From contig VJWM01000044.1 of NCBI GenBank assembly GCA_010909165.1, forward strand, positions 1,364,001-1,428,000: a stretch of 64,000 nucleotides of DNA, given 5' to 3'. The position numbers and the translations under genes are program-made. This DNA is from Anthoceros angustus (lineage: Eukaryota; Plantae; Anthocerotophyta). How positions within the stretch are numbered: position 1 is the stretch's first letter; every line of letters begins with the position of its first letter. This document shows positions 1-64,000 of the stretch, one piece after another. The notes beneath the pieces were generated by a model. It ran no database searches. It was not told the origin of the DNA and saw only the letters and a list, made by a program, of their open reading frames with translations.

Positions 1-449
1 CCTCCCCATCCCCCCTCCCGTCGTTTCGCCCTCATCTCCCCCCTCCCTTCCGGTAGCCATCTCCCCCTCAGCCACCCCACACCATGCTCGGCGCCTCGCG
101 ACCCCTCCCTCCTTGCCCTCCTCGCGTTGCCATCTGCCCGGCCCCTCCGCCCCTCCGCCTCGCCCGCCCTCCGCCTCGCCCGGCCCCTCGCCCCTCCGCT
201 CGTCCCTCGCCCGGCCCGGCCCGCCCTCGCACCCGGTTCGGAGGCGGCCCGGCCACCCTTCCTCCCACCGCGCGTGCACCCCCCCCTCCTCGTCCCTCGG
301 ACCCGGCCCGCGCCCTCGCCCCGCTCCCTCCGCCCGCCTCGCACCCGCCGGCCTCGTCCCGCCCCTCCTCCCCTCCCTCCCACCCGCCCTCGCCCCGCCC
401 TCGCCCATCCCATCCCTCCAACCTTAGCCGCCACCCCGTTCACTTTGCC

Positions 450-2930
450 TCCACTCAGCGCTCGTCATGACCATCGTCTCCCCTCCTTGCCGATGCACAC
501 CGTCTTGGCCTTCATCCTTCGCCCGCCTCCACCGCTCGCTCAGTCCATCGCCCTCAAGGCAATGGAACCCCGTCAGTTCTCTGCGGCGTCCCCATGCTTC
601 TGCGGGTGTTCGCGTACGGTGCTATCCTCCCCACGGCTGTCGTCGTTCGCGGTCCCCGGCGCAGCGATTCACTACTTGGAGGCGGTCGGGTTCGGCCGGG
701 CGATCCACTTGTTGTGGCTTTCAACGCCGTGGTTTGCGAATCGACATCCGTATGTCACATTATTCCGCCTTCACGCCCGGTTTCACGAGATGAATGGCAT
801 GCCTTATTCACTTGGGCGGTCGATTCGGGATGATAGGCAACGACCCCATGCAGAAGGACATTGATGCACCCGTCCTTTCAAATCCACGACACAATGTTCT
901 CTCAAATGTCCCCACCCCACCATTTTCCCTCGACTTTCCACCCCACAACTCTCGGTGATAGGAGCGATGGTGTGCACGTTGAAACGAAACGAGACTCTTT
1001 GTACCAAGCAGCCCCGAACACTAGGGAATTTGGGCTCCCATATCTTGCTTGATGCTCGAGGATGGCGTGGCGCGGCAACCTCCTCTTGACAAAAGCTCAG
1101 CCTTCTCCGTACAACACATATGCCTCCGGTTGTCAAGTAGAAAAGGCAACCGACATTGCGGATCGGCGGCACCCGTCCTCGCCTCCGGCGGGCAATTACC
1201 ATCCGCCGCGCCGCCGCCCGCCCCGGCCCCTCGCCCCTCCTCAACCAACCGTTCTCTGCCGTCCCCATGCTGCGGGTGTTCGCGTGCTGGTGCTATCCTC
1301 CCCACGGCTGTCGTCTTGTTCTGCGGTCCCCGGCGCAGCGATTCACTACTTGGGCGGCAGGCGGGTTCGACCGGGCGATCCACTTGTTGTGGCTTTCAAC
1401 GCCGTGGTTTGCGAATCGACATCCGTATGTCACATTATTCCGCCTTCACGGCGCGGCAATTGTTTCACGAGATGAATGGCATGCCTTATTCACTTGGGCG
1501 GTCGATTCGGGATGATAGGCAACGACCCCATGCCGAAGGACATTGATGCACCTTCGTCCTTTCCACAAATCCACGACACAATGTTCTCTCAAATGTCCCC
1601 ACCATTTTCCCTCGCTTTCCACCCCACAACTCTCGGTGATAGGAGCGATGGTGTGTGCACGTTGAAGAAACGAGACTCTTTGTACCAAGCCCCGAACACT
1701 AGGGAATTTGGGCTCCCATATCTGTGATGCTCGAGGATGGCGTGGCGGACTGCAACGCCTCCTCTTGACAAAAGCTCACAGCCTTCTCCGGTACAACACA
1801 TATGCCTCCGGTTGTCAAGAAAAGGCAACCGACATTGCGGCGGCACCCGTCCTCGCCTCCGGCGGGCAATTACCATCCGGCCACCCGATCGGCTGCGAGC
1901 CGCCGCCCAGCAGCCCATCTCGTCCACCCGGTCCACATCTATGCGGAACCCGTCGCGGTCCATACGTATGCACCCGCATCACACATCCCCACTCCACCAG
2001 CGCGCCTTTGCGTTCTGCGCGCATGCTCGCTCATTTACCATGCATGGCACTCAGCTGCGAGCGGTGCATCGTCCACGACCGTCGCATTGTACACGTGGCT
2101 GCCGAGATCGAACCCAGCCACGTACACCTGGTCGACCATCGTCACCAAGCACAGCATGACTTCCGTTGCATCGGCCTCACCACACCACCATTGCAGCACT
2201 GTTCTGAACGCGGCGGCCAGCTCCATCGCCTTCCGCATCCCCTTGTCCTTCCGCGTTGGACCCGCACCAACCCACCAATCCGCCGTTGCTGGAGGCTCCT
2301 TGTTCCTCGCAGGCCTCCGCAATTGAAACGCGTCCATGTGCTGGAATTGGTATCCTCGGTGCATGTGCTGCAACCCCTGCTCGTCCACAATCTGCATTGC
2401 CCACCTCTCATCCGGGGCATCCTCCACTTGCATGGTTCCATCCGCCGCGCACCAAAACCACCACGCCTCAATCCGCAGCCCTTGGCTCCTCCAATCTGCC
2501 CTCCAAGATGTGCTGGTGCATGTCCCCAGTCCATCCCCTTGCCAGCCGTCCCCGTATGTCGTCCGGTAAGCGGTCCGCCAACACTGCGCATGAACGCCCA
2601 ATTACATCGCCTTCTTGTTCGGCGGTCATCCACGCGCTATGCCCGCCACCCGCCTTGCCCTCCTCCTCCCACGCCCCATGTACCTCCTGCGTTCGCGTCA
2701 CGCATCCGTCGCGCTTTGCTGTGGCCACGCGCAAAACCAGCGAGTAGCCATCGCCGCCTCGTGGCTTCATTCCCCGCTGTGAATAACTGCTATCCACCCC
2801 CCTGCCGACACTTTGCCCCTCTCCCACGTCCACGCCCCCCTGTCACAGGACTCTCACACGCACTTCACCCGCCCCCGAATTCAGTGCACGCGGGCCTCTA
2901 CCCACAGGGATTCCTCGACTTCTGATGTGT
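450..2930 (-). pseudogene. Frameshifted divergent HECT-like E3 ligase gene B (N-lobe plus N-terminal region; the C-lobe would fall in the C-rich patch at 1-450)
   Basis: Stitched minus-strand frames give FRIDVDRVDEMG (~1950), CTGEGCELLSRGGV...GSPNSLVF (~1790-1700), GKMVGWGHLREHCVVDL (~925-880) and ELTGFHCLEGDGL (~575-540). These resemble the HECT pre-domain strand, GEEGxDxGG, GxxxGxAI...VVDL and F..GF motifs, in the right order and roughly the right spacing. An open stretch at 2035-2601 lies upstream in the same orientation. Confidence 0.45.
590..1878. repeat. Tandem duplication, two copies of ~673 bp
   Basis: ccccatgc...caattaccatccg runs 590-1205 and again 1263-1878. The copies differ mainly by small indels. 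Confidence 0.9.
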
Positions 2931-3059
2931 CGCCCTCAGGCGTCGTTGCGAACGGCGCCCCTGTTCTCTCAGATGACGCGGCCATGGTTCCACGATTTAC
3001 AAAACTTCGAGTCAGCCTGCGTGCTTGAGTCTTCTGCACCGGCCAGTAGTGCAACTTCC

Positions 3060-3680
3060 CTCCTGCGCCGCCTCCAGCCAACACTCCTCCCCTTCCCCCA
3101 ACCTCCCGCCCCCACCCGCCCCGCCTCACCGCCCGCCCGCCCCACCCGCCCCGCCACCCGCCTTGCCCTCCTCCTCCCACGGCCCCTGCTTCCGCCCCGC
3201 CACGCCCGCCGCCCCGCGCCCGCCCCGCCCGGCGCCCGCCCCGCCCCGCCCGCCGCCCGCCCCCTCCCGGGGCGTCACTCCCCGCCGGCCACCCGCCCCA
3301 CCCGCCACCCCGCCGCCCCGCCGCCGCCGCGCCCGCCGCCCCGCCGCCACCGCCCCGCGCCCCCGCGCCCAGCACGCCCACTCCGCACACTCGCTTGCCG
3401 CACACCTGCCTCCGCACGGCCCGTTCCCGCCCGGCCCGGCCACGCTTCCGCCCGCCCGGCGCCCCGCTCCCGCTCCCGCTCCCAGGCCCCCTCCCGGGGC
3501 GTCACCGTCCGCCCGCCGACCCGCCGACCCGCCCCCGCCCCGCCGCCGCCCCGCGCCCGCCCCGCCCGCCCCGCCCGCCGCCCGCCGCCGCCCCGCCCGC
3601 CCCGCCCGCCCGCCCCGCCACGCGGCGCCCCGCGTCACGCCCCGCCGCCCCGCGCCCCGCGCCCCGCGCCCGGCTCGGTA
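3060..3680. repeat. C/G-only low-complexity patch (A/T-depleted mosaic of neighbouring sequence)
   Basis: Almost no A or T. Contains gcccgccacccgccttgccctcctcctcccacg, also found at ~2641, and cctccgcac-ggcccgttcccg, also found at ~4166 and ~4910. Confidence 0.8.
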
Positions 3681-5830
3681 TGTTCGCTCCTCCCCGCGAG
3701 CACGGCAGGTGGTCGGGAGATGCCATATCTTCCTTCTGTTGTCTTGGTGGAGCGGATAGGAGGAAATAATTTGCCTCGCGTGGACAATACACAACTGTCC
3801 GTCTGAAGCCATGCATGCCCAAAACTGAACTGAACATTGCTTGACAACAGGGAAGCGTGGCACATTTCGAAAACAGGACGTGGGGACACCCATCACCCAT
3901 ACCGCACCGACCTCGCCAATTCCCTACAATCGTTCCGGCAAGTAGGCTCTGACATGCCATACAATGTTGTGAGAAATGGCGGTGACCACCCTCGCACATA
4001 GTGTCCTGAGTCATACAAGGGAAGTAGCAATGTCCCGCCGCACGTCATGGCCGTGGGAAGCTGGCTGCCGTCTTCAATGGCACTTGGAACACCATAATTG
4101 GCGCCGCCGCCAAAATACACGCGTCCGTTATGAAGGTGAAAAGTTTAGCTCTCTGCAAAAAGATGCCTCCGCACCGGCCCGTTCCCGCCCGGCCCGCCCG
4201 GCCACGCTTCGCCCCGGCGCCCCGCTCCCCGCCCGGCGCTCCCGCTCCCCGCCCCCTCCCGGGGCGTCACCGTCCGCCCGGCCCGCCCGCCACCCGCCGG
4301 CCCGCCCGCCCCGCCCGCCCGCCCGCCCGCCCCGCCCGCCCCGCCCGCCCCGCGCCGCCGCCCCGCCCCGCGCCCCGCGCCCGGCCCGCCACCGCCGCGC
4401 CCGCCCCGCCCCGCCGCCGCCCCGCGCCCCGCGCCCAGCAACTCTGGTGTGTTCGCTCCTCCTGCGGCCGAGCCGGCGGTGGTGGAGATGCCATATCTTC
4501 CTTACATTGTCTTGGTGGGCGGATGGGAGGAAATAATTTGCCTCACGTGGGGACAATAGTCGATGCGAAGCCATGCATGCCCAAGGCGTTGCTTGACAAC
4601 GAGGCGTGGCACATTTCAAAGCAGGGTGGGACACCCATCACCCATACCGCACCGACCTCGCCAATTCCTACAATCGTTCGGCAAGTAGGCTCTGACATGC
4701 CATACTGTGTTGTGAGAAATGGCGGTGACCACCCTCGCACATAGTGTCCTGAGTCATACAAGGGAAGTAGCAATGTCCCGCCGCACGTCATGGCCGTGGG
4801 AAGCTGGCTGCCGTCTTCAATGGCACTTGGAACACCATAATTGGCGCCGCCGCCAAAATACACGCGTCCGTTATGAAGGTGAAAAGTTTAGCTCTCTGCA
4901 AAAAGATGCCTCCGCACCGGCCCGTTCCCGCCCGGCCCGCCCGGCCACGCTTCGCCCGGCGCCCCGCTCCCCGCCCGGCGCTCCCGCTCCCCGCCCCCTC
5001 CCGGGCGTCACCGTCCGCCCGGCCCGCCCGCCACCCGCCGGCCCGCCCGCCCCGCCCGCCCGCCCGCCCGCCCCGCCCGCCCCGCCCGCCCCGCGCCGCC
5101 GCCCCGCCCCGCGCCCCGCGCCCGGCCCGCCACCGCCGCGCCCGCCCCGCCCGCCGCCCCGCGCCCCGCGCCCAGCAACTCTGGTGTGTTCGCTCCTCCT
5201 GCGGCCGAGCCGGCGGTGGTGGAGATGCCATATCTTCCTTACATTGTCTTGGTGGGCGGATGGGAGGAAATAATTTGCCTCACGTGGGGACAATAGTCGA
5301 TGCGAAGCCATGCATGCCCAAGGCGTTGCTTGACAACGAGGCGTGGCACATTTCAAAGCAGGGTGGGACACCCATCACCCATACCGCACCGACCTCGCCA
5401 ATTCCTACAATCGTTCGGCAAGTAGGCTCTGACATGCCATACTGTGTTGTGAGAAATGGCGGTGACCACCCTCGCACATAGTGTCCTCGAGTCATACAAG
5501 GGAAGTAGCAATGTCCACGTCACGTGGCCGTGGGAAGCTGCCCTTCCGTCTTCAATGGCACTTGGAACACCATAATTGGCGCCCCGTCGCCAAAATACAC
5601 GCGGACCGTTATGAAGGTGAAAAGTTTAGCTCTCTCCGCAAAAGACAGCCTCCGCACCGTCCCTACGAACATGCTCTTCAGCTCCTCAGAGCATGCCTCA
5701 AAAGTAATGGCGTTAATGAAGTCATCCGCCCTGCATCCTTGAGCGCCGGAGAAAAAAAAACTGACCACTTCGATAGACAACGTGTTCACAATCGCCAGCA
5801 GCGCCCTCGCGTCCAAGCTATGCACCACTA
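3680..5830. repeat. Three tandem ~740 bp units, each carrying the HECT C-terminal coding segment
   Basis: The block tgtgagaaatggcggtgaccacc...gaaaagtttagctctc recurs at ~3969, ~4711 and ~5449. Flanking sequence is shared, and C/G patches sit at 4170-4437 and 4915-5175. Confidence 0.9.
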
Positions 5831-6560
5831 ACCTGAACCCGTCCCCAACAAGCCCTCCAACATGCAAGCACTTTTAAATACTCCGCCGCCCCTTTCTGCA
5901 CCAAGCTCACCTCCATGCCGAGTCATGCCCCGTCAAGTCGCAAAATGTCCAAAAAACTCCGGATCCCCTGCAGTGATGAGGGCAACAGCCTCCTTGATGG
6001 CCGCATGTTGACGGTCAGCACTAGCCCAGGCCGCCTTTTTCAGCATCGATATCACACCCATCAAATGAGGGTAACAAGCTTTCATGTCCGCCTTGAAGGC
6101 TTTTTTCATGAAAGCCGACCCCGGCGCATCTTGCCACACCTTGTGAACACCGCCCACCTGGCTCCCAAGGGCGGTGTCAGGCTACCACCCGGGCATGACA
6201 CACTGACGCCGGTCGCAAGCACCATGTACACGAGGTAGCCAAAGCGGGCCTTCAAATCAAGGAGGTGCGTTAGAATGAAAGGATGGCATGTGCGGAAATA
6301 GGGAAGGTTGATGGTTACCATGAACATTACACACAAACGCCTTACCATGTATTCGCCAAACGCGACATGGACTTCCCTTCTTGAGGTGATGCTGCGTCTC
6401 GAGCCGGGATGGTCCTTGCCTCGAACACGCAGTTCATGAACATGGGATTCTCGCGTGCCGCCATGCCTCCCGATGCGGCCGAGTCGGGCCACCACCACGC
6501 CTCTCGCCTCGTGCAAAAGAACCCCCATGCCTCGCGGAGTATGAGACCGTGAACCGAGGG
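5380..6560 (-). pseudogene. Frameshifted divergent HECT-domain E3 ubiquitin ligase gene A
   Basis: Minus-strand pieces in order: RFGYLVYMVLATG (~6245), VGDGFRLVV (~5845), NTLSIEVVSFFFSG..DDFINAITFE, RRLSFAERAKLFTFIT, QLPTA(M)TCGGTLLLPLYDSRTLCARVVTAIS. These match HECT consensus elements (FxGRxxG, F..GF, ELELLxG, EERxKLLxFVTG, LPxAHTC...LPxYxS). No introns are evident. Confidence 0.7.
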
Positions 6561-6573
6561 AAGAGCGCCGGCC

Positions 6574-8065
6574 GCCATGCTCTCCAGCAGTTCATACAGT
6601 GCGCCGCACTCACTTCCAGCCTCCACCTGCGACCTCCAGCCAGTCAAGAAAGTAGCCGTGCCTGGCGAACACGCAGGCCTGGCATATGCACAACCGGAAA
6701 TGGAGCCGCGGCTCTTACCTTCAGCACAGGCGCCTCTTACAAAGGCGATGCTGCTGTTTGTGGATGGGTTGGAGCGTGCTGTGTGTGAGCGCGAACCGGC
6801 GCATAGCGGAGTTGGCTGCATCGTGGGCCTCTTGCGCCACTTCCAGGCTGAGGGCTTCAAACTCTTGCTCACATGCAGAGCCGCTCCTTTCCGACCTGGC
6901 GGACTCTGTGACCCAATCGCGGTGACTGTCGTGTAGGCGTAGCAACTCCTCTTCGTCAAGGGAGTGCCGCAGGTTGGTTGAGGCCCACGTCTCCAGCAAG
7001 TCTTCAGGCTCTATCGCCCCGAGATCCAGGCCCGGGTCTATGTCTCGAGCCTGGGGAGCCTCGCAGCGATGTCCAGGTCGGAAGCTCTATTGTCCCGACA
7101 TCGTAAAGCTCCAACCCGACACCGAGCGCACCAATCCCCTTCCGTGTCTATCCCATGTGCTGCTTTCTCCATTATCGCGTGGGCGTCAACAACGCCGCGT
7201 GGTCCGGTTCCCACCTTCGGCACTCCCGATCTTCGCCTCCCGCAAGATGGCGAAGAACATTTCGCCTCGCGCGAGCATTCCGTTTCACGACGGAAGATGG
7301 CGGCTTTCTTCGCATCCTCCGTGATAACCGGGCATCGCCATGCTCTGAGCAGTTCATACGGTGCGCCGCACTCACTTCCGCCTCCACTGCGACCTCCAGG
7401 CGGTCAAAGTAGCCGTGCTTGGCGAACACGCAGGCATGGCATATCTGAGAACGAATGCAGCGGCTCTTACCTTCAACGTCGCCTCTTACAAAGCGATCTG
7501 CTGTTTGTGGATGGGTTGGGCGTGTGTGTGTGTGAGCGCGCATAGCGGAGTTCGCATCGTGGGCCTCTTGCGCCACTTCGGTGGCTTCAAACTCTTGCTC
7601 ACATGCTTGGCGCTCCTTTCCGACTGGCGAGACTCACCAATCGCGTGTGGATCGTGTAGGCGTAGCAACTCCTCTTCGTCAAGGGAGTGGCGGAGGTTGG
7701 TAGAGGCCCAAGTCTCCAGCAAGTCTTGAGCTCTATCGCCCGAGGTCCAGGCCGGGTCTATGTCTTCGAAAGCTTGAGCCTCGCGGCCGGGGCGATGTCC
7801 AGGTCGAAGCTATCTATTGTCCCGACATCGTAAAGCTCCAACCCGCAAACAGGTCGCACCAATCCCCGTGTCTATCCCATGTGCTGTGCCTTTCTCCATT
7901 ATCGCGTGGGACGTCAACAACGCGTGGTCCGGGTTCCCACCTTGGCACTCCCGATCTTCGCCTCCCGCAAGATGGCGAAGAACATTTTCGCCTCTCGCGC
8001 TCGAGCATTCCGTTTCACGCACCGAAGATGGCTGGCAGCTTTCTTCGCATCCTCCAGGATAACCG
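6574..8065. repeat. Tandem duplication, two copies of ~763 bp
   Basis: gccatgctct...cagttcatac starts at 6574 and 7337. Both copies end in ttcttcgcatcctcc...gataaccg. Confidence 0.9.
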
Positions 8066-8074
8066 AAGCAGACT

Positions 8075-8810
8075 GCCATGCCGCCACAAGCCGCTCGTAC
8101 GTCCGGGCAATGGACGCCGGCGGCGGAAAGGCCGCGTTCACCGTTCCGCCTGCGCGGGGTGTTGGGGTGAGCGGCCGCTCACCCCGCACACCCCGAGCGG
8201 AGGGCGTCGCCGTCCTTTCTTCCGCCCAGCGCTCATTTCCCGTGCACTGCCCTCCCGCAATGCATTGAGAGCCCCCCAGGTCCGCGATGTCGCCCTTGAT
8301 GCCACACAGTCGGGCGCCGCCAACGCTCCGCATCCCCAACCATGTCCGCTGCCCACCGTGACACCGTCCACGTCGCATCCTCTTCCCGAGAACGCACCTC
8401 TTCGTCTTCCAACACGACTTTTGGCGGTAGTTCGGAGCATGTCGGCGTCATCCGGGATAACGAAGCGGCGCCATGCCGCCACAAGCCGCTAAATGCGTCG
8501 GGCAATGGGCCGGCGGAAAGGCCGCGTTCACCGTTCCGCTGCGGTGTTGGGGTGAGCGCTCACCCAGCGGGCGTCGCCGTCCTTTCTTCCGCCCGCTCAT
8601 TTCCGTGCGCCTCCCGCAATGCATTGAGAGCCCCGGTCCGTGATGTCGCCCTTGATGCCACACAGTCGGCGCGCCAGCGTGCATCGCCCGAACCATGTCC
8701 GTCGCTCCACCGTGACACCGTCCCGTCGCATCCTCTTCCGGCGAGCGCACCTCTTCGTCTTCCAACACGCCGACTTTTGGCGGTAGTTCGGAGCATGTCG
8801 GCGTCATCGG
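8075..8810. repeat. Tandem duplication, two copies of ~395 bp
   Basis: gccatgccgccacaagccgct starts at ~8075 and ~8470. Both copies end in catgtcggcgtcatc. Confidence 0.9.
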
Positions 8811-10930
8811 GATCTGGGATCCCACATATAACGCCCGCAAAACGTTAGCGCTCTCGGATGCGGCCTGGAGGGAAGAGGAGTGGCTCGTCTGCGGAGGACG
8901 GCAGGGCACCGCGGCTTGCACCTTCCGATTTCGCCGATGAAGCGGCCAGGCCCAAAGAGGCTGCGGGCAAGGCGGAAGAGAATCGCCACGTCGACCAGCC
9001 GTACCGGCCAGCTGCCTAATCGAACCATCATACCTCCCCATGGCAACCGGACGCAACCGACGGCAGCAATCCGCAACTCAATCCGCGACAAACCGCCTCT
9101 CCCCATCACCGCTTGTCCTAAGTGGATGCCCTCGTATATGCGCTGGAACCGTGATCTTCAACTTCTTCATGTGCACGCGACCATGCGCGCCTTGTAGACG
9201 CCATCCCCTTTCCGCCTCCCCACGCTGAGACCATTATCGGGTGATTCCGACGTCGTGGAATGTTTCCGCCGCGGACCGTTGCCTCTTCCGCACTTGGGCG
9301 AAGGTGCGTTCTGCGCTTCCCTGGGAGGTTCCTACCATGACCACCTTGGGAAGTAGACGCTAGGCTAGCCGGAGGACCGCCAGACGGCTGGTGTCGCACA
9401 CCCGCGGGCCCTGCGTTCCACGTCTAGCGCAAGTCTGCGGAGGCCGTCGAAGAAGCACAGGCACGAAGGAGGGCGTCCCGATGGGGGTTACATTGGAAAA
9501 CATTGTCGTCATCGTCGTGGACCCAATCCTCCAAGATGTCGCCATCGCAATCGCACCTCATTCAATCTGCGGCGCTCGGGCCTTTCGTCGGTGGCCATGC
9601 CATCAAGAAGATTGCACCGAAATTGGAAATGTCGCGTGAACTGCCCGTGAAGAGAGATGCATACGGGCGCGAGAAGAATGCCGATCTTCCGATGTCATAT
9701 ATCAAACCCTTTTACCTTAGGGCTGCGGATCGCCGTTGCCCGCATGCACACTCTTCGCACGCAGAGAGAGGTCACGCCATTACGTAATCGCCAAATTTTC
9801 TCATCCCGCTTTTCGGATATGCAATTGGGCGGTATATGCCGATGGGAACATGTGCCTGTTTTAAAGGTTTCACCGCCGGCGACGCGCCGCTTGCCGCCTC
9901 CCAAGCAAAAGCGGGTGGCGAGAGGTCATTACGCAATGAGTGAGGAGAGCTGCAATGGATGGGAGGCTCCAGCGCGCCGGGTTCGCCCCAGCCCACACCG
10001 CTGCACCGCAATGCAGAACAAAGCGCCCATGGAAGTCAACAATGGACGGCGGGCGCTGGCGACGGCACCGCCATTTCGTCATCTCCGAATATGGGAAATG
10101 CCATCTGTTCTGTGCAAAACACTGCATGTACCCGAACGCATGCATATATACCGAGTTAGTCCCTAGCCTTCGGCAAAAAAATGCCGGCTTTCAGGTTTGA
10201 TTTTTTATAACCATCGCACAAGGCAAATTTGTCAGCAGTTTCAGGTTGCCCTGGCCTTCGTCACAAACGGGATCGGGTGAATAGCTGGCCAGTATTTCTG
10301 TATCACCATCCTTGGGTTTTGGTGTACCAGAAGAACAGAATAACAGCCAATTGTTTCAAGTCCAACGTGGAAGGGAGGAAATTTGGATGACAGGAAAAAA
10401 TGGGAAAAATGCGACACGCCTCTATCCCTCTACAGTGATGCATGATGCATACGTGGACGACGGTGATATGGTGCATATATAGACATATATTTTGTGCATG
10501 CCTATATGCGCATGTCCATATATGTATGCACACCTCGCATATATACAGTATGACATAAAAGTCTATATCCTTGGCCTATGAAGGAACTTTAAGATGCATG
10601 ACAACTTGTTAAGTTTTTCCACATTCCTTGGTCTTTGGGAAGGTGGGTATGAAATAAATGTCTATATATGCAAGAAGAAGTGAACGCAGTGGCACCAACC
10701 GCCTCTTTCCTTCAGTATGGCAGGTTTTCCATCAATCGGGGACAAACGTCATATGCCTTTCCCGAAGGAACCTTTTCTACAATGCATGTCAAGTTCTTCT
10801 CCGGGTGTTTCCGCCTCTCCCCTTGGTCTTGGCAAACTGTCGAACAACATGTTGGTTTCTCCCATTCCTCCTGCATGTATAGGCATATATTTCATATATG
10901 TGTCTATGTCTGTATTGCATATTTTCGCAT

Positions 10931-12010
10931 GTGACATGTTATGTACATGAATGATTGAAAACCCTCCTTGGCCTTTGGTAGAAGTTCTTACAGTTGTTCC
11001 ATGCGACAAAGTTCCTTGGCCTATGGCGAAGGAACTTTGGAGTACATGGAACAACTTGCCTCCTTTTTTTTCCGTTTCTTTCATGTGACATGTTATGTAC
11101 ATGAATGATTGAAAACCCTCCTTGGCCTTTGGTACAAGTGAGACGGCATGCCTTGGTCTTTGAAAGGAAGTTAAATAATAAAAGTCTATCTTTGGAAGAG
11201 GGTGAACTTTTTACATGATGGTGCAAAAGTTGGCTTCCGCTTTTTCCCAAGGAACAACACATGGCAAGTTGTTCCATGCAACGGACAAAGTTCCTTGGCC
11301 TATGGCGAAGGAACTTTGGCCGATGCATGGAACAACTGCCTCCTTTTTCCCCCGAAGTTTCTTTCGCATGTGACATGTTATGTACATGAATGATTGAAAA
11401 CCCTCCTTGGCCTTTGGTACAAGTGAGGCGGCATGCCTTGGTCTTTGAAAGGAAGTTAAATAATAAAAGTCTATAAATCTGGAAGAGGGTGAACTTTTAC
11501 ATGATGGTGCAAAAGTTGGCTTCCGCTTTTTCCCAAGGAACAACTGGGCAAGTTGTTCCATGCAAGTTCCTTGGCCTATGGCGAAGGAACTTTGGCGATG
11601 CATGGAACAACTGCCTTTTTCCCAAGTTTCTTTCGCATGTGACATGTTATGTACATGAATGATTGAAAACCCTCCTTGGCCTTTGGAACAAGTGAGACGG
11701 CATGCCTTGGTCTTTGAAAGGAAGTTAAATAACAAAAGTCTATATATGCTGGAGGAGGGTGAACTTTTTACATGATGGTGCAAAAGTTGGCTTCAGCTTT
11801 TTCCCAAGGAACAACTTGCGACATGGCAGTTGTTCCATGTACCGGACAAAGTTCCTTGGCCTATGGCGAAGGAACTTTGGCCAGATGCATGGAACAACTT
11901 GCCTCCTTTTTCCCCGATGTTTCTTTCCCATATATGACATGTTATTTACATGAATGATTGAAAACCTCCTGGCCTTTGGTAGAAGTGACCGCATGCCTTG
12001 GTCTTTGAAA
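10931..12010. repeat. Tandem array of ~270-295 bp units, each containing a ~62-72 bp hairpin
   Basis: gtgacatgttatgtacatgaatgattg recurs at ~10931, 11086, 11370, 11640 and 11935. The inverted repeat gttgttccatg...aaagttcctt-ggcctatggcg-aaggaacttt...catggaacaac occurs at 10992-11056, 11267-11337, 11551-11612 and 11828-11899. Confidence 0.9.
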
Positions 12011-12319
12011 GTGAGGGGGATCGGGTGGTGTATAAATCACGTGGAATAGCCGGAATGTATGGGGAGACAGTAACCCTGCGCCCCAAGTAGTTGGCTACAT
12101 ACATGGCGATTTGTTGTGAGGGGTGTGCAGTTCGAGAGAGAAGCGGCATGGAACGGCAGCGGCACACCCGTCCCGTCCGGTGGGTTCCCCTACGAAGCGG
12201 CAGGTGAACGTTGGGATGCCAGTCCCGATCATGGTGAGATTGGAAGAACAAACTTGCACATACCAAGGGCAAGAGAAGGAGGAAGCGGCCGACGAAGAAT
12301 GGCGGAAGGGGCGGAGACA

Positions 12320-12800
12320 TCAGATGCGGCCGACGAGTGGTGCATAGAACGGGTAGTGGCCGCGCTGCGCGGCCACCCCGGTGTTGTTCGGGCCAATGGT
12401 GTGCAGGTGATTATGCGTGCGGTGGACACCTCCCGCTTTTCAGACACGGTGTAGGGTGTGCGGAACGCGGTGGACGAACAGCAAGTGTGATGGATGGAGA
12501 GGAAGGAGCTGCGTAGTGGTGCGCGTGCTCGGCCGATGGCGCCGGAACGGTGCAATCGCTTTCCGGCGCGCACATCCTTGGAATGGAAGCGGAGGTTTGC
12601 CTCGCAGTGGCTAGTGGAACGCCGAGGAGGTGGTGCGGAATGTCAAGGAGGACTTTCGTGCGCTTTTAACGATAACAAAGACACGGTAGAGAGCGAAAGG
12701 GGCGGTTGTCGCCCAGTGTGCCTGTGGCCGCCGAGGAGGTGAAGATCCGGTGGGACAAAGGGCAAGGAAGCGGCAGACGAGCCCAAGCGGATGGCTGTGG
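12320..12800 (+). pseudogene. Possible decayed HECT C-lobe remnant
   Basis: Stitched frames read EWCIERVVAALRGHPGVV...VDTSRFSDTV*G..DEQQV*WM..MAPERCNRF / WNGSGGLPRSG / LLTITK..GRLSPS. This is a weak but ordered resemblance to the HECT C-lobe, with stops and frameshifts. Confidence 0.3.
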
Positions 12801-13254
12801 AACGGAAGGCGGAGGAGGAGGAGGCTTGGAGTGGCATGGATGACGGGAGGACGTTGGAGGCGGTGTCGGAGGTGCAGCCGAGGAAGGGTCTAGGAAAACC
12901 TACACGCTTGTCTGTTATATTTTTGCTTGCTATGCGATCACGCTTATGAGCTTGCCATGGTGTGAGTGGCAATGGTAGTAATCGGTGGACCGCGGCTTAT
13001 GTGGACGAGACTAAACCCCAAATAATGGAAACCCCAAATCATGATTGTGAATAGTGATGTGTTTTGGGCGATCAGTATACGCCCACCGCGAGTGTCATGT
13101 GAAGAGGACAGAGTTGGCGGTTACACACCGAACATAAGGAGGGCCAAAAGGGTTGACAAAGCGAGAGACAAAATTTTATGGTTGCCATCCGGCCGCAATC
13201 GAATCGGGTGGTGGACAATTGAGTTCATGATCGGCGGTGGCGGCAGCGGCGGGC

Positions 13255-15350
13255 GGGAGGGCACCGCCTCCCCATGGCGATAGGCGGGCGCCTCCCCATG
13301 GCGATGGAGGCGGCAAATTGGGACTGCGAAATGGGCGGCCCGAATCGGGCCATGGCAGCCAGAGACAACGGCAGACCTCATTGCGAAATAGGAACCCCAG
13401 GTTGCGAGGACACGCGGAGTCGCCAACGTCGACACCGAGGCAGCCAGCCAGGAAGTGCATCGCAATTGGAAAGTAGGGAGCGTAGAAGGGCGCGGAAGGG
13501 GGGGAGTGAAGAAAAAAGGGCACCTCGGGCGTGGAAGGGCGAAACGCGATGGAGGAGGAGCGGATCGCGGTGGTGGCGGCAAGCGGGGAGGGCGGAGGCG
13601 ACGCGGACGCGGGAGCCATGGTGGAGGCCACGCTCCCTATTCCGCTGCCGCTGACGATGGCGGTGGCAGGCATTGGGGGCGAGCCATGGCGGGCGCCTCC
13701 CCATGGCGGGAGGCGGGCGGGGCGGCGGCCCAGGCGGGGGAGGCGAGGGGCAGGGCGCCCTCCCCATGGCGATGGGCGGCGGCGATGGGCGGGGCGGCGG
13801 CAGGCGGCAGGCGGGGAGAGGCACTGCCTCCCCATGGAGAAGGAGGCGGGGCGAGGCGGCGCCTCCCCGATGGAGGCGGCAGGCGGGGCCCCATGCAGGG
13901 GGGAGGGCACCGTGCCCTCCCCATGGCGATGGAGGCGGAGGCGGGGAGGCCGAGGCGCCCGCCCTCCAAGGAAAGGGGCCGTGGCCTCCGGCGATGGAGG
14001 CGGCAGGGGCGGGCGCGGGGAGGCGCCTCCGCCTCCCCATGGAGAAGGAGGCGGGGCGAGGCGCCGCCGATGGAGGCGGGTTGCCTCCCCATGGCGGCGG
14101 CAGGGGAGGGCACTGTGCCTCCCCATGGCGATGGAGGCGGGCGGGAGGCGAGGCGCCGCCGAGGCCGAGCTCGGGCATGGCGGTGGAGGCGGGGGCCTGT
14201 GCAGTGGGCAGGCGGGGAGGGCACCGCCTCCCCATGGCGATGGAGGCGGGCGGGAGGCAGGCGCCCGCCCTCGAAGGAAAGGGGCAGCTGGCCTCTCGGG
14301 CGAGGCGGAGGCAGCGGGGCGGCGATGGAGGCGGGGGAGGCACTCGCCTCCCCATGGCGATGGAGGCGGGGGAGGCGAGGCGCCCGCCTCGAAGGAAAGG
14401 GGCCGTGGCCTCCCGGCGCGGAGGCGGGGACCCAGGGCGAGCAGCGGGGAGGGCGCCTCCCCATGGTGATGGAGGAGGCGGTGGGCTCGGCGGAGGAGCC
14501 ATGGCGGCGGAGGAGCGGGAGGGGCGGTTGCCCTCCCACAGCGATGGCGGGGCGAGGCGCCTCCCAGCGATGGAGGAGGAGGAGGAGGCGGAGCATGGCG
14601 CCGAGGAGGAAGGCAACCCCGCCTTTGGGGACGGGGTCGTTGAGGACGGCGAGGCGATTACCGCCGCCCGAGGCCGAGGGGAGGAGGGATGGCGGCAGGC
14701 CTCACGCCGCCGCGCCCGAGCCGGAGGCCGAGCTCGGGCATGGCGGTGGCGGCGGCGCCTCCGCCGCCGCCATGCCCGAGCCGGAGGTGGAGCATGGTGG
14801 CGGCGAGCGATGATCGCCGCCGCCGAGGCCGACGGAGGGCCTAGCGATGGCGAGGCGGGGATGCGGAAGGCGGATGGGGGCGACGCCGCCGCCATGCCCG
14901 AGCGGAGGCGAGCCATGGCGGCGGGGCGGCGATCGCAGGAGTGGAGTGGGCGCCATCCGGTTGAGGAAGGCTTATGGGAGGAATAACCAGTTCCATCGGT
15001 GGCGGCATCTCGGCGTGGGCGAGCGCCATGGCGATAGGCGGGGCGAGGCTCGGGAGGCGGGGAGGAGGAGCGGAGGCGGCGCGAGCTCACTGGTGGAGGG
15101 AGCATCCGGCACACTGTAGGAGGAGGAGGAGGAGGAGGAGGGGGGAGCAACGCACTGACGGCGGGGGAGCGGAGGCCATGTCGGAAGAAGAAGGAGAGCG
15201 AGTGCGCCCAACCCCAACTCATGGAGGCGAGCACAAGGGGAGGCGCGACTACAGTCGGACACGTGTCCGCGGGAAGCGCGGGCGGCGGGTGCCTCCGACG
15301 CCCAATGCCCGGACGCCCCTGGAGGAGGCGGGCGCCTCCCCATGGAGAAG
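13255..15350. repeat. GC-rich satellite/minisatellite built on a (G)CCTCCCCATGG(CGATGGAGGCGG) motif, with a ~120 bp higher-order unit
   Basis: More than a dozen ctccccatgg copies lie between ~13268 and ~15340. Units of ~120 bp containing aaggaaaggggc recur at ~13905, ~14215 and ~14335. Confidence 0.85.
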
Positions 15351-16430
15351 GAGAGCGATGAACATGGAATGCTCGGCCGTCAGGCCATGGAGGCACAATT
15401 AAGGTTCTCCGCAGATGAAGCGCATGGAGGACGAGGGAAGTAGGCGGCCGTCATCCCTTGTGCTCGAGTTGCATCACCAGTAGGTTTTGCATAGGGGCGA
15501 AGCATGCGCCTTAGGAAGGCAGAGGAGATAGGGTTGGATGCTAGCCGCAATTTTGCGATGTGTGCGGTGGACATCCTTTTTGATCAATGCACCCCTTCAT
15601 AAAATTTCGGCTCTTGCGCCTATCCGTTCTTGGCGAGGTTGTTGGGTGGCGGTGGTGGTGGGTTCTTGCCGCCATGGCGGCGTGTTTGTGCCGACCATTG
15701 TGGTGAATATGTATGCCAAGGGTGGCGATTGGAGGACGGCCAGGAGTGTTTCATAGACTTGGTCGAGGATGTGGTTACCTAGACTTGCATAATAGGAGGG
15801 AATTCACCACGTGTGCGTGATGCCCTTCATGTATACCGTGATATGGAAGAATAAGGCATGGGTCTACCCAATTGGCCACCCATCCCTCTTCCACCGTGGA
15901 GGTGGATCCGCTAGCAGGCCGCAACGCATACCCTAAACCCTACAAACAAGAATCCATTGTCCCTAGATAAGAAGACACGGACACGCGCGGCGTGTGCGGG
16001 GTTCGCAATGGGCGTGCCCTCGCCGTCATTGCCTTGCAAGCCCATGGCCGGGCCGTTTAAGGGCAACCACATTGCGTGGCTCGCGGGCGGGTTAGGATTT
16101 GCTTATGGATAGCATCAAAGAAAACTTAATCGCAGGAGGAAGTGTGGAAAACTTGAAAACATAGTTTCGGTCCGGCTCTTTGTTTTCAAAGTTGGAAGGA
16201 CAAAACATTTAAACCAAACTTAGGGTTTGGACTGAAAGTGTGTGTCCCCTTTGGTGCTTGGCAGCTCTTGGTTAGGCGCCAAAGCGGCCATGTGGGCATG
16301 TGCTCAAAGAAACCGTCTGGAATGTAGGGTATATTCCTCAAGATCCCCACGCCTTGCATGGGTTTCGCGAAAAAAAAAATGTCCCATCCCCTCTGTCCCC
16401 TTTGGTATGCCATACTTATGTCAAAGGTTA

Positions 16431-16722
16431 TGAAAAGTTAGATTATCAAAGTCTATTAAAAATAAATTTTAATCTATCAGAAAAAATATAATGTGAGAAT
16501 AAACATTGAAGCTAGAGGATGGATAATGAGGTTATTATTGAAAAAGTTTGTGAATGCGTTCATGGAGGAAAAAAAATGAAAAGTTAGATTATCAAAGTCT
16601 ATTAAAAATAAATTTTAATCTATCAGAAAAAATATAATGTGAGAATAAACATTGAAGCTAGAGGATGGATAATGAGGTTATTATTGAAAAAGTTTGTGAA
16701 TGCGTTCATGGAGGAAAAAAAA
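16431..16722. repeat. Near-perfect tandem duplication, 146 bp unit
   Basis: tgaaaagttagattatc...catggaggaaaaaaaa starts at 16431 and 16577. Confidence 0.95.
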
Positions 16723-19700
16723 GAGCTGAAAGTTGGGTTAACCAATTTTGGACCGACAATTTCAAAACTACTAATTTTCCGTGATCGGTGCAAAAACAAA
16801 TTTGTTTGTTTTCGATGCAAATAAAATAGCTGTTAGGTACATCTTGGCCGTATAAGTAATTCTGAAGTGGTTACTAGGGTTCCTGCCATGCAACAATTAT
16901 GAGTTGTAAAGGTGCCGGGAATTATGGAAGTTCAGGAATAAATCTTAAGCTACCGGAGACATTGAGAAGCTGGTTTAAGGTTTAATTTATGTGCGTCTCA
17001 TTTGTTACAATACCAGCTTCCTACTTGAAGGAAATTTTAAAATGATGGCTTGGCATGAAGTTTGAAATTGCCAAAAAATGCACACAAAAATCAGATAACT
17101 GCAGAGCCAATATGTTATAGACTGACCTTCTAAGTTTGGAAGTATGACTTGCATCTATAGTAGCAATTGATGAGGATGCAACAGATTAACTTATATTTAT
17201 GCAAGATCCATAATATTTTTATTCTTGTTGAATTTCTTCAACTTTGATCTAAATTTCATGGTTGAATGTACATTTGATTGCTTGCAATGTCATCACGCAT
17301 TATTTTGTTGCCTGCAATGTCGTGATGACATGTAGCTTCTAATTTGCAAACAACAATGTTTTGATGTCCTAATGTGATTACTTAAATTATTTACGACATC
17401 CAATGCTCCTTAAAGCATGGAAGCAGTAGGAATAGAAACAAAAGAGATTTATGCAAGATTACTTAGATAAGACATTAGCTTGGTGATTTACGTAGATAGC
17501 AGCTTAGAGCGTGGAAGGCTTACAGGTAAACAAATCCTAAAAAGTAAGGCTATGCACCCAACATGGGAGCAGGCTTCACGATTGGTGTGGCCTAATCAAT
17601 CAGTCATTCCAACAATTTTTGTTTCTCAGCAGAATGTTTCTCTTCATCACTCGTGGGGGGATATTTCTCTCTTTGTTTATAATTATGTGGTTGTGCAACC
17701 ACCTTGGTCTCAGTTGCATAGGATATCCGCGATCCACGTGGAGCCTATGATACTTGTCAAGAGTACCGCAATAGTCACAATCAATAGTTTGAGCGATGCG
17801 ACACAAGCACACAACAGTGCGCGATAGCGCTAAAAATCCACGAGCGGCGGTTAGAACAACAATTGGTGAAGTTGCATAAGAGCTAATAGTGGAACCCCGG
17901 TATGTTTGTAAGCTTCTTTTGGAGTCATGGGAATAGTTATGAGTGGAGCAGACCTGATCTCCAGATGAGGCAGCGATTTGTCATCGTGTTTTTGGGAGGC
18001 ATGCATTTCAATGTTTTTTTGCCTATTAGTTCCATTGCTACCTTATTAGAGGATCCGGTTCGTCACATGTTTATACTAAGTTTGATCATTAGCTAATTTC
18101 TTCCACATTACCTTTCTAGGATTCCCGATCGTAATGGATCTCTAACATATTTTAAACCTCATTGCTGAGAGGAGGAAAATCCTAACAACAGAGAAGTAGA
18201 TCGCACATTGGACATAGTCTAAGACGGACTTTGACTTGGAAAGTACGAAATGCAAATGCACCAAGGCAGAACGTTGCATCATTCATCTTCCGCTTGGCTT
18301 TCATGTAGCGAGATGGAGAAGAGATCCGGGCGTTTTCTCACATTTCTAGTTCGTTCCCTCTCTTGCTAATTTTCAGCCCTCTATGTTGGTGGAGGACCTG
18401 AGATTGAAGTTGGGATTAGAATGTGGCACACAGAGTCTCGGCTTCTTCTAGTCCAGAGGCAAAGGCATCATATTACATTGGACACTATACGCATGAAACA
18501 TATGTTCATTCTCAAGCACTCAGTGGAACTACGGTGTAAGGATGTTACATTAGATTCACGGAGTGCGCAACGCTGACAAATGTATAAACTAGGCGTCTGA
18601 GTCTCATTTGAGAACTGACTTGGTTCTTTCATGCGCAATCACTGTGTCTCCTCCTTTGCTCCGTGGTGGCTTTATTACGACAGCGGATTTTCATCGCCCT
18701 GTAGAGGATATTGATCAATGTTACTTACAGGATGGCAACAACCATAGGCAATGCGGTATCAGCGGTACCAGTCGTAGGTAGACCTTTTCTTATTTCTGAC
18801 AACGACATACAAGGTTGGTAGTTTCGGGATCGACATTCGGGGCTAGCCCTCCAGTCCTTAGCCCTTTAATGGTTGTTGCCCATCGGCTCCGGGTAGACGA
18901 TTTTCCTATCTCTTCTTTTTTATAATATCTCCACTTTCTCGGGTAGATAGATTTTCAATCTCTTCCACTTTCTCCTCTCGAGGCATTCACAAAATGTATA
19001 CACGTGGGAAACATGCCACCCAGTCAAAGTCAGATGAGTAAGAAACGGGAATGATGTGAACTCCTGCGGTGTCAGTGAGCAGGTTCGAACACGGAAACGT
19101 AGCCCCTACGTAGTTCATAAAAAAAACCGGCTCCGTTCACCATTTTCGGATGCAACTCTCCTTTGAAATCCGTAGTGTACTCAACTGACCCCCGGGTCCC
19201 GTTACGTTCTGTGCCTGCTGCCACGTCTGGATTTACCTACTGCAACATTCCATTTCCTTCCCGAGCTTCAGCACGCAGCTGGGATCCCCACGTCCACGGT
19301 ACACCACTTCTAGACAAGCCAAGGGTGTGCCAAACCGAAGAATGAGGCAGTGGAGGCATGGATGTAACCGATGTTGTTCCCACTCCAGATGTTCAGCAGC
19401 AGGGGGCCCATGACATCCCCGCTCCATGCACACATGCACACTTCAACACATGCGTAAACAGAGCTGGTCGCTTGTCCTTGCGAAAGATGCCGCAGCCCAT
19501 CCTGGTAGCCCCAAAGTAGTCCCCGCTTCCTTCTTCCTTCACCAAAGCGCACAAACGCGCAGTGCGAGCGCAGGAAGGAATGTCCTGCCGTTGCTGCACG
19601 CCATGTCTCCCCTTCTCCGCACCTGGTCACGGCGCCCCACTCCCTTCACAGCCTCCAAGCAGTGCTCTTCGGGCAGCAGCGTTCCCGCGCATGAAGCAGG

Positions 19701-20461
19701 ACTTGTCCTGTGCTCCTACACTGTCCATCAATTACAGTAACCTGCACGCCCTTGCTCGACCTAAACAGCGTGCAAGAGCTTCCTTTCCGAACGCTCCTTC
19801 CTGTTCCTGCAAGAGGTGTTAGGGTTTAGGGCGGGCACGTGACGGTGAAGAAGACGAGGTGCAATACTGTTGAGGTATCAACAATATGAAACTCAAAAGG
19901 TCTGTCCTGGTCCCGGTCCCGAGACGTGCAGCCAGCCAGCGTCATGCGCAGTCCGAGTCGTGACGCGTGGATGTTGCTGTTGTTGCTTTCTTTCCTTTCT
20001 TCCCTCCCTCGAGTGGCGGCAGGAAGTGCGCGGGGAGAAGCGCGGCGCGGAACATGGAGGCGTTGAGAGAGCAAGGCGGACGGATGCATTTTTGGGAGCA
20101 AGTTAGGCGAGTGGGTGCAGGGGAAACGACAGGGCAGCAAGAATCTGGTGACAAACGGATGGCCTCATTTAGCTTAAGTCAAAGGAATCTTGTCGGTGGA
20201 GTTGGTCATTCCATGGCGTCCTGGCTCCTTCTCCCCGTCCCGTGCCCGCGCAAGGCTGCGGTGTTGCGGCCTGGCGGGAGGCGTTGCCGGGCTGCAGGGC
20301 CTCGGCCTCGGCCTCGGCCTCGGCCACGCCCCCTCCTCCTCCTCCCTGGGCCCAGCGTCGGACCTGGGCCCCTCCCGTCCCCGCGCCAGGAAGGAATTGC
20401 GCCCCCGCCTCCCCGCACTCCCGCACTCCAATCGCACCCCGATCGCTTCCCGGCCGCAGCC

Positions 20462-21939
20462 ATGGAGGAGCCGGCGGCGCTCACGGACCACCACGGCTTC
20501 TACTCCGACCTCTTCGCGCCCTCGGACGGGGGTCCTTCCTGGAGGCCTTCCCGGGCATGCATCTGGAGGAGGACCTCTGGGCGGACGTGCTGGACGGGGG
20601 GCAGCCCGGGCTGCGCTCCGTGACCGAGATGGAGGCCCCGGAGCCGCCCGAGCCCGAGGCCGCCGCCAGGGAGGCTTCCGGGTCCCCGCCCTCGGCCGGG
20701 TCGGGGTCCGGGAAGCGGCGGGATGGCCGGCAGGGGCAGGGGCAGGCGCAGGGGAAGGGGAAGGAGCGGGAGAAGGAAAGGGACAGGGAGCGGGAGAAGG
20801 AGAGCCGGTGGGCCGAGCAGCTGCTGAACCAGTGCGCGGCGGCCATAGCCGGGAACAATGCGGTGCGGACGCAGCACCTAATGTGGGTGCTGAATGATCT
20901 GGCCAGCTTTACCGGAGATGCGAACCAGCGCCTGGCGGCGTACGGGCTGAAGGCGCTCTTCTGCCGGGTGACGGGGGCGGGGGAGGCAACGTCCGCGAGC
21001 TACTACAACGGGCTGGAGGGGTTCAATTCGCTCACCCCGAAGGCGGTGCATCGGGCGTTGTTGAAGTTCCAGGATGTGAGCCCCTGGCACCAGCTGGGTC
21101 ACGCGGTGGGGAACGGGGCGCTGCTGGAGGCCATGGAGGGGCAGCACCGGGTGCACGTGGTGGACATCGGGGTGAGCTTGGGGACGCAGTGGCCGACGCT
21201 CATGGAGGCGCTGGCGACCCGGGCGGCGGGCCCGCCGACGTTGTTGCGCATCACCTTGGTGATGGACCAGGGCGTGCCGTCCGCGTCGTCCGAGTTCCTG
21301 CTCTGCCTCGAGAGGTTCGCCAAGTTCATGGGCCTGCAGGTGGAGATCAACACGGTGATCGGGCCGCTGCTGGCGCTGAGCCAGGCCGCGCTGGGGTTGC
21401 GGGAGCAGGAGGCGCTGGCCGTGTGCGCGCAGTTCCGGCTGCACGCGCTGAGCGAGGAGGCCGTGTGCGGGCCCTCGGCTAGGGACTCGTTCCTCGGGGT
21501 TTTGCGCTCGCTGCGGCCTCTGGTGATGGTGCTCAGCGAGAACGACTGCCCGCACCTCGCGCCCGAGTTTGCTGCCAGGTTTCCGCATGTGGCGTCGTTT
21601 TTCTGGCGGTTCTTCGACTCCAACGCTGCGTCGTATAAGGGCAAGGCCAGTGAGGAGCGGCAGATCGTGGAGTACGAGGCCGGGATGATGATGCTCAACG
21701 CCGTCGCCTGCGACGGGCTCACCAGGATCGAGCGCAACGAGCCCCACGCCGGCTGGGTGGCCAGGATGCACCGGGCTGCCTTCGCGCCCGCCGCTCTCAG
21801 CGAGGACGTCCTGGATAATGCAAGGGCTGTTCTCAGGAAATACGACTCGCAGTGGGACCTGCTCCTCGACATGGACTGCGCCGTGCTCTTGTGGAAGAAC
21901 CAGCCCGTCACCTTCTGCTCCGTCTGGACCTGCTCTTGA
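20462..21939 (+). CDS. NSP1: GRAS transcription factor, NSP1-like (SHR/NSP1 clade), intronless
   Basis: WAEQLLNQCAAAI, GDANQRLAAYGLKAL, HVVDIGVSLGTQWPTLMEAL (VHIID), FFDS and C-terminal SVW (SAW). The in-frame ATG is at 20557. The likely true ATG at 20462 needs one extra G in the run at ~20528-20532. The symbol rests on motif recognition only. Confidence 0.85.
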
Positions 21940-24274
21940 TCACTCCCTCTTCTTATTCTTTTTCCTTCTGCTTCCCTTCCTTCCTTCCTTCCCTCCAAAG
22001 TAGCAGCAATTCCCATACCCTTGCCTGGCTTCTACCATGCTTCATTCCGGGGCAGCAGTAGGTAATTGTCATCCATGTCTTGCTTTTTTTCGTTGTTGCG
22101 GTCTTCCTCTTAATTAATTAGGAGGAAGGCAAGGCAGGCAAAGCGAAAGGCACATGGCACATGGCACATGGACTGAGCCATTTGACAAGTGGTTTGTTTT
22201 CTTCCTGTGTTGCAGAACTTGCCACTGTGGAACACTGCCGAACAAGGCAGCTAGCAGCAAGTTGAGAACTTCAAACTGAGGGAGGGCCCCATGCCCCTGG
22301 CTTGCAATTGGCGGGAGCGGAATTTCGTGCAAAACAATTTCACAAGTTTATTGCTGCACTTAACTCAATCAATGACGTGAAGCGGCTGCTCTTCTTCCAC
22401 TTCACTGAGACATGAGATTCCCAGCGAGGCTCGGACCACCTACACTTGAATACGATGTACACGCATCATCATTTATCACTCACCCACAAGGTGTCCGCCA
22501 CTTTCTCGAATGGAATAAAGCTTTCGTCTGCAGCCTTCATGTACATATACGCATTTTGTTCCACAATGTTGCACCACGTGCGAACATTCATCACACCTTT
22601 CCCTACTCACGTAGGCAACAGAACAGAATCACATATCTACGCTGCAGCCTATCGCCTGCTTCTCGTACAGAACATAACTGCCTACAAGGGAACCAAGCAG
22701 CCAATCAGTCTGCCTACCTATCCGATGCCTGACCACATTAGATTTTGAAATGTGTACATATCTAGGAATAAAGAAAAAAATCCTCTGCGACACCGGGAGT
22801 GGAAGTCGATATTCCTCGCATCAGGCTCCACCCGTGAGTCGTGACGCCGGGCCCTCCGCAAGTCTTCAGCAAACAAGAATGAGAAGCGAGACGTGATTCC
22901 CAAGCGCGTCCACCACTACAAATCACTGTTCCAGTTTACGCTCGCCCACAACTCAAGGCTGGATGATTCTGTCCGTGGCCAGGACCCGGCTGCTGCTGGA
23001 GCCCGGGCGCAGGAAAAAATATCAAGCCTTGAGGTGTGAGCAAGAGTAAAGAGAATCAGTCGCAAGAGGGCCACTGGCCGTGGACGAGAACTTCCGGGAA
23101 GCTACTCGCGCTCTGCCCTGCACAAGCTTCGATATCATGCAACACCGACGTCCTCAATCACATCCCACCTGTGTGGACATCCAATGCAGCTAACGAGGCA
23201 AGCTTAAGGTTGCAGCGACGTGAGCAACACACACAACAGCCAAGTCATACAAACGTCGTCAGGAAAACAGTCCCGTCCACACTGTTTCCCACAACTCTGC
23301 ATCACAAAAACCTCCAGCGCATTCTTCTACACAGGACGCCGCAACTTGAAGAAAACGAGGCAGCAAACACATAAAACAGCAAGCGGGTGAGGACCGGTGA
23401 CGAAACAGCAGCAATGCAGGATGGAATAACACGCAACTCCAGACACGCTCGAGGCAGGCTTGCTTGCTTGCTTGCAAGCAACAGAAAGCAGGCCCAGCAG
23501 CAAAGAACCGCACACAGCAGCAGCGAGGCTCCACGATCCAGACATGACATGATCTGGGACCCGGCTGCTTGCGATTTTATACCCGACGCGCCCAATCCAT
23601 GACAGTTTCAGAATATTCCGGCTTCAGTTGAGTCGCATTGCGCGGCCCGGCCCGGTCCCGGCCCCGGCCCCGCGGCCGCAAACGGAATACAGTGCGGCCC
23701 GAAACGGGCCGGCCCGGCCCGCCAGGCTGTGCGGGGGCCGTGCTCGTGGGCCCGATTTGCATGTGCCACTGAAACGCATAGCCCAGCAGGGCCACTCCAT
23801 GCTTATCCCATTATGGCTCTGCCATGCGGCCCGAAACGGGCCGACTGTCCCACGTCCGGAATCACGTCTTTCCTATAATGCTATAAGCACTCATATTTCC
23901 TGAGTCCTCCACTCACCCGCTCTCATCTACCCTGTCCTCGCGCCACACGTGGCCCGATCACGTACGGTGGCGATTCAAGCTCACACCTCAAGCGTGGCAC
24001 AGTGCACTGCAGTCCCTGGAGCATCCATGGCTCGTGTGCACTTCTGCACTGTGCGCCAGAGCGCAGTAGCCTCTCAGGTCTGTCATGCTGTCTGCCCTCG
24101 CCTCTGCTTCTGCTCTGATCGATGCCGCTCTTCTGTGCTCTCTGCGCTGCCGCGCATTGGTTCATGTCAGATTTTCGCCAGGCTTGCACGTTGCGCTGAT
24201 AGGATTCCGCTGTACAGATCCCGTGAAGCAGTCCTGCTGCGCTGCTGCAATTGCACGGACGCATCGGCGCCTCG

Positions 24275-25231
24275 ATGAGTGCCCGTGCTCGCCGAGCTCG
24301 GGGCGCCAAGCCGCTGCCGATCTCGCCCGGCGCGCCTCTCAGCCCTGCCTCGGCGCCTGCCGGGAAGGTACTTACCGGGAAAGTGATGGATGTCTCGGAG
24401 CTCAGGACGAGCATCCTCGCCGGGATTGAAGATATGAGAAATGAAGCCGACAACAGCCATTCTATTTTTGTAAAAGACTTGGCTGCCTCTACCGCGCGTC
24501 TTTCCAAGAAGATAAAGGTGCATGCAACTTTTGTCACTACGATTTCCTTTGTCCGTGCGTGCTATTGTATTAGCTTTCCGATTCTATGGCCTGGCCTTTC
24601 AAATCTCCTGCAGCTGGATTTGCACTCTACCTCCAAACTTGCGGAGGATGTGGATCGTGAGCAGAAGGAATTCACGGCAGATGCTATAGAGGACCTGAAT
24701 GAAATCCGGGTAAGTACTTGTCTGGATGTCCAGTCTTGCTTTGCAAGTTGCTACCAGCATGCCATGATAATCGTCAGCTGAAACATTATTCCAGTACTGA
24801 AAACTTCCACGGCTCGAGCGAACCTTCCACATTATTTATTAACATTGTGTCCTTCATAGCATGATCCAGAAGAAAGTATTCTCAAATTTGCATGCACCTG
24901 ACCACAGTCAGGCAGAGTAACCGTTTCTTTGAACACGGCCTGACACTGAGCTACGGACCTACCCGCAGGTGACCTGTGAATCGGTCCTGGCAGAAGCACA
25001 ATCGCACTGTAAGGGTCCTCTAAGCTCTCCTCCAGGCAAGCTGCCTTACAATTATTGCTCTCTGCGAAAGACTCTGCCTTTTTTATTTACACGAAATGGC
25101 CTGCCGACACTGTCGGTCAGCTCACGAGTCCTTGTTTGCATAATTCAGTCAGCAAGACGGCCCTCCCGGAGTTGCTGAAGTCACTTGAAAAGAGTATTGA
25201 GGCCTTGCGGACCAGGTATGGAGTGACCTAG
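24275..25231 (+). CDS. Small (~153 aa) conserved plant coiled-coil protein of unknown function; exons 24275-24517, 24614-24709, 24969-25008, 25149-25231
   Basis: Four exons with GT-AG introns and consistent phases. Protein includes SILAGIEDMRNEADNSHSIFVKDLAASTARL and ends SKTALPELLKSLEKSIEALRTRYGVT*. Confidence 0.75.
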
Positions 25232-25553
25232 ACCACGCCCCCTCATGAATCAGGGCTTGCACAGACACCTGCTTGGCAAGCTTTCCACCATTTGATTTTG
25301 AAGACCCATGGAGTGACACGGAGGCAGACACCTGGACCTTATGGTAAGCCAGGATTGCATGGCAAAGCCATGTATGGTTCACACTTCACCGACAACGAGC
25401 TGCATAGGCTTCCTCCTATTTTGGATTCCTTGCGATAAGGACAAAGGAACAAGAGGTTGACCAACTTAGACAGAAATGACCAGGCACAGATAACGTTGCA
25501 ACGTGCTTGCCAGAAGTATGTAGAGACTTGGAGACGTCACGACGACAGCCTGC

Positions 25554-26643
25554 TTAGAAATCCAGCCCTTGCTCACCCACCACCTCAACAACTGGCTCTT
25601 CCTGTTCCTGTGCAGGTACTACCAGCTTCTCATGCAGCCAATGCCTGAGAGTGGTGACAGCATCGTCCAGGTCGGCATCTTCGTCCACGGACTTGGGCCG
25701 ATGGGCAAACGCATGGCCTCTGCCTGTGTAGACCTTCGCCACCGACCCGGGCACAGCTTGCTCCAGCTGGCGCACAACCTCCACAGGGCACAGGGGATCA
25801 CCATCCCCCGCGATGAGCAGTAGAGGGATCCGTATCCGGGCGGCCAGGGCCGAGTCGAACCTGGTCCCGTAGAAGAAAGCGGCGGCCCCGAATCTTCCCT
25901 GCTCGTCTCTCGCCAGGGTCTCGATCAGCCGGCCCCCGCCGAAGCAGAAGCCAACAAGAGCGAGCTTGTCCGGCTTGTCGCTACCCCCGGACAGCTCCTG
26001 GTTCAGCCAGTTGGTGGCGGCGTCTATGTCCTCCTCCACCTGCTCCCGCGGGTGCAGGCTCCGCCAGTCCTCGTACTCGGACTTGTCCCGCTCTTCCGAC
26101 CAGGGCACGCCGCGGAACAGGTCCGGCAGCAGAACGTTGTAGCCGAAACACGCCAGCTCGTTCACGAACGCCCGTGTGTCGGTGTCCTGGTGTCCAAACA
26201 CATCCGAGAGCACCACCACCCCGAGCCCGTTGTTGTTCTTGAGTGCCTGCACGAAGAACGCCCCTATCCGACCGATCTTCACCTCCGACCCGCTCACCAG
26301 CTCACACTCCTCGTCCGCTTCCATATCCTGCTCCTTCTCCTCTACCTGCGCCCTGGGCCGCCACCTTCTCCTCACCTCTGCAGACCGCGCGTGCCTTCAT
26401 GAGCAAGATGCCTACACTGGCAGTGAATTAATGCACGGTGTGCCAAGAGGACATACCAGGCTGAGAGGACTCAACTTGGTGAATGTTTCTGTTTGGCCCG
26501 CTGCGGAGATGCAGTGTCGAGGTGGAGAGGGAAGAGCGGCGGCCACGGGAATATGGCCCGACCAGTGTCCCACGTGCCGCCAAGCCTCTAGGCAGAGAGG
26601 CCGGCACACAACAGTAGCTCGGGAGCTTAATCAAAGTAGCCAT
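25554..26643 (-). CDS. Dienelactone hydrolase family alpha/beta hydrolase, probably plastid-targeted; exons 26643-26457 and 26377-25554
   Basis: Nucleophile elbow GFCFGG, IAGDGDP, and GRGHAFAHRP with the catalytic His. Exon 1 resembles a Ser/Arg-rich transit peptide and is joined by a phase-1 GT-AG intron. Confidence 0.9.
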
Positions 26644-27520
26644 GGCTGCTCCAACTTGATCCCAGGACAGCCCAACTCTAGCCCCCTGTTGCAGCCAAAT
26701 CCAGCATCATTCTCCTAGACGGTGAACCGAACCTGGACGCCAGTCTTGCGCTTTCTGTTATCTCAGTGTCACTACGGGTGGCGCTGGAAGATAGGGTATC
26801 TAATTGATGACGGGGATGACCGTCTTAGACTTTCTCCACGGATTTTCTACACTACTTTTGGCATATGCACACAGTGGTACTCACTCAGAATGGACCTGGG
26901 CAAGCGGTCTGGCCGTTACCTCTGGTAAGCTGCTAAGACGGCTGTCCCCTAATCATTCTGGTTATCCTGTTGCTGCGATTTTGGCGTTGGACTGGACCCA
27001 GATGTGAAGAACAAAAGGAAATGGAGAAACAGGAGAGAAACAGAGTAGGTACCTAGGCAGAAGAAAAGTGCATACCGTCATGCACTAAGTAACTTCAACA
27101 ACTGCAATGCAAGAGTGCATCTTGCTTATCCATATGTACAATGTACTGCAGAAATGAATCGAGTAGGTAGGTAGGTAGGTAGGTAGCAATTAAACAAAAC
27201 TTCTGTTCAGAAAATGGATCATGCCAATTTCCCACCTAAAGCCACTCCCGGACCAGGCACGAGCTCCACGATGTGTGCTCTCAAAATCATTGATCACCTG
27301 GAGGAGGGATGAGAGAAAAAAAGGTAACGCCCCTCTTCGGAGCTGGAGGTTTCATGAAACCCCCAACAGAACAAAATGCAGAGTACATGCTATTAATACA
27401 GCAGGAACATGCTCTGACTCGACACAGAGGCCATGGAGGAGAACAAAGCATGGAGCCCTTTGCAGCCTACTTCTAGATTCGGCAACTTCCACAGGCTTAC
27501 CAAATTGGGGGAGTGTCAAA

Positions 27521-30500
27521 TCATACTTGCAGAGTGTCAGGGATCGCAGCAGCATTTGTATCCATGCCTGGAGGTTCAGCCGCTCCTTCTACACCCAGCC
27601 TGGGAGGGGGTGGAGAATGAAACCTCTCTAAAGCTGATGGTACAGGATTGGGAGAAAATGGTACAGGACTGCTACCTAATGGCGTCCGGTTCTTAAAGTT
27701 CCAACGATCAAAGATAATTCGGCCCCCACGACCATATCTACCATGCCAGCAGGTTGGGACTCTGGTTGAACCATTCTGCACAGGAGGGTCCAACGGGGGC
27801 TTTATCCCAGCAGCTGCTAATTTCTCTGGGTCTAAGGGTTGTGTGAACAATAATACAGGGTCCAAAGATTCCATTTTGGCCATCTGCACATTTTCACATT
27901 ACTCCCAATTTAATAACCACAGGCCGCGGGACCTGAGTCCCACATGACAACTGCTGAATGGATGCAAGACAACTTACCGATTTTGCAGGTCTGCCGCGCT
28001 GTTGAGGCAATCGCCTCCTCTTGCGCTTGCGTCTCAGCTGATCCATCGACTCTGCCATTACAGCACCATCAGTGGCAGGTGGCGACACATCAAAAGCAGT
28101 CCGCATGCGAGTGTGCCCGTTGATCTGGTCCAAGGCACCAGCTGCATTGTTGGTCCTGCTCTTGAACAAATAATCATCTGTGTGCTTCAACTTTTGGGGC
28201 AGAGGAGGCAGCATCGAATTGTTGATGATGCCATCCTCATCTTGACGAGCATCATGCTGCATACCAACCACCAACCAAACATAAATACTAGCTGGAGTAG
28301 AAATAACCACTTTGTCACTCAAAGGAACCCAAACCTTTGCTGCACCACGGATACCTACCCTTGACCTTATCTGGCCTTTTTGCAACATCACCTCACACTC
28401 CACCAGCTCTCTTTTCTTCTCCTCCCTCTGAGCCAAAATCACATGTTACACTTCAGGTCTGTACAATCAAAGAGTTACAGCTTGCAACACAGAGATTTAA
28501 AATTGAGAAAATGGCCCCTCGACTGAAAAACAACTGCCCATAAGTTTTACAATGACGTTGTCACACCTTTTGGAGCAACTGCACCAAATCCCGAGCATGC
28601 TCCAAGTTGCGCCGTACCTGGATCAACACAAAAATCTCACGTAAACTGCGACACGCCATCACTCGAAGAAAGAACTCAACAACGAACTCAGGCATACTCA
28701 AGATAAACTACCTGACGAAGTTTCTCAAAGGATTGTACATCATTCTCCCGTCTCTGCATCTGAAGTGTGGAGAGCCAGGTCAGTATAGAGAGAGCCTTGT
28801 TTTGAATGAATCATGGCAATTTTATCCTGAGCACAGTATTCATACAAGCTTTTCACCAACAAAGACTTACACGGCGAGTATGAGGCCGATGGACCTTTTC
28901 TCGTGGCCTAAATACATTGAACGGATTTGTGTCGTTCACCGGTGGGGGTGGCTGCAGTGAGCATGACGGAGGTTATGCAATTTCCCTTTTGATAGCCAAA
29001 CGAGTGATACTACAATGACCCCTCACCACACTTGTAAAGCTTTACTTTGGCACAGAACTCTGAGAGATTCGTCTGTGGAATTAATATGACAACAGACAAC
29101 AATTGGACACCACTGAGGATGACCCCAGACACATGCCCTCTGAACTCTTTGAGAGGCTTGTGATATTTCCCAACCAGTGAAACCAAGCAACTTCTATGCA
29201 TCTGAACAAAGAAACTACAAAGCCAGGCCAGAAATTAGCTCAATGAGATAGAGGTCTCACCTGTAATCGACGAAGGATGGGCTTTTGCCAACGCTCTCGC
29301 TGTTATAAGAAGGAAAGAGACGACTCTGAAGATTTAATATAATTAACAAATAAAACACCATCACAAGTACATCTACAACAAGAAACACGTCTTCCATATA
29401 TAGTACATTGCGCTTCATCAAAGGGAGGTACCTTTGCTCTCCAGTAATCATATACCGCAGCAAGAACTGCTTGTCTTGAAGTATGTGGTCGCAAGGCCTG
29501 TATAAGCCGAGACAGTTCAGTCAGCTGCTACACCTGAACATAGGAGAAGTTGTGAACCAACTTTGGTGGAAGCTCAGAAGACTTTCCCACACTGCTAATC
29601 TACTCTGTGCAAACATCCCAGATCAAAGAACTAAGCCATATCTGAGCTGCCAACTACTGATTAGCCACACCTTGGAGCCTTTTACAATACCTCAACAGCA
29701 CTCTCTTTCGGCAGTGCCACAGGAATCGGCTGGCCAGGCACTGTGGGCACTCCTGACCTTTCCCTGGATTTGTGATCCATGATCTCCATTCTGTACAACA
29801 TGCTCTCGAACCTAATAAAAAGAAAACTTTTAGGCCAGTCACTCTGTAAAAAATATCCTAGCAGATGGTCTGATAAATGTCAAACTTTCCCGTCCATAAC
29901 TCTAGCCCCTCAGCTATCTTGTTATCTGAAGAGTACAACAAACTCCCTACCTCTCAGGTGACAAGATCTTGCGTTCATTGTTGAGAAGTTGCAACCAATC
30001 CTCATCCTCGTCATCCAAATCGTACTCCACATACTCAGTTGATTCATTCCTCGCTGCATAACCAGAGGAGCATACAAGTGAGGTTCAACCATTATAAAGA
30101 GGAAAAAAAAAATTCACACATGTCTCCGATAGTTATCCACTGCCACTCGTACCTCCTCGACCTCGCAGATATGATGAAGGCTGATTAAAGGTCTGAGTGT
30201 AATCTTTCTCATAAGAATCCACAACCACATACTGAGGTGTTGGAATCTCAGAGCCCCCAGTTCTTCTTGTTGGTGTTGACAACACCTGAACAGGTCATGG
30301 TTGCGAGCAATGTGAATAAAAGTTTGGGACCGAAACAGTCACAGACCCAACGGAGGGTAACCCAAAATTTGCAGCACAAGCTATAACACACAAAGTTCAC
30401 CTCGGTATCCAATGCATTGTGCCCGTGTTGAGAAGTTCGTGACACTCCAGGACTGTCATCGCTGTCGAGGTCCTTTATAGACTTTACAATTGGCAGCTTC

Positions 30501-30544
30501 TTGTGGATGTCTAATGGGCGGGGCCTAAATGACAACCTACTCAT
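27521..30544 (-). CDS. EPC: Enhancer of Polycomb-like protein (NuA4 HAT subunit), multi-exon; 3' end uncertain (a last exon may extend to ~27190)
   Basis: MSRLSFRPRPLDIHKKLPIVKS, EIPTPQYVVVDSYEKDY, VEYDLDDEDEDWL and HGRYGRGGRIIFDRW are characteristic plant EPC motifs. Confidence 0.9.
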
Positions 30545-31671
30545 GTCCGCTCATCACCCTTTTAACCCCAACCCTACCAGCGCTCATCCCAGACAAAACC
30601 TGAGACTCTGGGTGAGTCCTATTCTAAAAAGAAAACGGAGACCTCCAGGGGACCTCCCCGGGACCTAACTTCCCTAGAAGCTCAGGAAAGAGAATCCGCT
30701 CTCTCAGAGCGAGTTCCTGCGCGTCGATTCCTTTCTGGTCCGATATGGTACCATACCATTTCCATGTTGGTAAGTAGTAGAGATGATTAGGTGCTCATTT
30801 TTTACACCAGCTCTCCTTTCCTTTTCGATCCGCCTTATAAGCGCTTCTTGAGTCCATCTTCTGCCCACTGGAAGGCTTCGATTATGCCAAAGCCAACATC
30901 CGCTTCGCCCCTTGCATTACTTGGAAGGGGGCCTTCTCTCCACGGCCCGATCGCCCGACTCTCTTGCCATTGCCTCACTTAGGGCGACTGAACCTTATCT
31001 ATTTTTTAAGGTAGTGATATTTGAAAGCCAATTCAGTTCCAGCTAAAGTACTTATCACCAAAACTAAAAGCGGATCAAAGTATTGGTAAGTGGCTTTGCA
31101 TATGGCTAAGTGAGTGACAGTTTCGGCTAGATGCCAAGGTTAACTTTACTTTGTGCTCATCTGGTGTTCTTTGGAAGTGGCATATCGAATAAAATATAAA
31201 TTTTTCTTAATTATTCCACAGCTACACTCAGAATTAAGGTAGATTAAGTCATTTCAAGGGATATTATTAACTATGACAACAAGAAGAAGACTGAAAAATA
31301 TTGATAGGATGACGACCAAGAAAACTAAACAAAAACAAGTAAGTACCCTGTCAGTTTAGTAGATAAAGTCTCATGACTTTGGAGTACTGAAACTTGCAAA
31401 ATAGATAGCGACGAAGAACAAAAAATACCATTAAGGTACTCTTAGTCCAATAAGATAAGACCTCACGAACTTGGAGTACTGAAAATGGCATCACACCTCG
31501 GGACCTTGGTGTACTAAAGCACACTCACCACAAGAAGAAAAAGCCCAAGTAACCTAACACCCCATGACAACTTAGAAACCAACATTTCAATCAAGCTAAT
31601 ATTTAGTAAGATAACTCATCAGGACTTTGAAGTACCCTCACAAGAAGAGAAAGCCCAAGTAACTCAACTCA

Positions 31672-31951
31672 GTATGACAGCTCCATAACCGACTTTGCAA
31701 TCAAGCTATATATGTGTACAACCGTTCGATTACGAGGGAAAAGGGCGATCTACGTAGAAAAAAGTATGACAGCTCCATAACCGACTTTGCAATCAAGCTA
31801 TATATGTGTACAACCGTTCGATCGATTACGAGGGAAAAGGGCGATCTACGTAGAAAAAAGTATGACAGCTCCATAACCGACTTTGCAATCAAGCTATATA
31901 TGTGTACAACCGTTCGATTACGAGGGAAAAGGGCGATCTACGTAGAAAAAA
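31672..31951. repeat. Three tandem copies of a 92-96 bp unit
   Basis: gtatgacagctccataacc...ctacgtagaaaaaa starts at 31672, 31764 and 31860. Copy 2 has a 4 bp insertion. Confidence 0.95.
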
Positions 31952-31980
31952 TCTCTTGAGCGAGTTTGACGATGTCGCGC

Positions 31981-32238
31981 TATGAAGGGGCATAGTTAGG
32001 TCACGGCTCAACATCAGTGGATGAAGCACAAGGCTTTAGAGTTTGGACAAGTCTACAAAAAACCTTAGGAAGGGGCATAGTTAGGTCACGGCTCAACGTC
32101 AGCGGATGAAGCACATGGCTTTAGAGTTTGGATAAGTCTACAAAAAAACTTATGAAGGGGCATAGTTAGGTCACGGCTCAACGTCAGTGGATGAAGCACA
32201 AGGCTTTAGAGTTTGGATAAGTCTACAAAAAAACTTAT
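31981..32238. repeat. Three tandem copies of an ~85 bp unit
   Basis: gaaggggcatagttaggtcacggctcaac...gtctacaaaaaa occurs three times with a few substitutions. Confidence 0.95.
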
Positions 32239-32489
32239 CCCGAAATATCCAGCTTAAATAAGTCCCAAAAATGGACAGAATAGTCTAAATACCAAAGCAA
32301 AGCAAAAAAAGGATTAAATACCAAAATTCTAGTCTCAAACAAGGAAAAAGCCATCTTGGTCCTCTTTAAATGTTTACAACAACTACACAATGTTGTGAAT
32401 GAAGGTTAAGGTGTCAGACAAGTATGCTTGTCTATTTATTATCAAGAAGATAATCTATCAGACAAGGCGGACAGCTGCAAATCCAAATT

Positions 32490-32700
32490 CTAATGGACCA
32501 TAGCTCTTACATACATAGCCTTAGCAATCTTATCGCTCGCTAGCTTCTTGCTTCATCTCGACCAAAAGATGTTATATATTCCTTCTATTCTCTAATATTT
32601 GTTTTGTGTATATCCCTTATCTTTTTATATTTATCTTAATATTCTAAAATTAATCTAAATATGTATGGACAAGTCCTTATGTCCGTGTCCTCCTATAATC
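32490..32700. repeat. Degenerate dispersed repeat; second copy at ~61437-61650
   Basis: tctaatgg...atagcctt...atatccctt.tct...attctaa...atat.tatggacaa.tcctt.tgtcc is shared with ~61437-61650. Confidence 0.5.
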
Positions 32701-33102
32701 CCATATGGCATACTTCCATCCATATGTGACATGACATACATAAGTCACAAGCATATACACATGCCATGCCATACCCATGGCACCATGCATCATACCAACC
32801 TAGCTACGCAGCCTTCAGCCTACCAGCTTTATTATGAACATACCTTGTTATCCATCCATGGCATGACAACGCCCAAAAAATTGGCAGCATTTTCAAGTAT
32901 GAATATTTTTACTTCACTTTATTGTATGCGAGACAAGTCTAGTACGGAAGAACTCTCACGACCCATCCATAGGACGGGATGACATGAATAGGAGGATATA
33001 GAATATTACTTAAGTATGTAGTTGAATATTTTCTAGACATAAAATAAAATAAACTATTAAAGTTAAAAAGATTCATGGTGTACTCTCAAGTAAAAATTCA
33101 TC

Positions 33103-33285
33103 GCATTTATATGGTTTGTCACTTTATGGTTTGTCATCAGCACATCCATATGGCTTGTCATCATATAGCTCGATCGTTGTAGAATGTAATGGCAGCATTT
33201 ATATGGTTTGTCACCTTATGGTTTGTCACCAGCGCATCCATATGGCTAGTCGTCATGTAACTCGATCATTGTAGAATGTAATGAC
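33103..33285. repeat. Tandem duplication, 92 bp unit
   Basis: gcatttatatggtttgtcac...tagaatgtaatg starts at 33103 and 33195. Confidence 0.85.
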
Positions 33286-33689
33286 AATATCTCTGTAGAA
33301 CTTGCTTGGTCTATTATGTGTCTATATAGATTATTATTATTTTACTTGAATATTTAATGTATTTGGGAGTTTCTCTACTTTAAGTATAATCTCAACTAGG
33401 AAAAATATTGGTTTTAAAAGATCTTAGGTAAAACCTAAGCCATTTCAATCTAGTAGACAAACCTTGATTAGTAATTTTTGCCTGCTACATCCATTAATTT
33501 GTTAAGTATAGTCCAAAGGAGAATTTTTGTTTTTTCTCAATATTATAGGATAATATTGGTTAGATGACCTTTCCCATTGATCGCATATAAGCCAAATTTC
33601 ATAAGGATCTTATTGGAGGCTAGAGAGCCTGCGGTTTGAGTATTTGTGGTTAAATCAATTGTCGCATTGAGTTAGATTATTGCACTAAG

Positions 33690-33929
33690 TTAAACTAGCT
33701 TATTGCAAAGAAAACGCAGGTATGTACTTGACGGGATTAAGTAGGTGCCTAGGTGGTTCACCCTTCTTCTATGAAAATAGAAGGGGCCAGGGGCGAGTTT
33801 CGTTATCTTCTTGCTTGGTAATTTAAACCGCATAGGTTGAGTAATGTTGGATGGGTCTTCTTCATGCAAACGAACTCTAAGTCTGCTCAAAACCTCACCC
33901 ACAAGAGAACTAACTATAGTTATTACCAA
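33690..33929 (-). mobile_element. Possible highly decayed Ty1/copia reverse transcriptase fragment
   Basis: LHEEDPSNITQPMRFKLPSK..LAPGPFY weakly resembles copia RT L.EE.YM.QP.GF...LKQAPRAWY. It sits in an AT-rich, gene-free interval. Confidence 0.25.
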
Positions 33930-34905
33930 TAGTATTATCTACTAATAGTCTCAATAAGTGGTTTACACTTATTGATAACTATTATTACTAGAACTTTAAG
34001 GTTACCGCTTATTGAGACTATTAGAAGATAATAGTTTCGATGAGTGCTATAAGGATTTTAACTTAGACATGTATTTTTGCTATGGAGGGTTTGTAGACCT
34101 TCTGTACGATAGAGCCTTAAAAGGTCTTAGCACAAGGCCTCAAGAGAAAATGTACATGAGAAGGGTTGCAGTCATAATTAACAATAGTTACAAAAACACT
34201 CAAATAAATTGAGAGATTTAACCAAAACTATAGCTCTCATACGCTTTGTGCATTCAAAGTCTACAATTGGCATACAAATCATGAGATAGTAGAAGGGAAG
34301 CTCCTCATGGAAAATCCTAACAACCTGACCCACCTTTCTCGCCTTTGGGATTATCTTGACGCAAAACCTTCATGGTCTCAGTTCTAGAATCGAAGTTATC
34401 ACCAAGTTTGAATAAACACCTTGAACTTGAGTTCTAGAATCGATGTTATCGTCAAGTTTGAATAAACAGCTTGCAAGCTTGAACACGGCAAGTGAAGCGC
34501 TATCCCACATACTATTTTGAAGACCTCAAAACGCCACGAATCCAAATTAAATTTATTTATTTTAAAATATATACATAGTAACAGACATTGAACTTTAGTG
34601 AATCCCTCGTTCAGGTTCAAGGCCATTTATTATACTATTATTCCTAGTGCCATGTGACCCGGAAGAAAGGATTTATTTTCAATTGAAATAATCAAACAAG
34701 AATACACATATGTACATATAACTAGGTCTGTATCATGGTCCAGGAAACAGCAAAGAGTAACGAACGTATGTGCGATGTTCAACCTACCTCCCACCTCGGC
34801 TTTCAGCCTTTGAGTGTGGTTTGCGGCGAGGCCCCCCTCTGCTCCCCTCTGCAATTGCAAACCCTAGTGCACCTGGACAGTGGCGCCATTATTGTGAGCA
34901 GGTCA

Positions 34906-38137
<3,232 letters not shown>

Positions 38138-39587
38138 TGTCACCCGATTCGAAACATGGCCAAATGTGGCCTTGCCTGTTATTGAAATGTCATTCTGGAA
38201 CATTTAAGGAACTGGGTTATCCCACATTTTATTGTAGGGTCTTGCACGCCTCTCTGAGAGCATCACCGTGTTGCATAGAAGTGGATGGAAGAGCCGTGAA
38301 ACTAGACTCGGATGCAGACTCCTCATGACCAGCAAGCGAATGACTAAAAATGATCAAGCGATGACTAAAAATGCGAATTCACGCATGGCCAAGCGATGAC
38401 CAAGCGATAACTAAAAATGCGTGAATGGCAAGGAGCAGCCTGGTAATGAGTGTTAACAGCATTTAGCCACTAGAACACATATAGAGAGGGCACGACAGCA
38501 ATCAATAGTGCACAATTAGCCCACAAGTTCAGCAATAATGGACGGGCCAATGAGCTGAAGCACAATGAACAACGAAATTGTGTACTTGGAGCTATGCTTC
38601 TGTACGAGAAAACTGTTCCATTTCTCTTTGATCTCCTTCTTACACACAATAGCACAAATTCCAAGGTGTGCCCTAAGGTGACTCACAGCGCTGTGAGTCA
38701 AGGTGACTCTTTAGCAAGGCTAGCCCCTCAACCCTCATCTCTTGTCTTATTAGCACCGGGGTGCACTTCCCAATGCAGGTTGTTAACACTAATTAGCCAA
38801 AAACTATTCTAAGCATAATGTTATGATTTCACCTAACAGGTGCGTACTTTACGTACGTGTTTTTAAAGAACAATTACCAAGTTGATAATTGTATTGGGCA
38901 CAATTTTTCTTTTTGAATTGTCGGCGTGTGGTGTGGTGTGCTATTGTTGGTGCACTGTTCTCATAATAGTGGCCGGCTCTACTATGGGGATATCTCTGTG
39001 TTGTCTGCTGCTCGACGAGTTAGACGTAAAATCATGGCCTCGTTTGGGGCCTCGATGCGGCCACTAGGTTTTTTTGCGGAATGGTGTAGGTAAAAAGAAG
39101 AGAGAGCAAATTACAAAATTAACATTATATTGAAAAATATTTCATTAAAGTAGGGTAGAATTGTAGACAATTGGATGAAAATATTTCACCACAGAGTCAA
39201 AATTAGAACATACGGGTAGAAACTGAATAACCAAATGAATGAGATAAAATCTAACACACCATGGGAGTTACAATATACCAAAGTAAACAAGAATTCGCTA
39301 GTAAATCCCACCACAATCGCTAATCTTGCAATAAAATATCTGTTAAGTACTATTCATGCGGATCCAGGATATACAAAAAAACCAACAAAGAAATACATTC
39401 TTTGCAGAGTTTCCTGTATATCCAGAACTGCATGAAATTGAAATAACAGAACATGAAAATTACCAGAAAGTTGATCCACGTCATTAAGAAATGCAGACCT
39501 ACACATACATAGCACAAAGTCAGGCTTATAGTAGGAAATAAAGAACGTATTGGGTAGAGGTGGAGAAAATTAGAGAAACAATTGACC

Positions 39588-41070
39588 TTATTTCGGAAAA
39601 TGAATTGTACAATTGTACATATTGAAGATGCAATTCCCGCTTACTGTGCTTGCTTTAAACGGAACAACTTGTCCAACTCTATCACAGTTGGCCAAAAGCT
39701 GATGAAGCTGAGGGCATTGCAGAAATTCTTCATCTTCCTGAAAAGTAACAACCTACAAACAGACAAACTTATCAGGTGCAACCCAAAATAAGCAACTCGA
39801 AGAAAAGCTTAGAAACAAGATTAAAATCACTTACCGATACAGAAGATTTTTGAGGGGTGGAGGTCGAAACCCCTTGTGTCACAAACGCTCCATCGATTTT
39901 TTGCTTTTGTTGATTTTCTCACTGCATTCTTTGCAATTCTTGTTGCTCCTTTTGCTGTTGCATGAGTCTTTCTTGATGCTTGAAGTGCTCTTGCCTCCGT
40001 TCTAAGGTTTTTCGCTTTTGGATTTCCAGGGCTTTATCCCTTTGCTTAGAGACTCGAATCTCTACAACTTTCCTTTTGCGGCGCTCAATTAATAATTTTA
40101 CTTCGTTTTGCTTTTGACACTCTCTCTCATGCTTGTCTTTTTCATGCTCCAGCTCTCGTTGGTTGCAAATCTCAACTAGACGCTCCTAAAATGTGCTAGA
40201 GTGACCATTTCCAATACCAATCTGAGAGACATCCTGTGTTGCCACATTCCTGAGCTGGTGAACTTCAGTTACTCAATTGCATGGACCTCGCAGGACTCTG
40301 AAGTTCAGCCAGCATTGATGATGTTGAATTGTGGAACAAAAAGGCTACTCTCATAAACACTGCCATCTGAAGTAGTTGAGTGCAAATTCTGCCATCAAAA
40401 ACAAGATTAGGCCAACTTGAAAAATGAGAGCATGCCAAATCAAATGAAGACACCAAAACACATTATCTTTTCAAGACGTTGAGGTGGTATGTAAATTGAT
40501 ATTGATAGTCCGTTGTTTTCAGTATTAACATCTATAGCCACCGAGTTTACCTGCTAGCAAGAAAAACTGCTTCAATTTAGCTTGAAGACTAGCACAAAAG
40601 AAATGACAACACAAATTACAGGAAAACTTGCTTTCTTGACACACTTATTTTCAGTATGGCCACCACCATATGACAATTTTGTGATGGCGGATGTTGGTTT
40701 CAAGTCTCAGAATCGCTGAACTTGATTCATGTGAAGTCAATGTTTTGAAGTTGTAACACAAAAGGCGTGTATGCACGTTTCCCTCTTTCCTTAGATTTTT
40801 CGTCGAAGTTGTCAGCCTGATCAGGCAGTGAATGCTGTTGATGCGAGTTCGCTCTGTCAGCGATTTATGCAACCGTTCCTATTTAAGGCATCTTAGCTGT
40901 GCAATCGCGGCCCAATGTTCAACGTGCACCTGTTTCTGACATCCGTCCTTGTTGCAGGCTATCTGGACAGGCTTAGAAACCTTAGACCTTCACAAGTTTG
41001 TGTCGCGGAACGGTCTGAAGGCGAGTTTCACAGTAAAATTAAAGTTTGGATCCTGCATCTATCGAGTGCG
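39588..41070 (-). pseudogene. Spliced pseudogene: Cys/His-containing N-terminal part, E/K/Q/R coiled-coil exon and short last exon
   Basis: Exon 40185-39835 (351 nt, phase 0-0, AG/GT flanked) has a single in-frame TGA at 39921-39919. The last exon 39737-39588 is intact. Upstream frames carry several stops. The 5' extent is uncertain. Confidence 0.45.
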
Positions 41071-42171
41071 GCATCAACAGCTCTTTGATCACCCATGTCT
41101 CTCATAATGGGTTCTCTTATTCAGGCCCTTCTTAGAGAATTTGGTCTCGCAGTGCTTGCGGGGCGTCCCTCGAAATATTGTAACTAGTCTTGGGCTTTGG
41201 ACACTGTGTCTAGGTACGGCAGTCTGCGAGATAGATCCCCGCATGCAGTATTCCGATTCATTCAATAATTGTGATCTGCTTCAGAATGCGTTCGGATAGT
41301 GACATCCACGAGAAAATGGTCGATATCGAAGAAGGTAAAATAGATTCAATGGCAAAGGTTGCAAAGGTGAAGAAATTGAACAGAAATGTTGAGACACATG
41401 GAAAAGGTCAAGGCATAGAACAAAATGGCCATGACGACTTTTGGAGCGTCTTCCGACTAGGTTCTAGGTTTTAGATTTTTTTAAGTTTAAAGTTTAAAAG
41501 ATGTAGGTAATTTTGGACACGTGTTTTGTGGGGGCGGGGGCGTAGCGGGGTGTGTTGTCGTCTATCCGCAACGACCGGCATAATCCGCAGCCGAGTGGAA
41601 GTGCAAGATCAGCTTGCCTCGGCAATGCAATGGCGTGTGAAGATTAAAAGGACTGCCTTGGCGAGGTGGAAGAAATTTTTGGCCATGTAGATACCGGACA
41701 ATTCCTCGATGCTGTGGACAGCTGTTGTGGTGCCGTGAAAGGACGATGAGAACTTCCTTGCAGAGCGACGACATCCACCAGATGGATACGAGATATACCT
41801 GATTCTTAGTATGTACATCCTTTTGCCTTGGCTTATGCCTTGTGGTTCACGATGGGGACTAGGTGATAGTTGAGATTGTAAAACGAAGTTTTGCGAAATT
41901 GGGTATAACAATGTAGTATCATTCATACCTTTTTGGTGAGCTCCACTTGCTTAACAGTTTGTGTGTTCAAGTGTTGGATGTATGCTGTTCGGTGCTGTAC
42001 CAAATTTTAGCCCATCGCACGGATTTGTCCGCCAAGAATAGATCACGAGGCTGCTGTTCTGGGGTACTTCGGAAACTCTCTGCCCGCTCGGCCGGGTTGC
42101 CGAGGCTCTCAGTAGCTTAAGAATCAAACTGGGTGCAAATTGGACCAGCTTGAAGTGCAAGTAGTTGAAAG

Positions 42172-45100
42172 ATGGAGAGCAGATTTCTCCAGGCACTTGA
42201 ACTGATTGTCCTTGCTCTGGCCGTCCTTGCTGCTACCTCTGATGCCGCCAGACAGGTCCCATCCGCAGGAATTGGTTCCAGGGAAGGACGCTCCAGCAAC
42301 GCCTCCGCCTCCCTCGCAGGTCTGGGTAAATGGACAGACGAGCAGTTGGCTGGCCTCAATCTCCCGCCATTCAGAACGATAAACCGAAGGTCTTTGCTGA
42401 GCTGCGACGATCCCAACCCCTACCTTGCCATAAGCTTGGACACGGGAGGCCCGCTCAACGATGTGCAGGAGGTCTCTGTCACGGTGTCAGGAATTCTTGA
42501 CCCAAGCGACGGGGATTGGATTGCGATGATGTCGCCCTCAGATTCGGAGTGAGTTCGAATTCCAAACCTCTGCCAGTTAGGAGGAGCCTCAGAGAGTGTC
42601 AGTCTGGAGTTGGTGGGATGCATGCAATTTGCAATTTCCATTCCTGACTCGGGGATCCCGACCAGCACTGGCCTCTGTCCGCAGAACAAGGCACTGTATG
42701 TTGAAACAGGCGACCTCAGCAGTCTGCCTCTCCTTTGCCACTATCCTGTCAAGGTACGAGGCCACCATGCTGTGATGCCGGTTATGGTTCAAGTTCTTGG
42801 CTCACAGTTGATGCATGTTCTTGGCTCACAGTTGAAGCATTTATGGTCTCACAGTTTCTCTACGTGAGTGCCGATCCCGGCTATCTCAGTTGCGCAAACA
42901 GCCAATGCCAGAAGTCCATAGCCGGTGTCTGCGTAGTGAAGACATGCAGTGGCACGGTCAAATTCAGGCTGATCAACATCCGCAGCGACGTTGTGTTTGT
43001 CTTCTTCACTGGTGGAATGGATACTCCCTGCATTCTCACCCAGTCCGACACACTCTCGTTTGGCAACCCCGCGTCTCCACTGTATCCGCATCTCAGCAGC
43101 GTGGATTCCTCGGGGACTGCGGTAACCTGAGCTGTGCTGTCCTTGTTTCTGTCGCACTGGAGCAGGCGCTTCCGCCTGTGGTAGTGCTACACACACACGA
43201 AGTACAAGTTCATTTGAACAAATGTGCGGCTGCAGGTCAAGGTGACATGGGTGAGTGGCAACGGTGATGCTCAACAAGTTCAATGGAATCAACAGCAAGC
43301 GTCTTCCTCTGTGGATTCATTCCAAGCCAGCGACATGTGTGGTCAGCAAATTTTACACCATAATCTCCTCTGCAGTGGCTTCCATGCATGGTGGAGTCAT
43401 ACTACTGGTGCACTTGTGTAGATGCGGTGCCCAATCCGGCAACGGACTTCGGATGGCATGATCCTGGGTATATTCACAGTGCAGTCATGACAGGACTGAG
43501 CCCTTCGACCTCCTACAGCTACGTTTACGGCAGGTAACACTCTCTATAAGCAGCTGCTCTTACTGTTGAGGAGACCTGCGTCTCATCGATTCCTGAGCGA
43601 AGGTCGTTGATGCCACAGCGATGCAGCGGGATGGAGTCCAAGCATCAGCTTCCGAACCCCTCCTGCAGCTGGCAGTGGCAGTCTAAAGTTCATAATTTAT
43701 GGGGACATGGGCAAAACTGAGCAAGACAACGGTTTGGAGCATTACATCCAGGTGAGGGGGAGGAAGATTGTCCGAAGGGTAGGCAAGAGGATTTATTGCA
43801 TCAACGTTCAAAGCTAACAGTGCAGCTCGCTGAGGTGCACAGCCAGGAGCGCTGGGAGTGATAAACGCAGTCGCTCAGAAAGTGGCAAACAATCAGGTGG
43901 ATGTTGTTTTCCACATAGGGGACATCAGTTATGCTACTGGATTTCTTGTGGAGTGGGATTCTTTTCTGGAAATGATCACCCCCGTGGCGTCTCATGTCTC
44001 TTACATGACCGGCATAGGCAACCACGAACGGTAAAGGCGTGTGCAGCTTGGTAGGATCATATGACACCTGTCCCGGGACTAACTGAAAGTCATTGCCAAA
44101 TGTGACAGTGACTTTCCTGATTCGGGATCCTACTACGGGCTTCCAGATTCAGGAGGGGAATGTGGAGTTCCATACAACAAGTATTTCCCAATGCCTGTAC
44201 AGGAGGCGGACAAGCCTTGGTATTCGATTGAGTTTGGGCCAGTGCATTTCACCATCATGTCCACAGAGCACGAGTGGTCATCTGGATCTGAGCAGGTAGG
44301 TTGCAACTTAACATCAACTCTGCTGCAGACTACAAACGATGGGCGCTAATAACACACCTTGTCTTTTATCTGTCACAGTACATCTGGATTCAGTCGGACC
44401 TCCATTCTGTTGATCGGACTCGCACACCATGGGTGATCTTTACTGGGTAAGAGCCGCGACAGCGATTTTTGTTTGCCCATTTTCATTTCTACCTGCTCAT
44501 CAATGCTGTCTGTAGACATCGGCCGATGTACTCTTCAGTGAAGCCCGGTTTGGCTTCAGCCCTGGCGCCTAGCGTTGACCCCGACTTTGTGGCAGCAGTC
44601 GAGCCCCTCCTTCATGATGCACAAGTAACACAAGCGATAATCTAGCCCTGTTCTTGGTCGGCTTGTGCAGCTCCTGATGTCAAAAATTGGGCAACTGCAG
44701 GTAGACGTGGTTTTCTGGGGCCACGTTCACAACTTTGAGAGGACATGTTCCGTGTTCCAAGGGAACTGTGCTGGAGGGGATGAAACTGCTCCAATCCACG
44801 TTGTGGTCGGCATGGCAGGATTTCAGTTGGATGACTTTGAGGATGACGTGAGTACCTATATTTCAGCAACTAGGTCGATGATGGGTATTGTAGGAGGCGT
44901 GCTGAACTAACTAGGTCGTCAATTGTGTTGTCATTGCTCCTTCTTTGGTCCGGTCAGACCCCCAGTTGGAGCGTCTTCAGGACTTCCCAATATGGATATG
45001 CTGAGATCTTGGTCGATTCAGTGACAGGTGGTTCACAGCTGACCTTCAACGTAAGTGCCTCTCACCTCTCCCATGGGGTTAGAAAGTGTTGCATGGCAGC

Positions 45101-45191
45101 TTTACCTTATCACCATATCGTATTCTCGCAGTTTGTGACGTCGTCGGACGGGAAGGTGGCAGACTCGTTTGTGCTGAACAAAAACCTGTAG
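42172..45191 (+). CDS. Secreted purple acid phosphatase (nucleotide pyrophosphatase/phosphodiesterase-type), multi-exon
   Basis: Signal peptide followed by all five metal-ligand motifs: GDMG, GDISY, GNHE, FTGHR and GHVH. Ends DSFVLNKNL*. Confidence 0.92.
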
Positions 45192-45385
45192 CCTATGTGG
45201 CTGCTTCCATTATCACGTTATCTATTAGTATCAAGACTTTAGGACTCTTCCATGGCTTCGATAAACAGTAACTCCGGCCTATGATCGTATCCGTTTTCAG
45301 CTCTGATAACTGGAGTCACCAAGGCAGATAGAACCAACCGCTTTATTTCCTGCTATAAAAAAATGTTGTAATTTTACAGAAACCA

Positions 45386-48300
45386 TTAAGACCATATATC
45401 CCTCACATAGCGGCCTTGCTTTGTCATCTCGTTGAGATGTGCAATTGCCATACTTTCCTTGAGACCACCATGCACCTGAAGAACCTGAAGAAGAGTTAAG
45501 TGAACATCCTTTGCCATGCTGGCTCCATCCCTGCAAGCCACACGAGATCATATTACGTTGTTACGAAAACTTCTGTAATCACCACTCAAACATAGATCGA
45601 TAAGACGTTTCTGCCGACACCGCAACATACCCACAGATGTAGACGTGGCTGCGAGTGTTGAGTAGTACAGAGCACAGCGCCTGCCCATGCTCTTTCATCT
45701 TGTCCTGAACATACACCTGGGCAGCACGTGCACAAAATACGTCACAAAGGGAGCAGTCAGCAATATCACTCGATGCCTCAAGTTTCTACGGGCACCATCT
45801 TACCTTCTTCTCTGATGCTCGAGAAAATGCCACTTCGAAATAAGAAAGTGTCCCGTCCTTGGCAAACTGCTCAAAGTCACTCTGGTATAGATAGTCTTCA
45901 TCTGCCCTTCGACATCCAAAAAACAACCAAGAGTCGCCCACACCCGACTCTGGAGATACTTGCATTGCCTTGCGGCGCTCCTGAAGAAATCCTCGAAAAG
46001 GAGCCACACCAGTGCCTGGCCCAATCATAATGATGGGTGTGCTTAAATCAGCAGGATGGTGAAATGCTCCACCACTCTTGAGGAAAATAGGTATCTGCAG
46101 ATCAGCAACATCTCCTCTTGTTTCCAGCTCCAACACCTTTTCCAACCAGTTAGTGCAAACTCCCTTGAAGACTCTACCTTCTTTACTTTCGAGCTTCACA
46201 ACACTAAATGCTATGTCAATGCTATCAGGGCTCTCCGCAGGTGAGCTGGAAACAGAATAATATCTAGAAACAAGAGGAGGTAGACTGTCAAACAGATGCT
46301 CAAGAGGTGGGCTACATGAAGGGAACTCGCCCAATAGATCAACAACATTTGGCCGACCTTCCAGGATATCTTTGGCATAAAGCTCCCTTCCACTACGTGA
46401 GCACAGCAGAAGCAGCCTGGCCTTCTCTTCCGCATCTGATGTGTACTCAGCTAACATTCGGAGAAAACCTTTTGTAGGAACGCCTGTCAAACTACAGTAC
46501 CTCAGAAGAGCTGTTCTCACTGTGCAAGGACATTTGATGTGAGTACAGACTGCTCCAGCGCCATCCTCTATTCCTTGTAGTCTAAACAACTTACTTCCAT
46601 CAGTCCTTAACCTGACTAAAAGCTTATCCACCAGTTCCTCACTGTTCAAAGGAATCACCCCAATTGAGTCTCCAGGATGATATCTTATGCCACTTCCCTT
46701 GATGTTGACGGTCATGTGAATTACCTTTCGGTCAGACCATTTTGGTGTCATGTACTTGGCTGAGCATACTGAGGCCCAAAATGGAGATGCCGAAGTAAAG
46801 TCCTGTTGATCTCCATTAATACCGTTCTCCACTCTCCCCAAGTCAGCCAGCTCACTCTCTTCCCAGACAATACGTGCACGGCATGGCTGCAAAGCAGGTA
46901 CACCAACTAGCTTGATCTCCTCAGTTGGGGGAGCAACGGTAACAGATGCCTCAACCTCCGGGGCACTGCCTCCTTGCAAAGCTGCAGTCTGCATGGCTGC
47001 TTTTAAAGGGCCCCACAGACCGGCTGTCCACTTATCCACAATATCCTCAAGCCTGTAAAAAATCACTGCAGACATTCAATAAGGTTGATGTAACATCATT
47101 CCAGGCAACTTCTACACAAAAAAAAAAAAAGCAGAAGTACATTAGAGAAGCTACGTAATTTACCCTTCAACTTCATCAGCCTCACAACTTTTATAAAAAC
47201 AATGAGCGCCAAGCTCAGAGAAGCGAGTATTGAATGTTTTTGGCACTCCCATGAACTTGGTGTAATTCGAGTCCCCAAGTCCTGCAGAAACAGCAGTTAG
47301 AGAGAGACATGGCAACTGTTTGGCATGTGCACACAAAAGACTTGGGGTCTCCAAATTTCCATGGTAAGTTTGGCAGCTCTACAGCTCTGGGAATGGTATA
47401 ACGCAGACCGGGATAAAGGTGAATCCTTACCACAGACAGAATACCAGACGTTCCTCAGATAGTTAGGCTCTGAAGCCTTCCTTATGTTTTGATAAAATCT
47501 GTCACAGTTTTCTGGAGGATCTCCATCTCCAGTGCTAGACACTACAAGGACAACGACCTGAATAGTTGGAGAGCGAGCCAGTTTTGCCTAAAAATAAATA
47601 TAAAGGGGAGACTGTTAAGGGGCGTACACCATCCAAATTGCTTGAATTCTGACCATGATCTTCACAAGAGCACACAAGGCTTGGAGCTCACTGCAAAAGA
47701 ATTGGAACTTGGCTTACCAGCGGAAAGTCGTTCATTGCGAAAACACGCGACTTAATCCCTCTACCAGGAGCTTCAGCAGCAATCCCTTTGGCAATCTCCA
47801 TAGAATTGCCAGTTTGTGAACCATATAAGACCAACAAATCCGACTGCCCTGTCACACCTGCAAGTAACTTTACACCATGCCTTTGGTGCACAGAGGGCGC
47901 TCATGAAAAGTGCAGGCGAACGAGAACTGAGAGATCTAGCAGCTTAGCTTCAGATCTGCATGATGAGCTGGATTTCCAGAGCAATGATAACGAACCTGCT
48001 GGAGACGCTCTTGCAGTTCTTGCTTTTAAAGCTGCAGCCATAGCTCTGGCGCCAGGAGAAGCGGACACGCTGTCTTTCAGCTTGGACAGATCGGGCCCCT
48101 TAGATTTATCCTCAAAATCGCTTGCTGAAATTGATTGCTGATCAGAAGATGCTGTAGCTGGTTCCTGGGAGCCTCCAAGCTTGACCCCCGGAGTCTCGCC
48201 TGATCCAGGTGTGTTGTCTGCCAAACTTTCTTCCTGAACACCTTTCTGGACAATGGATTCAATGGGTAGGATCCCTCCCTGCACATCCCCACTTCCAGTG

Positions 48301-48665
48301 GAGGAGCCATTTTCTGCATCCCCATTGCTTCCAACATTTGCAGTCAAAACTCCTGTTGCAGCGGCAGTTCTGGTCCTGTCAGCCACCCGTTCCTCTACCA
48401 GGACAGCCCCCTGTATTGCTGATGCGGGCGGTCCCGCCTTGGGCACACCTGCCTCACGATCCACGGCTCTGCTCTGCCCCAAGTCTCCATCAGCGCCTTC
48501 CCTCAAAACTGCCTCGGGTTTGGGTGCGTAAACCAAGACCGCAACGAGACCCAGGACAACGGAGATCGACACGGGAGAAAAGAACAGCGCAGGGAAGAAG
48601 AACGAAAAGACAAGAAAGGTAACAGACAGCAGAACCAGAAAAACATGATTTCGCATCAGCCCCAT
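45386..48665 (-). CDS. MTRR: Methionine synthase reductase-like diflavin (FMN/FAD/NADPH) oxidoreductase, with a probable hydrophobic N-terminal extension exon (48665-47996)
   Basis: FMN motifs LYGSQTGNS, SSTGDGDPP and LGDSNY; ADEVEGLEDIVDKWTAGLW; RYYSVSSS; GVCTNWL; MIGPGTGVAPFRGF; FFGCR; HVYICG; C-terminus RYVRDIWS*. The diagnostic segments resemble MTRR more than CPR or ATR3. The join to the extension exon is inferred. Confidence 0.8.
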
Positions 48666-49061
48666 GGCAGCAGAAACTGTCCTAACTCAGTCAAGCCAGG
48701 CGCTGGAGCTGCCAACATCCGGAGAGAATACCCCCATTCCTTTCCAAAGGAAACCCAATCTACAATTCTGGAAAGGCAACAAGAGCTGTGGTCCGAAGGA
48801 CTACGAAAGTCCGAAAATCGGGTCTCTATGAGGTCGCAGTTCGACCAAGAGAAAGGTTTGCACACGAGATACAAAATCATGCAACACAACAGACCTTGAA
48901 CGCTAATCAGAGCCAGAGATTTTTGAACGAATTGCGACTGTTTACTTCAATAAACTTCGCACAAAAGCGAGAACAGCTGAACGAGATCCAATTACATTTG
49001 TAGCAACAAGTACACATTTGATTTACGAATGTGATGTATGTTGAGTGTGATTAAAAACTAT

Positions 49062-49550
49062 CTATGGTATCATCACAAATTCAGAAGTAATATTATCAAA
49101 ATAAGGATTTAATGGTGATGTATCATATCGGATATAACAATCATGCAATCCTATCGTCGTACCACGAGCACTTTTACATATCTCGAAAGCAAGAGTGTAG
49201 GCATTTTGAAGACAATATTCACATTCGGGCATTTGAATTATGCGGGAACAGCCACCATCTGCATATATTGTACGGTAATCATGTGGAACACGATAATTAG
49301 GACTCACATTGGTTGGTGCTTCAATAGGAGCAACCGTTGAGGTACTGTATGTGTAACCATGTGAAGCAGCCATTCTTACCACCTCTTGCAATGCCACTTC
49401 TGTAGCTTGTATTACTAAAATATCCCCATCCAGTTTATCGGGACTACATCTTTCTAACGTGAGAGCTATGTTCACAGATTCTGCATAAGAAAAAAGAAAG
49501 GAATTCCATAAAATCATTAGCCCACCCAACCAAACTTTCATGTGTACCAT
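49062..49550 (-). CDS. Secreted single-domain Gnk2/DUF26 cysteine-rich protein
   Basis: Signal peptide, C-X8-C-X2-C (CSRIIQMPECEYC) and CYIRYD. Intronless, 162 aa. Confidence 0.8.
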   Translation of the reverse strand: MVHMKVWLGGLMILWNSFLFSYAESVNIALTLERCSPDKLDGDILVIQATEVALQEVVRMAASHGYTYSTSTVAPIEAPTNVSPNYRVPHDYRTIYADGGCSRIIQMPECEYCLQNAYTLAFEICKSARGTTIGLHDCYIRYDTSPLNPYFDNITSEFVMIP

Positions 49551-50985
49551 ATCTGGTCGTATGAATTAGAACAGCCAAAGCATTGAAGGCTTTTAATTTC
49601 CAACTAACAATAAAACTTATGCACACTCAAGGCATTTCAGCTATCATGTAATAAGCTAATTACAAATGTGCTTTCTTAGGGTGATTAAGAAACGGACGAC
49701 GAGCAGATCTAAGAATCAAACTTCCATGAAGAACAAGAGAATGACATTCATCAAATTGAGCTGTTGTTAATTCTTTGCTTATGAATCGTATTATAGTGCA
49801 AGAGATTAATACATCTCAATTATTCTTTGATCCATCCAAAATTATGCTTGCATGAAGCATATCCAAAAAATATACAATGGATATGACGAATTTATCGCTA
49901 TAAGGTGATAATTTTGTTAGAGTTATAGCAATTCTATAATGTTAGAAGGTTTATGCTGATGAAATATTCACAACAAGATTCTAGTTCATCAACATAAGCG
50001 TATCCAGTTGACCAGCATATATTTGCCAATATCTTTTACATATATTATTATTATAAATACTATTTATCTCTTTTAATTATGTATATATATTATAAAAATA
50101 AAAAAATATGAATAAATATCAACAGCTTTTTTGGTCAACTATAATCATCAAGCTTTATGGCAGTATCTAACAATAATGCATGTTATATGAGTATGGTTCT
50201 TTCTCACTGGTAAAATACAATTCTGCTTCCTCTTCTAGTACTTGTTAACATTATGTCATGAGGCGCTTTAGTATATATGTAGGTATATGATGAACCTATC
50301 TACCATTAGGGGAGATCCCGAGGTGATATCTATTTAAATAGAAACAACACTTTCTGATTGCTTATTTCATTTATAGAATTTAATTCTTACAAAATTAATA
50401 AGAATTTTTAGTCACGGAAAAAGAAGTATATCCATCAATAAGCTGATCCTATATTTCAACTTAATCACAAAACTAAGATCAAAGTATTGAAAAAAATATC
50501 AAGATGGAACATATAAAATCATTTCTTATATTTTAAGAATAGAGATACTTTTGGTTACTTTAGTTTTGTACGACATCATTGATACTCATAGATATGTTGT
50601 CTTGGATTGTTTGAAAATTCTAAATATCCAAGTCAACAACTAGACAAGCAAGTGTAACACAAGTGGATGGGTTACTTTTGGGATAAGGATCTAGCTAGAT
50701 TACTTTTGGGATAGTATCAACGTTCCTCATGCTCATCTTAAGGAGCGCACAGGAGTTGGCATGTCTCCACCTGCCCTCCTTGAAGTTGTCAATATAATAT
50801 ATAAAACTTTAAAATCTGTATAAATTTAAGACAATCAAAGCTTTGAGACAAACTTTGAGACGTACTATTTCAGGAATGTAGGTACCTAGTAGGTTAGTGG
50901 GTTTATTGTGCGATCCGGCATGAATAAGCTGTTATCTAAGTGCCCTAAGTTTATAATAGATTTAAGCGCTGTCTGTACGTGGTGA

Positions 50986-51432
50986 TCAAGGGCCAAGCCC
51001 TGTGAGGCAGTTGCCGAACATGGTGGCGTCGAGGCGGAGACAGCAGTCAGTCCCGGCGGAAGCTCGCCCCCATCGGGCGCTGCTGCAATGTGACGTGAGC
51101 TCGTTAGACACACGGTTCAGACAGGACGTGCAACCTGTTCGGCTCAAGGTGTCACTGCAGGCGCCCCGTGCATAAGCTATCGGGCCGGTGTCGATGTAGA
51201 CGGAAAGCCCATAGTCGTAGCCCTGATAGGCCGTCTGCGCAACCACTTCGTCCACCGCCACGCCGGTGGTGAAATCGAACAATGAGCCTGACTGGTCGGT
51301 TGCTTCCTTGCACTTCACAGTCACATCTGTTCCAGCGACAGCAGGAAGAGCCAGGCTCGCGAGAAAGACGAGGAAAGTGAATTCCGCAAGCTTTGCTGCG
51401 CTTTTAGTTGAGGAAGTAGCACTAGCCATCAT
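50986..51432 (-). CDS. Secreted single-domain Gnk2/DUF26 cysteine-rich protein
   Basis: Signal peptide, YARGACSDTLSRTGCTSC (C-X8-C-X2-C) and CCLRLD. Intronless, 148 aa. Confidence 0.85.
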   Translation of the reverse strand: MMASATSSTKSAAKLAEFTFLVFLASLALPAVAGTDVTVKCKEATDQSGSLFDFTTGVAVDEVVAQTAYQGYDYGLSVYIDTGPIAYARGACSDTLSRTGCTSCLNRVSNELTSHCSSARWGRASAGTDCCLRLDATMFGNCLTGLGP

Positions 51433-51612
51433 CCGCTGCTGTCAGTGCTAAGATCAATACGAAGCCAACCGGCGAAGGATGTGCAAAAAGGAAGCCGGAT
51501 CGGAATCCGGCCGCTCACCTCCTAGGGCACAAGAGAATCGTGATTCGGGGAAAGTTGATGTTTGGACGCATCACTGACGTGGTAGGATGCGTTTAGGGTT
51601 GAGGTCATGGGG

Positions 51613-54020
51613 CTACTCCTGCTTTGAGTGGAGCTTGACGGCTTCGATCACTGCGGAGAAGTCTTGGTCCCCGAGGCCCCAGGCCTTGGCGAGTTTGTAT
51701 AGTTCGTTAACCGAAGCAGCAACCGGCGTGGGCTGGTCCACTTGCTCCGCCATTGCCAGAGCGAGCCGCAGATCCTGCACGTTAACGGCAGCGTTGGGAC
51801 TTGAGAGGTGAGAAAACGGCAGTTAACTGAACCTGGATTAACATTTGGGAATCAGGTTTTTACCTTCTGCTGATGCTTCAAGGGGAATGCTGGTGGGTAC
51901 ACGCCCTTCACCATCGTGGGACCCTTCATGGTCCACATGGGAGCGCTTATGGCGCCCTGTGACAGAACCTATAACACACAAGAACGAGACAGGGTGTTTG
52001 GAGCCGCAGAAGGGAAGGAAGGAAGAAGGAAGTAAGTGTGAGATTCACCTCAATGATGGTTTGCTGATCCAGTCCGACTTTGCTCCCGAGGACTAAGCCT
52101 TCAGAGAAAGAGGCCATCATGCTGCCGTCCGAACCATACATGTGGTGACAGGGCACCAACAGAATTAGATGGAGCTGCTGGACACTTCTTCACTCAAGAC
52201 ACACTGAAACGCAGTGACGAGATAGTCGAACCTCCCCATGATCATGTTCACCACAAGCTTCATAGCTGCGCCTTTGCCGATATCGCCTAGGAAGAACCGT
52301 GACTGCACACCAGACATGGGCCATGAATGGATGGGCCCTGTATGACACAGAGCTCTTCCATCATGACAGTAGTGCTCAACACCATCCGACGACCATAGTT
52401 TGCAGTACCTTGCCCATGACGTCTAATATAGGCGCTGCTTGGTCGTACAGCTCCTTGTCCCCTGCCAGATTGCTTTTAGGCATTCATCCTCAAGCCGGAC
52501 CTGTTTCATGAAAAGGCCACTGGGGCAGCGATGTTTTACTCACCAGCTGTCAGGAAAATCAACTTGCCTTCTTCTGCAGGCTTCTTGGAGCCTGAAACGG
52601 GAGCCTGATGATGAAGAGAAGCATGGTGAACACTATTCCTTGAACAAAAGGTTCACGGTGGAACTTGATCCACACACAGATATCTATCTTGATGATGCTG
52701 CGAGTGTGCAGCTAGGAAACAGAAACAGATCCTCACAAGCACGAGATTGTCCATGTACCAGAATACCTCGAGGAACAAGGCGCCAGTTGAAGCAACAGCT
52801 TCATAAATAGCTTTTGATGTTTCTCCATCCACCGTTGAGACGTCAACGTACCTGTTATGGTCTCCAAACATACGTGAAACTACTTAGAGGCTTACATTGC
52901 ATTCTAGTAGCTTCACAATCGAAACAATCGTCAATACAGCATTAGCGTCCAATGCATGTGCAGGGACTGAGGGCCGTTTCACTGACCAAAACATTTTGAA
53001 TGCAAGGATGGACTACATAATATAAAGGTCTGGTACCCTTTTCCCTTGCCTAATCCCGAAATGGCTCCATCAGCTCCGGAGGCGACCTCAATCTAACACA
53101 AGGTAACACAACTTAGAGGAGCCACAGGAATACCAATATTAGTCATTACCGTGCTCACAGCATATGCGATGGGGAAAAAGATAGAGCGATACTGAACTGC
53201 GGCTGCTGGATCTGCTAACATTGCGAACGTGATGTCACAAGCCGAAGCAGTCTCTGCAGGGGTTTTCCCATGTCTGCATGCAGTGCATAACTTGTCCTGG
53301 TTAGGCTCTTCAAAACTGCCTTCATGAACGAAGCAAGTCAGTAACACTACGATACAATCAACCACCACTTATCCTACTTGGCTCCTTCTTCCACAAGCTG
53401 CTCACACTTGCTGGCAGTCCTGTTCCAAACAGTCACATCGTATCTGCCATTTGTGCTAGCAGATTAGTTCGAGCACACCAAGGCTTGATGAAGTGGACGA
53501 GAAGGCAAGATGATAACTCCACTATTTAGAAGTTAGACACCTACCCTGCTTTCAAGAGATTGCGGACCATGGCAGTGCCCATGATACCCAGTCCTAAGAA
53601 ACCAACAGTTGGAAGACTTCCACTTTCTTCTGTGGAGTGGCCTCAAACGGTGAGGGACAGCACAAACTCTGATGATTTTACAGTAAAGCTGAAAGAAAAA
53701 CCGAGCTTATCGATTATCGCAAACCATCTGGCACGTTGTTGATTTTCACCTGATGATCCAGAGCTTGCTCTGACGGTGAAAGCCCTCCGCGTGAGAAGGG
53801 GCCCCTGCTGCAGACATTCCAGACGAAGTCGAGGGGAAGAGAAGATGGGCAAGCCACTCCTACAGACCCGTCTCCCGAGGGGAAAGCCTACGAACGTGGA
53901 CGGTCTAGGAGGCAGGAAATCGGAGGTGCATACAAGTGGGTGCGGCAGGCGCAGCAATCTGACTTTGGCCAGACCTGTCATGGCTGCTGCCGATGCTGCT
54001 GGAGCAGAGCGAACATACAT
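51613..54020 (-). CDS. GLYR2: Glyoxylate/succinic semialdehyde reductase, plastid type, multi-exon
   Basis: Long transit peptide, VGFLGLGIMG, DITFAMLADP, YVDVSTVDG, GAAMKLVVNMIMG, FPLKHQQK and DQDFSAVIEAVK...*. Confidence 0.9.
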
Positions 54021-54493
54021 AAGGCTTTGTTGTTGGGATTTGGTTGTCTTATCCGATAATTTTCAGATCAGTTGCAATGCGGATAAATAACATTACAACG
54101 CGAATAAATATCATTCAATGTGCTCTGAACTGTACAGTATAGACCTGCTCGGGGACCTCTGGGAGTGTCGACTTGAAGTTTGCCAGGGCATTGGTTAGCA
54201 TCAGGGAGAGGCCTTTCGCAATCAGACGCCGTGTAAATCAACACGGCTCGGACGGTTTCAGGAGAACCCTGATACATATGGTACATGTCTGTGAGTTTGA
54301 CGGGTTCCAGACCAGTTTATCTTGACCTGTGAGTGGCGCACGGGCGAAGTCTAAACTGAATTTCCATCTTGAACCATCAGGAATTCGATTCATACAAAGC
54401 AAGAATCACGACAGTCTCAAGAGTTCTGCGCTTCTCGACTGTTTGCTGAGGATCAAGGATTTCAGGTGAGTGGCAGATGAGGCACATCCGCTT

Positions 54494-56326
54494 TCAACAT
54501 TGATGTGACAAAGCCAAGTCCATGTCCAGCTTTCTTTTCAGGTAAGACCTGTCAGTGCTGCACAACACATACATGCAGAGCAAGTTAACACGGCCCCGAG
54601 AGCAATCCTTTGCTTTATTTACCAGAAGGCAGACACAGCAAGAAGAGCTGTAAACAGCGAAGTTATGCAGGCAAACGGGACAGACCTATTCAAAGTTGGC
54701 CGAGGCGGAATTGCTGAACCACCTGTGGTGCGGGGTTCTACTGACATAGGCACCGCACTTGTCTCGATCGGAGTTGCACCAATCATGTCTCTGTTAGGCC
54801 TGCCTGATGAGTGGACATCGCCTCCAGCCCCAGGAGGTATCGATAACCTTCTGGCTTTGCTGGCTGGGGAGAGAATAATGGGGCCACCCGGAGAAGCTAA
54901 GAGATCCGGCGGCTTGTTGGTTGCCTCTGGTCGCCGCGGCGGTCTTGGAAGAAAGGCGGCCTTGGTTGGGGCAGGCTCACAGACAAAGTATCTGTCAGAT
55001 GCAAATGAAATGTCAGCAAAGTATCACATACTGAGGGAAACGTGGTAGACAGGGGGAGCAAGTAAGGAACCTGTGATCCAATGCATGCTGGGCTGTGATT
55101 CTAGACTTGGGGTCATACGTGAACATCTTTGAGAGGAGGTCTAGGCAGTCATCACTGGCCATGGGAAAAAGGGTTCTCAAGGGAACCGGTGCACAGAACT
55201 GGTACTCCACATAATCTGGGAGTGAAGTCATGTCAGGCCATTGAGACTCTCTCGGAGTGCCGAGAACAGAGAAGATCTTCCCAAGTTGATCAATGTCACT
55301 GGAACCCTGCAAGACAGAATTCAGCTCAGTACACCTGCCAAGAGCAGAAAGGTAACGCACTACCAGCTAGATGAGTCACATGCACAACGATGCGACCAAC
55401 CTGTAGAAAGGGTCTTCTCAAGAGGAGCTCAGCAAAAATGCATGCCGCAGCCCAGACATCAACAGCAGCACCGTATTGTTTGCTTCCAAACAGCAATTCC
55501 GGAGCTCTATACCATCTAGCGAATACCTGACACCATAAATTCAATTCCCAGAACAGTTAGCATCGGCAGCACCATGAAGCTCGGAGACCCAGAAACTGCG
55601 GACCCACTGTCTACCTGATGCGTGAAAGTTCTGTCAGGACTTCCAAATATCCGAGCAAGTCCAAAATCGGCCAGCTTGAGATGGCCATCCGAAGCTATTA
55701 ACAAGTTGTTGGGTTTCAGATCCCTGCAATCACGGAGACAGGCCAAAGCTCAGTGCCCCTGCCCCCACCCAGGACACCACATCAAACCCACCAGAGCACC
55801 ATGCCCATACCCTGACAAACCCACTGACCTGTGCAAGACCCACTTCTTATGGCAGTGGTTCAAGCCCCTCAGCGTCATTTGCATGTAAGACTTGACATCA
55901 GCTGCCGACAGCACAATATTCCGATCCCTTATCACCGCTTCCAAATCGCTCTCCATGAACTCAAACACGAGATGTAAGTTCCGCTTGTGCGGGTACACAT
56001 CCACCAGCTCGATGATGTTGGGGTCCGAGAGCTCCTTCAGCAGCTTGATTTCCCTCAGGGCAGTGAAATTCACGCCCTCCTTCACCTTCCCTAATCTAAT
56101 CTTTTTCACAGCCACCGTGCGGTTCGTCTGCAAAAACGCAAGCGCGCCAGCAACCCAAGAACCCACCACAGTGAGCTCCACCGACAAAGAACCCACAAAC
56201 CCAAAAAGAAGAACCACCCAGCCTAGTCTCCGCATCCCGGCTCACCTCCCGGTCCAGCGCCTTGAACACAACCCCGTAGGTGCCCTCCCCCAGGGTCACC
56301 CCCTTCACATACCGCGTCAACGCCAT
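54494..56326 (-). CDS. CDKD: CDK-activating kinase CDKD (CDK7-like), multi-exon
   Basis: [57 protein letters not shown]. Confidence 0.95.
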
Positions 56327-58496
56327 CCGTGCCTCCCCCCGTCTCCTCCAGCCTGCCTGCCTGCCTTTCCCCTCACCTCCCTTCCGCCCTGGCGCTCACC
56401 ATGAGGGTGGTCGGATGCCGCAGCCCGGTGAATGCGTGCCTGCCTCCCTGGCTGCCGGGTCCGCCATGCTGGTGGGCACGAGCTCCTCTCGCACGGGCTG
56501 CAGCGGCAGCGGCAGCAGCAGGAATCCAAGTCATGCGGCCCGGCTCTGGCCTGCCCTCCCTGGCCTCCCACTGGGTTGTCCGCAGCCGAAGCCGAAGCCG
56601 CAGCCGCAGCGAGGACTATGTCCTGCAGAAAGGTAGACGAGCCCGAGCCGAGGTCGAGATGCGTAGAGCCGCAGCAATCTTTGATGAGGCCAAAGCGGCC
56701 CCGAGGGAGCAAAGCAACCCAGCAGGCTCGCTACTAGCCGTTAACGGACAAGCAGAGAGAGGTCTGCACCTCCACGTGTGCCGCACAGTGCACTCGCCGT
56801 TGCACCGGCCCAGCCCTTCACTCCTCAACGTCGTTTATCTCCACCATCGCTCTCATCACCCAGTCAACGGTCACTTCCTCGCATTCCTCCCCTTGCTTTG
56901 CTTTGCACTCGCAAAATCTCACTTTGCCACACTAGATAACCATTAGGCTTCCCGCATTATTATACCCACTCATTTATCTACACATATATAGACGCGTAAA
57001 TTGCTTTCAATGATAATCACTATACAAAGGTGAACCTATCTCCGGTTGTAAATTATTAAATCGTTGGTTATGTTATGCTGGCAAACAGTAGGCAGAACAC
57101 TAGCATCGTGGCATGATTTGTCTTTTCCTTTTGCCTTTTCGACGAGGATAAACTACTATGTAAAGATGATGACCACATTCAATTAAGATATGGGGACAGG
57201 CTGCTATAACTTAAAGTGATTGACGCGTGCAGCACTGAAAGTGATGAGGCTATTTCATCATGTAGCAACATTGCATTTCAAGCTACTTTGGCTTTCCAAA
57301 TCTTGGAGCCCGACCGAAGCATAAAGGCCAGCCATTATGCTGCGTTTAACTTGCACTTGCATATTGATCTCCTGTGTGCTATAATTTGGTGCTGGCTTGG
57401 GAATTTTTCATTTCATGCTACCTTGTTTTCGATCTAGATCGAATTGTTACTCATTGTTACTCTGCCCCCCTTAGCTTACAAGTGCGGCTTGATGTGCTAT
57501 AAGGTTGCTTGTGTAAGGTTGTAGCTTATGTTTTTTCTGCGTGGTTATGACGCCCATGAGACATTTTGTGGAGTTATGTGGAGTCTTATGTGAAATGATT
57601 TGTGGCTTAACTTGTTTTTGTTCATTGGCAAGAACTTGAATATTTTCCACGAGACTATGATACGAGGGACCTATTTGCACAGTTGATGCCAAAGATGCTA
57701 GTTCCCAGCAATATGAGGAAGAGAGCCACCATTAGAGGCAAGCAAAGGGTGTGGGCGGTATAAAGAAAAACCACATCTTTAGGTGTTGCACAAGAATACT
57801 TGTAGTAGAGTGAGTAGCAATAATAGTACTACACCTTCGATTACTACCATCCGTACTTCCTCTTTCCAAAAGTTCTGAAAATTGATGTTTATTTGCTCAT
57901 AATTCCTACGCAAATGATCGAGATTGTTCACTAGATTTAGCGAAGCTTTTTTCACCTAATCGGATAGAAATGAACAAAAACTGGAAGGAGATCGCTGCCC
58001 TTATATTCATGAGATGGGTTTGGTCTAATTTCGCAGGCGATCAATGAGTTGTGTTCTATAGAAAAAGGAGTATATAATGAGTAAAAATGTATAACGGGTA
58101 GGTATATGATGAGTAAAGTAGATGAAAATATATAATGCGTAAAGTGGATGAGAATAGGTGAAATGCGTACAATGCAAATTGTGTCCGAGAAAAAAACGAG
58201 AGCCGGTTAAACATCTTCCGAATCACTTTCCCCCATAAATCAGGGAAATGTATCAGGCATCCTGGAGTGCCTGAGGTTAAACCACTTATCCGGAGTGCCT
58301 GGGGCGTTTGGGGCCAAATTTCTTAGTCAGACACAATGCCAAAGTGACCGAGTTAGCCTACGACATACAGCTGGAAGAACATTGCTTGTGATATGTTTGG
58401 CTACATTTCGAACCGCATGAAACGCCATTTCATCTTCACGTTCAATGGAGCACCAATTTGTATCCAAGAGCAAAGTCAGAGTCAGTGACTATTTTT

Positions 58497-58660
58497 CGAC
58501 CTGATACCCTTCAGCGAGTTGCCAAGGACACCCCATTGCTGAAAGGAGTCACATAGCGACAAAGATCCCGGTGTGGCCCGACCTGGTACCCTTCAGCGAG
58601 TTGCCAAGGACACCCCATGCTCAAAGCAGTCATATGACGACACAGAGATCCCGTTGTAGC
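58497..58660. repeat. Tandem duplication, ~82 bp unit
   Basis: cgacctg.tacccttcagcgagttgccaaggacaccccat starts at 58497 and 58579. Confidence 0.85.
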
Positions 58661-58800
58661 CAACTGAGCCACTCACAGTCTCTCTATGTAGTTGACAGTC
58701 AGGCCGAATATCCTGAGGAGCTGACAACCACTCGTCAAATCTGGACCTAGACATTCAAAGAAGGCATCCTAGAATTAGAAGGGAAACTTCACGAGTGCAG

Positions 58801-60651
<1,851 letters not shown>

Positions 60652-62143
60652 GTCTACCCTTCTACTCCTCACCAACTCAATTCCGCTTGAGTCCCACCAT
60701 GCATATATAGACCACCGATTCGTATGACAAACCGCCCTTTTCGATAGCTCATGCCGTGAATCTACAAACGTAGGTATTTTGATATTATTCTTGAGGCCGC
60801 AGCAAGGCTTTCGATTTCTTCGTCGGCTTCCCGGTGACCAGACTGACCGATGTTGATACTGCCAGTCTTGTGGGTCACTCGGAAGCCATGCGTACAAAGG
60901 GAAATCCTGATATATGGGCTCGCACCACTAACTTAGAAGGAAGTAGACGCGACGAGGAAGCGGAGAATCCGATTAGGTCTGTACATCTATATTGTGTCCA
61001 AGGAGCCTGGAGGCAACGCAATCTTCTATAACAATCCGCGTCCATTTTAACGCCGTTCAAAATGTAGCCACTAAGTTAGTTAGAGAACCCAATTGGAAAA
61101 TCTTACAAGCACATGGCCTTGGTTCACTTCCTGCCTTTCTTTACTGGGAATGCGGCTTTATCTTCCATGTATCCGAGATGCATCTTGTTAGTTGTCCCAA
61201 TGAACGGGATCAATGTATCACCCATTACTCATTGGCCATGCCATGTTTGTAATGGCTTGTGAAGTTGATACTTATGTGGGTTGGAGGGAATTTTGGTACA
61301 CTCTTGGTACAGATTGGACGGCGAAGGTTGCCATTTACTTAGTTCGAGGGTGACCAAGAGTTTCCATACAAGAGACTCCATTTCTAAATCGGTCTAGGGT
61401 GACTAAGTCTGACCATACAAGACACTCCATTTCTATTTCTAATGGCCCCCGGCCCCATAGGTATAGCCTTTGGCTGCTCTTTATCTTGCTATAGCATTTC
61501 CTTTATCTCGATAGCAACTTGCTAGATAATATTTGTATTTTCTAGATATCTATTCTATAAATATCCCTTGTCTCTTTTGTGTTAATCCTAACATTCTAAG
61601 ACTAATATCTATGGACAAATCCTTCTGTCCATACTCATCCACATGCCACATACAAGAGACTGCATTTCTAAATAGATTAACCATCCAGGTCCAGGTTGGG
61701 CAGCAGCAGGGATGCTGGCTTTACAGGTCTTGAAGTTAAGGGGTATGCGAGTAGGGTACCTCTTCACCTGTTTGCCTTGAAGACCTATCGACATTGGTTA
61801 AGGACTTTAATAAATTCCTCAAGTGTTATGCTAAACCCTATGATGCTAGCAAGCACGGTGCAAAGGCTATCTCTTTCCTAAGCTGACATTCCTTCGGCAA
61901 CCGGCCTTCGTTGCCTGCCAAGGGCAACCACAGCAGATGATGCATCCTTTCAATTTTCCTACACATGACATTGCCGATGCAATATTAAAAAGGGAGCTTA
62001 GTTACTCCTTTTTATTGCGACCCTTAGTGGCCTCCCCATGATGTCCTTTCGAGATGGGCTCGCTCCCTGTCACCTCTCCTCCTTCATTAACGTTTTATGC
62101 TTTCCTAAAAGAAAATTTCATAACTGGTAATTTGCTCCTTATC

Positions 62144-62287
62144 GACTACGTGGCAGATTGCTTTCGCCACTTCAAAGAGCTTTGAAAATTGAAGTGTATG
62201 TGGAGAGGTTTCTCAGACTACGTGGCAGATTGCTTTCGCCACTTCAAAGAGCTTTGAAAATTGAAGTGTATGTGGAGAGGTTTCTCA
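62144..62287. repeat. Perfect 72 bp tandem duplication
   Basis: gactacgtggcagattg...gagaggtttctca starts at 62144 and 62216. Confidence 0.95.
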
Positions 62288-62882
62288 AAATAGTCACAAT
62301 GACGCCATGAGTGTCCGAGATAGAAAAATCTAACCCCCTTTTCTATGCTAGTGTTATTTGCTCAACGTTTTCATAGAGCTTGAACTCAATGCATGATAAG
62401 CACATAGAACATGACTACCGTTTGTCCAGAGCTACAGCCAGCCATCAAGATTTTTACAATTTTTTTCCCAGTCACCAGAGGCCTCAATTTACAAAAATAT
62501 ATTTTTCTCCCACTCACCCGAGGGCTCAAAGTAGCTGAATGTACTCAGATTGAATAGGACACCATGGGTTACATTATCACAATCGTCTCGTACATGTGTA
62601 CCGAAGGACCGGGTTTCCGCGCTTTGTTCCAATAAAGAGCTCTCGCTTTGCTTACACCTCGCCGATCACCGTCACTTTCAAATCATGGCAATTGGATTAA
62701 GCTGGGAGCGCACTGCTTGGCTGTGGCGTCCGCAATTGCTAATAAACCATAGAATGAGGCCATCCTACCACACGAGCCGGATTTCTAGCAGGTCCAAATT
62801 GTATCAAGGTACTACCTCTCCGGTGATAACAGGGTACAGACAGCCGTGATCCGTTCCAAGGCCTAGGCGCAGAGGCCGCAGG

Positions 62883-63998
62883 CTAATGGCCTTGCTTCTC
62901 GTTCCAGTGCTGGAGAAGGTCCTTGCTAGCTTCGTAGGTCGACCAGCAGATGGCTGCGGCAGGGGTGTGGAACATCACACGTGGTCTCAAGCCCTTCCAC
63001 AGCGCCCATGTACCCTCGTGTGCTACAATCTTTCGAACAACATCCAAAATTGATGTGCTGTGAAAACGCTCCGCACCACAAACTCCCTGCATTCGCACAG
63101 CTGGTTCGTTAGGCCCAATTGCGTCCAGCTAGTCAAACAGAATTGCATCAAGAAAGGAGACCGACCGAGTGCTGGCACTTTATATGAGAGGTTAAATCTT
63201 GCAAAGTACCTGAGTTTGCAAACGTGTCTTCACAACATCCAAGGGCGTGGTGATAGCACTCGCAAGGGCTCCAGCCACCCCACCAGCCGTCATATGTGTA
63301 AATAAAGTTTCGTCATCTGACTGAGAGACAGCCTTCTTTGCTGCCTCATATGAAGCAAAATGCACAGCGGTGAACGGGATGTTCATCATGACTGTCGTCC
63401 TGTAAGATGCATAAAAGGCCCTAATACCCTCGTGCTTCAGCATCTGTCTGACGCAGTCTACAAGACCCCTGTAAGGACTTTGCTTCAGCTGCAACCTTTG
63501 CTTTACAACATCCATGGGAGTCAGAACTGCATCACTGGCTGTAGTTGCAACCGCCCCTGCCAATGCATGGGCAAAGGGATGATGGCCCTCCCTGTTACCT
63601 CCAAACTTCTCCTTGCAGACCTCATAGACTGAAAAGTAGACAGCATGTGCTGGTCCAGCTCCTAGTCCCATTGCTCCAATTCCTCTGTACAACCCTGAAG
63701 CACCCTCACTCTTCAGTATGGAAGAAAAAGCTCTCGACACTTGAGTTTTAGCACCAGGAGCGGACAAAACTTGCATGCGTGTCTTAACTGTATCAATAGG
63801 GAACATGGCCATGTGTTCCACCATTCCTGCTACAGATCCAGCGAGCATGTGCTGTTTAAACGTAACGTCATACGAAACTGGGTCTCTCCGTATTTGAGGG
63901 GATTGGTCGTCAATATCCTTCACTGCAACACCTTTGTCACCTGTATACCATTTCTGCCAACCGTTTGCCCCATTATCCTTCAGCACATCACCTTCCAT
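62883..63998 (-). CDS. Mitoferrin-like mitochondrial carrier; exons 63998-63210 and 63086-62883
   Basis: Three Px(D/E)xxKxRxQ repeats (PIDTVKTRMQ, PMDVVKQRLQ, PLDVVKTRLQ), EHMAMFP, GPAHAVYF and NIPFTAVHF. The ATG is 2 nt from the window edge, so the true start could lie outside. Confidence 0.92.
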
Positions 63999-64000
63999 TT

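Follow-up and report, generated by a model that had tools for sequence, protein, structure and literature searches.

A probable HECT-type ubiquitin ligase pseudogene of Anthoceros angustus whose 3' end is triplicated

A minus-strand locus of Anthoceros angustus is most likely the non-functional remnant (a pseudogene) of a highly divergent HECT-type ubiquitin ligase gene. It lies in a window of 64 kb (contig VJWM01000044.1, positions 1,364,001 to 1,428,000; all coordinates below count from the first letter of this window). The 3' end of the gene is present in three tail copies, A, B and C, of which copy A is joined to the unique gene body. Every copy is interrupted by frame breaks and a stop, and the catalytic cysteine codon is gone from the body-joined copy. 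The window carries an NSP1-type GRAS gene plus others, which marks it as plant and not human DNA; the host, a non-seed land plant, carries the relic in its nuclear genome.

By sequence comparison, the homology to HECT C-lobes is real and statistically solid for positions 5873-5427 of copy A, which comprise the last N-lobe helices and the C-lobe. Most of this half is covered by a 117-codon open stretch (5523..5873, minus strand), which runs from GDGF through FAERAKLFTFIT to QLPTAT and corresponds to the final part of the HECT N-lobe and the greater part of the C-lobe. The Pfam HECT profile (PF00632) gives it 13.2 bits (5520-5867; E 0.068, profile positions 176-241). Copy B obtains 16.4 bits (4543-4863; E 0.0076, profile positions 263-285) and copy C 17.3 bits (3893-4120; E 0.0039), and no uninterrupted piece reaches the gathering score of 23.9 bits. 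Such sub-threshold pieces, the frequency of long open frames at this GC content and N-terminal motifs without statistical support would fit GC-rich non-coding DNA that spells HECT-like motifs by chance. The searches with profiles speak against that reading. A profile built from window pieces only (A2), searched against 1.84 billion proteins, returned seven matches at E <= 1e-3, and only two of them, P0002 (E 3.5e-5) and P0004 (E 5.7e-5), align over about 100 positions; both exceed the Pfam HECT threshold. The other five (P0001, P0003, P0005, P0006 and P0007) were matched over short stretches only and were set aside as spurious. Pfam on P0003, P0005, P0006 and P0007 gave TIR, RHS and, for P0006 and P0007, weak sub-threshold matches, all unrelated or insignificant.

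The reverse comparison is stronger. An HMM made from P0002 and P0004 alone, and thus free of window sequence, recognizes the open stretch with 47.5 bits (E 1.5e-13). The same HMM gives 57.5 bits (E 1.4e-16, model positions 150-273 of 275) to a read-through of copy A in which X was placed at each break and no real residues were used for stitching. When P0002 or P0004 was compared with the entire 64 kb by tblastn, the top match was 5523..5873 (E 4e-7). Frameshift-aware alignment of the C-terminal half to these relatives reached z 15-20, and none of 200 shuffled queries attained half of the observed score, so that a compositional artefact behind the match is unlikely. Against the PDB, the window-only profile found HUWE1 first (E 0.0049), and HECT ligases made up 16 of its 19 matches at E <= 10. 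For 5873-5427 these results refute chance resemblance, which has a negligible probability as an account of the locus; it is possible for the stretch 5874-6573.

Searches with single pieces were less informative. In the PDB, phmmer with individual window pieces returned nothing relevant, and a word-index protein search with a 115-aa piece gave no match within its length window of 63-201 aa, which excludes full-length kin. Structure prediction, recommended by the first-pass annotation as a check, did not help when applied to the window: AlphaFold modelled the 115-residue piece from a five-row alignment with low confidence (pLDDT 51), and the Foldseek search gave noise. The profile search that had been recommended with it was significant for the C-terminal half and found nothing with the N-terminal pieces.

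As judged by sequence, the closest detectable kin of the relic are two orphan HECT fragments that come from public read assemblies: P0002 (271 aa; Logan SRR33208241, locus L001) and P0004 (198 aa; Logan SRR18067572, locus L002). A protein search with the four-sequence family alignment returned these two only. They show about 29-33% identity to the window over 74-130 residues and share with it F(I/V)TD-x-x-Y in place of FVTGS, LPTA/PQA-x-TC and a C-terminal YG. They differ from the window in having open reading frames with the cysteine in frame, and in lying on AT-richer contigs (40-43% GC) around which no tandem amplification was seen. Pfam HECT covers only the C-terminal ~130 residues of both, and their N-terminal parts are therefore also divergent. 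The 310-aa ORF of L001 was modelled by AlphaFold with pLDDT 45 overall and 68-82 over the C-terminal ~100 residues, and HECT domains were all of the top 50 PDB matches of this model. As a prediction, it supports the relative as a HECT protein; it does not support the N-lobe of the window.

The resemblance to the HECT C-lobe (PF00632) extends to the order and spacing of its elements: GF, the acidic-patch helix (ADDF), FxERAKLxxFxT, a beta strand, LPTAxTC, LxLPxY and the C-terminal aromatic-Gly. The nearest solved structures are those of HUWE1 and Tom1 (e.g., 7nh1, 9cmr), which share the literal ERAKL with the window, followed by UBR5 and AREL1. UPL1 and UPL2 are the plant counterparts of HUWE1 and Tom1, the best structural matches. 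Several features separate the window from canonical HECTs. It has FITxRVY where they have FVTGSxRVP, M instead of H before TC, and GG instead of FN after it; the identity is so low that every single piece falls short of the Pfam threshold, and the locus is broken, with no cysteine in the body-joined copy. The plant UPL ligases have the same type of catalytic domain and belong to the same kingdom, but the remains of a UPL gene that had died recently should give a strong Pfam HECT match and retrieve UPLs, and no plant UPL was among the matches of the window-only profile in 1.84 billion proteins. The bacterial HECT-like effectors SopA and NleL share the general catalytic logic only, a cysteine thioester in a bilobed domain. 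Membership in this group was rejected in view of the plant nuclear context and of the PDB matches: SopA and NleL chains are absent from all 19 matches of the window-only profile and from the best 60 of 66 matches of the family profile (A3) searched against the PDB.

Six HECT subfamilies have been described in Viridiplantae, and the table of that study shows, for a set of land plants, no HECT genes beyond these six (Marín 2013, PMC3712016). The apparent position of the relic outside the usual plant groups might reflect horizontal transfer of the gene from a giant virus, a bacterium or another donor. Its extreme divergence, with just two relatives among 1.84 billion cluster representatives, would agree with such an origin. 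Nevertheless, horizontal acquisition is very unlikely. No loci related to P0002, P0004 or the window piece occurred in viral, metagenome or bacterial/archaeal collections, in scans that detect close kin only; the nearest solved structures, HUWE1 and TOM1, are eukaryotic; and the L001 contig has a eukaryotic, plant-type look.

The decay of the locus is seen in copy A at the catalytic site and in the C-terminal tail (5427..5522, minus strand), as followed in the DNA alignment of the three tails and their translations. In a HECT domain the catalytic cysteine lies in an LPxAxTC loop about 30-35 residues before the C-terminus, within a continuous ORF. In copy A, a TGA stop (5522-5520) stands right after LPTAT. 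A second frame, VTWTLLLPLYDS (5523-5488), reads V-T-W-T-LLLPLYDS, and the Trp codon at 5517-5515 occupies the position of the catalytic cysteine. Copy A is without two Gly codons, and its Cys codon has been lost through a 6-bp gap. Past LPLYDS, the reading passes into a third frame, GHYVRGWSPPFLTTQYGMSE (5486-5427). The C-terminal half of copy A is thus readable only across three frames and is interrupted by a stop.

This arrangement bears on several earlier proposals. The tail after LPLYDS had been described as short, but about 20 further codons, GHYVRGWSPPFLTTQYG (5486-5427), align in this other frame with the C-termini of both relatives. The motif PTAMTC had been placed in the interval 5380-6560; it occurs solely at 4800-4783 and 4057-4040, in the two tandem duplicates of the tail. 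A working ligase masked by frameshifts is contradicted by the missing Cys codon and the decayed locus, although it was correctly noted that no frame is open throughout the region. The HMM of the relatives aligns continuously through the copy A reading GAPIMVFQVPLKTEGQLPTA, and the frame of copy A may therefore be the ancestral one, rather than the YFGGGANYGVPSAIEDGS frame of copies B and C; short-peptide scores leave both possible.

The two further tails belong to a tandem triplication (3407..5663) with a period of ~740 bp, found by self-blastn, repeat families D3, D4 and D7, and TRF. Each ~740-bp unit consists of the HECT tail, starting inside the GTVRRLSF codons, a 3' flank and a GC-rich simple repeat. 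Self-blastn aligns 3407-4923 with 4164-5663 (91%) and 3407-4180 with 4907-5663 (84%). The GC-rich tracts, of CCCGC type on the plus strand, lie at 4927-5169 and 4184-4436; that of copy C is longer, from 3672 down to 3105, and extends past 3407, the limit of the matched array. Copy B (4546..4923, minus strand) is split between two frames, ERAKLFTFITD in the first and VYFGGGANYGVPSAIEDGSQLPTAMTCGGTLLLPLYDS...QYG in the second, with the Cys codon at 4785-4783. Over 370 nt its identity with copy A is 93.5%, and three indels separate the two. Copy C (3805..4180, minus strand; Cys codon 4042-4040) has the same frame breaks as copy B; its identity is 87% with copy A and, over 279 nt, 99% with copy B. 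Copies B and C retain LPTAMTC, yet in a frame other than that of ERAKLFTFIT and with no gene body attached. Their indels are common to both and different from those of copy A. The three tails differ by indels and are therefore without coding constraint.

Frame changes of this kind could be introns or assembly errors in a working, intact HECT gene, in a region that is GC-rich, repetitive and hard to assemble and that contains a run of 10 T on the minus strand (about 5750-5760). However, the alignment of the C-terminal half to the relatives leaves no space for introns, and an in-frame stop, a Cys codon lost through a 6-bp gap, and indels shared by copies B and C but not by copy A are difficult to reconcile with an intact gene. 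Other genes in the window have uninterrupted ORFs of 270-565 codons even at 63-68% GC, the 565-codon ORF being intact at 68% GC, which makes assembly errors an unlikely cause of the frame breaks. A functional gene is accordingly highly improbable at this locus.

The bilobed HECT domain spans about 350 residues, and its N-lobe, which binds the E2, precedes the C-lobe. The sequence upstream of GDGF (5874-6573), a putative N-lobe, is less clear. It contains 4 to 10 stops in every frame and has no Pfam match; tblastn and tblastx gave no match there either, and its frameshift-aware local alignment to the relatives gave z about 0. The first-pass annotation had proposed a HECT domain over 5380-6560 with canonical NEDD4-type spacing. 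Most of its motifs are correctly placed on the minus strand (RFGYLVYMV 6246-6220, (V)GDGF 5849-5835, LPLYDS 5505-5488), and its arithmetic holds, with 400 nt (133 codons) from 6246 to 5846 and 726 nt (242 codons) from 6246 to 5520. The C-terminal half of the proposed domain was borne out (E 1e-13 to 1e-16; z 15-20), but the N-lobe motif is not demonstrably beyond chance. The argument from canonical spacing needs RFGYLVYMV to be an N-lobe motif and is therefore not established, its numbers notwithstanding.

An anchored, frameshift-aware global alignment of 5874..6249 to L001 (LFGG..REGFF) gave z 2.7; 2 of 300 shuffles scored as high, and the endpoints were selected post hoc. The two sequences are colinear, and the RFGYL-to-GDGF spacing is 133 codons in the window vs 129 residues in L001. 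On this suggestive evidence, the minus-strand segment 5874..6249, which extends from ARFGYLVYMVLATG to just before GDGF and needs at least three frame changes to be read through, is probably a more heavily decayed N-lobe. The remaining single-copy sequence on its 5' side (6250..6573, minus strand) has no Pfam match and shows no similarity to the upstream exon of L001 (z -1.3), and the suggestion that GLILREAWGFF in this segment begins the N-lobe is unsupported.

Repeats are not confined to the tail. Self-blastn revealed four separate tandem duplications enclosing the relic (576-1879, 3407-5663, 6573-8065 and 8047-8813). Those directly upstream (6573..8813) are two-copy duplications, 6573-7330 with 7336-8065 and 8047-8458 with 8445-8813, at 82-84% identity and with no detectable protein domain. 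Pfam on 24 stop-to-stop translated stretches, mostly from the area of the upstream duplications, found no relevant family; the sole matches, Galaxin_repeat and Chorion_1, were weak and unrelated (E 0.006-0.009). Neither Rfam families nor tRNA genes were detected in the window, and a look-up of the protein of the GRAS ORF gave no exact match.

These duplications raise the question of whether the HECT fragment did not decay in place but was carried or amplified by a repetitive or mobile element, as a captured fragment or a satellite-like array. A captured fragment would also explain that the C-terminal half alone is clearly recognizable, and L001, the only relative with flanking DNA, lies beside the relic of a retroelement (a sub-threshold zf-RVT match, E 5e-5). 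On the other side, a scan of open stretches around the relic, chiefly from 6.1-10.6 kb and in addition from 1.7-3.8 kb, detected no domain of a transposase, reverse transcriptase, integrase or helicase, inverted repeats of at least 60 nt are absent within 1-12 kb, and the body of the relic (5664-6573) is single-copy within the 64 kb. Capture by such an element is therefore rather unlikely, and decay in place is the preferred explanation.

Under decay in place, the intact ancestor would have acted as a HECT ligase: an E2 would have handed ubiquitin to the LPTAxTC cysteine, where it formed a thioester before its transfer to a substrate. Function was presumably lost first. In this repeat-prone region, unequal crossing-over or replication slippage would afterwards have duplicated the 3' end, the breakpoint falling within the C-lobe near 5663, and small indels could then have accumulated without constraint.

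In annotation, the locus should be entered not as a ligase gene but as a HECT-like pseudogene whose 3' end is triplicated. As it stands it cannot encode the enzyme and offers no enzymatic function to exploit, and the assay of E2-dependent thioester formation proposed earlier for a corrected ORF would, with the locus decayed, probe a reconstruction and not the locus itself. The relic indicates a divergent and very rare HECT lineage, of which 1.84 billion protein clusters contain just two detectable relatives. Tentatively, the relic, P0002 and P0004 might mark an undescribed, fast-evolving HECT lineage of non-seed plants outside the six UPL subfamilies, with an N-lobe too divergent to be visible to Pfam and a modified C-lobe signature of FITD-x-x-Y and LPTA-x-TC. 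In such a lineage, at least one species (L001) would have an apparently intact gene, and A. angustus a dead, tandemly amplified one. If this is a true plant clade, it would extend the scheme of six plant HECT subfamilies and provide an example of a gene that arose, diverged rapidly and died among early-diverging land plants.

The relic at 5380-6560 on the minus strand belongs by descent to the HECT superfamily. Separate pieces of it match the Pfam HECT profile below threshold yet in colinear order, the piece 5520-5867 at profile positions 176-241 (E 0.068) and two tail copies, B and C, at positions 263-285 (E 0.004-0.008). As PDB searches with single sequences and a word-index protein search came back blank, an exhaustive search was run with a profile alignment, A2, whose only members were two ORFs of the window, 5520-5867 and the tail of copy B. 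Among 1.84 billion representatives, seven reached E <= 1e-3, and only two of these, the unnamed read-assembly fragments P0002 (271 aa, E 3.5e-5) and P0004 (198 aa, E 5.7e-5), were matched over about 100 profile positions. Both pass the Pfam HECT threshold (31.6 and 43.4 bits) and they are the only detectable kin of the relic. P0001, P0003, P0005, P0006 and P0007 were rejected as relatives, their matches to A2 being limited to short stretches; Pfam scans of the last four found unrelated domains or none significant.

Against the PDB, A2 placed HUWE1 first (E 0.0049), with HECT ligases making up 16 of the 19 hits. Conversely, when P0002 and P0004 were run by tblastn on all 64 kb, the top match was 5870-5523 (E 4e-7), and an HMM from these two fragments alone scored 47.5 bits (E 1.5e-13) on the 117-codon open stretch 5523-5873. 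In a profile check of the kind that the first-pass annotation had proposed, copy A read through with X placed at the breaks only scored 57.5 bits (E 1.4e-16) and covered model positions 150-273 of 275, reaching the C-terminal YG. A purpose-written frameshift-aware aligner gave the C-terminal halves z values of 20 and 15 against 200 shuffled queries. These searches agree and establish that 5873-5427 is homologous to HECT C-lobes. The nearest solved structures are HUWE1/Tom1-type C-lobes, and the relic is unrelated to bacterial HECT-like effectors. It differs from canonical HECT domains in having FITxRVY for FVTGSxRVP, M for the H before the catalytic Cys, and GG for the FN after it.

Self-comparison revealed a tandem triplication at 3407-5663 with a unit of about 740 bp. 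Each unit comprises the 3'-terminal ~50 codons, some 300 bp of the flank beyond them and a simple repeat rich in GC. Copy A (5280-5700) is continuous with the single-copy body (5664-6573), and copies B (4546-4923) and C (3805-4180) are tail duplicates in which the simple repeat, not the gene body, adjoins upstream of ERAKLFTFIT. Of the motifs reported previously, RFGYLVYMV (6246-6220), GDGF (5846-5835) and LPLYDS (5505-5488) lie on the minus strand of the interval; owing to the triplication, PTAMTC lies outside it, at 4800-4783 and 4057-4040. The inter-motif distances were calculated correctly on minus-strand coordinates, and their comparison with NEDD4-type spacing, though plausible, is unproven. 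When the three tails were aligned and translated, copy A proved to have gained 2 bp after LPTA, which creates a TGA at 5522-5520, to have lost 6 bp, so that T-W-T stands in place of the T-C-G-G-T of copies B and C, and to carry a single extra base immediately 3' of LPLYDS that shifts the frame again. LPTAMTCGGTLLLPLYDS is retained in copies B and C, but three other indels common to both place it in a different frame from ERAKLFTFIT. Three further two-copy tandem duplications surround the relic (576-1879, 6573-8065 and 8047-8813; units of ~675, 760 and 400 bp, 82-91% identical), in which no coding content could be recognised; 576-8813 holds four independent arrays of two or three copies.

The locus is a genuine pseudogene rather than an artefact. 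As had been noted before, the body has no frame open throughout, and the alignment of the C-terminal half with its relatives leaves no room for an intron. Intact ORFs of 270-565 codons occur elsewhere in the window, one at 68% GC, so the assembly is not riddled with indels; the indel differences among the tail copies indicate evolution without coding constraint. Most probably, an ancestral gene encoded a divergent HECT ligase that used the usual route from E2 through a Cys thioester to substrate, and then lost its function. As the four arrays show, this part of the window readily duplicates in tandem; the 3' end of the gene was probably amplified by unequal exchange with a breakpoint within the C-lobe near 5663, after which small indels would have piled up. 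The main rival, which is less probable, is a HECT fragment of transposon- or satellite-driven origin; translated open stretches near the relic (mainly 6.1-10.6 kb, plus 1.7-3.8 kb) contained no other protein domains or transposon proteins.

The N-lobe is a different matter. On 5874-6573, Pfam found nothing, tblastn and tblastx gave no convincing match, and frameshift-aware local alignment to the relatives' N-terminal parts gave z ~0; the sole additional tblastx segment (5951-5886, 22 residues) is probably noise. In L001, the contig carrying P0002, the part of the ORF 5' of the called start contains LFGGMMFQIVSTGLQV, a likeness of RFGYLVYMVLATGVSV in the window, and the distance from this motif to (E/D)GF is 129 residues in L001 versus 133 codons in the window. 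A global frameshift-aware alignment of the two, anchored on both motifs, gave z 2.7, a value reached by 2 of 300 shuffles; because the anchors were picked after the match was seen, the likeness is suggestive only. Pfam detected no N-lobe in P0002 or the L001 ORF, so the whole family is divergent in its N-terminal part. Structure prediction, also proposed earlier, did not help for the window: AlphaFold with a five-row alignment gave a 115-residue piece a pLDDT of 51, and Foldseek returned noise. For the 310-residue L001 ORF, pLDDT was 45 overall and 68-82 in the last ~100 residues; all of its best 50 PDB matches were HECT domains (TM ~0.6 against isolated C-lobes). This model supports the HECT assignment of the relative and has no bearing on the window's N-terminal part. 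The earlier observation is therefore partly confirmed and its HECT interpretation partly supported: the C-lobe relic is real, the N-lobe is unproven, the cited copy lacks the catalytic Cys, and no function remains.

Elsewhere in the window, a complete GRAS-domain ORF occupies 20242-21939 (Pfam E 1e-87), within which 20557-21939 on the plus strand is an intact, intronless gene for an NSP1-type GRAS transcription factor at 68% GC. Its protein is an NSP1 orthologue, with best matches (54-56% identical) in the lycophyte Diphasiastrum and the liverworts Marchantia and Calypogeia, those in mosses, ferns and seed plants being more distant. The window is eukaryotic nuclear DNA of a land plant and not human, and these matches place its source among non-seed land plants with sparse coverage in protein databases, possibly the hornworts. 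Also recognisable are genes for a dienelactone hydrolase and a mitochondrial carrier, one exon each of a DEAH helicase and an FAD_binding_1 gene, and a DUF26/Stress-antifung fragment. Coding GC is uneven over the 64 kb (25554-26375, 35600-36817, 45786-47075, 63192-63998), at 0.68 in NSP1, 0.63 in the dienelactone hydrolase and 0.46-0.49 in the helicase, FAD_binding_1 and carrier ORFs; GC across the window ranges from 0.36 to 0.69. An AT-richer array at 10920-12010 (4-5 units of ~270-295 bp, 85-98% identity) had no protein match. The block 13400-15400, G-rich on the plus strand and of low complexity, has 109-119-bp tandem repeats and a strand skew the reverse of that in the C-rich block 1-6000; both of its strands carry long ORFs (up to 672 codons) that look spurious and have no Pfam hit. 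Perfect two-copy duplications of 146 bp (16430-16722) and 72 bp (62144-62287), together with two adjoining three-copy arrays at 31671-32238 (92 and 85 bp, 94-95% identical), suggest recent local duplication throughout the window.

L001 (43% GC) is the only kin locus with flanking DNA. At 515-1772 on the plus strand it seems to hold a fuller gene than P0002: the main ORF runs 39 codons 5' of the called start, and an upstream ORF has a HECT N-lobe-like GGPTARF motif. Downstream, the opposite strand (3024-3310, minus) has a weak zf-RVT-like relic (E 5e-5) and the Ty3-like peptide GFIQPSKSPYGA, typical of plant retroelements. These neighbors suggest that L001 is a plant contig. In Viridiplantae, HECT genes have been classified into six subfamilies, and the 'Others' column of that survey is empty for Physcomitrella, Selaginella, Picea, Hordeum and Zea (Marín 2013, PMC3712016); judged by that column, an additional plant HECT lineage would be mildly novel. 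The locus matters mainly as a pointer to a rare, divergent HECT lineage.

Follow-up and report, generated by a model that had tools for sequence, protein, structure and literature searches.

The window, meaning the whole stretch of 64,000 nucleotides that was analyzed, carries on its minus strand a diflavin reductase gene of seven exons, separated by introns that are all of the GT..AG type and 87-149 nt long. According to the spliced transcript contig, the full frame is 2565 nt and encodes 854 amino acids. It opens at the ATG at 48665, seven codons downstream of an in-frame stop, runs through an open exon 1, and closes with the stop codon whose last base is 45386. The features are as follows.

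47996-48665, minus strand: coding part of exon 1 (223 codons plus 1 nt), which encodes an extension N-terminal to the FMN domain; joined to exon 2 in the X2 and X9 contigs.
48516-48659, minus strand: hydrophobic span, residues 3-50, a probable membrane hairpin anchor (Kyte-Doolittle hydropathy; recurs in relatives).
48018-48095, minus strand: PDLSKLKDSVSASPGARAMAAALKAR, a conserved motif that closes the disordered linker and is near-identical in L002.
47718-47857, minus strand: exon 2, which opens the FMN domain with the phosphate loop LLVLYGSQTGNS (Pfam Flavodoxin_1; splice joints).
47431-47587, minus strand: exon 3, a part of the FMN domain that includes the loop SSTGDGDPPEN, of the type found in the MTRR clade (spliced contig; translation).
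47164-47281, minus strand: exon 4, carrying the FMN-domain loop (G)LGDSNY (Pfam Flavodoxin_1; translation).
45804-47052, minus strand: exon 5, 416 codons, encoding the last part of the FMN domain, then the hinge, the connecting and FAD domains with RYYSVSSS, and, with GPGTGVAPFRGF and AFSRASEKK, the beginning of the NADPH domain (Pfam; PDB matches; trees).
45631-45716, minus strand: exon 6, NADPH domain, VYVQDKM...VYIC (spliced contig; translation).
45386-45530, minus strand: exon 7, encoding the last part of the NADPH domain and the C-terminus RYVRDIWS, with the stop codon (spliced contig; translation).

The spliced contig of run X2 (3974 nt) matched every exon with zero differences and zero gaps, and the in-frame joint between exon 1 and exon 2 was seen both in this contig and in a contig from run X9 of organism B. 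When each exon was translated separately, no internal stop was found. Single exons served as queries in the searches and trees, and frame continuity was followed by arithmetic and exon-by-exon translation. The same seven exons, all open, are present in a more distant relative (L002) at 70-89% identity, apart from exon 1, which is only 31% identical. The gene is intact and gives rise to spliced transcripts. An earlier note on this DNA had placed it at 45386-47857, and this span is correct for exons 2-7, 47857 being the first base of exon 2, but the upstream coding exon at 48665-47996 was missed.

Pfam assigned Flavodoxin_1 (PF00258) to exons 2 and 4, and FAD_binding_1 (PF00667, E = 1e-55) and NAD_binding_1 (PF00175) to exon 5. 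Since the exons are joined in a single spliced contig, the FMN, FAD and NADPH domains lie in one chain. The cofactor motifs SQTGNS, SSTGDGDPP, LGDSNY, RYYSVSSS, GPGTGVAPFRGF, AFSR..K.Y and the C-terminal DIWS agree with the clade consensus. The four segments that the earlier note regarded as diagnostic of methionine synthase reductase (MTRR) were all found in the gene, namely ADEVEG-LEDIVDKWTAGLWGPL, which spans the exon 4/5 junction, RMLAEYTSDAEEKARLLLLCS, KGVCTNWL, and the C-terminus, which reads RYVRDIWS followed by the stop. Together with the open exons, the exact X2 contig and the Pfam domains, this bears out the description of an intact multi-exon diflavin reductase.

PDB ranking alone is ambiguous for the family, because NADPH-cytochrome P450 reductase (CPR) stands above human MTRR for the FAD exon and NDOR1 is at the top for the FMN exons. 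With exon 5, the top matches are CPRs at 237 bits, compared with 214 bits for human MTRR. This ranking, and the presence of an N-terminal hydrophobic anchor as in CPR, would suit a membrane-anchored paralogue of CPR (ATR1-2) that serves P450s and not methionine synthase. However, in trees of exon 5 (one with 65 rows and a mixture model) the protein fell inside the MTRR clade (SH-aLRT 96-98) with the MTRRs of fish, Nematostella, Basidiobolus and Phytophthora, whereas all 22 CPRs, plant ones included, formed a separate clade with a support of 99. Grouping of the protein with CPR was rejected by the AU test (p = 0.00012; 25 rows, LG+G4).

The FMN loops point in the same direction. SSTGDGDPP and GLGDSNY are the states of the MTRR clade and occur in none of the 22 CPRs, while all 22 CPRs carry the signatures ATYGEGDPT and GLGNxxY, which the Anthoceros protein lacks. 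Strict clade-diagnostic columns, defined as those at least 85% conserved in CPR and at least 75% conserved in non-green MTRR with different residues, numbered only 5 and split 2 versus 2. The MTRR hinge between the FMN and FAD domains is much longer than that of other diflavin reductases (PMC13376404). Counted as residues between alignment anchor columns, from the last Trp of the FMN domain to the PF of the FAD domain, it is 77 residues here; the CPR median is 57 (53-77), overlapping with the present value at the CPR maximum, and the medians are 88 (66-117) in green MTRRs and 115 in non-green MTRRs, whose range (82-169) lies above the 77 of this protein. The double hairpin and long linker described below are common to algal MTRRs, unlike the single hydrophobic segment of the CPRs P0090 and P0076. 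By the clades, the AU test, the FMN loops and the form of the anchor, the CPR reading is already largely refuted, and we consider it highly improbable.

The short FMN exons matched the FMN domain of human NDOR1 (4h2d) best, at 21-23 bits each, which would be expected if the gene encoded the NDOR1/Tah18/ATR3 reductase of cytosolic iron-sulfur cluster assembly that all plants keep. No MTRR comparison is available for these exons, because no MTRR FMN-domain chain was matched in the PDB searches. Against the same structure, the green-algal NDOR1 P0312 scored 185 bits and an MTRR-clade FMN domain from Chara 90 bits. P0312, the sole NDOR1 in the tree, was placed outside the MTRR clade that holds the Anthoceros protein. 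Moreover, plant ATR3 was not among the best 120 matches of a word search, although algal and animal MTRRs and plant CPRs were there. With one NDOR1 in the tree, we hold an NDOR1 identity to be extremely unlikely. The best named relatives among these 120 matches were the MTRRs of Klebsormidium, chlorophytes and Phytophthora. The length window of this search left out green MTRRs of 850-1130 amino acids; such full-length proteins were recovered by a region search with P0002.

The MTRR-like identity proposed in the earlier note is therefore upheld by the placement in the MTRR clade, the AU rejection of CPR and the states of the FMN loops. The phylogeny it had called for, run here with MTRR, CPR and one NDOR1, groups the protein with MTRR, so the grouping with CPR or NDOR1 that it named as contrary evidence was not obtained. 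Within the MTRR clade, the green clade has a support of 99 and the streptophyte clade 98-100, and the neighbours of the protein are Closterium and SM-type rows, that is, Zygnematophyceae-type sequences. The gene was inherited vertically from streptophyte algae. Horizontal transfer was considered and rejected, because the gene tree mirrors the species tree, running from streptophyte algae through Zygnematophyceae-type rows to the Anthoceros protein, and because the gene has seven spliceosomal-type exons.

The exon missed earlier encodes an N-terminus with a distinct layout. It begins with a hydrophobic hairpin of about 45 residues, in which a turn with Pro lies between two stretches of some 20 residues each; the 19-residue Kyte-Doolittle means are as high as 2.5. 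A disordered linker of about 140-170 residues follows, and a conserved basic, Ala-rich motif at its end lies directly before the FMN domain. This motif, PDLSKLKDSVSASPGARAMAAALKAR, is near-identical in L002, though the remaining linker has diverged, and green-lineage MTRRs have related basic, Ala-rich motifs immediately ahead of the FMN domain. The hydrophobic feature is also present in L002, L004, a Klebsormidium ORF in L003, P0013, P0025, Chara and Closterium, and overall an N-terminal hydrophobic span was found in 55 of the 88 homologues. From its hydropathy and conservation, the hairpin is probably a membrane anchor, and insertion of this segment would leave the catalytic domains on the cytosolic face, held by a flexible tether.

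The annotated Klebsormidium protein P0004 and the called protein P0002 start just before the FMN domain, and the proportion of isoforms, including the share with exon 1, is not readable from contigs. Exon 1 might accordingly lie outside the working protein, which would then begin close to the FMN domain and, like the animal enzyme, be soluble, the joint representing a minor isoform or an assembly artefact. We regard this as decidedly unlikely. Contigs of two species share the in-frame joint, L002 retains the exon 1 motif as noted above, and in Chara and Closterium the extension is part of the annotated proteins. The short starts of P0002 and Klebsormidium look like truncations by gene calling, because upstream of both starts, in the P0002 transcript and at the Klebsormidium locus, the reading frame stays open and specifies this hairpin, linker and motif too; in Klebsormidium the upstream stretch is in frame with the annotated protein. 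In L004, the layout lies upstream of the called start. Several public gene models, of Klebsormidium and of ORF-called transcripts, thus miss the anchor because their starts are placed after it.

The layout recurs in Chara, Closterium and many chlorophytes, indicating that it is the norm of streptophytes and chlorophytes and not an oddity of hornworts. Whether green-lineage MTRR, from chlorophytes and streptophyte algae to hornworts, was ancestrally tethered to the membrane by a Pro-kinked hairpin, a long disordered tether and a basic motif is a closer question, and the present sequences tip the balance slightly in favour of it. No description of an N-terminal membrane anchor of MTRR was found in the literature searched.

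With respect to the organism, a tree of an NSP1 GRAS gene in the window placed it in none of the clades of liverworts, mosses, lycophytes and seed plants and apart from the single fern sampled, a position that fits the hornwort origin supposed in the earlier note. B12-dependent methionine synthase (METH) and MTRR are reported from the genomes and transcriptomes of hornworts, but from those of no other land plants, and CblB, CblC, CblD and CblJ are also present in hornworts (PMC11439496). The hornworts covered are Anthoceros agrestis, 'A. punctigera' (the spelling of that paper) and those of OneKp (Dorrell et al. 2024, PMC11439496); METH is reported there from Anthoceros, and A. angustus is absent from the species listed. 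The retention of METH and MTRR in hornworts, to which the earlier note pointed, is therefore on record, and its claim of a hornwort MTRR as first written is not new, because both genes were published in 2024 (PMC11439496). The main text of that paper does not contain the word 'transmembrane', and nothing was found in it on where MTRR is located or on an extended N-terminus.

Taken as a whole, the observations are best explained if the gene is a hornwort MTRR orthologue with an N-terminal hairpin that acts as a membrane anchor and a layout that is the norm in the green lineage, and we hold this with good confidence. As a member of this family, the protein would pass electrons from NADPH to FAD and on to FMN. 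The FMN domain would then swing on a hinge longer than that of CPR and hand one electron to cob(II)alamin on METH, after which S-adenosylmethionine would re-methylate the cofactor and METH would be reactivated. During this cycle, the hairpin would keep the protein at the membrane with the catalytic domains in the cytosol on the flexible linker.

Land plants have the B12-independent METE, and diflavin reductases can be promiscuous. A true MTRR orthologue could thus persist beside a dead B12 pathway, either as a relic or redeployed to another electron acceptor, and PMC11439496 itself states that biochemical or genetic evidence for B12 use in hornworts is lacking. Nevertheless, the gene is intact, it yields correctly spliced transcripts in two species, and all of its exons have stayed open in the more distant relative described above. 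Hornworts have kept METH along with several genes for Cbl handling (PMC11439496), and retention of the enzyme together with its reactivator points to use. We consider a dead pathway unlikely; the gene is intact, spliced and conserved, and it may serve the working B12 pathway put forward in the earlier note.

The locus adds one more MTRR orthologue, probably from Anthoceros, with a gene model verified by transcripts. The useful addition is the full-length protein with its conserved green-lineage N-terminal anchor and tether, which are cut off in some public annotations. If the anchor is real, it tells where B12-dependent methionine synthesis occurs in algae and hornworts, and it matters for expressing these enzymes or predicting their location when vitamin B12 use in hornworts is tested. 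If green MTRR is tethered and METH is membrane-bound too, the setting of synthesis and reactivation would be a membrane surface, not the free cytosol as in animals.

We finally compared the protein with known systems. The hornwort MTRRs of PMC11439496 share its family, plant group, three Pfam domains and streptophyte placement, and what is documented here beyond them is the exon structure in full and an N-terminus with a probable anchor. Human MTRR belongs to the same clade and has the same FMN-hinge-FAD-NADPH architecture; exon 5 matched its structure 2qtl with E = 3e-62 over the hinge and FAD/NADPH region, and the two agree in RxLAEYxSD..E..RLLxLCS, GxCTxWL and the C-terminal DIWS. Animal MTRRs are about 33-37% identical to the Anthoceros protein and are without the hydrophobic hairpin, linker and basic motif. 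Compared with non-green MTRRs, its hinge is shorter (77 versus a median of 115).

CPR (plant ATR1/ATR2) likewise combines the diflavin fold with an N-terminal hydrophobic membrane tether and is about 40% identical in the FAD/NADPH module, but it differs in its separate clade, its other FMN loop signatures and its shorter hinge. The two CPRs inspected for the N-terminus (P0090 and P0076) have a single hydrophobic segment in place of the Pro-kinked double one. NDOR1/Tah18/ATR3 has an FMN domain of the same general type, 4h2d being the best PDB match for the FMN exons, and differs in that the single green-algal NDOR1 in the tree lies outside the MTRR clade. The closest named relatives are the streptophyte-algal MTRRs of Chara braunii (P0236), Closterium (P0230-232) and Klebsormidium (P0004), the annotation of the last beginning after the anchor. 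In the FAD exon, identity was 46-50% to Klebsormidium P0004 and to P0002, the two measured. The N-terminal layout of these algal proteins is the same: hydrophobic segments come first, two in Chara and Klebsormidium and a single detected one in Closterium, some 200 linker residues follow, and the FMN domain is preceded by a basic Ala-rich motif.

A series of ORFs at 45386-47857 on the minus strand of the window encodes a diflavin reductase, with flavodoxin, FAD-binding and NAD-binding domains. X1 was the best-matching DNA run for the locus, and the transcript run X2 was drawn from the same sample. A 3974-nt X2 contig aligned to 45300-48750 with six blocks skipped, and its exon parts matched without a difference or gap. 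All six skipped blocks were flanked by GT..AG (minus strand) and were covered continuously by X1 DNA contigs; the X2 contig is therefore a spliced transcript, which demonstrates splicing and transcription. It gave the following exons of the MTRR gene:

48665 (ATG)-47996, minus strand, coding part of exon 1
47857-47718, minus strand, exon 2
47587-47431, minus strand, exon 3
47281-47164, minus strand, exon 4
47052-45804, minus strand, exon 5
45716-45631, minus strand, exon 6
45530-45386, minus strand, exon 7

The coding frame over the seven exons is 2565 nt, or 854 codons plus stop, with no internal stop in any exon and with an in-frame stop 7 codons 5′ of the ATG at 48665. Frame continuity was verified arithmetically and by per-exon translation, and all searches used single exons as queries. 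The interval 45386-47857, described in an earlier note as an intact multi-exon diflavin reductase, corresponds exactly to exons 2-7, and the domains, spliced contig and open frame confirm that description. In contigs of the related organism B (run X9; roughly 90-99% identical), five of the six splice joints were at identical positions, and the exon 1-exon 2 joint was present, shifted by a few bases.

Summed X1 contig depth was raised two- to three-fold at 46924-47271 and 47504-47619, and a second, divergent X1 contig (212 nt, 20 differences) lay over 46974-47191; at the hinge-coding part and intron 4 this may reflect a short repeat or a paralogous fragment. The X2 contig extended 1096 nt beyond 45300 into the first of the neighbours listed here, and the 3′ ends of the two genes may overlap.

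43388-45200, plus strand, multi-exon purple-acid-phosphatase-like gene (Metallophos; GNHE and GHVHNFER motifs), converging on the MTRR 3′ end
49062-49550, minus strand, 162-aa DUF26 (Stress-antifung) ORF whose N-terminus is hydrophobic, just upstream of the MTRR gene
25554-26375, minus strand, dienelactone-hydrolase-family ORF, an ordinary neighbour
35600-36817, plus strand, DEAH-type helicase exon (Helicase_C and HA2), an ordinary neighbour
63192-63998, minus strand, mitochondrial carrier protein ORF, an ordinary neighbour

Elsewhere in the window, 1-10000, 12000-16000 and 20000-22000 had 59-69% G+C versus about 36-55% in the remainder, with strong GC skew and dense long overlapping ORFs on both strands.

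A word search with the 429-aa ORF containing exon 5 gave as best named relative a Klebsormidium nitens protein (46% identity; UniRef name methionine synthase reductase), followed by chlorophyte and Phytophthora MTRRs; MTRRs of animals, and CPRs of both animals and plants, ranked lower, at about 215-260 bits, and no land-plant ATR3/NDOR1 was among the best 120 matches. PDB scores (237 bits for CPR versus 214 for human MTRR, 2qtl) were by themselves ambiguous between the two families. The question of which diflavin reductase is encoded was settled by trees, which identify the window protein as MTRR. In a 65-row tree rooted on E. coli CysJ, every CPR fell in one clade (SH-aLRT 99) and the window protein in the other (96), which also held the MTRRs of fish, Nematostella, Basidiobolus and Phytophthora; there it belonged to a green clade (99) and then to a streptophyte subclade (98). 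Grouping of the window protein with CPR was rejected by the AU test on a 25-row set (lnL difference 64.9, p = 0.00012). Its FMN loops, SSTGDGDPP and GLGDSNY, are states of the MTRR clade that occur in none of 22 CPRs, and the segments LE..V..W..GLW, R.LAEY.SD..E..RLL.LCS and G.CT.WL match the MTRR consensus, not CPR; all four diagnostic segments on which the earlier note had relied were found. The hinge has 77 residues versus a CPR median of 57, at the low end of the MTRR range, and a long hinge is a peculiarity of the MTRR family (PMC13376404).

NDOR1 as the identity of the window protein needed its own test, and the best PDB match of the FMN-domain exons was indeed the human NDOR1 FMN domain. 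The region search recovered one green-algal protein named NDOR, P0312 of Astrephomene, whose FMN domain matched human NDOR1 at 185 bits and CPR at 88 and which is therefore a real NDOR1 orthologue. The FMN domain of the Chara MTRR-clade protein, by contrast, reached only 90 bits to human NDOR1, and in a 38-row tree P0312 fell outside the MTRR clade (98) whereas the window protein was four supported nodes deep within it. NDOR1 was represented in the tree by this single sequence, the weakest point of the family assignment. In these trees the window protein thus groups with MTRR, not with CPR or P0312, as the reading in the earlier note required, and clade placement, AU rejection of CPR, and MTRR-type loops and segments all support that reading; orthology and intact cofactor motifs are demonstrated.

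Exon 1 encodes 223 residues N-terminal to the FMN domain: a hydrophobic span at residues 3-50, in which a turn containing Pro separates two stretches of about 20 residues, then about 140 Ala/Gly/Ser-rich residues, and the motif PDLSKLKDSVSASPGARAMAAALKAR. In-frame splicing of exon 1 to exon 2 was seen in both species (X2 and X9). In several lineages the span is bordered at either end by positive charges, which fits a hairpin whose two ends would lie in the cytosol along with the catalytic domains; this topology and the membrane tethering are predictions. No description of an anchored MTRR was found in the literature searched.

The extension has counterparts in relatives. L002, the Logan contig containing the closest relative P0001, shares the seven-exon structure (exons 2-7 are 70-89% identical), and its first exon encodes the hairpin, a diverged linker and a near-identical copy of the exon 1 motif. 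In L004, the transcript contig behind P0002, the frame stays open 5′ of the called start, and hairpin, linker and SPGARAMAAAMKAR are all encoded there. The Klebsormidium nitens ORF is likewise open for about 190 codons 5′ of its annotated start:

4398-5249 of L003 (DF237082.1), plus strand, upstream frame of the Klebsormidium MTRR, whose hydrophobic hairpin and linker resemble those of the hornwort gene

The annotated start of P0004, the public Klebsormidium protein, is at L003 position 5001, with upstream in-frame ATGs at 4440 and 4500, and because the open frame encodes hairpin and linker, this gene model looks N-terminally truncated. Annotated Chara and Closterium proteins (920-1064 aa) contain the extension, the FMN domain of core chlorophytes follows related motifs, for example GGAAILARLRAQR, and 55 of the 88 homologues inspected have an N-terminal hydrophobic span. 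Sequence comparison thus shows the layout to be conserved well beyond the two spliced species.

Four prasinophyte-type or haptophyte homologues of 950-1130 aa (P0302, Bathycoccus; P0255, Cymbomonas; P0253, Pavlova; P0295) match Flavodoxin_1 over two stretches. Immediately ahead of their canonical FMN domain comes a helix like the C-terminal one of flavodoxins (..GLDE.V.PW...LWP.L..), which suggests an additional N-terminal flavodoxin-like domain after the anchor. P0311, an MTRR-like protein of 1121 aa from an ENA metagenome, matches Pfam AMPK1_CBM (CBM48-type) over residues 908-949, a stretch that separates its FAD domain from its NAD domain.

In the 38-row tree the window protein and P0001 were sister to Zygnematophyceae-type sequences (Closterium, SM rows, P0002), and all of these nested with Chara and Klebsormidium in a streptophyte clade that had full support. 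This match to the species tree, together with the seven spliced exons, argues for vertical inheritance and disfavours horizontal transfer. A further gene bears on the host lineage:

20242-21939, plus strand, single-exon NSP1 orthologue (GRAS, NODULATION SIGNALING PATHWAY 1; symbiosis-signalling transcription factor)

Its best named matches were lycophyte (56%), Marchantia (55%), Ginkgo and fern (50%) and moss (47%), and in the tree it branched separately from the clades of liverworts, mosses, lycophytes and seed plants and did not group with the single fern. A hornwort would give this pattern, since no named hornwort protein is among the NSP1 matches.

By family membership, electrons in the window protein would pass from NADPH to FAD and from FAD to FMN; the hinge-borne FMN domain would then reduce cob(II)alamin on METH, allowing AdoMet to re-methylate the cofactor. 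This reactivation mechanism is established for human MTRR (PMC13376404), and for the window protein we infer MTRR activity with METH as the partner. The chief remaining alternative is that the gene is a true MTRR in a plant that does not use the pathway. According to PMC11439496, actual use of B12 by hornworts awaits experimental proof. The same study (Dorrell et al.) reported METH and a "well-conserved" MTRR across hornwort genomes and transcriptomes, both grouping with streptophyte sequences, as well as CblB, CblC, CblD and CblJ in hornworts, and found other land plants to be without METH and MTRR. The earlier note was right about this retention, which as put there is published knowledge; the note's observation is confirmed here and its interpretation supported. 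A. angustus is not listed in PMC11439496, whose main text has no occurrence of "transmembrane" and in which an MTRR with extended N-terminus was not found mentioned. Beyond that study, the present gene model with its conserved, predicted N-terminal anchor is a modest addition.
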